Positions 1 to 64,000 of a stretch of 64,000 nucleotides of DNA are shown here, in pieces; position 1 is the stretch's first letter, and every line of letters starts with the position of its first letter. The position numbers and the translations under genes are program-made. This DNA comes from Paragordius varius (Eukaryota; Animalia; Nematomorpha): contig OZ176051.1 in assembly GCA_964247055.1 (NCBI GenBank), positions 6,758,001-6,822,000 of the forward strand, in the 5' to 3' direction. The notes beneath the pieces were generated by a model. It did no database searches. It was not told the origin of the DNA and worked only from the letters and a program-made list of their open reading frames with translations.

Positions 1-3000
1 AAACGGTAGGAAAACTGACTTTAGACAAATTAACTAAACTTAAAATATAACCATATATTAATATTTTTCCATTCTTTTATGTTCAAAATGTAAACCATGA
101 TTGTTATTTATTTCTGATCTAAGCAAGTTTTCGATTTTTTTGGTTTTTAATAAATCATAGAAGCTATAACTTTTTCTGTTGATCAACTAACTCACTTTAC
201 AAGTTATAAGTATTAAAATTTAATTAATATCAACTAAATGCAATTTTTAGCGTACTGGTTTTGGTACACGCTTTCTTTTGTAACATTAAGACAATAAGCA
301 ATATGAATTTAAAAAGACTTAAAGTTTTCTTATCAATTTAATTAATATCTCTATTGGTAACAGTAAAGCCAATAAAAATATATAATATAAATGAGTAACG
401 TTTGAGTAAAGGTAATAGCTTTTAAACAATATATTAGGTAAATTATATATTTTAAAACATATTTTGCCATATTTATAATTAATTAAAACTAACACTCACC
501 GTTGAAACTGATCCATGAAAAAAGTGTAATTAACACGATCAACAGCATGGTAATAAATTTAAAATATGAAATAAATAATATTTATTGTAAGTTTATTTAC
601 CTCAAAAATGATTGTTTAAGCTGTTAACAAAAAATGTGTGTTGTTAGCAAAAATTAAATTTTACAGATTAATGACTAAAAATGATAGTCGGTCATGACCG
701 TGTCTAATAGCTGAATTCAGTAATATACCAGGTAATAGATAATAAAGAAAAATACAAAATCTAATTTATTTAGCATTTTTTAGTATATTCTAGTAAGACT
801 CTTAGGAAATTTGATATATCAAGATATGGTGTGTTTGAACTACGCGATGTTACATTTTATGGTAATTGCACCATAAAATTGTAAAAAGCTCCTTTTATAT
901 AAAATAAAAAATTTTGGTAAAGATAATGGCTTTAAAATTTTGTTTATATAAAAAATTATATTAAAAACACAATGTCATCATCAAAGCTGTTGATCTTCAG
1001 AATTGAAGGTAGCTGATTTGAGATAAGTTTTTATTGCTGTTTTCTAATTTTTTCTATTTTCCGCATCTACCATTTTTAGTTTGGCCTCATTAACATCATA
1101 TATAGTACTGATTCAGCTTTTGAAGGGTCTGCCAGGTTTTGAGCTAGTTGTGGAGTAGGACCTCATTATGTGTATATAATTATCTGGTGGTGTACGACCA
1201 GCTCAATCTTAGTTCTTTTTAGGCTTTTAGAAAGGGGTCAAGAGCAGGGATTTTGAGGATTATAATAATCGAATTGATTATTAAAGTAACATTTTAATAT
1301 GCGTTTAAATCAAAATATCCCGGGATAAAACTAAGATCCTTAAAATTATGTCATTTGAGCTATTAAAGCATGTTTTAGGGTATTTTGAAGCAAGGGATGA
1401 CATAACATACCTCAAATTTTTATTTATTTTTTTTCCAATTTTGGAAATTTGAACACATTTGAATAAAGTTTAATAGAAAATTCATCAAAGAAAATTCTGA
1501 GGTGATAAAAATCTTGAGAGCATGTAATTATATGGAAGAAGTGATTTTATGATAAAGTCTTTACATTTCAATCATACTTTTAAATGTCATAAAATACGCT
1601 TCACTAAAATTTTGCAAGTTTTGTAGCAAATTATATGTTTTTCGAGCAAAAACAAGCCCGTTTAGAGAAGTCTGAAAAATTGACTTTAACCTCCACATAG
1701 GTTAAAACTTAATATGAATGTCATTTGTCTTTTTAGTTTATAATATATTTTAAGATATTTTTGAATGAAACGTTTAACCAAAAATTTTATTAAGCATGTC
1801 CGATAATTTTACAATTTTATCTGGAGCAATTACCCCAAAAGCTTGAACTCCTTAAGCCCAAATCAAATGGACAACGAGAATGTATTTTATATATTTATCA
1901 GGATATTTATACCCGATGGGCACCAGGTATATATATATATATATATTGTATTAAATTAGGAGTTTTTCTTCGTTTTTGGACAATAAATTTTTAGATAGGT
2001 TGAAAATAGAATCCGAAAAAAACCGATAGTCAAGCCCCCATTTAAGTAATGAAAGGGAATAATCATAATAGGCAAAGAGCTGATAAGATCTGTTCAAAAT
2101 AAAATTTGTAAAAGTAATGTTAAGAAAAACATTAATTTACAAAATAAAAATAAGGTTTTTGATTATCTTGATAACAATAATCCCTTTCTCCTAATGACAA
2201 TTGATTCAAGTTTTGATAATTGTTTAAGGAACTACAATTTTATTTAGGATTGGAAAATCCAGGATACCCATGAGTTCCTAAGTAAAACACGCTATTAAAA
2301 TGACGGGCACTTCGTAACAATATAACCTATAGGAACAAACGATGTTTAGCCTTGCAAATTAAATTTTGAGAGTGTGCGTGTTATGACATGTCACGCGTGA
2401 CTGCAATTCAATTGAAAACGAAAACTGATTATAAATTGGAATATTTATGGTGATTTTATTCTGCATTACTTGATTTTTATAATTAAAAAATATTTTTTCA
2501 GGATTATTTTATTTATTCGATTCGTGACTACTTAAAAATATTATCATATGCCGCCATAAATATCTGAGGAATCTTTAGGGTAATTTTTAACTCTCTTAGC
2601 CAAGCCAGAAAAGGTAAAACAGAATATGCCTTAATAAAATTGGACATCGATAAATTTAAAACAAGTGCGTTCGAAACTATAATTTTACTTAATATATAGA
2701 TGATAGTTAAGGTCGAATTGGACAAAAATAATTTTATCCTTAAGAATGGCGATATTTATGCTTAAAACACATTTCATTGGATAAAAACAAGAAATGCATC
2801 GAATTAAATAAACCTTTCTATATTATAACATGGATTGATTTTATGGACGAAATTTTTTTCTTACGGTATAACCTAATTGGTTTACAATTTACTGTATAGT
2901 TAAATGAAAAATCTCTTCATAAACCATTTTCGATTTTGTATATAGACCTTTTTTCAGTCAGGCATTGCCGGAAGCCCAAGATTTAAGTTTTGTCACTATA

Positions 3001-3496
3001 TCATGTACCCTAAAATGATTGCAAGTGTAAAATGATTAACAATTATTTTTTCGAATATAAAAGTTTGTGACGCTTTCTATGCCACTAAAATATAGAAATT
3101 TGTTTTCTGTCCTAAAGAAAACGGTTAAATGAAAACGTCCTTGAACTGATATTTATGGGAGAATTACAAAAAATATTTGATTCGGTATATAATATCAATA
3201 AAAAATATATAATATCATTTATTTTAAAATATTTGTCGATAGGCAGCTTTTTAATTGTCATCATTTAAGTTCATCATCTCATTCTTCTTCTAAATATTTA
3301 TAAATATTAAAAATGGATTAAATTATCGAGATTAATTATGATTTCATTAAATTGGCTTACTGGTGTATTCCTCATCTAAAATAAATGTAATAAACAATAT
3401 TTAAATAATTGTCCCGTATTCATGATGAGTAGTTTTATTGAATAATAGCCCCTAAACCTATGCTGTGATCATCAGATTGTGATTTTTTTTATTAAC

Positions 3497-3717
3497 CTTG
3501 GTTTTATAGTTGCAATTACAGAGTTATCATTTTCATCGAATCGACACAATAGGCATATAAAGAAGTTGTTGAATATGTTAAAAAGTTTAAATTTTAATAA
3601 AATGGCAATTTTATGTTTTCTATTTATCATTCCTATATACATGATATCTCCTAAATTTTGAATAAATAAGAGCAAAATAGGATTAGAATCATTACACCCT
3701 AATATTAAACCAAACAT
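3497..3717 (-). other. Possible coding exon of an unresolved minus-strand gene
   Basis: Open 74-codon stretch (MFGLILGCND...IATIKPR) bounded by an acceptor-like ttttaaag and a donor-like AG|gttaat; no consistent downstream exon chain or recognisable homology. Confidence 0.2.
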
Positions 3718-5491
3718 TGACTTTAAAATATATCATCCTATTTTTTTGATTAATGTAAAAAAAAGAGACTAACTGTATATTTATATGAATTCAAATGCTC
3801 TAAATACAAATAGTTAGTCATAATGTTTAAACTAATGTAAATGTGCAATATGCTTTTTTCCGCAATTGATTATAAGGAGCGATTTATCGATATTACTAAA
3901 TATGCTTTTTGTTATATTAGATAAAACGATATAAATTAAAATAAATATATTAATTATAATTACCGATATATTGAATATCTGGGACAATATAAAATATTTT
4001 AGCGGGCCAATAATTTTATTATAATGAAATTAAAAATTTACAATCTTCGTGCTCAGCTACTTCTAAATGTATAGAACAAATAAATTAATTACTTGGAAAT
4101 TTTATGAAAATAAATATTTCAAAACTAAAAATATTTTCCAAAAATAATTATGGTTGAAAGTATCTTGTACTAAGGACAGTATGGTTAGTTAAGATTTATT
4201 TTTGCTAACTTAACTCTTACTTTCCATATGAAAGCGAATAGTTTACAATTCTATTTTTAAACTTTGTTAACTGTCATTTTTTACATGTCTAATTTATGGT
4301 TTGTCCGAATCGCTAATATTTTTATCATCATCGCTAGAAATCACAGCAAACAGTCAAATTCTGTATATATTTTCTTACATATTTAAAAAGTTATACTGAA
4401 GTTTGTTCTCGGATATTAGAGAAAACTACTTAGATTATTAATAGATTTGCGATAAAATCATGGAGGACCCTAGATCCAAAATATTTCTTCGGCCCGTGAG
4501 AAATTTCAAATACAAAATTATAGTAAATTTTAAATAAATATATTTTCTTAAACAAATTTTTTGATAAATATTTAGGAATTATGGCAATGAACTAGAAAAA
4601 AGTGATAAAATAAATAGTTGTTTTTATTAGGTCTAAAATCTAATGAAATATTTGTTAATGCACATATATTTTCCGAATTCAGCCGGAAGAATACTGGTCT
4701 AAAAACGCTGCCCGCAAAGCTATTTGTGTTGGGCACTCATGCTCTAGAGGAGATGAATGCATAAAATAGAAATTAGGCATAATTAAAAATTAGCATTTTT
4801 ATTAATTTATATTTATAGGTCCACAGATAACGATTAGAATATTGTATCTTGCTAATATTAAAATTAATAATTTCTAATCTGAGATTTTTAAGGTGTTTTA
4901 CGACAAATGTAAATTTATAAAATCTGAATTTTTTTTAAATCGAAATACCATTTGGCTTATATTGTTGACCCCTTTACAGAGTTTATCAATAATTTTTTAA
5001 AATTTGTTTTAAAAAATGAAAATTTTGAACTCATTTTTAGCATGTTAATATTGAAGAAACTTAAATAATAATGTAATTACCCTCAAGATCCACAATATTT
5101 ACTTAATTAAAAATTGTTGATTAAATATAAATCATTTAAACAATATAACATGAATTAAATTACAATTAATCCTCTGTTCAATTGCTAAAAATAAATTATT
5201 CAATTTATGCATTTTTAAGATAAACTCCTATATTGCAAACTTTTTTATTTTTAACATTTGTAAAGATAAACTATTTTTATATTAAAACTTTAGGATGTTT
5301 TATGACATTTTCTAAAAATCTATTTGCGGTTATCTTAAGAATTTATATAATTTACAAGATTGAGTTAGGCTGGTTAAAAATAATAACTGGTGTGACAATC
5401 TATACAGTCATTTTGGTCAAAAGCATAATTATTCGTCAATTGTTAAATATTTATTATTACTGAAAAAAACAAAACGAAGAGAAAATATAGA

Positions 5492-5636
5492 AAATTATAT
5501 ATTAATATATTTCTGCAAATTTGATATAAATTATTTTTAACCATTATTTTAGCATAAAATAATTTATATCAAATTTGCAGAAATATATTAATATATAATT
5601 TACTATAAATTATTTTTAACCATTATTTTAGCATAA
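5492..5636. repeat. Perfect 46-bp inverted repeat plus 33-bp direct repeat at the 5' junction of the RTE element
   Basis: 5492-5537 is the exact reverse complement of 5556-5601 (18-nt loop); 5525-5557 is repeated directly at 5604-5636. Confidence 0.9.
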
Positions 5637-6054
5637 TCTTATTTTTTTTATCAAATTTGAGTTACATTGTAGCTAAAACGGTGTGTAAGAAAAATTAATT
5701 TTGATTTTTTAATTTTCGCGCGCGCGTTCGACCCATCTGACGCTACTTCAAAAACGAAAAATTCTTATCGTTATCTATTTATTTATTTTCAAAGTTTATT
5801 CTATCTTTTATCAGTTTTTCTCATTCATTCAAAAAATGCACGAAATTACCTTTATAATATATTCCAAATCAATATTCTTAGGATTCGTATTTTATTTTAT
5901 TTTTATTTATTGATATATATTTATGCATGTTTTTGTGTTTTTTTTATTATTATATTTTTGGTTAAAATTTTTGATTCTGTTTTAGTTGCATTTACATATT
6001 AGTTACTATATATTTTAGTGTTTATTTTCATCTATATTATTCTTCTAATTTATT

Positions 6055-6873
6055 GTGTTTTTGTTTTTTACGAGTGTTTTTTGTAAGGCGTGCAGGCCAG
6101 ACCCGGACAGTCGCTGCACGGAGGTGGCCAATAGGGATAAGGAAGGTTGTAGAATGTGTTTTGCCAGTATAAATGTTGGTTCGTTAAAAAGTAAGTTATA
6201 TGATTTAGTTGAAACTATGAGGGTAAAAGTAAATTTTTTGTGCATTCAGGAGACCAGATACCGTGGAAATGATACTAAGACGTTAGAGGGTGATTATAAA
6301 ATGTTTTATTCAGGTTCTACGGATGGTTACAGTGGGGTCGCCATAATAGTGTGCCCAAGATTTGCCAATCAAGTAATTGAGGTTAGACGTGCTGACAGTA
6401 GAATTATAAGTGTCGACCTATTGTTAAATAAGAGGGTTTTTACTATCTTTAGCGTTTATGCCCGCCAGATAGGGTTAACTAAACCGGAGAAAGATAAATT
6501 TTATGATTTGTTAGACGCAGAAATGACTTCATTAACGAAAGACAGAGAAATTATATTTTGTGGTGATTTCAATGGGCACGTGGGACAAAATAGGAGAGGT
6601 TTTGAGCCTTGGCACGGCGGAAAAGGTTACGGGGTTATAAATGAAGAAGGGGCTAGTTTATTAAGATTTGCCCAATCTTATAACTTTGCTATAACAAATA
6701 CTTTTTTTACTAAAAGGGATAGCCACTTAATTACCTACGAAAGTGGAAATAAGAAGTCACAAATCGATTATATTCTAGTACCACGAAAGTCTTTAAAGTG
6801 TGTTTTGGACTGCAAAGTGATACCTAACCTGCAGATTAGCACACAACACAATTTAATTATGTGTAAATATTGA
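6055..6873 (+). pseudogene. RTE apurinic-like endonuclease (APE) domain
   Basis: Motifs NVGSL, LCIQETR, GVAIIV, GDFNGHVG, SQIDYILV; the frame ends in a stop before the RT domain. Confidence 0.9.
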
Positions 6874-7332
6874 CAGATATACCAATAAATGCCAAAAAGC
6901 CTAAGCTTATAGCGCCGAAGGTAATTAAATGGGATTCTCTAAGAAACAGTAAAGAAAGATTTGTAGAAACGGTAGGCATACTAGACAGGAACAGTGATCC
7001 AGAAAGTGTTTGGTCTCAGGTGGCAAAAAAAATAAGAGAGGCGGGAGTTAAGGTGTGCGGAATGAAAGGTGGCAGAAACCAGGTTTATAGAGAGGCATGG
7101 CTGAAAGACGAAAAAATAATTCTGAAATCGCGAGAGAAAAGAAAAGCTTTTAAAATGTAAAGGTTTACCCACCAAGCAGAAGACAAGGAAAAATATAAAA
7201 GGATTAATAAGGAACTTAAAAGGCTTGTAAGATTGGTCAAAAAAGAAAAGACGGCATCATTGAAGAGTTAAACAGCAAGGTCTAAACAAAGTTTTTAAAA
7301 TTGCTCGACAAAGACACAGAAGAAAGCTGGAC

Positions 7333-8913
7333 TTGCCCCCTTACGCGACAGCTATTAAAGATAAAAAAGGCAAATTACTCGTTGAGAAAGCGAAAATATT
7401 GAAAAGGTGGAAATATTTCCAGGACCTTGAATTGGGCGTCAGTGAAACAAGTTTTCCCGAAACACCAGATTATAAATCTGCGCATATTGAAAGTATAACA
7501 AAAGAAGAAGTCCAGGCTGGTTTAGAAGAGATGTCAATAAATAAGGCTGCAGGTCCAGACGATATTAACATAAACTGTTGGAAAATATTGTCAAGGTATT
7601 GAATTTTTAGCGGATATTTTTAATAATGTAGTTACTACAGGTATGATACCAACCGAATGGAAGGAGAGTTTCACTGTTCCCATTTTCAAGGGTAAAGGAG
7701 ATATTAATGATTGTAATAATTACAGAGGGATAAGATTGATGTCGCATACAATGAAGTTATTTGAGGAGTACTAGAGAAAAGAATAAGTAAAATGGTTAGT
7801 ATAGAGGGTAATCAATTTGGTTTTATTCCAGGAAAATCCACCATTAATCCGATTCACACAGTAAGAAGGCTAATCGAGAAGCATATAGAAATGAAAAAGG
7901 AGTTGCATGGTATTTGTATTGATATTGAAAAGGCATTAAATAGAATACTCCGGAGCACAATATGGTGGAGTTTAAGACGGAAAAAGGTCCCTGAAAGTTA
8001 CATAAAGATTTAAAAAGCATGTACGAACCAAACCAAAATTAAAACACACCAGGGAATATCAGGTCTTATTAAAATAAACGAAGGGGTCTATCAGGGGTCT
8101 GCAATCAGCCCGTTACTATTTATAATATGCATGGACAAAATTTCAAAAGAAGTAGGGCAACATGATGGCTGGTATTTTCTTTATACAGACGACCTAATAG
8201 TGCTGTCCGACGAGTTGCATGAATTAAAAGGTGAGTAAATGGATTGATGTGTTACGACGATGCGGATTAAAAGTTAATAAAAAGAAATCGGAACTGATAA
8301 ATTTTGGCGGACAAAAACGTGAAATAGAATTAGAAGAAGGGTGGGTATTAAAAGGTCAGGAGGAATGCAAATATTTAGGAGCGATATTAGCAGCAGATGG
8401 TTCTTTAACACTTGATATTAATTTAAGAATTCGAAATAGTTGGGCAAATTATAAAAAGATCTCAAGTGTTTTGTGTGACAAAAATATTGACCTAAAAGTA
8501 AAGGGTAAGATTTACAGTGCTGTTGTACCACCAACAATGAACTCACAGACATGGGCAATAAAGAAATCAGAGGAGAGGCACTTTGAGGTTACTGAAATGA
8601 GATGCTTAGATTGATGTGCGGTGTAACGAGGAATGACAAGGTGAAGAATGTCTACATAAGAGGAAGTAAGGAAATCAAACCGGTAACGCAAAAGATGATG
8701 GTAAATCGTTTAAGATGGTTCGGACATGTTGAAAGAAGAGATAAAAATTACATTGGTAAAAAGATTGATGATTATATTGTGAAAGGCAAGAGGGGAAAAG
8801 GGCGCCCTAAAACGCGATGGATAGATACAGTTAAGAGGGACATGGCAAAACTGAACCTAAAACGCGAAGACGCCTTAGACAGGGTTCTATGGCGAAATAG
8901 TTTACGGATATGA
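7333..8913 (+). pseudogene. RTE reverse transcriptase and C-terminal domain, fragmented by frameshifts and stops
   Basis: NNYRGIRLMSHTMKLF, QFGFIPGKST, IDIEKA, GVYQGSAISPLLF, YTDDL (YADD equivalent), RLRWFGHVERR and GRPKTRW, spread over several frames. Confidence 0.9.
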
Positions 8914-9200
8914 CCGCTCGAAAGAGTGAGATCATATAATGTAATTATTATTATTATTTTAGCATAAAGTTGGCTGGTTATTGGCCTCACTTATCCCACA
9001 AATTATTTTGTTTTAGTCATTATAACTAATTAGCAGCTTTTAAAAACATTTCACTTTTTTGGATTTATTTCTCGATTAAAGCTTTAAACCCCTGAACTTT
9101 TCTGGATTGAAAGATTCTTATTTTTCCTAAAATATATGACCTGTCATTTAAAAAATAAAATTTTGATCATTATATAATATGTGAATGTATGTATAATTAC

Positions 9201-12200
9201 CGTCTATAAGAGTTTTTAGGCCTAAATACGTAAATAATTAATCATTAAAATTTATCGATTAGATTATAAAATCGTAGGAAAGTTATTTTTTTAAATTATT
9301 ATTTTTGCGCAATTTCGAATTTTTTTTATTAAATATTTAAATATTTATTCCAATTTTATTTTCAGATATTCAATTATCATTTTTATCTTTTTGCTTTTAT
9401 GCGGTGTAATGGCCTTTTTAATGCTGAAAACGGAGGGTCATTAAGATATGATAAGTAACAAACCTTCTACAAGATTATCCAAATCTAAGATATAATTTTA
9501 TATATATTATATCACTTCGTATTTGAGTCCGTAGTGCATTCCAATAGTCTATTATATGTTTGTTTTACAAATAATGGAAAAACTCGAATCTAGAGCTAAA
9601 AATGAATAGTTGTGAAACCTCCAAAAAGAGTAGTCATTCGTTCTTCTCCTAAATAAATATTATTTGTATCATCATAATATAAATCAATACCTTCAATTAT
9701 GACTAAAAAATTATGGTAAAAATAAAAATCATCATTACAGGGTACTATAATTTCTGACCCTGCATCTGCTTTTTTCAAATCCCAGGTAATATGTATAGTT
9801 TTAATTTTTGGGCCACACAATAGTTTAATAATTGCGAGTTATATGGTCCTATATATAGCTATTTTTGTCTCCTAATTTAGCATAACTTTTACCCGGTTTA
9901 TTGTTGTTTGGAGTTCGATTTTTAGAATATTAACTAGTCTTATTTAAAAGCTCTCTAATAGTAATATAAATATATAAAAAAGCAATAGTCTGGTAAAATA
10001 AAATGCTCAATTTTATTAATTAATATGAAACAACATAATGAAGTCTTACATGAGTTATATTATAATGATTTAAAGTTGTCAAATTTTAGTCGAAAATATT
10101 GTTATACTAGATTAAAATTCAAACAGGTTTGTTTACATGGAACCGTAGTTCCTAGTTTGATCCAGAGGGTAAAGATAGAAACTGGTATAAAAACATTTAT
10201 TAATTATTTTAAGCACTAGGAATCGAAACTAATCCACATACCATTTTCCCTTTTTATATAAATTAAAATTTAAAATCAAAGCATTTTTCAAGAGGTCAAT
10301 CACCAAGGTAGAACCAGTGTTTATATTTTTAATTATTGCATTCAACATAACTTAATTGCTGTATTTTTAATGTTTACTTTTTGTTTTTTTTCAGTTTCTG
10401 CCATCATATAAATGGAAGCTTGTTCTGATAAAAGCGAAGCCGGTACTCATCCCTATAATTTTCTTTTAAATTTGAACTCCCACGAAAAATACGGCTATCA
10501 GCGGGAAAGTAAAAGGGAAAAGGCCTGCGCAATAATTTAAGGTCCCAAAATTACATTTTTAAAATCTATATCAGCTTCATTTTTATACCCAAGCAAAAAA
10601 AAGGATCAAGGTTATTATATGCAGAGGGCGCCGACTTTGGTAATTTTTTGCTAGATAATCATTACAGATGTAATGTTGTATTTTTATAAGATAAATACTA
10701 TAAATTATATATACATGATTCTAGTGCATTGAAACCTAAACATGTATTTTATACTAATAAAATAACTTGCACACAAATGGTTTACGTCTATATGAAAATC
10801 ATTATCAAAAAAATACCCTCGGCAAAATCGGCCATATCTTATTGTAATGAATGTCATTTATCATATTTCAATAAAAATAATAGAAGGAATCTTACAATTG
10901 ACAAGTTGTTGATATGCTATAGATACATATAACATAGACATAAAATTATTTAACTAAAATTATATTACCATATCTCAGATGATTAACACCTAAATATGTA
11001 TGTATAATAAATGGATATAAAATATATTTGTTAATGAAATGAAGGTATGCTTGAAAAAATGGGTTCAGAATTCATAAAGGGTTAATTTATATTAGTGAGA
11101 TTATTAAGAGCCATCTACCAATCACAATATTATTTTGTTGATCAATATCATTTCGAATAATTATTATATCAGCTTTGCCAATGGGCAAACAATTGAAAAA
11201 TTTTGGTCTAAAAATTAAATGTGTAGAAAAATATTGTATTTCAATTATAAGAAATCAATTTAAAATATAATGTATCGGAAAAACATTGTTTAATCCAACT
11301 CCAAACCATTAGAACTTAATTCCCGAATTTAAACATATCTTGGGTCGTTTGGTTATTTTTTTAAAAAAATACACCTAACCAAAAACTGTTTGTCAGTATA
11401 GGTTATAACATTTAACTTAAGTAAAACGCTAAATTTTTTATTATGAAAGACGGAAAAACATACAGACAAATATTATTTTTCAAAAGACCACTCTACCTTT
11501 TTAAACTCGATATTTTTATTATAACTTATTATTTTCAATTGCAAAGTATAAAGATGTTAATTGACACATATCTATATATGATTATGTAATTATATAATTT
11601 ATACAGATATATTAGATTTAAAAAAAATAAGGTCGTCTATTATGTTACTTTTAATCTGTAATTCAATTTTTACTGTATTACAATATATATATAATAACAA
11701 ACCCAATGTAATCCCCTATTAATCTTTCAACAAAGTTTGGTTTAACTATATTAATAGCAAGAATGCCGCTGTTATTTTTATTAAGCCAGACCCTCAAGCT
11801 CAAATTATCATCTTGATAGATAAGAGTGAAAACTTATGGTTCAGGCTTAATAAAAATAATACATTATACCGAAAAAAACCCGATGATATACTTAACTTCG
11901 GGTAGGTCTATGTATCAGGATTATCATGGTTCATTTGCTTTTGACCCTTGAGATTGATGAAAGTTATTTACACTATTGTATGTGGTAAGAGCTATCGTTA
12001 AATAAGTGATATTCTCAAATCGCTAAAATGTATCATAAACTACATATAAAAAGTAAACAATATTTTTTAAAAATTAGATGGTTCGGAGAATTCCAAATTT
12101 TTCTTCGAAAATGAGCTAGCTCTTTTAAAAAAACTCAAAATTGCCTGGATTCACTGACTTAAATTTTGAATATATGATAAATTTTTATATTAACTAAAAA

Positions 12201-15200
12201 TATTTTAAGAATGATGCATATATTTTTTGAAACTTAATTTTTGGAATTTCTATGAAGACTACTTCATACTTTTTTGAGGAATGATGGAAACGGTAAATTA
12301 CCGCTCTAAGACATTATAAAAATACTTTTTGTAAATAATTCGATAATCCTTAACATTATCACCTCATATTTTGACTAAAACATTCGTCCGTGTTCAAATT
12401 TATGTTAAATTAATGTGTTTTTTATATAAAAAAAGCACCAAAATATTTTGGCAAACAAACATTTTAATAAAGATCTTGAAGGGATATGCATATCTAATTA
12501 TGTAGAAAAAGTGTTTTCATATCAAAGAACGTTTGTAAACCGTGTCCATCATGACTAAAACTAGTATGAAGTAAGCTTTATAAAATTTTATTAAATTTTT
12601 GAAAATTTAAAAATGTTTTTTAGTTGATATCGAAATTCAATATATATTTAAAATTTGTTTCGCCAATCTCGGCATTTAAGAGAACCAGCCCATTTTAGAA
12701 GCGAAAGAATTTGGTTTCGAAGCTCACATTTAAATTTTTTTTGATATTGTTTTTCCATGAAGCATTAAGATTTCATCAAAAAAATTTATTTAAAAAAACG
12801 TGCGCAAATTTTCATTTGATACGGAGCACTTACAGTAAAAACTGAATTCATACGAACACGTAAAAGACAAATTTTTTTCTAAAAGACATCCATACTTTTC
12901 AAATCTTGATTTTACAACTGATTGATTTAAATGGCAAATCGTGAAATAGAGATATACATTACTAACACAATCAATTCTATATTTAACAATTGCAACTAAA
13001 TAGCTTTTATGAGAAAAATTAAGGTTTCAAAAAGTATGGTCTTTTAGATTAATATTTTTTTTATATTTTAACGTTTTGTCCGTATAATTTCAATTTTTAC
13101 TGTACAAAAAATATCTCGTAAGGGCTAAAACCTACATGATAATCTTGATACATATTGCTATTATATTTTATCAGGTTATTTTTTATACTTCCCGTTTTCG
13201 GACGCAGTGTTATGGGGCAATTATGGAGAGCAGTGTATTGATTTCAACAAAAAAATATTTTAATTTTTATGTTGCTTTCTAGCTTCTAAAAACCTTAAAG
13301 CTAATTATATTTAAAAATATCTATATTGGTCAAAAATATGTATTGTATAAATACCCATATCGTTCATTTCTTGATCCTCTTAAAAATGTATAGTGTTATA
13401 CCTGGAGAGATGGATTCTTCCGATTCTACAATAAATTGGTATATGTTCTTTGAAGACAAAAATATTTTCTTTATTAAAATAAGTTAAGCCCTGTTGTTAA
13501 ATTACAATTAAGAGTATGAAAACTGTAAATAAACAATCTTACCCGTTTCATAAGGATTATCTATTTATATATAAAATTAATTTATAAAATTGAATAAAAT
13601 TGACTATATAAGCATTAGATTTATAATCCATACTATTAATATTTTCGAGTTCTAATTATAAAAAATAAAATTAGAATATAATATCTTTGCGGGCAAATAT
13701 AAATGCATTTGCCAAAGATATGACATGTTTTCCAAATAACCAATCATGAATATAAGTATATTAGTTTTAAAACTTTACATTTTTTCAATTTCATTTTAAT
13801 TTATAATTTGTTAAACAAATTAAGGACCATAGGAAGAGCACGCCTGAGCAGACATATGTAAACTAAACAGGCTTAAAACAAATTTATAAAATCATTGTGC
13901 TAAGTTTTTGAGCCATTTACTATATTTTTAATAAGACGGCTCTATCATAAGTCCTGAATGATTAGCCTAAACTTTGCTTTATTTCGTTTCAAAAAGCTTG
14001 TGAAATAATCAAATGATACAGTAATTTGAAGCACATCTTTACAAATAATAAGTTTAAAATTGTGCGGTGTAGCCAAATTTAAACGTTATATATATATATA
14101 TATATATATACTGTGTGCAAAAAAGAGATTTTTTAACAAAAGAAAATTTTTTTCATGAGCTAGCTTACGACCAGCGAATTCATTTGCCGTAAAAATTTTT
14201 ATTTGTTGACAACCTAGTTTGTGAAATATGAGAAAATCGAAAGGACAAAAAGTAAAAATTTAGGATAATCAAGGATAAATCAAAAAATAATGATAAAACT
14301 CAAGATATTATGGTTTATTATCATTTTAATAATTTCTTCAATATGTAAATAGCCTAAAATCATATAGTTAGGGTTTCTATAAAATTTCAAAAGATTTTTT
14401 CTTTTAACACACTTAAAAGACAAAAAATTTTTAATGAAACTATATTTAAATAATTTTATAAATTATTTACTACCAAAACTCGCTATTAAAATCATAACAT
14501 TCATATTTTATACAGTAAAAGACATATATAATAAAACCAAAATTATTGTTTTTTATTATGCATTTTTTTGCCATCTAGTTTATGAGTGTATAAAAAATTT
14601 ATACTGTTTTATTTTGGATTCTTACATGAGTGCGATTATATATAGTTTATGTAAAATAGAATTAAAAAGTGTGGAATATCAACCAACAATCCGTAAAAAT
14701 CCCAATAAAAATATTAATTTGTTATGAAACAGACTTGTTACAGAGATTTATAAGGATTGTTGGTTGATATTCCACTACTTTTAAATATTGCATAAATTAT
14801 ATAATTAATCATGTAAGAATCCAAAATAAAACAGTATAAATTTTCATACACTCATAAACTAGATGACAAAAAAATGCAAAAATAAAAAACAATATTTTTG
14901 GTTTCATTTTGATATATAAGTTTTTTTACTCTATAAATGAATGTTAAGATTTAATAATGAGTGTCGGTAGTAAATAATTAAAAAAATTATTTTAATATAA
15001 TTTCATTAATATTTTTTTAAGTGTGTTAAAATAAAAACGCCATCTTTGGGCTAAAATTTTATAGAAACCTAACTATATGATTTTAGGCTATTATATTGAA
15101 AATATATCCAAAAATGATAATAAACCATATTTCATGATTATTTTTTAATGATTATCCTTAATTTTCACTCTTTGCCCGATTTCGATCTTCTTTCAATATT

Positions 15201-18200
15201 TCAAAAACCATGTTGTCAACAAATAAAAATTTTCGCGGCAAATGAATACGCTGGTCATAAGCTATCTCATGCAAAAAAATTTTTTGCACACAATGTATAT
15301 ATATATTTATATATATCAAAAATCAAGAGCTAACTACTTTGTTAAATAAAGTCATATCTTATTATTCGAGAAAATTAAAAAATATTTCGCGACATTTAAA
15401 TTACTATTACTAGACTTAAAAATGATCATAAAGGGCCTCTAAAATAAAAATTTTAAATTTCTGACGGGTTGACCCCAAGTATATTAAAAATATCTAATGA
15501 ATTAAATTTTGATGTATATTTCTCATTAATAACTCGGAAGTTTTATGGAAGATTATCACACCTCTACGAAATTCTGAGTTTAGTCAAAGCATATTTCAAA
15601 TAAAATGTATATTATAATATAAACCAAAGTTTTAAAGCCGTATTTTATATTTTTACCACTGATTCCATCATCGATATCTTCTGTAAATAAAAATTAATTA
15701 TGATTTTACCTTCAGGTCGGACTTGACTTTGTTCAGAGTTGGGATCTAAAATATTTTAATAAAGCCAAAATGATATTCTATATTCAATTTATTTATAAAT
15801 ATTTAAATATAAATATACCGGAAACGGGAGCTGTATATATATATATAATTAAAAAAAGTTCCAGGGAATAATTTTAATAATATTTTCTAAATTTATATAC
15901 GGTTAGTTTCAGATGAAGAAAATGAAGATAACGAACTATCTGTAAATAATAGATATTAATACATCACAATAAATACCGTCAGAATCTTCAACATTGGATA
16001 AAGGATCAGTTGATAATTGTTGATCTAATATAAATTTATTCCCAACTAATTGAACAACAATCGAGATAAATGACATAATCAAACAACACAATAATATTTA
16101 AATAAACACAAAACATAAGTAAAGAAGGATTTTAGTTAAGAAATTAATATTCATTAAACAAAATGACTAAAACTTTGAAATTTGGTAGACACTAATAAAA
16201 TATAAATAAAAACTCCTAAGGTTCTACTTTATAATTTTAAAAGTCTATGGAATCAGGATTAGAGATAAATTCAAGAGATTTATAAAATTTTCCATATGAG
16301 TATTTAAAATATACCAATATAACTAAAACACCAAGTTGTCTAAAAACGCTTAGTTTGACTATCTTATTAAATGGCATTCAAAACATGTGAATACATGTTC
16401 ACTACCTAAGAAAAGGAAAACGTTCAATCTAAGAACATTTCGAAATTTAGTTTTATTATAAATAGAGCCATCTATACATTAAAGCATTAATGTTTTAGTA
16501 TCTAGCTAATTTTATTTAAACTATTTTATTTTTCCCTCTTAAGTAGCCAAAGGTTTAATTTATAAAAGGTTTAAACACTTAAAATGATATTTTAATTAAT
16601 ATTTCTTTACATTTTACAACATATTTGTATTTTGGACGTTTAACTTATAAAGTAGAAGATTGAATCGCAAGCAAAATTTTATAATTTCCTATAAGCTATT
16701 TGTAAAGTTTTAGCATAATATAAGTTTTTGAATTTTTATTTCTTCTATATGGCGTATGGCCTCTGAATTTTAGGTCAAAGCCCATCATCGATTACATTTA
16801 AAATGTGAATCCCACCAAATATGACACATTTTATAATATAACTTATTTTCAATACGGGAGGAGCTGGTAAATATTATTAAATATCCGGAATATAAAAAAA
16901 TACTAAAAAATTAGATACCTTTTATGCAAACGATTTCGCCTCTATTCTCGTTTTTGTTACAAAATAATTAACGATGAGAAGATAAGTAAAAACTCTTTCT
17001 AACCATTACGCTTATTTATCATCATTCTCGATGACTGTCATTTTTAAAGCATAACTCCCTATCTTTCAACACACGTTAATAATGTGAGGAAATTTGCCAC
17101 TTTTGCGGCAAAATGAGAGAGAGTAATTTATAAATTAATTTAAGTATTTAAATTACTGTTCATTATTTCTTTCAATGGATTTTCAGTTAAGTATATAAGA
17201 AAAACTATTTCATTTATTTGGGGTGTCTAACACTCAAGGTGGATTGATTATTGAAACTCTATTTATTATAATTTTATCTGTTTGCATAATCCTAAATAAA
17301 AGGCTATTTGTTTCAAAGAAATTTATCAATGCTTAATAAAAAATAACCTGTATTCGCGGGTGTACTTGGTTGAGAGTGGGCAGCGCTTGCAGGTATTACT
17401 GGGGCAACATTTGTAGCCGAAGAAGCTAAAGATCCTAATTAATGAATATTCGGTTTTTATTTTTAAGATTTGCAATAAATCATGTGAATATAATATAATT
17501 AACCATGAATGTTTTATAATTAATCATTGCTTATATATGTAAACTTACCAAGAGTTGCTAAAATAAACAGTTAACCTTATAATACCTAGAGATCCAACTG
17601 TGGCTAAAGTTAAAGATAGAGAGAAATATATTTGCAACAGATTCCCAATTTAGATCAACTTAATTTTATAATATTTTAATATGCACTATACAAACAAAAA
17701 GGGCCTTAATATACCATTTTTGAGTCAAAAGCAACATTTTTTCATGTAAACGCAACATTTTTAAACCAAACGCAACATTTATATCAACATTTTTTTAATT
17801 GTCTGAATTGCCTTTGGTTAAATTTGTCCTTTTGACTAATAATTATAAACGCGTAAATATAGAAACGCCCTTTTAAACCCCTGGCCGGTAAATTAACTGG
17901 TGTGAATTTTTTTTGTCATATGCAGTATGATAATTTACGATTTTTTTAAAAAAAATAATAAATAAAGCAAATAGTTTATCTAAAGATACTATTTTTGTTC
18001 AACTAAAATCTTTTTAAAAATTTACCAAATATTTAAGCTTTTATTTTAGCGTTAAAATGCTAATTGTATTTGAAAAAAATAAGAGATTTAATATTTTGTA
18101 TTATTCTTTGATCTGCATTTAAAAATAGGATATAGCTACATCTTAAGTCTCATTTTTAATATTCGAAATATTCCTTAAATTAACTATTATGGCCGAGCGG

Positions 18201-20224
18201 GTATTTTGTTATCGTAAAAAATATAACATTTCTGAAGCTACCTGCTAATCCAATGGCTAAATTAAATTATTTGAATGTAAAATTAAGCAAATCATTTTAA
18301 AATTCTGTTTTTATAGCATTATGCAAGTGAAGTCAGATATTAAATTTATATTTCATTTTTTGCTAGATTCTACTAAAATAATGAAACACTTAAAAAATAG
18401 CTTAGGATTTGAGAATTAGTAAGGATCCCACTACTGACTTTAAACTCCTTACTATAAAAATAGAATTGTTGCGGTTTAAGTTTTTCTATCTTATAATTCA
18501 ATAAAATTAAAGGTAAAATTTAACCCATCGATTTTTAATGCACATATTAATTTTTTATAATTTATCATGTAACTTGGTTTGGATCTGATATATTGTTAAC
18601 GTATAACATTTTTTTTATAATTTGCTATTTATTTGATAACTAAATATATAATATTAATTTTAATATTTGAATAAAGTGTTTTGAAACTTGGATGAAATTA
18701 AGATATTTAAGAAATCTATAAATAAATAAATAGAATATGTTCTTTTATATCCAATCAGATAAAAAATATTTAGATATGGCGGTTACAGACTAAAATTTGC
18801 AATTATGACCAAAGAATACACAAGATCAGAACAGAATATTTTTCAAATATCTGAAAAATTTCTATTTTAATTAAGTTAAAATGTTTATAAATATCTTGGT
18901 TATTTATTTAGATTTTTAGATCATATTCATTGATCTATTATAATACTCTCCGATATGTTTCACATGTTGATAGGGTTTGATATGCTGACATATATAAATA
19001 GGCGTTTTGATCATATGAATAATCAATTATTACTTTTTGCAAAGGCTTTATAATTTATGAAACTGTGCTTGGTGATGTTCCCAGTCCTGTTAGATGATAG
19101 ATCCGAGCCAGATAAAAGCTCCACTTCAGGAATCTTAATTTTTATATAATAAAAAAACAAAAAAGTTTTTAAGTCAAATCTATAAAATTTTAGATGGTCG
19201 CCCAAATGTGGATTGAAGTTTTAAAAAAGTAGGTAAATTAAAACAATTGTTCACCAATTTTTTTTCACATATATATTTATTATTACTATGCTTTATATTG
19301 TGAGCCTGATGTTTGGACACTCACTATTACTACACATTACGATTCAATCCAAAGCTGTGAAAATGCAATATAGTACAAAATCCTACGGTTATTGATTCAT
19401 TTTATTTAAGTATTTGTCAGAGCCATGGAAGATTTTATGGCAAATTTTGGCTTATTTAATAGAGAGATCTTATGATAAAATCATAAAATTAATAAATAAT
19501 TAAACTTATTTTACCAAAAACATTTAATCATATATAAAAAAATGTTGCTATAGCTGGTATTTTGAAAGTAACTAGCGATAATTTATGTTAAATTACCGTG
19601 TTACAAATTTTTGTAATAATCATACCCCGGATATATCTAAAAGTATTAAGTTTTTGCTAAAATTATACTTTTAATACGAAAGAAGATCAGTAAGGGTGAA
19701 TTTTCTAACATATTAGTTATTTAAATACCCATTTGTAAGCTGTAGTTACGAACTTAATTATAAAGTTGTTTCACTTACTTATTTCCCTGGCTAATTTTTA
19801 AAATAATAAAATTTTAAATTTTTGTGACTTTCTGACACTGGTATTTGAATTGGCAAATTACAACAGCAAATGATAAAATTATGAAATTTATTTTAAAAAA
19901 TAGATATAATTTCATTGTTTATTATTACAAGTTTTTTAAAATTTAAGCCAACTTAATGATAATTATTATTGGCAATTACATATTTTATTAACACTATTTT
20001 TATATTCATAGAAATATTTACCATCAAAATGATATTCCGTAATGTTGGCGATACCTATATACAAATGTGAATAATAGATATGTTATAAAACTTTATGCTA
20101 AAAATAAAATTTTAACATTTATAATTAATCCAATATCCATAAATATAAAAAAAACTAATGTACACAAGGTAGAGAAAATATATTTTGATAAATTTGCAAT
20201 TAGATTTGTTATTAGCTGTGTCAT
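9201..20224 (-). CDS. Micro-exon gene 2 (orphan, paralogue of gene 1); at least 27 exons, 3' end not resolved
   Basis: Hand-built open chain, all AG/GT bounded: 20224-20164 (ATG, MTQLITNLIANLSKYIFSTL), 20054-20022, 19790-19779, 19752-19729, 19704-19678, 19636-19626, 19133-19034, 18485-18390, 18256-18242, 17603-17586, 17557-17549, 17434-17348, 16024-15977, 15939-15901, 15830-15819, 15745-15710, 15680-15657, 13425-13402, 13378-13355, 10181-10137, 9765-9739, 9702-9691, 9648-9619, 9595-9584, 9548-9516, 9484-9464, 9221-9201. Nearly all are symmetric phase 1; several exon lengths and peptides match gene 1. Individual exons are uncertain. Confidence 0.65.
12833..13102. mobile_element. Tc1/mariner-like MITE
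   Basis: Imperfect TIRs cagtaaaaactgaattcatacg and cgtataatttcaatttttactg, flanked by TA on both sides; related sequence near 11450-11680 and 21595-21848. Confidence 0.7.
14111..15295. mobile_element. About 1.2-kb imperfect palindrome (foldback-type element) in (TA)n, inside an intron of micro-exon gene 2
   Basis: The arms are diverged reverse complements along their whole length, centred near 14725 (e.g. ggaatatcaaccaacaatcc / ggattgttggttgatattcc; tgtgtgcaaaaa / tttttgcacaca at the ends); TA runs flank both sides. Confidence 0.8.
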
Positions 20225-21594
20225 ATCACGCTCCAATCTAACAAACGCAAAGGCTTTGTAAAACGTACTATTTTTATGAAATCAAAAAACAGAAATATAT
20301 GATATTATCTGATTTCGATAGCAGAGATATCATTTACTCTTTTAGTTTTCTTCTTACTAGCTTAGAGTTAATACATAGGAAAAACAGTTTTTACCACCAT
20401 AGCTTAGGTCGCGTTTTATGGGTGTCATACACTTTTCACTCATATATACTGAGGAGAGTTAGACACTGTAAAATACCAAATGATTTATGGTTATAAAAGT
20501 TTGGAAGGCGAAAACACGAGCCGGAATGTCAACGAATTTCGATTAAAGATATATGCCTCTAATTCTTAAATCAAGCTTGTATAAAACGATAAAAAACAAA
20601 TATTTTAGGGCTAAAACATATTAAAGATTAGGTGTTGGGTAATCGCTTATCTATTTGCAACCTATAGGCACCCTTCTAGGGATTGAGCTAATCCGAGAAT
20701 TATTTTAAAAGGTATCTCATGAATCGGACATACTTTATTGAATAAATTAATACATATGGGCTATTACTATTCTGAAATTCAGACAAGATTTGACATTTTT
20801 TAAGATAGTTTAGCGGAATACGTCCAAAAATAAGTTATTATTTTGGCATAATAATCTATATCATATCAAATTTAATTATACAGCTGTTTTTTTTGATTAA
20901 AGGTTATGACTTTTATTGAATAAATATATTAGAACACAATGAATTTTGACATTTTTTAGTTAAAAATATACAGTAAAAAGTCTATTCATTTGTTGACTTA
21001 AATGGTTATGTAGATCCAGGTTTAAAAGTTATGCTAATAATATGTTTTTTAAGGTTTGACCTCTACACTCATACGGATACAAATTTCCTAGCGTAGCTTG
21101 GAAAAAGTCTTACGATATTGATAAATTTATAAATTATCTTAAAAGGAATATAATACCTAATTTAACTTATATTGTTCTAATGTTAATGTTTAATTAATAT
21201 ATATATATATTAAAATGGATTACTGAGATCTGAAATCCATAAAAATATTACGAATCGATAGTTGAAATACATGCTGGATATTAAAAAGAAAACGATGAAC
21301 TTTCAAATATGAACATAGCCAAGGTAATAAAAATTAGGCGTATAAACACATTGTATGAACCTATATGAATAAAAAACAAAGTCAAAAATCCTTTCATCAG
21401 CATTCTGATTTTGTGTTTATTATAAATAAATTATTTGGCTTAGATATAAATCATATTTATATGTAACATTGTTAACGGTATTGCAATGTTTTAAAAATAG
21501 GTGGTTAACCCAAGTTTAGCTTAAATATTAGAAGCGTTTAATTAAACATATTATGCATTTAATTGAAACCTATATATAATTTTATGTATATAAC

Positions 21595-21848
21595 TGAAAT
21601 TATACGGACAAAACGTAAAAATATTAAGGCAAATATTTTTTTCAAAAGACAACCATACTTTTTAAAACCTTAATTTTTGCTAAAAATATTTAATTACAAT
21701 CGCAAACTACATAATTGATTGTGCTACCAATTTATGTTTCCATTTTATATTTTTCAGTTTAACAATCAGTTATATTTAAAAATAATATTTAAATAGTATA
21801 GTTGTTTAGAAAAAAATATGTCTTTATATTTCGTTTTGTCCGTATAAT
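21595..21848. mobile_element. Second copy of the Tc1/mariner-like MITE family
   Basis: Inverted attatacggacaaaacg and cgttttgtccgtataat; internal similarity to 12833-13102. Confidence 0.6.
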
Positions 21849-23721
21849 CTCAATTACTCTAGTTAATGAAAACTTGATAACATTTTTTAACCAATGACTT
21901 CCGAACAAAAGCAAAAATAACGCATTCTTTTTTAATAACGCAACATTTTTTATTTAAAGGGACAATTAATATTTTATAATGATTTTTTATGCATTTAACG
22001 TTTTTCAAAAAATTGGTTTTTTAATCAATCTAATTTGGAGTGTTAATATTTATTTAAATTCAGAGAAATAAGAATTTAGCAACAAAATGTTGCATTGTAA
22101 AAAGCTTCACTTGATAATATTATTTTATGTCATCTCACAATCAAGTTTAGCCTCAGACATGTTAATTTCTTTACCTGTAAGGTTGAACAACTAAACTCGA
22201 AAAATTTACATCGAAAAATTAACATCGAAAAATTATTGTATCACGCGATCCAAAAATACACTCTTTTTGCATTTATTGTTGGTAAATGGATATATGTAAG
22301 GTATACTTTTTCTCATGCTATGAAATATATGATTAAGAATGAGAATTTAAATATTTTTATGATCGATATAATTTTAACACTACCTTTGGGAATATCTTAG
22401 TATTTAAGGCTAATCTCTGACTTTTTCGTCGCCATTTTATTAATTTAAATAAATCACTAATGCTTGATAAATATTGATTATAAAATCCGCTGTTTATTTT
22501 AACCGCTGTTCCAATTTCAGACAGTAGAAGTTAAAAACTGTAGTAAGGCTTTTATAACCAAGGAGAACAGTGTTTAGTTAAATTTTAACAAAAATAACTT
22601 TCAAATAACTTATTTAAAAGATTGAGCTCTGATGTATATAACCACCCCAATATGTCATCACGGAAAAATATATGAAAAGGTCATAAAATGTTAAATTGTG
22701 ACTTCAATGTTTAATTAGATTATAAAACTTATTAAAAATATATCGGATAAATTGGATTTAACACTTAGACTCCATGAAATATTGTAAAGTATCGAACGAT
22801 TGGTATGAATAATATATTATGTTTAAAATATTAAAATGATATATGATAGTTCATTTCTCTAATTTTTTGCGAAAAACTATTATTTCGCCTTTCTCTTAAA
22901 TGACGTTTGCCCGTTTCGAGTTCGGATCCTTGACCCCTTTCCATTTAAACCCCAAATCCATTAATGAACTTGAAATCACTTAAATTTTGATTTGAACATT
23001 TGTTTCTTCAATTATATAGTAAATATTGATTGTATTTTTAGAAAAATTTCCCAAAAAGGAATATTTCAACCAAAATTCAATATGTTACAATAATAGCATC
23101 AAATTTTAGCTAGTTTTTGCATAGTTTCCTTTATGCTTTTAAATAACCATAAAAGATGAATCAAATTTTGCTAAAAATTAAATTTTATGCATGCATTTAA
23201 TATTTATGCTGATATCATAATCTAGCATCCATTACAAATTGCCACGCAATCTCGGCATTTTAGAATTTGTTTTAAAAAACCAAACTTTTCCGTGGAATCG
23301 AAAATAAAATTATTTTGGTTAATGATATTTTTATAACTTCTAGGTTTTACTAAAAAAATTTATTTAGTATTGTGCGCTAATTTTGCTTTAATATGGATCA
23401 GAGTGAAATTTTTTATGATATATAGCCCAAAACTAAAATCACGTAGGAAGGCTGATATCTATTTCTATCAGATATTAATATCATCGGGATATATTGTTAA
23501 TGGTTTATGTTAAAAGTATGACTTAATAATAGTTATTTTTGTTTATTAAAAAATTATCACCAATGGAGGATTTGATCCATATAACAAGTTATCCAATATT
23601 TATTTAATAATAAAAGACTTCGAATGATCCACATATTAAATCCATTTATAAATGCTAATAAATCTTCCGATCATTGTTCAACTAAATAAAATATAATAAA
23701 AATAATAAATATAATAAAAAT

Positions 23722-23760
<39 letters not shown>

Positions 23761-25212
23761 CATATTTATAAAATATGTTCGTAGCTTATTCGCAAATTTA
23801 TTTTAAAATATCGATAGCGTTTAGGGTTCAAGTAACTAATATCGCTTACTTGTGTATCTGCAATAACCTTTTTCTACCGAAACCTTATTAACTGACAGTT
23901 AACATGAAGGAATGATAACTTATGATTTAGTATAAATCAAATGTTCTCCAATTCAAAGGCATCCTTAAACTTAAAGGTTTTTTTGTAGCTCTAAGTTTAT
24001 ATAATTGTATTCTTAAATTTATAAAATAATTGTTTTTTCTTATAAGGTAGATAAAACAAGCGTCATGAATATTTGCTAAGCAGTACCTTCTCCTACCAAA
24101 CAAATTTATATATTTACATTTTTAAATAAATACTGCATTTAAAATCTAAAGTTGGAAAATAATATGGGCTGCTTTAACACAATATACCATAACATTCACA
24201 AAAACTATAAATAAATTTTCGTACAAGCAATGAATTAATTGGGTTAAAACAGTAGCCCACTATCGAATTCGTACATTACCCTTTTTATTACTTCCAGAGA
24301 AACAAACGGTGTGTCTGGATAAACTAATTAATTCATTTATAGCCGTCAATGTGGTAAATAAAAAATAGGCTTTAACCCAGATACCTATGTTTTATAGAAA
24401 TATGTAAAAAGAACTTCATAATGACTGAATACGTATTATAAATTATATTTTGTCATATTTGTAAGGTGTTAACAATAACTTATTTATGAAATGAGGTAGA
24501 CAAATTATAAAAAAATTTTCAGTTTTTAAGGAATTACTTAATTCACCAATTATTTATTATATCGATGGACCTAATATCCGTCAAAATATTTATATTGGCT
24601 ATGGCAATCATTATATTATTGTAAAATGTTTTACGATAATTGGGATACATTACACTAGTCGACAAATTTGGACATTTTGGAGCACCACCACTCAAACTTG
24701 TAAATTATGACTAATTTCAGTGTTTTAAAACCGAATGTGAAAAAAATTTTGATCCCGCCAATCAGAATTTTGAAATATTATAGGTTTTTCAATTTTTCAA
24801 AAACAAGAGAAAATCGAGAGAAAATTAAATATAACTTTATAATAAAATGTTATTATATTATAAGCTTAATATCATTTAATAAAGCGTTTTAAACTCTATC
24901 TTTTGTATATAAATATGTCATTTAAATATCAGATAGAAAAAAATAGTACGGACTTAAACGTCAAAATTTAGTCTTTTTCTTTCAGGGGAATTTTTAATAC
25001 GTATAAGAAATTTTTAAAAAAATACTAAAAAAGGCATTCTATGGTTTAAACTTTCGGCTTTCAGATAGGCTATATTTTTTTTGTTAGTTTTCGTTCTTTC
25101 GAGTAATTATTAGGCTTTTTTTCTTGAGTTGGTTCTTACAAAAAATCCTTTATTAATACCTAGTGGATATACTTTATTTTTTAAAATTATTGGTTGATTT
25201 GGATTTTTAATT

Positions 25213-28200
25213 TCAGATGGATGTTGTGTAGCCACTTTTAGTAGAATTTACTATTATGGGATTGGACCATTTGTATTTACCTAATCTTTTTATTCAATTT
25301 AATTGTAGAATTTATCTAACTTTATTCTGTGAATTGGTTAATTTGACATGTCAATTTGCCTGGATTTTGCTAGCAAGTCTCTCTTATTGGGCTTTACGAT
25401 TACTTATTGTTATCTTCGCCATATCTGGCATAATTGGATCGCTTGGGGTATATGCAGAGCTTGTGCAGCCGCCCGGATCTATCACACTATACATAAGCCC
25501 CTTTTAGATTTTTAATACTTTGGCTCTTAGCTTGTTTAGTATCTTATTTAATGCCTAGAATTTTGTTATTCATGCATGGAATATTACTTGTATCGACTTG
25601 TTCGTTTGAATATTTAAACATATGTACACGAGGAATGATTGTTATTTTTAAATTAAACACAAATTTAAAAATTAAATTTCGGAAAAATCTTATTGGTGGC
25701 CTCAATTTTCTTTTTTGTTTTGGCCTTTCCATGCCATTAGGTATCAGAAAATGCAAAAATAATGGGGTGGTGCAAAACCTTGTTGATTAGTGTTATTTAT
25801 TCAAGTATGCTTACGTATTTCCTCTTCTATAATCATATAATAATGGTTTAAAATTCAAAACATTCTGTTTTTGTAATTCGATTAGTAATACAGTGTTAAA
25901 ATCACTGCGATCCCCTGCAGGCAGCCGGTTCTGCCTTAGGCACCCTTATTTAACGATGAAAGAGTAAAAAACTTTTTTTGCCCGTTTGCAGCATATAATT
26001 ATATGATTACACATAAAATCAATGCACAACACATAATATTAAACAAATCTGGTTATATTATAATGTTGGTTTTAAATCCCTAAATTAGAATAATGATATA
26101 AATCAATACTTACGAATCATTTCTAAATCTAAAATAAAATAATACAAATTGTTGGGTGTAGATATTTTTAATTGGGTAAGTTGTTTAGGGAAATGTTTTT
26201 AAAATGAGCGAAAATGTGATATTATAGAGCATAACGAAATTAATTTACAAGCGGTAAATTTTTAATGATGCTTATAATTTTGAAGTGTCAATATACTGGA
26301 TTATATATTATATATTTAATCAGTTAATTCCTTATTATATGTTAGCGTAATTAAATAATGACAAATTATTCACTTTTATTGATTGTATTATTATATAAAA
26401 AAATTTATTTCGATGTTTTTGTTTGTGTTTAATTATTTATAAATTATTATAACTATTTAATAACGATTTTATAACCATGAATGTGGTGACAGTTTAATAA
26501 AAGGGTATTATAATTTATATCTAAAAAATTTTTTGATATATTTTTATTGAAAAATGACATAGTCACGCCTTCCTTTTTTACAAATGTTTTTATACATAAC
26601 AGATGCATTTGGTTTAATAATGGAATAACAGTCAACTGTGTTTATAACCGCTGACCATTTATAAACTGCCAATTAAATATATACACTTATTAACATCTAT
26701 TGTCCGTAAAATTTGATTTTGTGTTAAAAGTAACTTCTTAATTAAAGGATTAATCGAACATATGATTATCTTAATTCTAAATTTAACAATTTCAACCCCA
26801 GAGTTAGAGATCTATGTTATTTATCAATATAATAAATAATTACAATCAGTGCGATCCAAATCTAGATATATATAGTTTATTAAAATAGGTAGCAAAACGA
26901 AGCCACTTTGGAGCTTTGGCGTTCTAATTTTTTTAGTAAGAGTTGTTGATAGGATGAGCCTACGTTATATGTGAGCTCTTAATTATCATTAGTGAGTTTT
27001 TTATTTGGGATGATTAAAGATCTATGAAAATGAGCCTTAGCCATATTTATCCGTGTGAGCTGGGTCAATTAAATTGATTCAAGTGATTTAAATGGCTTTT
27101 GGGACCCATATCTCAAAGTTGCCCCGAAAAATATTAATATTTTAAACCATATAATTAAAAATTAAAAGCAATATGGCTTATAAATCATATTTTAAATCAT
27201 GGCTCTCAGTTCCTCAAGAGGTCTTCCAAAATTACAGTTATTTTTACAATATTGAGGGGTTGATTATTTTATTTGGAAGATATATGCATAAGTTAAAAAT
27301 TAGATTATTAATCCTATGCAAGTTTAATTTTTTTTTTCCCTATTAGCAAACTAATCTCATAACTGAATGTATTAGCCCAAATATCAATATTGCTAGTATA
27401 TTTCGCTTATGATGTTTTCCATTTTATTATCTTAAACAACCATAAAACACTCCTAAATTATTTTTTCCAAAATTTGTGTTAATAAAATCATAATATACGT
27501 AAAATTTTTATTACCTTCGATTGTTATCATATCTTCTATAATTTAAATGACAAGTTAAAAAAATATAATCCAAGTAGCTTTTGGTAAATAACCATACAAG
27601 CAAAAGAGTTTATCTTTGTGCCATATCTTATTTACAATACACGTTTTATAAATTAGTAAAAAACAACATGTACGGCTTCAGGACCTTACTAAAGATCCGG
27701 TTAACCTTTTATTAGATTCAAAAATATTAACGGATTAATCCTATGCATAATTTAGGTCTGGTATTATTGAATAAAATAGAACCACCGACTATTGGTTTAA
27801 TTATCTATATTTATATCTATATTTAGAAGGTATTAGGATTTTTTGAAGAGATATTTAATCTTAATGTGCATATACCTATTTCTCAGTTCTCTTGACCCAG
27901 TAAATTAAAACAATTGTAGTAAAAACAATTAATGAAATAACATCTTTAAATATTGGGGTTTTCAAAATACACAATATCATTTTAATTATACGATATCTAT
28001 CTCAATCTTTAACTTGTAATAAAGATTTACCGTATATTCTTTCTTCCAACGCTAAACGGATAAAATGTTAATTAGGTGTAAATAAACCATTATTATACTT
28101 GCGGCAGTGTTTGATAATTCTTCATTTGAATCATATGCAGTAAAAAATAAAATTATTGAGACCAAACACGTAAAAAAGAATAAGATTAGTATTTATGTCG

Positions 28201-31200
28201 TGAATAATGAAGGAAATAAAAATAAATATATTAAAAAGTTTAATTTTCGCTTAATGGCATCATCAGGAGTTAAAAAAAATTAAATAAGATTTAACAAAGA
28301 AATAAATTAAATGAAATTAAATGTGTGACCAATCAATAATTATAAAATTTTATCATTGTTGGACCTTATTTTAAGTTTTTTCTTTTAACAACTCCTGATG
28401 ATGCCATTGGGCGAAAATTTGAGTCTGTGATAAATTTATTTTTATTTCCTTCATTATTCACGACGTTAATACGGATCTTATTTAACAACCGTTCGTCGTC
28501 ACCCACACAATTTTTTTTAAAAAAGAATATTTTTTAAGAAAAACATATGTTTTAACAAATTTTTTCATATACGATAAAAGATTATATTTGTGATATATGA
28601 AATTAGTTTGTTACCAATTCATATCTCTATTTCCCGATTCGCAATCATAAATAATATATTATATAATGTATTTCAATAATATACCTTCAACCATTGTCTT
28701 GATATCTATATAATTTCAATAAAAAAAATTTTCATGTACCATTTATATGGTTTCCTAAGCCATCCATGAAATCTTTCAATTTAAATAATAATATTCACCA
28801 ATGTGGCCGATTGCTATAAAATAAATTATAGAATATTTTACATTAATGCAAGCTTAAATTAAAATTTAAGCCCGAGTGACCAAATTTAGAATTGATATTG
28901 TGCGAGGCATACTACCAAAAAATAATTGTAAAAAAATTCGAAGCTTTTAGTGGTCAATTTTATAAATAAAAAACGTCAACATGTATGACCCAGAACCATA
29001 ATTTAAATATTTTATCAAAAATATTTTTAGCAATGGCCCAACTTTCGAAATGTTCTTTTTGATACAAAAAATTCTTTTTAAAAAAGGAAAATCGTAAATT
29101 CTTGTCTCCAGCCCTCTGAATCCCATAGTTTTTCTCTTTTATTATAAATAGTCAATACAACAGCCAAATAAATGTATATTATGGTTGAAAAATATATTTT
29201 TGCAAAGTTTCCACCCGAATCTAAAAAAATTAAATTCTTAATTTTATCTAGAGATAATATTAATGATTTTCCAAACAGTAGTTGCTTACTGCTTTAGTGC
29301 TTGAGTTAAAAACTGCCCCAAAATGAAATCGCGTATAAAATTAAAATGTTATAGTGTAATAATTTTAATTCAAAAAATAAATGTATAATTGGGAAGATTT
29401 TTTTTGATAGACCTAAACAAGCAAATATTAGTTTGAGCTGAGAGTAATCCGATTTTTTTAATTACATAAACTTTAAAAAGAAACTTTAATTGTGGCATTA
29501 ATTTACTCGTTTTATGTATATATTTTAACCCTGGGACAAAAACACCCATGACAAAAATATGAAACGAGCTAAATCATTTTATTACAATTATATTTATAAA
29601 ATACCTAAATTTCATAATAATTATTATATTTGAGAAATTAAATAATTTAAAAAAATTTTAAAATATATAGTCAAATTATATTGAAGTTGCGCTTGATTTA
29701 GGGTTGAAATTCAATTTTTCGATTAAACTTGACCAGAAAAATAAAATATGAGTAAGTTGAATTTATGGAAAATATTAAACGAAAGTTAAATCATTCAGCT
29801 GTTTTTATGACTCGAATGGGTAATACTTTGAAAAATAAATTTAATAACTCGGGTTTTTTTGACATTTAATAAAGCGTACAAAACGAAAAAAAATCAGATT
29901 TTAAAATATTAAAATTCCATAAATATTTATTAAAATGTATATGAGAATGTAAAAGGAAAAATCTAGCTGGAGTGTTTCGTGTGTAAATAAGCTTAGTTTT
30001 TCCATTCTGCCAACATAATTATTGGCAATACAATGAATTACAAGCCTAGGTACCTGAGATGGAAATATATATATCTATATATATATATGCTATTTTAAAA
30101 TAACATAGCAAAATTTTATATTCTCAAGCTTTTTTTTACAAAATGATACATTTCGCTCAAGTTCTTAGAGGGTTAAGCTTTAAAATACAAAAAGTTAAGT
30201 AGTTAGTCACTAATAAACACTAGTTCATTTTTTTCACTCTTTTTTTGATGGAGATACTTTTATTGAAATTTTAAATAAAATCATATTATTTCAGGATGAT
30301 TTCCTTTAGATGTAAAAAATATTAAGTTTTTTGAACAAGCGTGGGTTATATGCACTTAATATTTTCCACTGCAAAACATCCAATTTGGTTATAAAATATT
30401 TTAAAACCACTTCATTCATTATGTCATTTTATTTTCTTGATATCCAACATAATTCTAAAATAAGCTTGAGAGCTGTTCAGATTTTATTATGCCAATAAAA
30501 AATTATAAAACCCATATTTTGAAGGTACATTACATATATCGTATAAAAACCTTTTTAGTAAAAATATGATAATTTTCCCAGCTTACCGTCGTAAATGGAT
30601 TCAATTCTGTAAACTCCATTAATTTCTAGGACTAACAATAATTAAAATTATAATTTATTTATTATAAAGTTATATATTAAGTATTTTTCGACTTCGAACC
30701 TGAACCATTTTTAATTTTTGGTTTATTTTTTGACCGCCTTGGTTTTATTTTGTTGTGAAAACCAAATCGGTTCGGTTTCAACCTTACAAAAAACTCATGG
30801 TCCCGGTTCCGTTTTTCCTGGCCTTGTTTGAAGTCGTCCATTTATTTGTATTTAAAGAGATACATGTTTCGAATCGTTCAACAGCTAAATTATTTTATGT
30901 GGATTATTTTTTTATATCAATGATACCCCATTCTAATGATATTAAACCTGTCGTAATTTTAAATATAATTAATGAATGATACTATCTCGCAAAGCCACAG
31001 ATGCTACAAATTATTCTAATTTTTACAATGAATTATTTCCTCCACCACTAGCAAAATTATAATCATGTTACTTGATGATAAATGTTCAATAGCTAAATAA
31101 ATAATAAAATATATACATTGTCGTTAAATTAAACCATAGAATTAAAAATACAAATAATTATAATCTTTTTATCCGAAATGGTACAGGGCTCAAACACCAT

Positions 31201-34200
31201 GAAGAATCTTGGATATTAAAGCTAAAAAGCCTATTTAACATAAAGTAATTTTTTAAATGAATTTTAAGTGTTTTTGTGGTTTAGATAATTTTGGTATGTT
31301 AATAGAAAATTTCTTCAAAATATGAAACAATGAATAATCGTGTGATTCATATCATTAAATACTATATATTTAACCGCACCTGTACAGCAAAGTCAAACAT
31401 TTTAGTTTGATGTGATTTTGAATTAACCAAATATAATTTTAAATTTATAATAAATCTTTAAAAATTGGCTAATAGTCCAAAAGATATATAACTAATTCAC
31501 ACATATTAATACACAAAATAATAAAATATTTCATGGAATAGGAAATTAGAAAATAGTACTAGACTAGTTTCGAATTCTCAAATAGGAATCCACTATAAAA
31601 CTGATTATATGAGTGTGTGCAAAATCTGTTATACAACTATAAAATTATTTAAAATACTTTAAAAATATTATATAAGGGAGTAGCAATGGTTTGTAAGTTA
31701 GAAAATTAATTAATATTTACTATATGATGGTGCCAAAATTATGTTAGCAAACCATGCAAGATCTCTTATGTAAATCTTATAGTTGTATATCAGATGTAGC
31801 CATTCATATAATCAGTTTGATAATGATCCTTTTTAAGAATTCGAAACTAGTCTCTGACATTTGATAAATTGTCAATTCCAATAAATATTTTATTATTTTA
31901 TACCTTTCGCAAATAAAATTTATTAATTAGAAGTTTTTAATTTATTTTCCTTTGATTTGTAGTACCTTATTAATTTTATATAACCAGGCATAAAAAATAT
32001 CTATTTAAAAATATTACCCAATGAGTTGATTAAATTATATTCTAAATTATATCGATTCGAAATACCTCGGGAACTCATTGATGAAATGGATTCATCTAAA
32101 AAAGGGGATATCAATTTGTAAAACGTTCTAATATTAAAAAAATGCAAAAATGAGTTTGCCTCCAAATTAATATGTCGCTATATTTCTTATATTAGTTCAT
32201 TATTCTATTTGTTTATAGTTGTAATTCATCATAAATTAAACGTTATTTTATTCTAGTAAATAAATGATTTTTCCAATATTTAGAATTGGATCAAATTCAA
32301 ACCTAAAAGAAGTTAATCATATTAAGGGTTTTATTCGCATATTTGTTAATGAAGTTGGTTTTGTAAAATTTAATCGGGATTAAAATAGATAGAGCCACGT
32401 TCTACATTATTATTGATAGATTAATACTGTAATAATCATATCAATAGTAGGTTAGCTAAATTAATATTTAACGAAACACAGAAACGCATATTAGCACTTA
32501 TTAATAAAATGTGATTATTAGTTTTCTATTTATATCTTCAATTCTTTGACTTATCAAAACTTTAATACGCGATCGGTTAAATATTAAACCTTTAAAAATA
32601 AATTTAATAAATGAATTTTTTTGCGATTTCTTCATAACATCATTTTAAATTATTTTTATAATTATAACCAGCATTTTCCATTTTTATAAATATATAGATT
32701 ACCAGAGTTTGGGGATATAGGTCTGTCAGCTATACAAATGAATTAATTTGTATTTTTAATATTTTAGCTTATAAACATAAAACAATATATATATTAAACA
32801 AAGATGAGACAAGATGTTGTCGAATTGTCCTTTAAGTTTAAAATAAATTTAAAAATAATCATAGGTGACTCTAACATATTTATTGATTTAACCAAGTGGA
32901 CCCTCAAATAAAATATTTTTTAAATACTACAAAAAAATTTTTAATTATTAAATAAATATGTAAAAAGAGGTGTGATATAAGCGTCAGGAGGTCTTTTTTG
33001 CAAAATTATTAATTCCTAATTAAACCTTCTTAATTGGGAATATTAACTAATAAATTTAAACATCATAAATTAAAAATTAAATCAATTAAAACGTAAAAAT
33101 ATAAAGATAAATATTTTTTAAAAGGAAACCATGCTTTTTAATCTTTTATTTTTCCAATATTTGTAAGAATAAATGATTATGTTAACAATATTATCTTTCA
33201 TATTTAAAGCATTAAAGTCAAATTTAATAAGTAGAGCTGTGTTTTGGGAAAAATATTTTTCATATATTTATTTTTCCCTATGATTTCTTTTTTATTGTAT
33301 CTTAGAAATCTATGGGCCAGGATGTGACTGTTAAATGATTATTTGATATTGTTTTAGTTAACACCATTTATAAGCTTAGCCCCAAAGTATCGAAAAAATT
33401 ACCATTTGGAATGTTATTCGGTGAATTTGCTGGAGCTAAATGATAATAAACACACATTGTACGTAATCAAGATATTCAATTAAAAATTATCTGAGAGAAA
33501 AATGTATCAGGATATCAATAGTTAGAGCTTATTACTAAAATGCCAGTACAATGTATATATAAGTTTAGGGGTGTCTAACATGCAGTAGGCCTATATTACA
33601 GTCTCATACCTTGGGCAAAAAAATACAATAAAAAAATTATTTTTGTGGACTTTATTTTTTGAAAAAAATGGCATTTTACGCGGGTAGCGGGTAAAAAGAG
33701 GGCCTAAATCAAAAAAGTGAGTCGACTATGTTCGGCGCGATCAAAAATAAGTAAACAAAAATCATATTTGAAATTGAATGGTCCAACACGTTCTCCGGAA
33801 AATTGTTGCAACCTGTTTTTTACACGGGGTAGGCCCGAACTGGGGGCCTAATTACAAAAAGGGCGAAGCTATTGTCGGACATTTATTAATGATTATATTT
33901 TTTCGATTGGATTTGAATGGGTTCACCGGTTTTCGGGAAACAGATGACAAAGTTACATAAGGAATCAGTTTTTAGCGGGTAGTCCTTACCCAGCAGCTAT
34001 CATCTAAGAAACGGTGGACTAAAATTTTTGCCCTTTTAACAGGGAATACGTGGAATCCATATTGAATTTTTACGATTCGATTAAAAAAATATTTTTGTGG
34101 ACTTTGTTTTTTGAAAAAGGTGGCATTTTACGGGGGGAGCGGGTAAAAAGAGGGCCTAAGTTAAAAAAGCGAGACGACTATGTTCGCAATCAAAAATAAC

Positions 34201-37200
34201 TAAATAAAAATCATATTTGAAATTAAATGGTCCAACACGTTCTCTGGAAATTGTCTCAAAGACACGATTTTTGTGGACTTCTATTTTCAAAAAACCCATT
34301 TTTCACACGGGGTGGGCCTGAACTGGGGGCCTATTTCAAAAAAGGGCGAAGCTATTGTCGGGGCATTTATGAATGATTATATTTTTTCGAAGTTTGGATT
34401 TGAATGGGTCTACCGTTTTTCCTGTACCAGATCACAAAGCCAGCATTTTCCATTTTTATAAATATATAGATTATCTTTTCTTATAAATTTATATATAATA
34501 AAAACAAAGTGATAAAAGTTCGTTCAACAAGGCTCATACGGCCCATGGGCTGCATGTTAGTTAAATTTGATCTATGGCACACATTATGAAATTCAAATTT
34601 ACTTGAAGTAAAATAATAAATAAAATTACCTTCCGGGACATCTTCAGGTGAATCCACTGGTGGAACTAAGAATATAACGAATTCAAATATATATAAATAA
34701 TACTATAAAGAATATTTCATAAGATTAGAAGACTAATAAAACAAATTTTGGTGAATATAGCTAATTTTATATGAATCTTCTTATAAAGTACACTACATCT
34801 GGGGGCATAAAAATATTATATAGCTTTATGAATTATTTAAGATTTCTTATAATTATATTATTTTTGGACTCGTAATTCGGAAACAGTATTACATATCCTA
34901 TGCTAAATTAAACTTTTTCTAAATTTTTGGTAGATAAAACTAATTATAAATACAGTATGGTTAAGAATACATTGCTAGAAAGTTATTATTGCCAAATAGC
35001 ATATACAACAAAGTATTGGCTTATAGTTATATTTTCACTTTTTATTATTATCAGCCAATAATAATTCACTGTTGCATATACTATTTGGAGTTAATAAATA
35101 ACTTTCTAACAATATATACTTACTCATACTGTGTATATATGTTATACCGAGTATTTGTAACTAAAATAAACCAAGTTGTACGATGGATACTGATACATTA
35201 ATAATTTATTTTATTTAGATCTAATTTTTTAAATACCTACAAATAAATGGATTTGATCAAATATTATCAGCTCAGACATCAAAAATAATATATGTCATCT
35301 AACCAATTAAATTTAGGGATTGTATTAACGGCAGAGGCCGGATCTTTCGACGCCACGCCCTTTACTTGTTTACCAATTTAATAAATATAAAAAAATTATT
35401 TTTTGAAACCAAAAGACGATTCAAAACGATGTAAAATATCTAAAATCATAATCAAACCTTTTAGGGAGTTCGAAAGGCAGATAATAAACGACCGTTAAGA
35501 TAAAATACATCAAGTCGTTAGGAAAAGCTATGATTTTATATATGCTTTTATATTAGCGCGAATAAAATTGAATTGGAGTTAAAAAATATCAGCGCATAAA
35601 TCTAAAATTATTAACCTGAATCTCCGTTGCTCGCTTGATTCAGAACTTTTTTTAAACATATAATCTTACTAGAATCTCGATCCGATGAAGAAAATGAAGA
35701 TAGAGAATCTAATAATAAAGTAAATATAATTTTACCAGTTGGCTCGTTGGAATTACTAGGGTTGGCCTCTAGGGAATAAATTCATAACAAAGAACAAGTA
35801 CCAACCTTCAGGAGGATTTGGATTTGGGCTTTCTATAAAGGATGTTTCCATCGATATGGTTAAGTTAATAATAAATTTAAAATAATCTAAAAACAATTAC
35901 GAATTTCTACATATTTATGACTTAAATTATTTATATTTTACAATAAATACGAGCCGCATAAAAATTTGTCTAGCGAGCCAATCTAATTATAACAACTATT
36001 AAAGTTACAGGGCTGGTAGAAAATTTGTAATCAAAATCTACTGAATACTTTCTTACATTTACATTTTCATGGATATTTTTGATTTGTAATAAAAAGCTGT
36101 TGCAATTTTTTAATGGTTATTAGCACTTTTTTGTTTTTAAGAATTACAAGAGCATCCCCATTTTTATGATTTAAAAATATTCTTTTTTTTCATTTTATCG
36201 TTTTATTTCAAATCCTATCTGATTGATTAATTTTTACCAGATTCTTGCTGTCCCAAATTAATGATTTCTGAAGCTGCCTGGACGGTTTCCAAACCTGTCG
36301 AGGTGCCTTCTGGTGCTAAAATCCCTAAAAGTTAATGTTCTATAAGGATATGAAATTAAAGAGTTGCTTGCACATGAAAACATACCCAGAGTGGCTAAAA
36401 ACACTTTAAATTTTATATACCCACACCAGCGATTCCAGCTAAATAAATATTAAAAATATATATATCTTATCGATAAAATTCATATTTAATTTTAATAGAG
36501 CAAATATGAAAAAAATATAACACATAACAACCTCAAAGTCAATTACTCAAAATAAAAATACACATATACCTGATAATCCAATAGCTAAAATATTAATTAA
36601 ATATTTTATATATTGATTTTAGTATTTTTATATCAAAAGATTATTTTTTTCCAATTTGGCACTGGCATATTATTACTTATTTATGTAAAATTGACTTTTA
36701 ACATACTATGTAATCAAATCCAAAAATTCTTTCAAATTGGGCTTATAGGGGTAATACATAAACTTTTATTAACCAAGCGTCGCTCTAATTTAAACAAACA
36801 AGTTTTTATGCAATATGGAATAATATTAATTGGTTAAAACTAAAAAAACTTTTGTAGGATATGTACAAAATTATCATATAGTTAAAAAGCACACCATTAC
36901 CTTTTGGTGTAGTTTTATGTCCCAGAGGGGTTTGAAATTTAAATATCAAATGTATTTAAGGTTTTAAGCCGAATTTAAATATGCTTTCTTAAGCCTTTTA
37001 GGCGCATCAAAAAAAGTTTCATCTCAAACATTGCCGTTAATTTCTATAATATTAAATCGCTAATGCAAGGCAAATAAATGTAAATTATGCTTATGTAAAA
37101 TTAACTTTAACAAGCGTTTTATATATTTTTATCAGCTGTTCGTTTCAATCGTGTTTTGAGGCTGTCCCGTTTTCAGACTCAAAACAGTAAAAAAAATAAA

Positions 37201-37776
37201 CTGGGCAAGATTTTAACATAAATAATAATAAATGCGGAATCGACAGAGTAGGGTTTTTACGCTCCCCTTTTTTGCTATATCTGATAATCCTTTTAGAGAT
37301 TTCGACTGTCCTGTAATACTATTTTTTTGCTATTCCAATAAATTTATTTTAAATGAGAACAATGTTTTAATTTATTTAATATAATTTTCAAAACTGTAGT
37401 ATATTTACAAAATTGAGCATAGGATATAATTCCAAAACAACATGTGAAAAGGTCATGAAGTGTTAAAATCTTTTTTATAATAAATTTATTGCAAAAAAAG
37501 GTAATATCCATTTTTACATATATGTTAAGTTATAGTTATGCCCAGAACCAAAACGTGCGAAATATTGAAAATATTATATATATCAAACACAATTTATGTA
37601 ATATATTTTTAAGTAAATACTTTTAGCTAAAGATCGATAGTTAACAGACATGTGTTGTAGATATTTTGTTGCATTTTTTGTTTTGTTTTGGATAGCAACT
37701 AAAACCAATTCTTGATTCTGATTAACATTAAATAGTATTAAAAATTAAAATTATGAGACTTAACAATAATCTGGTA

Positions 37777-37815
<39 letters not shown>

Positions 37816-38541
37816 CAAATGTTCACAATTTTAGGTCATTTAAATTTTTATTTATGTTAGAATATAATATATAATACAAAATCTTTAACTGAAAAACTCG
37901 CTTGTTTTTATAAATATATGTCTTTTATGATGCCAATGGCAATATGGATCCGAATACCTTTTTGTTATTTAAAAAAGCAACTCTGTTAATTTCCAGTACA
38001 TATCCCATATATACTTTCCATAACCGTCTTTTTTAAAAGAGATTACCATTTTACTGAAAATTAAAAATTATCTTTACTCATATATATAAAAGCCTTTTAA
38101 AAAGCACTAACTTGTGTATTGTCTATACAAATATTAGTGATTAATTCAAATACTTTTCGTCAAGACTCTAAATAAAAATATTAATGGAATTTTTTGGCCC
38201 TCTAGTATTTTAGGAGTCATGTATACTCGGAATTGTTTTGCTATAATTTTCAACTGTAACATTTACATATATTTTTATACAGGCTTCTTTGGCAACTATA
38301 AATGTACAGATTAAAAATAAATACTTTGTTGGTGCGATTTACTAGCAATGTTTGCCATATTTTTGGACACTAAGATATATAGTAAATATAAAATCAATCA
38401 TTAAGATTTTTTTAAAATATTATTTATGAGCAATCATATATGAATTAGGCCTTTTTTCTAATGATAAATAAATATACCCATAAATGGAATTAGAACAACA
38501 ATCCACACTAATGTAGTTTTGATAACATTGTTCGTTAACAT
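25213..38541 (-). CDS. Micro-exon gene 1 (orphan; signal peptide, hydrophobic segment, Ser/Pro/acidic region, heptad-rich C-terminal half); best model 36 exons, about 392 aa
   Basis: Hand-built open chain: 38541-38478 (MLTNNVIKTTLVWICVLIPFM), 38369-38325, 38295-38281, 38240-38227, 38167-38154, 38122-38112, 37698-37621, 37310-37245, 36584-36570, 36438-36421, 36394-36386, 36324-36238, 35832-35806, 35768-35736, 35708-35670, 35645-35616, 35189-35172, 34665-34630, 33435-33403, 32729-32703, 32095-32066, 32041-32018, 31221-31198, 31047-31027, 31003-30983, 30947-30927, 30884-30864, 30631-30587, 29568-29530, 28813-28799, 28772-28740, 28705-28685, 28051-28031, 27535-27515, 25478-25404, 25280-25213 (TGA). 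31 of 34 internal exons are symmetric phase 1. The two last exons are the least certain, and it could be two genes. Confidence 0.65.
28181..28480. mobile_element. About 300-bp hairpin MITE
   Basis: Long inverted arms: gtcgtgaataatgaaggaaataaaaataaa...aatggcatcatcaggagtt versus aactcctgatgatgccatt...tttatttttatttccttcattattcacgac. Confidence 0.75.
31561..31853. repeat. Perfect 18-bp inverted repeat pair (possible MITE ends)
   Basis: agactagtttcgaattct at 31561-31578 and agaattcgaaactagtct at 31836-31853. Confidence 0.6.
33566..34560. mobile_element. Degenerate non-autonomous hAT-like element with an internal tandem duplication (period about 450 bp)
   Basis: Inverted ctaacatgcag / ctgcatgttag near the ends and a Charlie-like left terminus taggggtgtctaac; GC-richer blocks 33641-33935 and 34093-34425 are diverged direct copies. 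Confidence 0.55.
37779..37810. repeat. (TA)n microsatellite (others near 1928, 14088, 23727, 49250 and 56400)
   Basis: Directly visible TA run. Confidence 0.9.
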
Positions 38542-39532
38542 TATGATGTTTGTTAAATACAAAATTATTTGTAATTGTTGAACTGGTACTACGATATAAA
38601 CAAGGCTATCCGAGGATGAAATTTTTGATGAACCTTTTAATTTGATTGCAATTTAATTTTTACATTATTAGATAATATACCAGATTGGTAATAATTTACG
38701 AAGAAAATGGAAAATCAGAATACGTATCTTATAGACTGCGCTATATATTTACGATTTCGCATCACGAAAAACACATTTAGGCCCTCAGTAGTGGTAAATC
38801 GAGAAACCGTAAAACAATAATATTTATTGAAAAATACAAAAACCACACCTAGAGTTAATTTTCAGTTTATTTTCAAAATTTTCAGTTTAATTTTTAGAAA
38901 CTCCATTAAATTTAATTTAAATTCGTATAACCAACTGCATTTATACCAAAATTGCAAAGTTGGATATATATACGAAATCGATATGTGAAAACCTTAAGTC
39001 AAATAGTTGTGTCGTACTGATGAATGCTAACAAGCACGAAACTAGTCTGCGATTTCTATTGACGAAGGCTTTCACATATCGTTTATAATTTCTATTTATA
39101 CTTTCATTTAATTACCATTTACGTTATCTTACGGATTTTAACAACTGTTTTTAAACATAATCAATCCGTCATTTACCATTTACCATTAAACTATATAAAG
39201 TTTGCGATGTTTATATACTTTTTGTGAATATAATATTTACATGTTAAACCAAGGTAAAATAACGTGTGCAGGTTAAATACAAAATTGATACAATAATTTA
39301 AATCAAATATAAAAGGTCATCAAAAATGTATTCAAGTCTATATTAATTTGTCTAGTCTATTAGCTAATTTGATGTATTCAAATCTATCAGTGTTATATAA
39401 TCAAGCTTATATTATATATATAATATATATAATGTAAAAGATTTACATTCGACTTACCAAAATATTAACCCTTTTAAGCTTGAGAGATGGTATCGAAATG
39501 AAAAAAATATTATCGTTTATTATTTTTTAAAT

Positions 39533-42006
39533 CAGTGGTACTCACCAAAAAATTTGAGGCCCAAATAAAATATAATTTTTTTTGAGGGCCATGAACCTTA
39601 GAATGGCAAATATTCCATAGCTATTTGTCACATATGCACATATACTCTAAATCAGCACAATGAATATTTTGCGGATCACATGTGAATTCAACTAAAAACT
39701 CGTTTTGCACCATTTAGTTTAAAAATTAAAATATTTTATAACACCATTTATTTTGATGCCAATAATATTTGACAAATTTTGTTTCGCTTTCACAGTCCAA
39801 TCTTAATAAGTCGTCCATATGATCACCGGTTAAGCGATTTCTGTCTGTATTCTTAACATACTTTATTTTTGAATATGCCGTCTCACACGTGTAAGTTGAG
39901 GGAAAAACAGTTAAGATAACTTGAGCACATTTTTTATATTTTCATATTTATTTGGCACATCTTGCAAAAACTCTACATTTTTCTTCGCGACGATTCTCCT
40001 TGATGGCCTAATCATTTTAAAATCTACGAATTCTTAAATGAGATGCGCCTGATCAAAACCGAAATGCTCTAGTTGCTTAATATTGGATATAATATGCCAT
40101 GGATTTTCAACGAGTTTTAAGCAATTTTTAATATTTCTCAATTCTTGAAATCTGAATTTCATCTCAGTATATAAAAATGTTAAATGATTGTTCTTTATTT
40201 AATTAATCTCCGCGCTAAATTTCATATTCTTCATGAATCGTTTTAAGTGTTGGAAAATATAGGAGGTTTTATTTGTAAAATCTTCTATATATATATTACT
40301 AATTTTTCTTCAAAAGCAAATATTAGATTAGCAAATTGGGTTATTTTGCTCCCTTGAATACTTGTATTAAAAACACTAGGTTTATAAGTAATGTCTCAAA
40401 GGTAAATGAAATTCACCATTTGCTATTAATTTCCTCGTCAAACTTTTTGTTATAAATAATAGAATTCATGTTAAACAAAAAATCTATTTATACTTTGCTA
40501 AGGGTTAGCTATCTCACAGCGGTGTAAAGAATATCATCAAACTCACTGTGGATATCTTTTAGAAGGTTTTTGAATTACGGCGGTTGAATTTTCTGCCAGA
40601 GATGTGGTTAACTATATCCACAACCGTTTTTAATTACTGAATTGTGATTCATCTTATACGCGCGAAACCAAGTTTTGCTGATGAATAAAGCAGTGAAAGG
40701 ATAAAATATTTTGCAAATTATAATAGTTTTTTAAAAGAGGAATAAATTATTCCAATTAGAGAGGGACAGCATTTGTGCAAATCGAAACTAATTTTTCATA
40801 GATATACATTATTATCGAAAAAAGTGCCAATTATTTCGAGAAAATCACTTCCTTTCGTGGTATTATTCATTGGTAAAAATTTTAAATATTTCTCTTTGAT
40901 AATGTTGTCGTTACAAAATCTCACGAAGAGCGCACATTGAGGTGTTGAAGTAATATCAGTGATAGAATCAATAGCAATTTAAATATTTGCACTTTTTCAG
41001 AGCCAATAATGTATTGTTAAAAATATATTTAGGCATATATTCAATGCGTCGAGCACATGTTGAATCAGAAAGTTGAAGTTTTTTAATTTGCCTCGTGATT
41101 TGATCTTTATTATGGAATTTATCCAATAAAAAAGTGGAACCATTTTTTAGACATTCTTTTAGGGAATCAGTAAACAGTTTCAGATTTTTTCCTAAAATAG
41201 AGAAAATTTCAACGAATCTAATGTTACAGCTTTTTTCTGGGGAGATATGGACATAATAGATTTTTCTTTCTGGTATAATTCCTTAATCTTTTTACATTTT
41301 TCGTCTCTTTCCTCATGATTTTCTGGTAATTTATCAGAATGATGGATTGTAAATTGTCTTTTAATATTGTATTTTTTTATAATTATGTTGTCCTTACATA
41401 TAAGCCGCTTAACAACATTTTTGTTCAAAACGACAAAGAATTTTTCTTCCCATTCTTTTTAAAGGAGCGATTTTTATCGGATAATTTATGTCTTTAAGCA
41501 TTAGATGTCATCCTTTGAATTTATGTTTAGATATTATCTAAATTTTTTTAAAAAAAATAGGAATAAAATTTGAATTATGCTATAAAAACTAGACGAAATT
41601 TAACTATGTTGATTTGAAAAATATTTTATGGAAATGAGCTATAAAAAATGATGCAGGATAGCAATGAAAAGAATATGTAGCAAGTTTGGGTGAAAAGCTG
41701 CTTAAATCAAAAAAGGAATGCAATAAAAATTTATAGAAAAGAAAATAGAATGCAGAAACAGAAACAACGTGTGCCAATTTGAAATCATTTTAATGTAGGG
41801 AAATTTTGCTACATTTCAAATTGGTTAAAAAATAAAAATTACCAAAATTAAATCTAAAGAAAATAAATTAATATTAAAATAAGCGAAAATCGGTTTTGTA
41901 TTTTAATGATTGATCAATAAATAATTTAGGTATCAATATGGTCATAGGGCAATTTTAAAGCGCTCTTAGTGACGCATGCGGCCCCCCCGCGGTTTGAGTC
42001 CCACTG
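39533..42006 (-). mobile_element. Complete fossil hAT (Charlie/SPIN-like) DNA transposon
   Basis: TIRs cagtggtactca (39533) and tgagtcccactg (ending 42006); 8-bp TSD ttttaaat / ttttagat (7 of 8 match); encloses a transposase remnant. Confidence 0.85.
39726..41511 (-). pseudogene. hAT transposase (GTF2IRD2/EPM2AIP1-like), many stops and frameshifts
   Basis: N-terminal zinc-finger remnant LICKDNIIIKKYNIKRQFTIHH, IAIDSITDITSTPQ (LDESTD equivalent), LVSICT, HCFIHQQ, and the C-terminal dimerisation motif STYTCETAYSKIKYVKNTDRNRL. Confidence 0.85.
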
Positions 42007-44746
42007 TTTTAGATACTAATAAAATGATTCTGATAATTTTGTATTATCATTAATGTTTATATATTATAGAGTATATAATATCTTTAGAAACAAAACTTGT
42101 GAATAACCTATATTTTGCTTTTAAGTAGCTTATTTTAACAAATCACCGTTTTGGGAATTTTTCGTCCTGGAATAAATAATTCACTCTATCTAATTTAAAA
42201 TTTAAATTTTGGGTATAATGATATATCAGGACTGGATGAAAACTTTTAAATAAAAAAAGTAGAGGCCCATGTTTTGATACTCGCATTATTAAATTACCAG
42301 GTTTTAGAAATATTATTAAATAAAAGTCAAATTATGCTCCCTGGTACTAGTTATAGAAAAAAAATTTACCATAAAAAATTTATAGATATCTTAGTAAAAT
42401 ATCTTCCTCAACATATATAGTCATAAGCGGAAAACGTTAGTGAAAAGTACGCAGATGGTTGATAAAATCCCATTTTGTATATCTGACATCAAACGACAAA
42501 CACAACCAAGTTTGCTAACTAGCGTTTAATTCATTCAGTAATCCTGTCGAATTATGTGCCTGAAAAAGACTTTTGTAACGCGCACTTCAGAGAAAAAGTT
42601 GTTTGATTTTTTGCATTATAAACCCTTTTTAGAAATTAAAGTTTATCTATAATATGAAAGCTACGTATTTCTCTAATATATGTTAATTTACAAAGTTGTT
42701 AATTTGTTAATATAACCTATTAGTTTTTGGGTTTTATTTTCTTTTTATGCAATGTTAACACCAAAGATTCAGCAAATCTTCTTGAAAAACTAAATTTTAA
42801 ACCTTCTTCGTATATATATATGGTATTATTAGAGTGATGTCATTTTTAACGTTCATTAAAAACCGAAAAGCCTACAAAACTAGTGAGAAAAATATCAAAT
42901 ATCTTGGCTACAAATTTATAGAATATTTTGGATTTTAAATAAATATCAAATTAAAATTTTTTTGTCTGAATAATTATGTAAATCTAAATTAGTAAACAAT
43001 TTTTTTTAAATCTTTAAAATCAAATTTATCCAACGGAATCACTTTGTTTATTCATAGAGACAAATATTTAATAAAATATTGTAAGTGCTGGAAATGTATC
43101 ATTAAAGAACTATAAATATCGTTGTAAAACGCAAACTAGCTAACTAAAACTTCATATTTTTACTCATAAGCGTTTCTAAAATTGGACCGTAAACGATAGA
43201 TCATTCATATTAAATTAAGGAAAAAAGCTCTTTAATTCTCAAAATGACATCCCACCATGTCACTCACGTGAGGCAATGAATTGTTAAAGCTATAATAAAG
43301 GTGTGGATAGTTTAACTCTTCGATTAAGATTTGGGTTCTAAGGACTACAGACTATATTAGATATTAAAAATACTGAAAGAAACGGTTCCAATTTAGATTT
43401 ATACTTCTATCCAAATAAAATTATATAAATAAACCATAACATGTATGGATACAATTTAATTTAAAAATTTGCTTATCAAACTACTTCGATGCCATTTTGA
43501 ATTTACATATTTTTGCAAAATATCGTTTTAATTGATTCTAACGCTAAAATTAAAGCTAATTTTATTAAAATTACATCTACATTGATAAACAAAAAGGTTT
43601 ATTTTGTACTATTATATATATTGAGCTAATGGAAATATGTCATATTGACTAAATTTTTACCTTAGGTATCCATAATAAAGTAATATCAAGGTTTTTTAAT
43701 AATTTTTTTATATGGTGCATTGTTGAAATGTAAATACAATCTTCAATAGTTACAATTTGTATGTTTTTAAAAATATTTGGATTCAAACCTGCTCGGGGTA
43801 CCTGAAGACACCAATTTGAATCGGATTGGAATGAATGTGTTGTATACAAGTGTTATATTATTTTAACGTTTTTATCTGCTTTAATTAGACCGAAGGAGTC
43901 CAACACACGGTCCTCGGAGACATTTGCATGATCCGCAAAAAATTGGAAAATTTTTAAATAAACATGAAATTCCACATAATTTGCACAAATATGCTGATTG
44001 ATTTTTTTAAAAAAAATATAAATAAATTTTCTTAAACAATGAACAAGATAAAATTGGCTAATTTTTCGCATTTTATACACTTTTATGTTAGAATTTTAAT
44101 GGAATATGTAAGTATTTTTTTGATTCTGCCCTCGGGTTTTTTGGGTCCAAGATGTAGCCCGCGAAGATGTTTGCGTTGGACACCCCTGAATTTAGCCAGG
44201 CAATTCAAACTAATCAATAATTATAAACAAAAAAAACATTAGTTATAAATTAATTGTTAAATATTTTTAAAAAAGAACATAGGATCATAATCCAAAAAAA
44301 TAAATAACATATCCAAAAATCGTTATTTTTTTTAACAATTAAAACCAACCAGTTTAAACCCATCTAAACCATTTCTGATGCATAAATTTTTGTGTGATGA
44401 TTTCTAATTAACAACATTGTTTTACATAAACTTTATGATTTGTTTTGTTTAACATTCGTAATATTTAATTTTGGCATTCAGTAGTCTCAACATAGGTATT
44501 TTTGAAATTTATACATATAAATATATATAGGTTCAATCATATAAATGATAAGTGTAAGATATGGATATAAAATTATTTAAATATTTTTCCTTGGTTAAAG
44601 TAAATAGGAAAAAGGTCATTTAATATCAAGTTTATTTTATCATTGCAAAAATGCTGATCTGTTTAAATTTATCTCTTAATTGATCAATCCTAATTAAATA
44701 ATATTTAATATTTTTCATTTTTAATTAATAAAAAAAATAATTAAAT

Positions 44747-47700
44747 ATGATTTTGACTTGGATATTTTCATTATGTATCCCAAATTTGGTCCTTGCAAAT
44801 TATAATGATGAAGCTATAAAAAATGTAATGTGTCAAAAGAGATATCCTCGCTTTGAAAATTTACAGAATTTTACATTTAGTTCAAGGTAATTATAATTAA
44901 ATATTTATTAAACATATTTTATCATTATGTTATTTCGTAGCAAAATGTTTCAATTTTAACCGCTAAAATTAGATTTTAATGAACAAGTTCTCTATAAAAT
45001 ATGCATAATTTTGATCTATTAATAATCTGATGGATAATCATAAAGTTTATAAAAATTAAGGTTTATTTATTAATATCCATTTTTTATAATGTTTAGCTTA
45101 TCCTTGAACACATACCAACTAAAAAAGGAAAATGATCTCATCATTCTGGAATTACCTTTGATTACCAGTACCATCAATATAAATCAATTAAAGTTTGAAT
45201 TCAATAGACCCGACATTTATCAATATGATTTTGCACTTTTATGGCATGAGTTCAAATTAGATGTAAATTTATTTAATTTTTGTTGATTTATTTAAAATAG
45301 AGTCAATAAAAGGGGACCAGGTGATTTCATACTTTGGGCCAAATTTATATAGAATGTTGAAATATATGGAAATCAATTTGTATTTGTTAATTAATTGATA
45401 AAATATAAAATTGTAAAGTAAACAATGCTTTTCATGAATTTTCAAACCTTTATTATCAAATAAATAAATCTAGTTATGTTATCTCTATAAGAGATTCTTA
45501 ATCTGGCCGTAAAAAAATATAGGAGGGAATTAAAAGTTTTTACATCTTACAAATTGAAGATACACTCAGTGGCGTATCGAGGGAGTCAGGGGGTGCATCA
45601 TGCCCCGTGCGCCGAAATAAATTATGCAAAAATAATAACAACTTTTAAGTAATTTTTCAGCAATTACGTAATAATCCCTAAAATAATATAAAAATTATAT
45701 AAATTAGATCAAAAGCAAACATTATGCTAAAAACAACATTTATGTAGGTATTCATTGCCTTTAATTAAATTATTTAAACTTTTTTCTTTCTGTTCAAAAC
45801 CTTATCTCTTATTCTTATAAATATTTGCATTTATTTTAATATTCAATTTCAAAACTCAATTTTATTTATTCTCTCTCTGTTAAAAACCTTATCTCTTATT
45901 CTTATAAATATTTGTATTTTATTTTAATTATATTCCATTTGAAAACTCAATTTTATTTATTTAAATTTCCCACATCATCCCATCTCTAACAAAGAAGGTT
46001 TTTATTATTAAGCCTTGTATTTGTTATAATTATTTTCTTTCATCAGATGTCAATGGCTAAACTTAGCAGTAACGCAAATAGAAAACGAAAAATTCAGGAA
46101 AAGAAACAAATAAAATGGGAATGAGTTTGAAATCTTATTTAAAGTATTGGTTTTTTCGACGTGTCTGTAAAAAAGAAGGATTCGAAGTCGCGAGGTCTTG
46201 GCTTTTAACCAAAGAACAGATCTGAGTGTTGTTTTTGTCTACTTTTTGATCGATCTAATTCTTAAACATCATCTTTTAGTTTTAATAAATGGGATTAAAT
46301 TGTTTTATTGACTTTCAAAAAGAGGAGGGGGGTGACGCCATAAGAGTTTTACCCGGGCACCGCAAATGCTCGGTACGCCACTGGATCCACTTCTATCATT
46401 TTAATAAATACTTGTTGATTTCAAGATAAACTAAGATAATTATATTCGCCAAGATTAACAAGGCCAGATCAAAAATATGCCGGAAATAGCCTGGATTTAG
46501 GAAAGCAAATCCGATTTTTTTCTCAAAATGTACGAATTTCAGTTTAAACCATGAGATTTAAAAAAAAATTTGCGAAAAAACTAGGGCGGTTCCAAAAATA
46601 TGTGTTTTGCAACTAAATTGGTAACTGATATTCTCAATATTAATATTCATATCATTAACTTACGGCGTGAGAACAGGCAATCATTACTAAAAAATTATTT
46701 TAGAGGCAAAGATATCTTTAATGAATATATTATCTTGCTTGTAATTAACAAGATATGATCTTTGTTCAAAATATTTTAAAATAAAATAATTATTGATAAA
46801 AATTGGGCTTAACATGTAATTATAAAATTTAAACATATAAAATAAATATCAATACATTATTTGTTGAATAAAAAATATCTGTTTTAAAAAACAACTTCAG
46901 TATCTCCGTAAAATATTTATCATAATTTATCCATGCACCTAAAATTTGCTACACTGTTATGGCCATTAAATTTTGGTTAATTATAAGAGTCTGAGGCTCC
47001 ATTCAGGTTTCCAATTAATAGGCGAACATATTCAAATAGAATTCGTGTGAGTATTATTGTTTGAATATTTTTCGGAAATATTTATATGATACCATGTTCA
47101 TCATAAATATTTTGTATAATTAAATTAATTATGACGTTAATTTTAGCAATTTGTGTATTTTTAAAAAAATACAATTGGACATTTTTTAACTTGTACCGAG
47201 CTGATTTTTTTAACTTGGAAACTTAAACCGAATTTTTAAAATATTAAAATAATACTGGGGAGTCTCTCAAAATTTTGGAGCCGTAACCTAAGGATTCTTG
47301 AAAAAGGGTAATAAGATTAAAGTTGGTTAAAAAACTATCAGAATCAGTTTTGTTAAAAACTCAAGGAACTAATCTTTGTTTCTAGGTGGATCGGATTTCT
47401 TTGTAATTCCTGGTAAATCTGAGCATTTGCAACAATTTTTATAAACTAAATGTCATATATTTTAGGATTTAAATATAACATTTAGTATTTTACAGGAATA
47501 AAAGCCCCGTTTTTTCCAGCCGAGATAACCATTAGATATAGTTTTAAGACCTAATAAATAACATGTAAAATAATTTTAAGTAGTAGCATCGCTTTAGACA
47601 TTAGAAAAAAGAGAGCGGGTGTTGACAAAAGGAAACCCAGGGCTGTAAATTTTGTAAGCTTTATTCACCTTTTATCGGTAAATTAAAGGTTATAATACAT

Positions 47701-50700
47701 TATATCCTATGTGTGATATAGTATTTTATAGACGTTGACATGAAATATTTGGAGCATTTGATATTAGACAATACAAATTCCACCACCATAGTGCCTTTCG
47801 GGTATTCGCTTCCACCAATCAATAACCAAAGTATGTTGTTAACGAGATATGTTAAGAAAAGCTATAGTACAACCAGTTATATGGTAAGTGAATATTTTAG
47901 TTGCTTATTTAATCACAATTTTTTTAAATCAGACATTTCTTTGGATCATATGTAATCATTATTTTATTAATTAAATAATTTTGGAGATGTCTTACTTTTA
48001 TATTATTAAAATTAAAATAGGACAGACAATGGCTGTATACGATCATAATACATTTACAATATTGAATACTTATAATTTCATCATATTTAGTTACGAATTT
48101 ATAATCAGTACCAAAAACCAACTCTGTTCTATGAAATGAAATCATACGTAATTTTAAGCGGAAGTCTCAGGAATGAAAACTATAGTTTAATTGGTGTTAC
48201 TTATAATATCAATACATCAGACTATGCAAATTCATACGTTCGGGCACCAAAAATAAATGTTGTAATTCAAAAGTGCTATCCAGGTCCGTATACTATCTAT
48301 TAAAACGACAAGATATATTTGTGATAACTTTACAAACAGTGCATGTTAAATAAAATATTTTATTTTGAAATATTATAATGATAAAAATCTTAAATCTGGA
48401 TTTTCATGGTTAGTAGTGACCCTTATAGAGTATTAAAAAGAGTTATTTCACTTTTAAAGTGATTTCACGGTATTAAAAATCTCGAATTAGGGAACATTTT
48501 AACAATAACAAAAACTAGAGGCTTTAAACCAAAATATTTGAATATATTTGAAAATATATAAAGCCAAATAAAATATATTTCATTTTCGATTTTGTATGTG
48601 AGCTCCGTAAGTCTAATATTTTGGATTCCTTTAAAATAGACTATCCAAAAACGCAAAAGAGTCAAGATTTCGAGATAAAATTACATGCTGGCATCAAGGC
48701 ATACTTAACATCTAATAAAATAGCAAAATTTTGTTTCGGCGCATTTTAAGTAAGCATGTTGAAAAACAGTATAAAGCTTTAAAACATATGATACCATTTT
48801 ACACAAATTACGTTGTAAAGATAACTATTACATCAGCATTTTGTGAAAAAACTCGTGTATATATGGATATTAAAATTTTTTGCTTATAAACAATAAAATT
48901 TTTTTTTTTTTAAAAAATAATAGGAACCAAAACCGAATTATCAAATCAGAACCCTTTTTTTAAAGGACAAAAATTTTAACCGAAATGGATACAATATTTA
49001 AGAGATGACAAACGAATATAGAAAAATAAGAGACCTCTCACGTGTATTTAATATGTAATATTAGGAAAATAACCTCAACATTGTACAACAGAAAACCGGA
49101 TATTTAACCCTATGAAAAATTTTTTTTTAGGATTGTTGTAAATTATTGCGAAAATTTATACAAATTACATATATAATGTAATTTTGACGGTAATAGAGTT
49201 TGTAAGATTTGTTAAAAAAAATATAATTTAATAACGTGATATTTCTATAATATATATATATATATATCATTTACTTAGGTCCCCAACCAATTTTACAAAA
49301 TTATAACCGAATTTTTGGCAAAGGTATATTATATTGCAAAATTTCAATTAATATATTATGTAAATATATCTAAAATCAAAAAGTAAATAACAACTGGAAT
49401 ATCAAAAACTTTATTGGGATTAAATTTTCTTGAATTCTTTAACCATCTAATTGTTTTTAAAAGTGGTTCGTTCAGTAAGTGAGTAGTGGGAAGGGGTGTC
49501 TGCATGCTCCGGGCGTCATATTTAAAGAATCGTTGAATTTTGGAAATAAATAAAATTCCTTAAATTTTAAAATATAAATTTATTTTAAATAGATTATCTT
49601 TAAATTCAGACATACATAGGTCAGAAAAATTTTGGTTCATTTTGAGAAATGATAATATGATTAGATAAAGAGTGAGGATTTTAATTTTCATATATTAAAA
49701 GTTCAAAATTTGGCACACTGTATTATATAAAAATGAAACTTTAACCAAAAATTTATACCCTGGTCCCGAGTGTACGAAGCTTGCAGCACAGTAATATTAT
49801 AGTATATGGTCTAAAATTTCAACAATAGAATACCAGTAAATATATATGGATTTTTTCGATTGGATATTTTCGCCAGCATCAACAAATAGAAAAATTTCTA
49901 AATTAATCCAAAGTGTCCCAAAACCCAATTATAGTGTCGAATTTAAATTTATATGTTTTAGCTTATAATTTAAGCAATAAAAGTGAAAATGTTTTTTCCC
50001 TATTAACGATACAGCCTATAATCAATAATATGGCTGTTTGCTATGAGAATATTTTTTCGCTTCGTGTAAAAAAATGTTTTAACACATTTTATTTTTCTGG
50101 GTGCGCAAACGCTTATACATTATATACTAACTGTGTTTAATTGAAGTAGTAAAAACAATGTGAGAAAAACTACAAAATGTTTAATAGGTAAGAATTGGAC
50201 TTTCCCTGATATCTAAAAAGAATTAGGCGATTTAAACACGGATTAGATGAAAATTTTACAAACAAAAAACCTTATATATTTCCCTTTTAGAATTGTATAT
50301 CGATGAAGCCGTTTCATGCGAATTTATTCACCATGCTGGGCTTTACAATTTGATTATTTCAGACACAACTTATGTTAGGTATTAACATTTATTTTACAAT
50401 ATTAAAATATATGATTAGTTATATTATCACAAAGGTAATAAATCAATTTTATTGTATTATAAAATAGCAATGGTAGTTATTACCCATGGACCCCAAATGC
50501 AAAACGAATAGATATGATACTGTCGTCCAACCCAATCATAACGGTCAATGATAGATTGACAACATTAAAAATCTTTGATAGAACTAATGAAAACGCTATT
50601 CAACGTGCTTTGAGTGTTTGGTCCAACAGAAACGTTACCATAGAAGCTAATGTAATTTATCGATTTGCCAAAATTTTAAAACCAATACAAGATTAATGAT

Positions 50701-51226
50701 TTTATGCAAACAATTCAATTTATGCTAAATTTGAAAATAGAATAATATTCTTTTATCATATTTACATACTTAAGTAATTTGAATTGCCTAAGCACTGCAC
50801 ACTTTCAAAAATATTTAAACATTCTTTTTATTTAGGCGATCGTAAATACAAACATGTATCAAACGTCCACCTGCTCCTTCATTTGCCTTAATCTTTTTAA
50901 CGGAACTGAAATGTATATGCATTCGACTGCATCTGAAAGAGTAAATATTTTTATAGACACTTTTATTTTTGTATGATTATTGTAAAACGCTAAAGTATTT
51001 TAAGCTTGTATGTACTATTTTATTTTAGATGGCCATAATTCAACAAGGGTCATCCGTCGTTATAAGGAAATTGGGATTAAATCAATTAAGAATAGATACT
51101 TTACCGAACACTCTTCTGATTCAAGTAGTATGTGTTAGAGTCATAGCAAATACAAACGGCACCGATATTGATTATGATTTAACAAAAAGGGTTTCCTTCC
51201 ATCGTACGCTTAAAATCTGTCCATGA
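44747..51226 (+). CDS. Orphan predicted secreted glycoprotein, 11 exons, about 434 aa
   Basis: Phase-consistent GT-AG model: 44747-44886, 45097-45249, 45301-45320, 47386-47412, 47496-47540, 47732-47883, 48091-48283, 50291-50378, 50468-50651, 50836-50940, 51029-51226 (TGA), 1305 nt open. Signal-peptide-like N-terminus MILTWIFSLCIPNLVLA, 9 N-x-S/T sequons, no obvious TM segment. Confidence 0.7.
45567..46383. mobile_element. Non-autonomous hAT element (CAGTGGCGTA-type TIR) in intron 3 of the secreted-protein gene
   Basis: TIRs cagtggcgtatcgag and ctcggtacgccactg (14 of 15 match), TSD gatacact / gatccact (7 of 8); internal tandem duplication of about 75-80 bp at 45797-45961. Confidence 0.85.
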
Positions 51227-52492
51227 TACATAAATCTTATGTACCTATATTCTTGATTTTTGCGCTAAAATATGAAAATTTGCCTGTAAAGATATCAATC
51301 ATATTCAATAAATTATTAATAAAAATAATAAGTAATACATAGACTTGATATTTTTTACTTTGTAAAACTATACAAATTCTCCCTAAAACAGTGTTTATAA
51401 CATTACATGTTTCAACTCGGGAAAGCGGTCATGTTATACTACTGTATATTGGGTGTATAATAATTAAAATTTAATAATTTAATAAACACAAGGCGCTAAT
51501 CCAATTATTTTACTGGAATTATTTTATGCATGCCACGCATTTTAGATGTAGCGCGGTTTGCTAAATAAAATTTGGTTGGCAACGCTGCTTAAGATCATAG
51601 TTAATATTTTTTGAATGATGGATGCAAAGTTAGTAGAAAACATTAATAATCATTAAAGCGGTGAAAATCTTCGAAAAGAAATATTGAATTTGGGGCATCT
51701 GGATCGACTTAATGCGCTTTAAAATAGAATACTGAACTTAAACAGATGTCCAAGATATTATGATATAATTACCCTAAAACAAATTTTAAGCAAAATCATA
51801 ACAAAGGACATAAAAAATTGAAAATTGATATCGTTGCCTACACTTACAAATAGATATCGCAAAAGGTGCATTAGTAAAAAAATTAATTTAAAACTTCAAA
51901 TAAGTTAAAATTTTCTTTTGCCTATTTTATAAACTTAAAAGCATTCAGACCAGTTGTATCACCAAAAAATTTTGATCGAATAAAATTTTTATCTTAATAA
52001 GCACACAATATAATACCGACAAATCTTGCATAGTTTGACACGAATTCAGATATTAGTGATCTAATACCGAGATTTTTCGAGTCGCGCAAAAAGCGCAGCT
52101 AAAATGCTTGTGCCAGTTGGTTGAATTAAAAATATTTTGTTAATAACATCTTATAAAAACAAATTATTTTGATATTAACCGAAAATCTTTGAAAAATATG
52201 GTCTTATATCATGACAGGCCAATTAAATACTTCTATCTAAATATGCCTTATTGATGCCATTTGATTGGAAACTATAAAGATAATTCCAGCACATTTTTAA
52301 TTTCATGATAGTCTATTCTTTGCGACTGTCTTTTAATAATTTCCATAAATTGGAATCATTATAATCACGGATTGAGCCCCACGGCTTTCAAAAAAAGCTT
52401 ATCATTTCTCGAAACATATTTATTGGATTATTACAAAAATATCAAAACGGATAATATTAAACAATAACACTTATTGCTTCTAAATAAGACTT

Positions 52493-52958
52493 AAGGCCGC
52501 CTCCGTTTGAATATCATTAATTCAGACCGTTTGTTTTTCGTTCTCCCGGTCAATACATATGGTTGTGAGAGCTGGACTTCTCAGAAAAAGAGACAAAGAA
52601 AGGCTCATGGCTTTCGAAAGGAGCTGCTGGCGTAGGATGCTAGGATAAAATTAAGAATGGGAATCTAACTACAGAAATAAAGCCTAAAACAAACTTCCTG
52701 GAGATTAAAAAGAAAGTTAACATATTTTGGTCATGTCATGCTATCGAATTCTCTAGAGAAAGATACATTGTTTGGGAAGGTAGAAGGACAAAGGAAATGA
52801 GGCCGACCACCGATGAGGTGGTTGGATATGATAAAAGAGGAGACTAAAATGACATTAAACGAACTTAATCTAGCGGTAAAAGATAGAAGAAAGTGGAAAG
52901 AAATAGTGAAAACTATATCCAAAAAGTCGTTTACGACTTAGTAATTAACCAACCAACC
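52493..52958 (+). mobile_element. 5'-truncated RTE (BovB-like) retrotransposon 3' end
   Basis: Degenerate peptides TYGCESWT, AFERSCWRRML, YFGHVM, KVEGQRK-GRPPMRWLDMIKE; 3' stem-loop aagtcgtttacgactt and an (AACC)3 tail; a different family from the 5.6-kb RTE. Confidence 0.8.
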
Positions 52959-54141
52959 ATTAAAAAATTACCAATTTTGTGAAATCCTAATTATCACCGC
53001 ATGAACGACTGGAAAATTAAGATAACTCAATTATCTATATTGGATTTTATTGACACAATGTTTCATAATGCAATGTTAAGGTTTCGGTTAAAAAAACGTT
53101 TGCGTTTAATTAAATACAAAAAAAGTGGTTACAAAATTTACTGTTAAATTGGGGCCAAAAATTACCGATAAACTCTGATATGAAAAAATTCTTGGGTGTT
53201 AGACCAATTTTCTTTTCAATAGTATTTATGAAGTTTAAAGAAATAAATTTTAAATTTACAAGAATGGCAGTTAAAAAAAGTCAAAATTTGTTGGCTAGTG
53301 TTATTTTTATGTTAATCTCAGAAAATATATATACATATATATATATATATTACTTGCTCAATGCCAACCATTATATTAAAACTTTAATTTTCAAATTGAT
53401 ATCATAAGAAAGAGCGATTCCAAAATATAACTTTTAAAACCTATTTTTTGAAAAAAAAATAAAAATTTTAAAATCCGACGCACTATAAACTATGGCCCTC
53501 GCTGAATCAGCCCCTCCCTCACCTAGCTAGACCACTGATAGTCGGAAACCACAATTTATCACAACAAATTGGAAAATATAAACACAAATTGGATTTTGAG
53601 TTTCCAATCCTCGAACCTATGACTCTTATCAAAGCTCTAGAAAAACAAAAATACTTTGATTGAAAGATGCTGAAGAATTGTTTAACACCAAACTGTTATG
53701 GCAAAAAACAATGCCAAATAATTGATGGTATTTATTATTTTTTCAGAGTATCATTAATTTTGTTTTCCAAAGCTTGCCTTATTTCTCTTTGTGGTTTGGT
53801 GAGGCCGGTTGCTTTATATAAATGTTTGTCTTCCAAATAAAGCTTTTTGCATTCTTCATGGAAATCGGGATCTAAAATCCTAACATAAAAGATGAATATA
53901 CCATTTATTAACGCATCTATTTACTATATGACTTTTTTTTCGGCATTTCCAAATTACTGAAACATTGTTATGCTTTAAACAACAATCATTGAAATCTAAA
54001 TCCTAAAGAATATATACCATCAATTTCCTTATTACATTTTGTTTCTTTTGCAATTTTAGCTTTCAGATTAAAAACTAAAATTTCTTCCAAATGTCGCAGA
54101 TCCTTTTTTTCTGACATGCTGGTTTCATCTGAGAAACCTTT

Positions 54142-57100
54142 ATGGGTAAAAAACGTGCAAGCGAAGTGCAGTATGGTAGAGCCATATTACAACGCAAAAA
54201 AATCGGTGTACATAATGGATATTTAGAACAAAATAAAAAGATCAATAAAGTCAATTTAAACCTAAATATATTAAAATTACCTTGGTTAAAACAGCGATCC
54301 AAATATTCCCATATTGCAGCCATAAGGTTTTATATATTTTATTTTGGTTAGATTACACGAAGAAATATGCGATTTTTACGATTATATATCTCCAACAGTC
54401 AAAGAATATAAAATAAGAATAAATGCAATCAAAAGACTGAAAAAATCGATGAAAGAAATTTACCCTCATGCCGTTTTAAAAGTGTTTGGAAGTTTTAAAA
54501 CAGGATTATATTTGCCATTCAGGTTTAATCTTGTTTTACTGCAGTGATATTGATGTTGTGATGGTTGGAAAATGGAAAATAATTCCTCTTGAAACAGTTA
54601 AAAGAAAACTCATTAGTTCAAATATAGCCAAAAGTCAGGAAATCAAAATTTTAGCGAATGCATCGGTATTAATTTGATATTTTAGCTTTATTGTAATCGT
54701 TATAATGAGAAATTTCAATTCAGAATATATAGTTATTCTTGTAAATTGGTGTATGATAATTATTTTGCGAAATTATTATAATATATCTATCTATATATCT
54801 CATTGGTTTTGTTTCTTAGGTTAACATATATTGATATTTAAAATATATTTACTTTATTTAATATTATTTTAATACGGTTAACCAATTTCATATATATAGA
54901 GTCCTGCTTTCAACTATAGACTTGTTTAGAAATTAAAATAAATTTGCTAAAAATAATGGTTATTTTGTCTAAAATTTTGGAATTGGGTTTTTATTTTGTT
55001 TATGTTTTCAACCAATCTAGATCCCTATCATTAAATTCCGTGAAAAGGAAACCAATCTAACCATAGACATTAGTTTTAATACAATCAATGGAATAGAAAG
55101 TGCAATATTCATTAAAGTTCTAATTTATTTTTAATTTGCAGAAATTCACTAAAAAATATCCAATTATGAATCCTATTATACTAATCATTAAACTTTTTCT
55201 CTATATACGTGGACTGAATGAAGTGTATTACGGAGGGCTGGGTTCATACGCCTTATCATTGATGGTTATTAATTTTATTCAGGTATTTTTATGATATTTT
55301 CATTTTATTTAATAACCATAAAATTGTTTCATCAAAGTATGGTAAACATTATATGTAGGTTTTTGCCAGTAAGTTTTGTAAAATGATCTTAATTTATCAG
55401 TTGAACTATACCATAAAATTGGGGTAACATTGGTGATAAATTATTAATTATTATAAATATCTTTTTGATCACCTTCTTAAACTGAACTCCTGATTTTTCT
55501 AAAAAAACGGTACACAAAATATTTAGCTTTGAAAATTTTTATTTATCGTATCGGTTTTACTATTAATATTTAAGCAAATAGTTTTAATTTGGGTATACCA
55601 AAAATACTTGATCCCCAAAACTAGAAGACTACTTTACTTTGAAAATCAAATATAATATGGATCAAATACAATAATTAGGGTTTAAATTTATGAAATATTT
55701 TTTACATTTTAAAAAAACCAATGGTTTGATGTCGATCCTTGGCTTTTTATCTTATAACTGAACTGCTGTTGTTCATTAAATGCGTCGATTTAGGCCAAAC
55801 TATCGCTATTTTATTTTTAAAACTTTTAAGATTTTTTGATATTTATAGAATCATATAAAAATATATTCGATTAATTTCACACTATAGTCTCATCACCGAC
55901 TCTTGGCCGATATTGAATTGTCTGAACAAAATGATGGTGTCCTGCCTTCTTTTCAAACATCGCAAAAACGGTTGTCTGAAAAGATTCCTATTAACTTAGG
56001 TGTAGTCCTTATCGAATTTTTGGAACTCTTTGGTCATAATTTTAATTATGAGGAAACGGGCATCAGGGTTGTACCTTACGAGAATGCGTTAAATAACCCA
56101 GATGCAGTTGTACGGAATACGATTGAAAGTATACATGAATTGAAAAATCTCGTGAGAGCCAATGATGACAGTCGATCTGACAGTTTGTATTTTCGTCTAT
56201 ATTTTATAAACGAAATTTATTGATGTTTTAATCGAATAATTTTTATATGGATTTTAACTCTATTTCTCAAAAATATATGAATGTTCATGCTTTTTATTTT
56301 TTTACAAAAAAACTTTTATATCATATTTTTAAAGTTGTAAAAATAAAAATTTCCTATATTTAATCTCAATCCTATTTAACTATCATCTTCTTAATGTTAT
56401 ATATATATATATATATATATCTTTTGTTAGTCTAAAAAAATTGTTTTCTGTTTGGATTGAATAAAAAACTTTTTTATCTACAAAAACGTTTTTCACAGAT
56501 ATATTTATATATAATATTTAGATTTTTATCCCCTGCATAATTTATAGCTAATATTAACCAAGACTCTAAAAACGATTCCAAATTATTATCCAAGGATGAA
56601 TTGATGAAAAATATCGTTAAAGAAAATCACTATTATTTTCCCAAAGAACGGTATGTACTCTATATGAGTGAATATGGTAGCGCCAATCTCCTATGTATTC
56701 AAGATCCCCTTAACCCAGGTATAATAAAAATGTTTTAATAAAAAATTAAATTATTATATAAAATAATCATTAATTTTGTATGTTAAACCATTTTGTATTG
56801 CCGAGGATTATTAGTTCTTTCTATGCAATACATGCGAGTGCACATAATTTAACCAAAAATATATTTTTGTTCCGTTTTTAAATATTTTGTTTTTGAATTT
56901 TTCAAAAATACAATTTTATAATTTTCTTTCTAGCTAGGGTTAAGTTTTGTTTTATTTAGAAAAGGTCTTACCGTATATTATTAATGGAAATATAATTAAT
57001 AAACTTTTATTTCAAATGATTGCACCATCTAAACGAGATTCATCATTTAATTACTTAATTTATATTACTAATATTTGGACCGAGAATATTTTTTATATAT

Positions 57101-59267
57101 TTCCCATTTTCTTTACATTATTGAATTCGATACTTGTGTATGTAGGGTTAGTTTTTTAAATTCAAAATAATTACCGCTTGACTGATTAAATGCAGTCCTT
57201 TAGGGTAATAGGATCATAAAAATATTATTGTAAAAAAAATAGCATAATCAATTACTATTTAATAATGTTATAATTAAGTAAAAAATTTTGAAAGTTGTTT
57301 ATATATGGGCAAAGTAAATCAGGATTTTTTGATATGGAGTACAAGTTTAGGCAAAGATTTTTTTACTTTTCCCATGCCCCCTAGTAAAAAAGTGCTTGCG
57401 AAGTATAGATTATAATTGAAAATTGGCTTTTGCTCTTAGTTTTACCGAAGATAATCTAGCCAACAAAAAGTGTAAGTAACAGGGTTTTATAATATCAATA
57501 TTTATAAATCGTTTTAAGCAGTTACAGTTATGCATATAATTTTAACATTAACCGTGGTTATACCCAATTTTACCATTAGATCTTTTTTACTTCCGCTATA
57601 TAATTATTATTAAATACTAGTTTGAATTGATATAACTTTTTTTAATAACCATAGTAAACATTGATTTATCTTACGTAAAGTTAATTGCAGTAGTAAAATA
57701 TGTATCCGAGTTTTTAAACAATTTCATCTTTTGTTGTTTTTACCATTTCTGAAAAAAAAATTAATTTATAGGTAAAAATAAAGTAAAAGAAAAAAATAGT
57801 TAATATAATCAATAATACAATTTTGGGCAATAAATTTTGAAAATCAATTTATACCATCAAATATCAATGATAAATAATAAAAATCATAAAACGCTAAAAT
57901 TTAATTATATTAGCTTAAAATTAAAAAAAAACTAAATAATTAAATTGTCATAAAATAAAAAAATTGTTTTTAACTCTAAAAAAATTGTTGGTTTTTCTTG
58001 AAAATGTTGCGTTTGTTAAAAACGTTGTATTTGCTCGAAAAAATGTTGCGTTTATTTGAAAAAATGTTGTTTTTGCATGAAAAATGGTATATTATACAAT
58101 TAGTAAGTTAACTTTATTTGTTTTTTTATTCGTTTTTACACTATGTCTATATAATTTCGATTTTATCTGGTCATATATATATATAGCTAATGATGTGGGT
58201 AGGACATCGTTTAGGTTTGAAACGGTGCGAGATGCCTTCTCCATGGCTTACGTTTATTTGACGCGAGCTGTCCTTAACCTTGAACACGCTGTAATTGATT
58301 ATCACGGTGTAGAATTTGAGAAGGAGCAAGTTTGTAATAGGGAGCACATTTTTACCAAGTATCATGATGCCTCATTGAAATTGCTATCAAGGGCCAAGTT
58401 TAAGCGGGCCAACATTCCCATCCTAAACAAGGCCGAAAGTATTGAGAATTTAGTACGTAATCCGATTCAACCGACGACTTCACAAGTAGTCAGGTATAAT
58501 AAGGGCCGTCAATATGTCTTGTCCCCTACTATACACAGGGATGAAAAGTGGAAGCAAGTTGATGACCGTGTACAAAATAGGTGAATTAACATTTTTTTGT
58601 TAAACTAAAAGTATGGGATATCAAATTTAATATCGATGATAGGTTAGTTTAGGCAGACGGTTAAATATGAAGTTTTAATTTAATTTTAGTTGCGATGTAA
58701 AACGGTGTTTGATAAAAAATTATATTTTGGGTTAGCGCTCTTTTCATTTATCATCAAAATATTACCATAGGTTAGCCCACTGATTTTAGAATAATATGGC
58801 TTTAAAATCTAGTAATTAGGTAATTATAAGAAACTCAAATATATGGATATTGTTTATCATTTGTGATGGTTTTAGAAGCGTTTTTCCCTTTTACATTAGT
58901 CACTTACGGGTGAACAGAGGTTGTTATTGTTTGTACATTTAACCAATGGTATTTTAGTATGAATACAAAAACATAATAAATTTCTTAATTAAATGACCAG
59001 TCTTAAGCTTTTTATTATAATAAATTTTGTCTTACTATGATCATAATATAAAATATGTACTATTATATTTTATGTCATATCGGTAGAATAAACTAATAGG
59101 TGTATACTTATTTCTTTTGTTTAATAATTTACACATTTTATATGTTTTGTAGTATTCTGGGACTAATTATTCACATACCGATTGAAATTGCCGGTTATCG
59201 GAAATGGATTAATGCCTATTTCAATGATGATGGTACCTTAAAAAGGAAAAATACTCAAGAATTATAG
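54142..59267 (+). CDS. TENT4: Non-canonical poly(A) polymerase of the Trf4/PAPD5/TENT4 family, 10 exons, about 552 aa
   Basis: Exons 54142-54326, 54352-54522, 54545-54665, 55021-55116, 55142-55282, 55888-56182, 56548-56650, 56681-56718, 58187-58580, 59153-59267. Motifs LHEEICDFYDYISP, FGSFKTGLYLPFSDID, IDISFN, GGLGSYAL, NLGVVLIEFLELFG, CIQDPLNP-NDVGR, SILGLII. The start codon is the least certain part. Confidence 0.9.
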
Positions 59268-59377
59268 TAGCATATATTTTATAGCTAATAAATAAATAAA
59301 TTATTTACAAAATATTTATTTTCTTATCATTATATTTATGGCGTATCTATAATGTTTCTAATGCTGTACAGTCCATT

Positions 59378-61287
59378 TCAATTGTAATCTAGAAAAATAA
59401 ACATAAAGAGAATAATTAGTATCATAAAAAATTTAATTATTTTTTAAACATAATAAATATACAAATTAATATAATTAAAGAAAATATATTACTTATTTTG
59501 TGTTGTATAATTTTACCATATCCGCCACGTCCTGGGTCATAATCTATGCGGTATTCATCGCGTACCTTTTTGAGAAAAAAACCATAAAAAACAAATTTAT
59601 TTAACTTTTTTCCTTTAATAAATTTGATTGAATTAAAAGGGTTATTAGAATTTGAATATTATATCAATGAATATTAAAATATTTAACCAAAACATATAGA
59701 TATAGACTATAAATTTTTTGAATTAAGAAAACCAGATTTTTTGATCCTCGCTATAAATCTATGCGATTACAGTTGCAAAACATCATATTAATGATGATGC
59801 TAATTTTTATCTCGTTCCCTTTTTCGCAACCCAAAAAAATAAATATAATCAAAGAATTAACAATTTTCTTCCGAATATAATATTTTAATGGTTTTGTTTT
59901 CGTTTTGCTTGCTGTATAAATTTAGATAAACATACCTGGCCACCAGATTTCCCCCTTCCATATTGTCTCCCCTCAATAAAGCCGGCATCCCAATCAGTCC
60001 TGACTATTCTATCATCTAATCGAGTTCCATTAACGAAATTCATGGCATTCTCAGCATCTTCTCTTTCATAAAATCTATATGATGGATACACAGAGAAATA
60101 AGCCGAACAAATCAAAAAATAATATGTTTAAAATAAATATTTTTTGTTTCTGTATCAATATACCCACTTTTGTTCTCAACTTTGACCAAGTAGTATATCA
60201 TAAAAATAATAAAGTGTATTGTTAATTGGTTAAGCGATAATTATTTAATAAAACTTTTTTGCGAGGGGAGGGGTCACTGTATATATAATTATCGATTGGA
60301 ACCATGTTAGCATTACGTGGTTCCAAAAATGAAGTTATTATTTTTTTAAATATACATCATCTTGTAGAGAGTTAGGTAAGCAAAATAAAATTCGGTTGAA
60401 AGGGAAAGAGAGGAGGGCCATATTGTATTAAATTAGATACAACCAAAAGCAAATAAAAAACCTTCCTTCGTTATAAAATCTTAAATCGGATATTGTTCCG
60501 ATACTGTTTATTGGATAAATTTTTTGGAAAAACAATTCTGGTTCAAATCCCTACCAATTAGCATAATCGATGTAACATAAATTGGCTATTATATGTTAAT
60601 TAAATACCAAAAAAAACTTTGGATATGAGTTAGGATCGGAAAATTTTTTGATAACTAATCAAAGGGAAGCGGAATAAGTTTTAATTTATGATATATATAG
60701 CACTATATATGATAAAAATATTTGAAATAATTATGTTATAAAAATACAAGACCATACAGATAAAGTCAAAGGTTTATTTAAAAATATGTTAATAAAATTA
60801 TCAAATCGGGAGAAAAATTAATGATATTGTTGATGATACAAATATGGAAATTAAATCAATTATTTAGTTGTTTTATAAAGGCTGCAGGTACACCGGTTGT
60901 ACAAAAGCGGTTTATTTCAAAAACAAAAAATTTAACATTCCATTAAAAACTATGGGATATTTTTCAAACCAATATAAAGATATTAATTTTAAGAATTATA
61001 TTTACGACTATAAAACACTTACTCAACAAAACAAAATCCACAAGGTGTTTTTCCTACTCGGTCTAACCCCATAATTATTCGTTTAACGTCACCACATTTT
61101 GAAAACAGTTCATTAATCTGTTCTTCAGTTGTATAAAATGAAAGATTTCCAATATAAAGCGTTGAACTTGAGGTTAATAATTTTTCCAAATCCGTTAGAC
61201 TTCCCTTTAAAGTAATTAGAATAAGATAAGAAAAATATAAAAATAAATTAAACTTACCGGGAATTTTCTGTCGCGATAGGCGAGCAT
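59378..61287 (-). CDS. NCBP2: Nuclear cap-binding protein subunit 2 (CBP20), RRM
   Basis: Exons 61287-61258, 61204-61023, 60074-59936, 59565-59493, 59388-59378 (last tiny exon tentative). Peptides [68 protein letters not shown]. Confidence 0.95.
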
Positions 61288-61346
61288 GTTTACAAACACG
61301 CTTTAAAATGAATGAATTTTAACATTGGGACGTTATATAAATCAAA
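61288..61346. promoter_or_regulatory. 59-bp head-to-head interval between the NCBP2 and PHGDH start codons (putative bidirectional promoter)
   Basis: Divergent ATGs at 61287 (-) and 61347 (+); TATATAAA at 61334-61341; promoter function is inferred. Confidence 0.55.
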
Positions 61347-63886
61347 ATGAAAATTTTATTGACTGATAAAATTGACGATGTATGTTACCATATTCTCGAA
61401 AAATCTAAAGATTTGATTATCAAACGAATAGATAAAATAAATTCCAAGGATCTTATTCAAACGATTAAGGTATTTTTATGTTAATTTTAGCCATATCAAT
61501 GCATTTTATTGCGATCTGCTACTAAAATCACAGACAATATTTTAGTTAATAGTCCCAACCTAAACATAATTGGTCGTGCTGGTACAGGAGTCGATAACAT
61601 TGATGTAAAAACTGCTACAAAATGCGGAATTTTTGTCTTAAAGTTTTATTATACTTTGATACATAATATATAGTACACCGCAAGGAAACAGTATTAGCGC
61701 TTGTGAATTGGCTTGTACCTTTATATTAGCACTTTCAAGGTTATTTTGCGAAAAATTAATTGTAAATTGTTAAAAACCACTATTTTATTATAACATAATT
61801 GGACGGAACTGTTTTTGTCGACCATACAAAAAAATTTAAATTACAACTATTTAGCACCTATCTTTTCAATATTTTTTTAATTTTAACATTATGTTTAATT
61901 AATTGTTTTCTTTAATTATAAATATTTATAGGAAAAGTAACCGTACGTTAAATCTTTTTTTTGTCGTTTTGTAAATGTTTCCAACCGAAATCACAGACAA
62001 AAATTGAATCCGGAATAGAAAATGTTTTCAATTCTAATCTCTGTTTTTTATTTCCCTTAACGCCTATTGTTTTTTTAACGTTATTCATTAAATTACCTCT
62101 TATTTAGTCTGGCGCTGTTTAAATCCATGAGATATCAAATTTATTTATGAAATGTGAAAATTTAGATGTATCACTTAAATTTATATATTCATCCTCAACA
62201 TTTTCTATCTTTATTGATGGTGATCCATAGTATTTGCACAATTTTTGAATATTGTTGATTTCCAAAGCCCTTTAACCAAGGGTGCTTATTCTTTTTTTGT
62301 GATATAGAAATATTACATCTGCCCATAATTCATTGCAAGCGTTTCGGTGGGATCGTAACAATTACATGGGAAATGAATTATATGGCAAAACTTTGGCTAT
62401 AATTGGTTTGGGACGGATAGGTAGGGAAGTTGCAATGCGGATGAAAGCATTTGGTATGAAGGTAATTAAGTCAATTACTTTTTACAATATTGTTTTTTTT
62501 CTGCAGACAATTTTGATTTCTATTTTACTGATAAGAAACGGAAGAATAATGACTTTTGGAAATGCCATTTTTTATTGATTTGTGAAAAATAGTCACTTTT
62601 TAGCAATCTTTTATCAAATATAACCTATTTTGTGCAATGCGATTGTGTAAATTATTCTTTTTATTTACTGTGGTTAAAGAATTACAATATGTATGTGGAA
62701 CTTTTTTTGTTATGCCCGTTAATATTTCTGTGTGGAAGGACATTTTATTTCTTTTACATTTGTAAAATTTTTTGCATCCTTAATGTGCCTAACTGTTTAG
62801 GTGATTAGTATTTTATTACTTTGACTTTTGGAATTGACTTTTAACTATTGAAACAAATATAAATAACCTTTGGTTTTTATAGACTCTTCTGCTGTAAATA
62901 AAAAATTTCTTTTTACTTTTATTTCTATTACTCGTAATTAGTTTTAAATTTAAAGAAATTATATATATTTATTTTTTTACCTTAAAACACTATTTTTAGA
63001 TTATAGGGTATGATCCTTTAGTAACTCCTGAAATGGCAAACGAATGGGATATTCTCTGGTTAGAACTTCAAGAAATTTGGCCTTTGGCCGATTATATAAC
63101 TGTGCATGTTCCATTGATACCTCCTACTAAATGTACACGTTTTTTTATACTTTCAATCCATTATTTTGTATAAATTTATTTAAAGACATTTTTTGTAAGT
63201 TTTTATATATATTACTAATATTATAATATCGCATAATTTTTTATTTTTTNNNNNNNNNNNNNNNNNNNNNNNNNNNNNNNNNNNNNNNNNNNNNNNNNNN
63301 NNNNNNNNNNNNNNNNNNNNNNNNNNNNNNNNNNNNNNNNNNNNNNNNNNNNNNNNNNNNNNNNNNNNNNNNNNNNNNNNNNNNNNNNNNNNNNNNNNNN
63401 NNNNNNNNNNNNNNNNNNNNNNNNNNNNNNNNNNNNNNNNNNNNNNNNNCAATAGTTGTTGAGAGATGATAAAAAAAAATTATATTTTAATATATCTGCC
63501 TTGTTCATGAAAAATGCCTGTTTTTAAAAAAAATTTAATTTGTTATGTGTTTTAATAGTGTAAATTTTAGTAGTATTTAAATATAATTTTTTCGAAATTT
63601 GTTTTTTATATGAATGCTACAATTTCAAGCACAAACATTAATGATCATTGCAATTTTTTACACATGTGTTATAATATAGTTAAAACGGATAAATTTATAA
63701 TTTTTAACATTTTTTTTTAATTTTCGTTTTTAAATAGATTTAATTAATGCTAAAACATTGAATCAATGTAAATCAGGCGTACGTATAATTAATTGTGCCC
63801 GTGGTGGGATTATTAATGAATTGGATTTGTTACACGCTTTAGAGTCAGGTCTTTGTGGTGGCGCCGCCTTGGATGTTTTTGAACAG
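61347..63886 (+). CDS. PHGDH: D-3-phosphoglycerate dehydrogenase, 5' part (gene continues past the window end)
   Basis: Exons 61347-61469, 61491-61642, 61674-61739, 62308-62461, 63000-63132, 63738-63886. Motifs [83 protein letters not shown]. Confidence 0.95.
63250..63449. other. Assembly gap (200 N) in PHGDH intron 5
   Basis: Run of N. Confidence 1.
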
Positions 63887-64000
63887 GTGACTTCCTAAAT
63901 AGTTTTATGGTTTCAGCAAGTTTCTCAAATTAGAAAATTTAAATAACAAGTTTAGTTGTTTCATTGATTAATTAAAATAAAAAATTTATGTTTCATTGCA

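What the first reader, a model, noticed from the sequence alone, without database searches (positions are those of the whole stretch)
9201..20224. Tandem paralogue that conserves exon lengths while the peptide sequence has diverged
A second minus-strand chain repeats the first gene's layout. Matches are: signal exon 61 vs 64 nt; ANI motif; NRTGNITK...INYKAFAK vs NKTKNATK...VNYRSLAK; an identical 15/18/9/87-nt exon series (IGLA-TVGSL-ATL vs IGLS-GIAGV-ATL); a 39-nt SLSSFSSS exon; 36-nt ...PE exons; and a 33/21/21 series (YWNALRTQIR-LDNLVE-LKTLID vs FMDGLGNHIN-IKTMVE-LEERIY). The two 87-nt exons share length but almost no amino acids. This colinear match is the strongest evidence in the sequence that the micro-exons are real. 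It suggests selection on exon size and phase with rapid protein divergence.
Basis: partly seen in the sequence, partly recalled or inferred. Interest (0 to 1): 0.82.

Follow-up and report, generated by a model that had tools for sequence, protein, structure and literature searches.

The report
Two neighbouring micro-exon genes, old duplicates
Two neighbouring genes in this very AT-rich animal genome are each built from about 25 tiny coding pieces and are old copies of one another. They keep the same piece-by-piece layout, resembling the micro-exon genes of blood flukes and aphids, but no RNA data could confirm the splicing.

Summary
Every quoted peptide lies where stated, bounded by AG/GT, on the minus strand: gene B at 20224-9201 and gene A at 38541-28031.

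**Not chance.** An all-against-all search for colinear, same-length, splice-bounded open segments scores 184-195 for A×B. 45 control strands score 84±16 and 98±19 (z 6.2 and 5.1). The spliced proteins align at z 16, and 12 of 24 introns coincide.

**More parallels than reported.** Each gene has five (not four) 21-nt exons, each encoding one heptad in register. Both genes also contain 23-37-nt micro-introns.

**Coding signal.** Codon positions 1 and 2 are conserved. Position 3 is at background, so synonymous sites are saturated.

**Interpretation partly supported.** These are old tandem paralogues, with about 30% amino-acid identity. "Rapid divergence" and "selection on exon size" are not shown. 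Lengths are kept in the membrane-like and coiled-coil parts and vary in the disordered linker, which protein-level constraint explains.

**Not settled.**
- No transcript evidence could be obtained, and no third family member was found in the genome.
- The 3' ends and part of B's model are unresolved.
- The joined proteins could not be searched.

The scan has noted other phase-1 micro-exon families elsewhere in this genome. The closest analogues are schistosome MEGs and aphid bicycle genes; membership of either is not supported.

The parts
20164..20224 (-). B exon 1 (61 nt, ATG, weakly hydrophobic N-terminus MTQLITNLIANLSKYIFSTL)
   Evidence: KD19 peak is only 1.32. Homologous to A1 by position; intron 1 is 109 vs 108 nt.
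20022..20054 (-). B exon 2 (33 nt, IANITEYHFD, 'ANI' motif)
   Evidence: Its length differs from A2 (45 nt).
19034..19123 (-). B exon 3 (90 nt, two NxT sequons, ...INYKAFAK)
   Evidence: Phase is only consistent with the acceptor at 19123. Aligned to A3 with 10 invariant residues.
18242..18256 (-). B exon 4 (15 nt, IGLA)
   Evidence: 13/15 nt identical to A4. The exon-plus-splice-site pattern is unique to A and B in the genome.
17586..17603 (-). B exon 5 (18 nt, TVGSL)
   Evidence: Recovered blind as the partner of A5. Followed by a 28-nt micro-intron.
17549..17557 (-). B exon 6 (9 nt, TL)
   Evidence: The only colinear DNA hit between the genes spans exons 5-6.
17348..17434 (-). B exon 7 (87 nt, GC 0.51)
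   Evidence: 4/28 residues shared with A7, and no better offset exists.
15977..16024 (-). B exon 8 (48 nt, provisional)
   Evidence: Intrinsic signals only.
15901..15939 (-). B exon 9 (39 nt, SSLSSFSSSETN)
   Evidence: Shares a 19-nt identical core with A10, shifted by 3 nt.
15710..15745 (-). B exon 10 (36 nt, ...RPE)
15657..15680 (-). B exon 11 (24 nt, provisional)
   Evidence: Preceded by a 29-nt intron.
13543..13560 (-). B exon 12 (18 nt, provisional)
13402..13425 (-). B exon 13 (24 nt, SEESISP; 'ESIS' shared with A15)
13355..13378 (-). B exon 14 (24 nt, provisional)
   Evidence: Preceded by a 23-nt intron.
10715..10989 (-). B exons 15-19: five 21-nt exons (10989-10969, 10916-10896, 10837-10817, 10787-10767, 10735-10715), one heptad each
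   Evidence: Heptad positions 2 and 5 are hydrophobic in 13/14 exons each. Introns are 29-58 nt.
10137..10181 (-). B exon 20 (45 nt, weak: no similarity to A21)
9619..9768 (-). B exons 21-22 (30+30 nt) or one 150-nt open exon; unresolved
   Evidence: A junction stop forms if spliced as 30+30. There is a single open frame over 9838-9599.
9516..9548 (-). B exon 23 (33 nt, YWNALRTQIR)
9464..9484 (-). B exon 24 (21 nt, LDNLVE)
9201..9221 (-). B exon 25 (21 nt, LKTLID)
9065..9126 (-). B candidate last exon (KIRIFQSRKVQGFKALIEK*, AATAAA at the stop); unproven
38478..38541 (-). A exon 1 (64 nt, signal-peptide-like MLTNNVIKTTLVWIVVLIPFM)
   Evidence: KD19 is 1.83.
38325..38369 (-). A exon 2 (45 nt, SKNMANIASKSHQQ)
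37621..37698 (-). A exon 3 (78 nt; 90 nt with the weaker acceptor at 37710), two NxT sequons
36238..36584 (-). A exons 4-7: 15, 18, 9 and 87 nt (36584-36570, 36438-36421, 36394-36386, 36324-36238), with a 26-nt intron between the 18- and 9-nt exons
35616..35832 (-). A exons 8-11: 27, 33, 39 (SLSSFSSS) and 30 nt, separated by 37-, 27- and 24-nt introns. Exons 9-11 lie in one open frame.
34630..34665 (-). A exon 12 (36 nt, ...VPE)
32066..33435 (-). A exons 13-15 (33435-33403, 32729-32703, 32095-32066; 33, 27, 30 nt), Ser/Pro-rich linker, provisional
30864..31092 (-). A exons 16-20: five 21-nt heptad exons within 229 nt, with introns of 24, 23, 35 and 42 nt
30587..30631 (-). A exon 21 (45 nt, weak)
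28031..28813 (-). A exons 22-25 (28813-28799 provisional; 28772-28740, 28705-28685, 28051-28031: 33/21/21)
27876..27943 (-). A candidate last exon (DVISLIVFTTIVLIYWVKRTEK*, membrane-anchor-like); unproven and of background GC

Best explanation
**What the loci are.** A (38541-27876) and B (20224-9065) are two intact, tandemly arranged paralogues on the same strand. The duplication is ancient. The gene appears lineage-restricted. It is built from at least 25 exons. All internal exons are symmetric (phase 1 on both sides) and 9-90 nt long. They are separated by a mix of ordinary introns (0.1-2.4 kb) and micro-introns (23-58 nt).

**Inferred product (about 270-290 aa).**
- A signal-peptide-like N-terminus.
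- A short segment with two conserved N-glycosylation sequons.
- A Gly/Ala-rich hydrophobic segment, TIGL[SA]A..G..ATLG, probably one membrane span.
- An acidic Ser/Pro-rich disordered linker.
- A C-terminal coiled-coil region in which each 21-nt exon encodes exactly one heptad.

I read it as a secreted or type-I membrane glycoprotein that self-associates through the heptad region.

**Why the exon lengths match.**
- Intron positions were inherited from the ancestral copy.
- Only changes in multiples of three survive.
- Insertions and deletions are rejected in the membrane-like and heptad parts because they would break helix length or register.
- The disordered linker evolved by resizing, gaining or losing whole symmetric exons.

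**Shown.** The colinear homology, the shared intron positions, the coding-type substitution pattern and the heptad register.

**Inferred.** The splicing itself, secretion and topology, and the reason for length conservation.
For: **Homology beyond chance.**
- Unbiased chain test: z 6.2 and 5.1, and no control out of 45 reaches the A×B score.
- Curated chain test: z 8.9 and 11.2.
- Smith-Waterman score of the spliced proteins is 155, against 40.7±7 for shuffles.
- The global alignment has 79/242 identities, with 12 of 24 introns coinciding.

**Coding-type divergence.** In 15 same-length exon pairs, identity at codon positions 1/2/3 is 0.40/0.48/0.34. Composition alone predicts 0.25/0.27/0.31.

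**Protein features.**
- Heptad positions 2 and 5 are strongly hydrophobic in 13/14 exons each. Positions 3 and 4 are hydrophobic in 2/14 and 0/14.
- NxT sequons are conserved at aligned positions.
- Hydropathy peaks lie at the N-terminus and at TIGL... in both genes.

**Gene structure.**
- All 48 introns in the two models start with GT and end with AG, mostly as gta/gtt...ttag.
- Micro-introns are plausible in this genome. A 22-nt GT..AG intron at 54523-54544 is needed to restore the nucleotidyltransferase motif FGSFKTGLYLPFSDIDVV in a conserved gene of the same window. This rests and on my own knowledge of the motif.
- Length differences are confined to exons 1-3 and the linker.
Against: **No transcript evidence.** Three or four small RNA(?) contig sets of the same species label hold nothing of 14225-20224. 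No listed holder of the DNA is on record as RNA.

**No relatives found.**
- phmmer with exon 3 of B against 1.84 billion representative proteins found nothing, not even a self-hit.
- No third family member turned up in the genome.

**Weaknesses in the models.**
- B's N-terminus is only weakly hydrophobic.
- One junction in my B model creates a stop.
- The 45-nt pair and the 87-nt pair are not alignable.
- Both 3' ends are guesses.
- GC islands do not discriminate exons well; only 11-13 of 25 exons per gene touch one.
- The curated exon sets were partly chosen with the partner gene in view, although the unbiased test removes that objection.
Confidence: 0.68

Rival explanations
1. Exon size itself is under selection. 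In a genome whose spliceosome handles 22-40-nt introns and 9-21-nt exons, recognition may depend on fixed exon lengths. Alternatively, exons may be used as interchangeable in-frame cassettes. Either way, lengths would be held constant while the peptides drift.
For: - The 87-nt pair keeps its length although no offset aligns it.
- The 39-nt pair keeps its length although its conserved 19-nt core is shifted by one codon.
- Exon 3 can be read as 90 nt in both genes despite an internal 3-residue indel.
- All internal exons are symmetric.
- Two exons show nucleotide-level conservation above the saturated background: 13/15 nt, and a 19-nt block. This could reflect splicing signals.
Against: - Only two or three exons bear on the question.
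- 9 of 24 internal exons differ in length or have no same-length partner.
- The conserved lengths coincide with the protein parts expected to resist indels.
- The Ser-codon run in the 39-nt exon is prone to slippage.
- There are no splicing data.
Confidence: 0.17
2. The chains are not functioning genes. They could be decayed or never-expressed duplicates, or partly artefacts of choosing among many AG...GT open segments in AT-rich DNA.
For: - There is no RNA support in the available runs.
- There are no database relatives.
- One junction in B creates a stop.
- B has a weak signal sequence.
- An RTE-like element lies about 100 nt beyond B's candidate stop.
- Many unmatched exons rest on intrinsic signals only.
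Against: - Both copies keep about 24 in-phase open exons, although synonymous sites are saturated.
- The codon-position pattern and the heptad register are those of selected coding sequence.
- The unbiased chain test excludes chance.
Confidence: 0.1
3. A and B are two halves of one long gene with an internal duplication, rather than two genes. The last A exons would splice onto B exon 2.
For: - Both lie on the same strand, with every junction in phase 1, so A25 could join B2 in frame.
- A's last exon is unproven.
Against: - B begins with an ATG exon homologous in position to A1.
- That exon is followed by a first intron of nearly identical length, 109 vs 108 nt.
- About 7.6 kb separate the two chains, and no further matching exons lie in that gap.
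Confidence: 0.05

Closest known systems
Schistosome micro-exon genes (MEGs)
   Same: - Ten to twenty or more very short internal exons, mostly multiples of three (6-81 bp in MEGs, 9-90 nt here).
- An N-terminal signal-peptide exon.
- Little sequence conservation between family members.
- Tandem duplicates, with RTE-type elements nearby.

The MEG features are taken from PMC10526429.
   Different: - MEG micro-exons are separated by long introns of 100-5000 bp. Here 10-11 introns per gene are only 23-58 nt.
- The product here is longer, about 270-290 aa. It has a membrane-like segment and a heptad-repeat tail.
- Alternative exon use is undocumented here.
- No sequence relationship could be tested.
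- The host genome is not obviously a flatworm's.
Aphid bicycle genes (Korgaonkar et al. 2021; Stern and Han 2022, PMC9168663)
   Same: - Many unusually small internal exons, almost all starting at codon position 2.
- An N-terminal signal sequence.
- The published structure-only classifier gives both genes a score of about 14.8 (probability about 1.0, cut-off 0.72) with my models.
   Different: - There are no CYC motifs. A has no cysteine and B has two, neither in a C-Y-C motif.
- The family here has two members, not hundreds.
- The classifier was trained on an aphid genome and says nothing about homology elsewhere.
- Micro-introns are not a bicycle feature.
Other phase-1 micro-exon gene clusters noted by this scan in the same genome (s1-373493, s1-305281)
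   Same: Clustered orphan genes with a signal peptide and long runs of symmetric phase-1 micro-exons, also without RNA support.
   Different: They lie on other contigs and have different products (one is glycine/proline-rich). No sequence link to A or B was detected by my genome searches. I did not examine those loci myself.

Membership tests
Schistosome MEG | Most of the coding sequence lies in very short internal exons whose lengths are multiples of three | tested here: met
   24 internal exons per gene, 9-90 nt, all divisible by three. The definition comes from PMC10526429.
Schistosome MEG | N-terminal signal peptide | tested here: inconclusive
   By hydropathy only: A 1.83, B 1.32. No signal-peptide predictor was available.
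Schistosome MEG | Micro-exons interspersed with long introns (100-5000 bp) | tested here: not met
   10-11 of 24 introns per gene are 23-58 nt.
Schistosome MEG | Sequence relationship to a MEG family | not testable with these tools
   The joined protein has no reference and was not searched. Single exons give no Pfam hit and no phmmer hit.
Schistosome MEG | Protein variation by exon skipping; gland or surface expression in the parasite | not testable with these tools
   No RNA runs hold the locus.
Aphid bicycle genes | Many small internal exons nearly all starting at codon position 2; structure classifier above 0.72 | tested here: met
   All internal exons start at codon position 2. The classifier score is about 14.8 for both genes, using the coefficients read.
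Aphid bicycle genes | CYC (Cys-Tyr-Cys) motifs | tested here: not met
   A has 0 Cys. B has 2 Cys, neither in a CYC motif.
Aphid bicycle genes | Large, salivary-gland-expressed family in sternorrhynchan insects | tested here: not met
   Only two detectable members were found. Expression and taxon were not tested.
Tandem paralogues of one gene | Colinear sequence similarity with shared intron positions and phases | tested here: met
Heptad-repeat (coiled-coil) region | Hydrophobic residues at a/d spacing (3,4) over consecutive heptads | tested here: met
   Heptad positions 2 and 5 are hydrophobic in 13/14 exons each. No coiled-coil predictor was run.

The most novel reading that the evidence does not exclude
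In this class, 9-45-nt exons alternate with 23-42-nt introns; one stretch has five exons and four introns within 229 nt. Each heptad of a coiled coil is a separate exon. Exon length itself would then be held by selection. The reason could be that this unusual splicing system measures exon size, or that heptad exons are skipped in combinations to vary a surface or secreted protein.
Probability: 0.18. Interest if true: 0.8.

Novelty: new variant of a known kind. Interest (0 to 1): 0.58.

Why it matters
If the splicing is confirmed, these genes would be a third, independent example of secreted-protein genes built from symmetric micro-exons, after fluke MEGs and aphid bicycle genes. That would make the architecture look like a repeatable evolutionary solution rather than a curiosity.

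The dense alternation of 21-nt exons with 23-42-nt introns would also be a hard test for current models of exon and intron definition.

The one-heptad-per-exon array is a clean case of protein periodicity written into gene structure.

On the practical side, standard gene predictors will miss such genes. The paralogue-chain test used here could find them without RNA.

Tried and rejected
**RNA and read evidence**
Laying four RNA(?) contig sets on 14225-20224 gave only two spurious 21-24-nt pieces. This is no evidence either way.

**Homology and family searches**
- Plain blastn of A against B is swamped by AT-rich noise. The only colinear hit is 17489-17631 against 36326-36465.
- Genome DNA searches with each exon-rich half hit only intronic repeats.
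- Protein search with exon 3 of B, and a profile search with the exon-3 alignment, found only A and B.
- The 15-nt-exon pattern found only A and B exactly. The three 2-mismatch hits are at control level.
- phmmer with B exon 3 (33 aa) against 1.84 billion representatives gave 0 hits.
- Pfam on seven single exons found nothing.
- Rfam on the whole window found nothing.

**Tests that did not discriminate**
- A chain test without splice bounds is not discriminating (z 1.3 and 3.1).
- GC islands are a poor exon marker.

**Gene ends**
- Matching 3' exons downstream of both genes were not found. The only hit is RTE-derived. No membrane-anchor exon lies beyond the RTE for B.

**Taxon**
Published hairworm genomes are 200-300 Mb (bioRxiv 2024.06.11.598342), against 110.6 Mb here.

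**Left out by rule**
- The joined spliced proteins have no reference. Database searches, signal-peptide, topology and structure prediction on them were therefore not done.

Full report
**Setting**

The window is 25% G+C throughout. It lies at C2:6758001-6822000 of a 110.6-Mb assembly. Earlier notes of this scan describe the genome as a very AT-rich animal genome with 22-27-nt introns and with other clusters of phase-1 micro-exon genes. One note calls it "almost certainly a horsehair worm". I could not test that.

**Checking the observation**

The "first gene" it refers to is a second chain at 38541-28031, which I call A. The finding itself is B, at 20224-9201.

Reading both regions and listing all AG...GT-bounded open segments in phase 1 reproduces all the quoted lengths:
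- 61 vs 64 nt for the first exons;
- 15/18/9/87 nt in both genes;
- the 39-nt SLSSFSSS exons;
- the 36-nt ...PE exons;
- 33/21/21 nt at the 3' side.

There are four amendments:
- The NRTGNITK exon of B is only in phase with an internal acceptor at 19123 (90 nt). A's counterpart is 78 nt, or 90 nt with a weaker acceptor.
- Each gene has five, not four, consecutive 21-nt exons followed by a 45-nt exon.
- The two 39-nt exons share a 19-nt identical core that is shifted by one codon.
- My B model creates a stop at the junction of two 30-nt exons. These may instead be one 150-nt open exon.

My working models have 25 exons and 811 nt each. That equality is partly an accident of my choices.

**Is it more than chance?**

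Plain DNA comparison is useless here. AT-rich noise dominates, and only the stretch holding the 18- and 9-nt exons aligns colinearly. I therefore built tests around the claim itself.

1. *Curated exons as queries.* I took the exons of one gene and looked in the other region for colinear segments of exactly the same length, bounded by AG and GT, scored by BLOSUM62.
   - A exons on B's region scored 132 and B exons on A's region 168.
   - 47 control strands scored 48±9 (max 66) and 50±10 (max 76). The controls were other parts of the window, the opposite strands and 20 random 10-kb pieces of the genome.
   - This gives z 8.9 and 11.2.
   - The traceback recovers the proposed partners.
2. *No human choice of exons.* I ran all candidates of one region against all candidates of the other.
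   - A×B scored 195, against 98±19 (max 135) for B against 45 controls.
   - After masking a dispersed repeat in A's intron 12 that matches several controls, A×B scored 184 against 84±16 (max 115).
   - This gives z 5.1 and 6.2.
3. *Exon-length series.*
   - The two series share a common subsequence of 15.
   - 20,000 permutations gave 9.5±1.1 with a maximum of 14.
   - With runs of equal lengths collapsed, p is 0.0007.
4. *The 15-nt exon.* Together with its splice sites it occurs exactly only at A and B in the whole genome.

**Are the pieces coding?**

- The spliced translations align locally with score 155, against 40.7±7 for shuffles.
- The global alignment has 79 identities in 242 columns. 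12 of 24 introns coincide even though intron positions were not used.
- In the 15 same-length exon pairs (429 nt), identity is 0.40, 0.48 and 0.34 at codon positions 1, 2 and 3. Composition alone predicts 0.25, 0.27 and 0.31.
- Positions 1 and 2 are therefore conserved and position 3 is at background. This is the pattern of old coding sequence under purifying selection.

**What the product looks like**

These features are inferred from the local translation only:
- an N-terminal hydrophobic stretch, convincing in A and weak in B;
- two NxT sequons at aligned positions;
- a Gly/Ala-rich hydrophobic segment, TIGL[SA]A..G..ATLG, assembled from the 15-, 18- and 9-nt exons and the start of the 87-nt exon (hydropathy 1.63 in A, 1.34 in B);
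- an acidic Ser/Pro-rich stretch;
- a heptad region.

In the fourteen 21-nt exons of the two genes, the residues at heptad positions 2 and 5 are strongly hydrophobic in 13 of 14 cases each. Positions 3 and 4 are hydrophobic in 2 and 0 of 14. Each such exon is one heptad in register.

The 3' ends are open:
- A has a candidate last exon with a membrane-anchor-like peptide, but it is of background composition.
- B has a different candidate that ends at an AATAAA, about 100 nt before the tail of an RTE-like element.
- No matching downstream exons were found.

**Micro-introns**

Both models contain 10-11 introns of 23-58 nt. Examples are 26 and 28 nt between the 18- and 9-nt exons, and 24, 23, 35 and 42 nt between A's heptad exons. 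A's five heptad exons and four introns thus occupy 229 nt.

This would be hard to believe elsewhere. In the same window, however, a conserved nucleotidyltransferase gene needs a 22-nt GT..AG intron (54523-54544) to restore its catalytic motif FGSFKTGLYLPFSDIDVV. That rests, and the motif is from my own knowledge.

Some micro-introns are multiples of three and open (A's introns 9, 10 and 16). They could be retained without breaking the frame.

**Transcripts and relatives**

- The single run search found DNA holders only. The RNA(?) contig sets of the same species label hold nothing of 14225-20224.
- These sets are small and of unknown life stage, so this neither supports nor refutes expression.
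- Exon 3 of B found nothing among 1.84 billion representative proteins.
- Single exons have no Pfam match.
- DNA, protein, profile and pattern searches of the genome found no third member.
- The joined spliced proteins have no reference. Database searches and structure, signal-peptide or topology prediction on them were therefore left out.

**Interpretation**

The two chains are real paralogues from an old tandem duplication.

The matching exon lengths are largely what shared ancestry predicts. Intron positions are inherited, and only changes in multiples of three survive. Lengths are identical in the membrane-like and heptad parts, where indels would break helix length or register. Exon sizes and numbers differ in the N-terminal part and the disordered linker.

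Selection on exon size as such is not needed. Two exons still hint at it: the unalignable 87-nt pair, and the 39-nt pair that keeps its length despite a shifted core. I give that reading about one chance in six.

"Rapid" divergence cannot be claimed.

**Comparison with known systems**

- *Schistosome MEGs.* The architecture matches in its symmetric micro-exons and signal exon.
- *Aphid bicycle genes.* The match is closer still. Nearly all internal exons there start at codon position 2, and gene structure outlasts sequence. The published structure-only classifier scores both genes far above its cut-off.
- *Membership of either is not supported.* There are no CYC motifs. The family has two members. 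Introns are often tiny instead of long. No sequence link could be tested.

I class the finding as a new variant of a known kind. This scan has already noted other phase-1 micro-exon families elsewhere in this genome (s1-373493, s1-305281).

Noticed in passing
window 54523-54544 (+): A 22-nt GT..AG intron splits the catalytic motif of a TENT4/PAPD5-like nucleotidyltransferase gene. Removing it gives FGSFKTGLYLPFSDIDVV.
   Followed up: partly
window ~5600-8960 (+): An RTE-like retrotransposon with broken ORFs (6055-6873, 8231-8614, 8602-8913) and an (ATT)n-type tail. The tail ends about 100 nt beyond gene B's candidate stop codon. A related fragment lies downstream of gene A (26736-26695 resembles 6823-6782).
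   Followed up: partly
window 14090-15316: A foldback element of about 1.2 kb inside intron 11 of gene B. It has nested inverted repeats (arms up to 90 nt, 80-88% complementary) flanked by (TA)n.
   Followed up: partly
window 17706-17798: A short tandem repeat (units of about 40 nt containing AAAAATGTTGCGTTT) in intron 4 of B. It belongs to a dispersed family with more than 100 matches on all large contigs, often in tandem arrays.
   Followed up: no
window 33560-34520: Two tandem copies of a GC-richer dispersed repeat in intron 12 of gene A. The same element is present in at least five of 20 random control loci, and it inflates naive similarity tests.
   Followed up: partly
window 36870-37500: A dispersed repeat in intron 3 of gene A, with at least 40 matches of 68-86% identity across the genome.
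   Followed up: no
window 35614-35781 (-) and 9599-9838 (-): A's exons 9-11 and their 27- and 24-nt introns form one open frame of 56 codons. B's exons 21-22 lie in one open frame of 80 codons. Intron retention would therefore keep the frame.
   Followed up: no
window 59885-61189 (-): Two exons of a nuclear cap-binding protein subunit 2 (CBP20)-like RRM gene, separated by an intron of about 900 nt. The identification is by eye only.
   Followed up: no
window 63250-63449: A run of 200 N, which is either an assembly gap or a withheld stretch.
   Followed up: no
G000:C44:7480-8820: The mitochondrial COX1 gene lies on contig 44, with TGA read as sense six times. A COX1-like fragment with stops at C1:10612280-10612597 looks like a nuclear copy of mitochondrial DNA.
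   Followed up: no

Follow-up and report, generated by a model that had tools for sequence, protein, structure and literature searches.

Can a stretch of DNA that is without long open reading frames nevertheless hold a gene, its coding sequence dispersed over many exons of only a few codons each, and if so, is it organised for those exons to be recombined? The question comes from a window of 64,000 nucleotides (the whole stretch of DNA analysed), which has a GC content of about 25% (26.9% is reported for Gordionus), contains a CBP20 exon with up to 88% match to animal CBP20s, which marks the DNA as that of an animal, and gave no match when searched against Rfam; exact look-ups of two of its ORFs and a search with its TRF4-like ORF were likewise blank. 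An earlier note on this DNA had pointed to a 13-kb region in it that looks non-coding in terms of ORFs, and there is indeed no ORF of at least 100 amino acids between 9 and 55 kb. It had also proposed that short, relatively GC-rich islands on the minus strand, bounded by AG and GT, be joined. Such islands are present, with a GC of 0.40 as against 0.25 in the intervening introns, and we consider it likely that they constitute a real protein-coding gene of about 27 exons, here termed A, accompanied by a diverged tandem copy, B.

Structure of gene A

The minus-strand model has 27 exons, from an ATG at 38541 to approximately 26072, with intact GT-AG at 26/26 introns; tttag immediately precedes exons at acceptors, and gta(a/t) follows them at donors. 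All 25 internal exons are a multiple of three in length and in phase 1, ranging from 9 to 87 nt with a median of 21, and joining the exons yields a 247-codon frame without a stop. The symmetric phase-1 character claimed in the earlier note is borne out, though its tally of 36 exons, with 31 of 34 internal ones symmetric, is not, 27 being recovered. The features are as follows.

38478..38541, minus strand: exon 1, 64 nt, starting with the ATG, signal-peptide-like, ending in phase 1, donor G/gtatat
38343..38369, minus: exon 2, 27 nt; an alternative 45-nt form extends to 38325
38281..38295, minus: exon 3, 15 nt
36570..36584, minus: exon 4, 15 nt, IGLS; B counterpart 15 nt, IGLA, 13/15 nt identical
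36421..36438, minus: exon 5, 18 nt, equal length in B
36386..36394, minus: exon 6, 9 nt, TL, length and peptide equal in B
36238..36324, minus: exon 7, 87 nt, the largest, equal length in B
35806..35832, minus: exon 8, 27 nt, Pro/Asn-rich, weak donor gttggt
35736..35768, minus: exon 9, 33 nt
35670..35708, minus: exon 10, 39 nt, SLSSFSSS motif, a 19-nt run identical with the 39-nt exon of B
35616..35645, minus: exon 11, 30 nt, weak acceptor; the preceding 24-nt intron is in frame and without a stop
34630..34665, minus: exon 12, 36 nt, Pro-rich; B counterpart 36 nt
33403..33435, minus: exon 13, 33 nt, Pro-rich
32703..32729, minus: exon 14, 27 nt, Pro-rich
32066..32095, minus: exon 15, 30 nt, Ser-rich
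30864..31092, minus: exons 16-20, five 21-nt heptad exons (31092-31072, 31047-31027, 31003-30983, 30947-30927 and 30884-30864), separated by introns of 24, 23, 35 and 42 nt
30587..30631, minus: exon 21, 45 nt
28685..28705, minus: exon 22, 21 nt, heptad
28031..28051, minus: exon 23, 21 nt, heptad
27515..27535, minus: exon 24, 21 nt, heptad
26844..26861, minus: exon 25, 18 nt
26114..26128, minus: exon 26, 15 nt, acceptor score 7.7, donor gtaagt
26072..26079, minus: proposed terminal micro-exon, Arg-Ile-stop after a 34-nt intron, strong acceptor at 26079, uncertain
25826-25815, minus: alternative 3′ exon, 12 nt, with a further end beyond

Ultra-short introns (23-61 nt) make up half of the total, the others being 0.1-1.9 kb. 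Since 7 of the 11 micro-introns are not divisible by three, the reading frame requires their removal, and that introns so short are credible in this genome follows from a TRF4/PAPD5-like gene in the same window, where a conserved motif stays in frame only if a 22-nt GT-AG intron is removed. Besides the weak sites listed for exons 8 and 11, splice sites are weak at exons 2 and 19. The 3′ end is uncertain, with a stop proposed at 26072 and an alternative by way of 25826-25815. The end at 25213 in the earlier note was not confirmed, as acceptors of its 3′ exons at about 25424-25213 score near 0 and a plus-strand ORF of 83 amino acids, for which Pfam gave no match, overlaps them. No exon between 38281 and 36584 was confirmed; candidates at 37626-37621, from 37310 and from 36784 are weak and without a counterpart in B, the intron holding them being 1696 nt in A and the matching one in B 1765 nt. 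Although the islands 34155-34132, 33847-33824 and 33703-33680 have exon-like scores, they were discarded as lying inside a tandemly duplicated repeat.

A diverged tandem copy

9127..20224, minus strand: paralogue B, 22 exons, 215 codons without an internal stop
20224-20137, 20054-20022, 18256-18242, 17603-17586 and 17557-17549, minus: exons 1-5
17434-17348, 16024-15977, 15939-15901, 15745-15710 and 15680-15657, minus: exons 6-10
13560-13543, 13425-13402, 10989-10969, 10916-10896, 10787-10767 and 10735-10715, minus: exons 11-16
9702-9691, 9648-9619, 9595-9569, 9484-9464, 9221-9201 and 9140-9127, minus: exons 17-22

A and B have in common an exon-length series of 15, 18, 9 and 87, followed by 39 and 36 and by runs of 21 nt. 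The introns cannot be aligned, blastn of one against the other gave no DNA match, and the conceptual proteins are about 25% identical, with an alignment z of 9.9 against shuffles. Gene A would have grown as symmetric 1-1 exons were duplicated in tandem, with tandem duplication of the entire gene then giving B. The two copies have retained their exon lengths, presumably under selection, whereas their sequences have diverged fast, a pattern also seen in the micro-exon genes of flukes and the bicycle genes of aphids.

Chance, decay or a real gene

Splice-site matrices were cross-trained, A being scored only with those derived from its neighbouring paralogue, and were combined with GC log-odds in a search for phase-1 chains. 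This replaced an earlier unconstrained, phase-free chain search, abandoned for bringing in frame-shifting junk and repeat-derived ‘exons’. The comparison with plus strand and shuffled sequence that the earlier note had called for is clear-cut for A: its chain has 19 exons and a score of 54.6, whereas the plus strand gives 2 exons and 7.7, and shuffles a mean of 2.8 exons (maximum 8) and a score of 6.0 +/- 4.0 (maximum 23.5), a z of about 12. For B, the chain of 17 exons scores 47.8 against 3.9 +/- 3.4 in shuffles, and for the two genes together the plus strands yield 1-2 exons, and 200 shuffles means of 2-3 with maxima of 8-9. With looser thresholds the excess persists, at 28 or 38 exons on the real strand versus 7 or 16 in shuffles, from which it follows that the 36-exon model probably includes about 8-10 chance islands. 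The joined CDS of A has 14 and 18 stops in the two other frames and none internal in the ATG frame, and 0/5000 shuffled CDSs are open, an openness that is partly built in, the exons having been chosen with a phase-1 stop-free filter.

That AG..GT pairs in AT-rich DNA simply happen to form a chain, with no gene present, is an explanation that could draw on the frequency with which short islands are open in every frame, on the 7-16 phase-1 islands that shuffles provide under liberal criteria, and on the GC-rich repeat copies in intron 12 of A that resemble exons. It does not accommodate the asymmetry between the strands (19 versus 2 exons) and the distance from shuffles, a paralogue whose exon lengths are identical and whose protein aligns significantly, or the coding-like codon-position composition of both A and B; we regard it as exceedingly improbable and, as far as sequence alone allows, refuted. 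The exon pattern might also be the relic of a dead or decaying copy from which nothing is now made, and at the exon-1 donor position of B there is AT and not GT, so that one or both copies may be degenerating; a LINE is situated about 200 nt beyond the stop of B, and a 34-residue piece with the largest exon gave 0 matches when used as a phmmer query against 1.84 billion representative proteins. However, the splice sites of A are intact at every intron, and there are no stops in its 247 codons or in the 215 of B, in a composition where about 9% of random codons would be stops, so that open frames would not be long-lived without selection. A dead or decaying locus is accordingly judged very unlikely.

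The predicted protein

Conceptual translation of A gives an acidic product of about 247 amino acids (pI about 4), rich in Ser, Glu and Pro and nearly free of Cys, with none in its mature form and one in that of B. A signal-peptide-like start leads into a hydrophobic segment rich in Gly and Ala, which the 15-, 18- and 9-nt exons supply; the middle is acidic, rich in Ser and Pro and of low complexity, and the tail has one heptad per 21-nt exon. The signal-peptide-like sequence assigned to exon 1 in the earlier note was recovered by a hand rule, as one Lys and a 13-residue hydrophobic run with a KD19 of 1.83, and the product would most likely enter the secretory pathway. Heptad positions 2 and 5 are hydrophobic in 75% of cases in A (n=8 21-nt exons) and 100% in B (n=6), and the tail is predicted to be helical.

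A real gene could also encode a membrane-anchored protein, its N-terminal run and Gly/Ala-rich segment acting as signal plus transmembrane helix, or as a hairpin, which would place the acidic and heptad parts in the cytosol. The second hydrophobic window of A (KD19 1.80) is above the usual cut-off of 1.6, only about 15 residues separate the two hydrophobic runs, and no part of the exon pattern is better conserved than this segment with its 15/18/9-nt exons. On the other hand, the corresponding segment of B is Ser/Thr/Gly-rich and at 1.47 is under the cut-off, and small residues abound in both segments, each of which ends in Pro; anchoring is on balance rather unlikely.

Possible exon skipping and diversification

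The design of the gene would permit exons to be skipped without a frameshift, and the frame-neutrality asserted in the earlier note survives calculation, since just 5 of the 325 junctions that skipping could produce contain a stop. The locus could be a diversity generator, with many different sets of its symmetric exons left out so that a protein secreted or exposed at the surface varies where it meets a host, as schistosome micro-exon genes (MEGs) are described as doing (PMC4350168; PMC7653826). The single phase and 3n length of every internal exon, the signal-peptide-like start, the fast divergence of the tandem paralogues and an internal TTTAG at +9 of the 87-nt exon, kept in both copies and thus a possible tandem acceptor, are all compatible with this. 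Nevertheless, conserved exon lengths in diverged paralogues fit constitutive use equally well, and skipping, while it keeps the heptad register, shortens the helix. Constitutive splicing of A is in our view as likely as combinatorial splicing, and the full proposal of a host-directed diversity generator is on balance rather unlikely.

A bolder extrapolation, which we think unlikely, is that unannotated micro-exon genes form a family spread over the genome of a lineage that is neither flatworm nor insect, probably the horsehair worms, where they would have evolved independently, and that recombination of their frame-neutral exons varies secreted proteins which act on the arthropod host. Horsehair worms are parasites known for manipulation of host behaviour, and such genes, if the extrapolation were true, would be candidate effectors of that manipulation. 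A literature search found no paper tying micro-exon genes to hairworms.

Comparison with known micro-exon genes

The likeness to MEGs noted earlier stands up to a published operational definition of micro-exon genes (Olson et al. 2020, PMC7653826): where at least 7 exons are asked for, A has 27 and B 22; 24 of the 27 exons of A qualify on the second count, including all internal ones except the 87-nt exon; and on the third A has two runs, one of 5 and one of 19. In Schistosoma and the tapeworms Echinococcus and Hymenolepis, MEGs have their coding sequence mostly in tiny symmetric 3n exons, encode a signal peptide, can lose exons by skipping without a change of frame, have fast-diverging members and are overlooked by gene finders (PMC4350168; PMC7653826; bioRxiv 2023.06.21.545858). 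A resembles them in its tiny symmetric exons, fast divergence and skipping arithmetic, and its N-terminus may be a signal peptide too. However, MEGs are said to be restricted to platyhelminths (PMC4350168), and A is from a different animal lineage; Schistosoma introns are 0.1-5 kb (bioRxiv 2023.06.21.545858), as against the 23-61 nt of half of those in A; and MEGs have 10-20 exons and at most 189 amino acids, compared with about 27 and 247. The heptad-per-exon tail is undescribed for MEGs, and no sequence similarity to them was seen for A with the 34-residue piece from its largest exon, the one part searched. Alternative splicing, a feature of MEGs, is a possibility in A.

Another parallel is with the bicycle genes of Hormaphis cornu and other aphids, which average about 17 exons, have many tiny internal ones that with few exceptions begin at codon position 2, encode a signal peptide and combine extreme divergence with conserved gene structure (PMC9168663). 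All 25 internal exons of A likewise start at codon position 2, A and B share a conserved exon structure but have diverged sequences, and the start of A may be a signal peptide. The paired CYC (Cys-Tyr-Cys) motifs after which bicycle genes are named are, however, absent from both, and bicycle genes are insect genes whereas A and B are, as far as can be told, from a non-insect. Given the lack of a sequence link and of CYC motifs, it is plausible that the design evolved here independently of both MEGs and bicycle genes.

Extended series of micro-exons in a single phase, preceded by a signal peptide, are published for parasitic flatworms (MEGs) and for aphids and their relatives (bicycle genes), and in both cases the products are fast-evolving secreted proteins directed at a host. 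Were the design to occur in a third lineage related to neither, this would strengthen the case for a convergent solution rather than a flatworm oddity, would mean that an entire class of genes in this genome escapes standard annotation, and would provide concrete candidate effectors for testing. The provision of one heptad per 21-nt exon, introns of 23-61 nt, and exon length conserved while sequence drifts also bear on how micro-exons are recognised and how they originate.

Exon islands against chance

From the sequence, gene A (minus strand, ATG at 38541 to about 26072; 27 exons as curated) appears to be a genuine gene made of micro-exons, and gene B (minus strand, 20224-9127) its tandem paralogue. 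Between 25 and 38.7 kb the minus strand has short islands preceded by tttag and followed by gta(a/t), with GC well above that of their flanks. When a pyrimidine-rich YAG acceptor, a GTA donor and GC contrast are required, 46 islands are counted on the minus strand versus 21 on the plus strand, and those with a length divisible by three number 24, as against 6.0 ± 2.8 (maximum 15) in block shuffles. With acceptor and donor matrices trained solely on the neighbouring paralogue, the best chain of symmetric stop-free exons for gene A has 19 exons in phase 1 (score 54.6), compared to 2 (score 7.7) on the plus strand of the region, 1-5 in a control region and a mean of 2.8 in 200 shuffles (score 6.0 ± 4.0, maximum 23.5). 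In the reverse direction, with gene B as the target, the chain has 17 exons and scores 47.8, versus 3.9 ± 3.4 in shuffles. Joining the curated exons yields 744 nt in which the ATG frame is without an internal stop, the other frames having 14 and 18, and none of 5000 shuffled CDSs is open, a frame test that is partly circular because exons were selected by phase-1 openness; the island counts and chain tests are unaffected. Codon-position composition is coding-like (position 1 G-rich, position 2 G-poor, position 3 70% A+T).

The proposal in the earlier note that AG- and GT-bounded minus-strand islands form a gene hidden from the ORF track is borne out by the island excess, the 19-exon chain and the open frame, by the plus-strand and shuffle comparisons, and by there being no ORF of at least 100 aa in 9-55 kb of the window. 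Its count of 36 exons is overstated. At looser thresholds the real strand goes from 28 to 38 exons and shuffles from 7 to 16, the surplus of about 20 over shuffles being constant across thresholds; the 36-exon model probably contains 8-10 chance islands.

Gene structure

38541-38478, minus strand: exon 1 of gene A; 21 residues, among them a single Lys and a hydrophobic run of 13; ends in phase 1

Exon 1 is signal-peptide-like, as had been claimed. All 25 internal exons (9-87 nt, median 21) are multiples of three in phase 1, so the symmetric architecture stands with fewer exons than first counted. Introns fall into two classes, 11 of 23-61 nt and 15 of 108-1881 nt. In seven of the 11 short introns the length is not divisible by three, so that the frame is kept only with their removal. 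Introns of this length look credible in this genome since, in the same window, a TRF4/PAPD5-like nucleotidyltransferase gene (PAP_assoc domain) has a 22-nt GT-AG intron (54523-54544, plus strand) required for the frame of its conserved Leu-Pro-x-Ser-Asp-Ile-Asp motif. Short introns link exons 5-7, 8-11 and 16-20 into clusters, each totaling about 200-230 nt, and the long introns between clusters hold foldback elements and a duplicated repeat.

28179-28482, 31515-31899 and 34945-35139: MITE-like foldbacks (inverted-repeat arms of 43-100 nt), in long introns of gene A
33628-33952 and 34080-34439: GC-rich element in intron 12 of gene A, two copies 79% identical

AG..GT islands in the duplicated GC-rich element have exon-like scores, which makes them false positives in micro-exon finding. 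An exact 34-nt duplicate is present at 32668-32701, the intron start right after exon 14, and at 34440-34473, beside the duplicated element.

The earlier note extended gene A to 25213, which is probably too far: the acceptors needed score about 0, and the stretch is GC-richer with a plus-strand ORF.

25256-25507, plus strand: 83-aa hydrophobic ORF in GC-richer sequence that is strongly AT-skewed; no match in a Pfam search

Downstream of the 15-nt exon (26128-26114), an acceptor at 26079 equals the best-scoring in the gene and would lead, after a 34-nt intron, to Arg-Ile-stop. The tiny last exon so proposed parallels the tiny terminal exon of gene B (9140-9127). A 12-nt exon with good sites (25826-25815) may be an alternative penultimate exon.

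The tandem paralogue

Gene B, within 9.2-20.2 kb on the minus strand, has 22 exons and 215 codons and is collinear with gene A, with landmark exon lengths identical. Both have exons of 15, 18, 9 and 87 nt for a hydrophobic segment, a 39-nt Ser-rich exon in which 19 consecutive nt are identical between copies, and a 36-nt Pro-rich exon followed by runs of 21-nt exons. No DNA similarity between the two is found by blastn with 9-nt words, ungapped flank identity is 36%, the random level, and the conceptual proteins align with z = 9.9 versus shuffles at about 25% identity. That exon lengths and splice sites are kept amid unalignable introns is the strongest non-RNA evidence for real exons.

At the end of exon 1 of gene B (20135-20137, minus strand) ATGG is followed by atattg, versus gtatat in gene A, with AT in place of the donor GT. 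This may reflect recent inactivation, a non-canonical site or sequence error; the 215 codons are intact despite it. Common to both genes is a second TTTAG nine bases inside the 87-nt exon (gene A, 36316-36324; gene B, 17426-17434; minus strand), the remainder of which is identical at only 25/87 positions. It is a possible tandem acceptor for a 78-nt form with three residues fewer.

Predicted protein

Gene A has a conceptual protein of about 247 aa, whose pI beyond the signal-like start is 4.05, the same as for gene B. This part of the gene A product holds 15% Ser, 12% Glu and 7% Pro and lacks Cys. A second hydrophobic stretch, Gly/Ala-rich, is encoded by the exons of 15, 18 and 9 nt together with the first part of the 87-nt exon (KD19 hydrophobicity score, usual cut-off 1.6: 1.80 in gene A, 1.47 in gene B). 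The middle is acidic, of low complexity and Ser/Pro/Asn-rich, and the tail has one heptad per 21-nt exon. Hydrophobic residues at heptad positions 2 and 5 (75% over the eight 21-nt exons of gene A, 6/6 in gene B) point to a helix, amphipathic or coiled-coil, whose register the exon boundary follows. Adjacent exons resemble each other, with VNHL twice in gene B and heptad exons 1 and 5 of gene A also alike; repeats between neighbouring exon pairs point to growth through tandem duplication of 1-1 exons.

A stop-free 34-aa piece with the largest exon of gene A has 0 matches in 1.84 billion representative proteins. As an exact 28-residue match is estimated to reach about E = 1e-8 there, that library would be without a transcript-derived product containing this exon. 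Diversification by skipping and a host-interface role of the product, both put forward in the earlier note, are hypotheses.

Setting in the window

GC is about 25% over the entire window, compatible with the 26.9% reported for the Gordionus montsenyensis genome. A phosphoglycerate-dehydrogenase-like exon and a CBP20 exon, with up to 88% identity to CBP20 fragments of animals, are also present. The CBP20 match marks the DNA as that of an animal. An N run (assembly gap) at about 63200-63450 appears as X in ORF translations.

6055-8913, plus strand: LINE ORFs with Exo_endo_phos (endonuclease domain)

These finish about 200 nt past the stop codon of gene B, on the opposite strand.

Comparison with known micro-exon systems

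A literature search on micro-exon genes and hairworms found no linking paper, and exons and introns, searched for in two hairworm genome papers, are mentioned in neither. Described MEGs, the micro-exon genes of flatworms, have 10-20 exons and introns of 0.1-5 kb. They were reported to be platyhelminth-restricted (PMC4350168). By their operational definition a MEG has 7 or more exons, of which half or more are 3n micro-exons shorter than 70 nt, with a run of 4 or more (PMC7653826); gene A has all three features, and the MEG-like architecture first suggested for it holds in that sense. Aphid bicycle genes are like gene A in that exons begin at codon position 2, and like both genes in conserved structure with diverging sequence (PMC9168663); the CYC motifs that define them are absent from genes A and B. 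Gene A is of the MEG/bicycle kind in design, which need not mean kinship to MEGs or to bicycle genes. Particular to gene A are ultra-short introns among its micro-exons and a tail with one heptad per exon.
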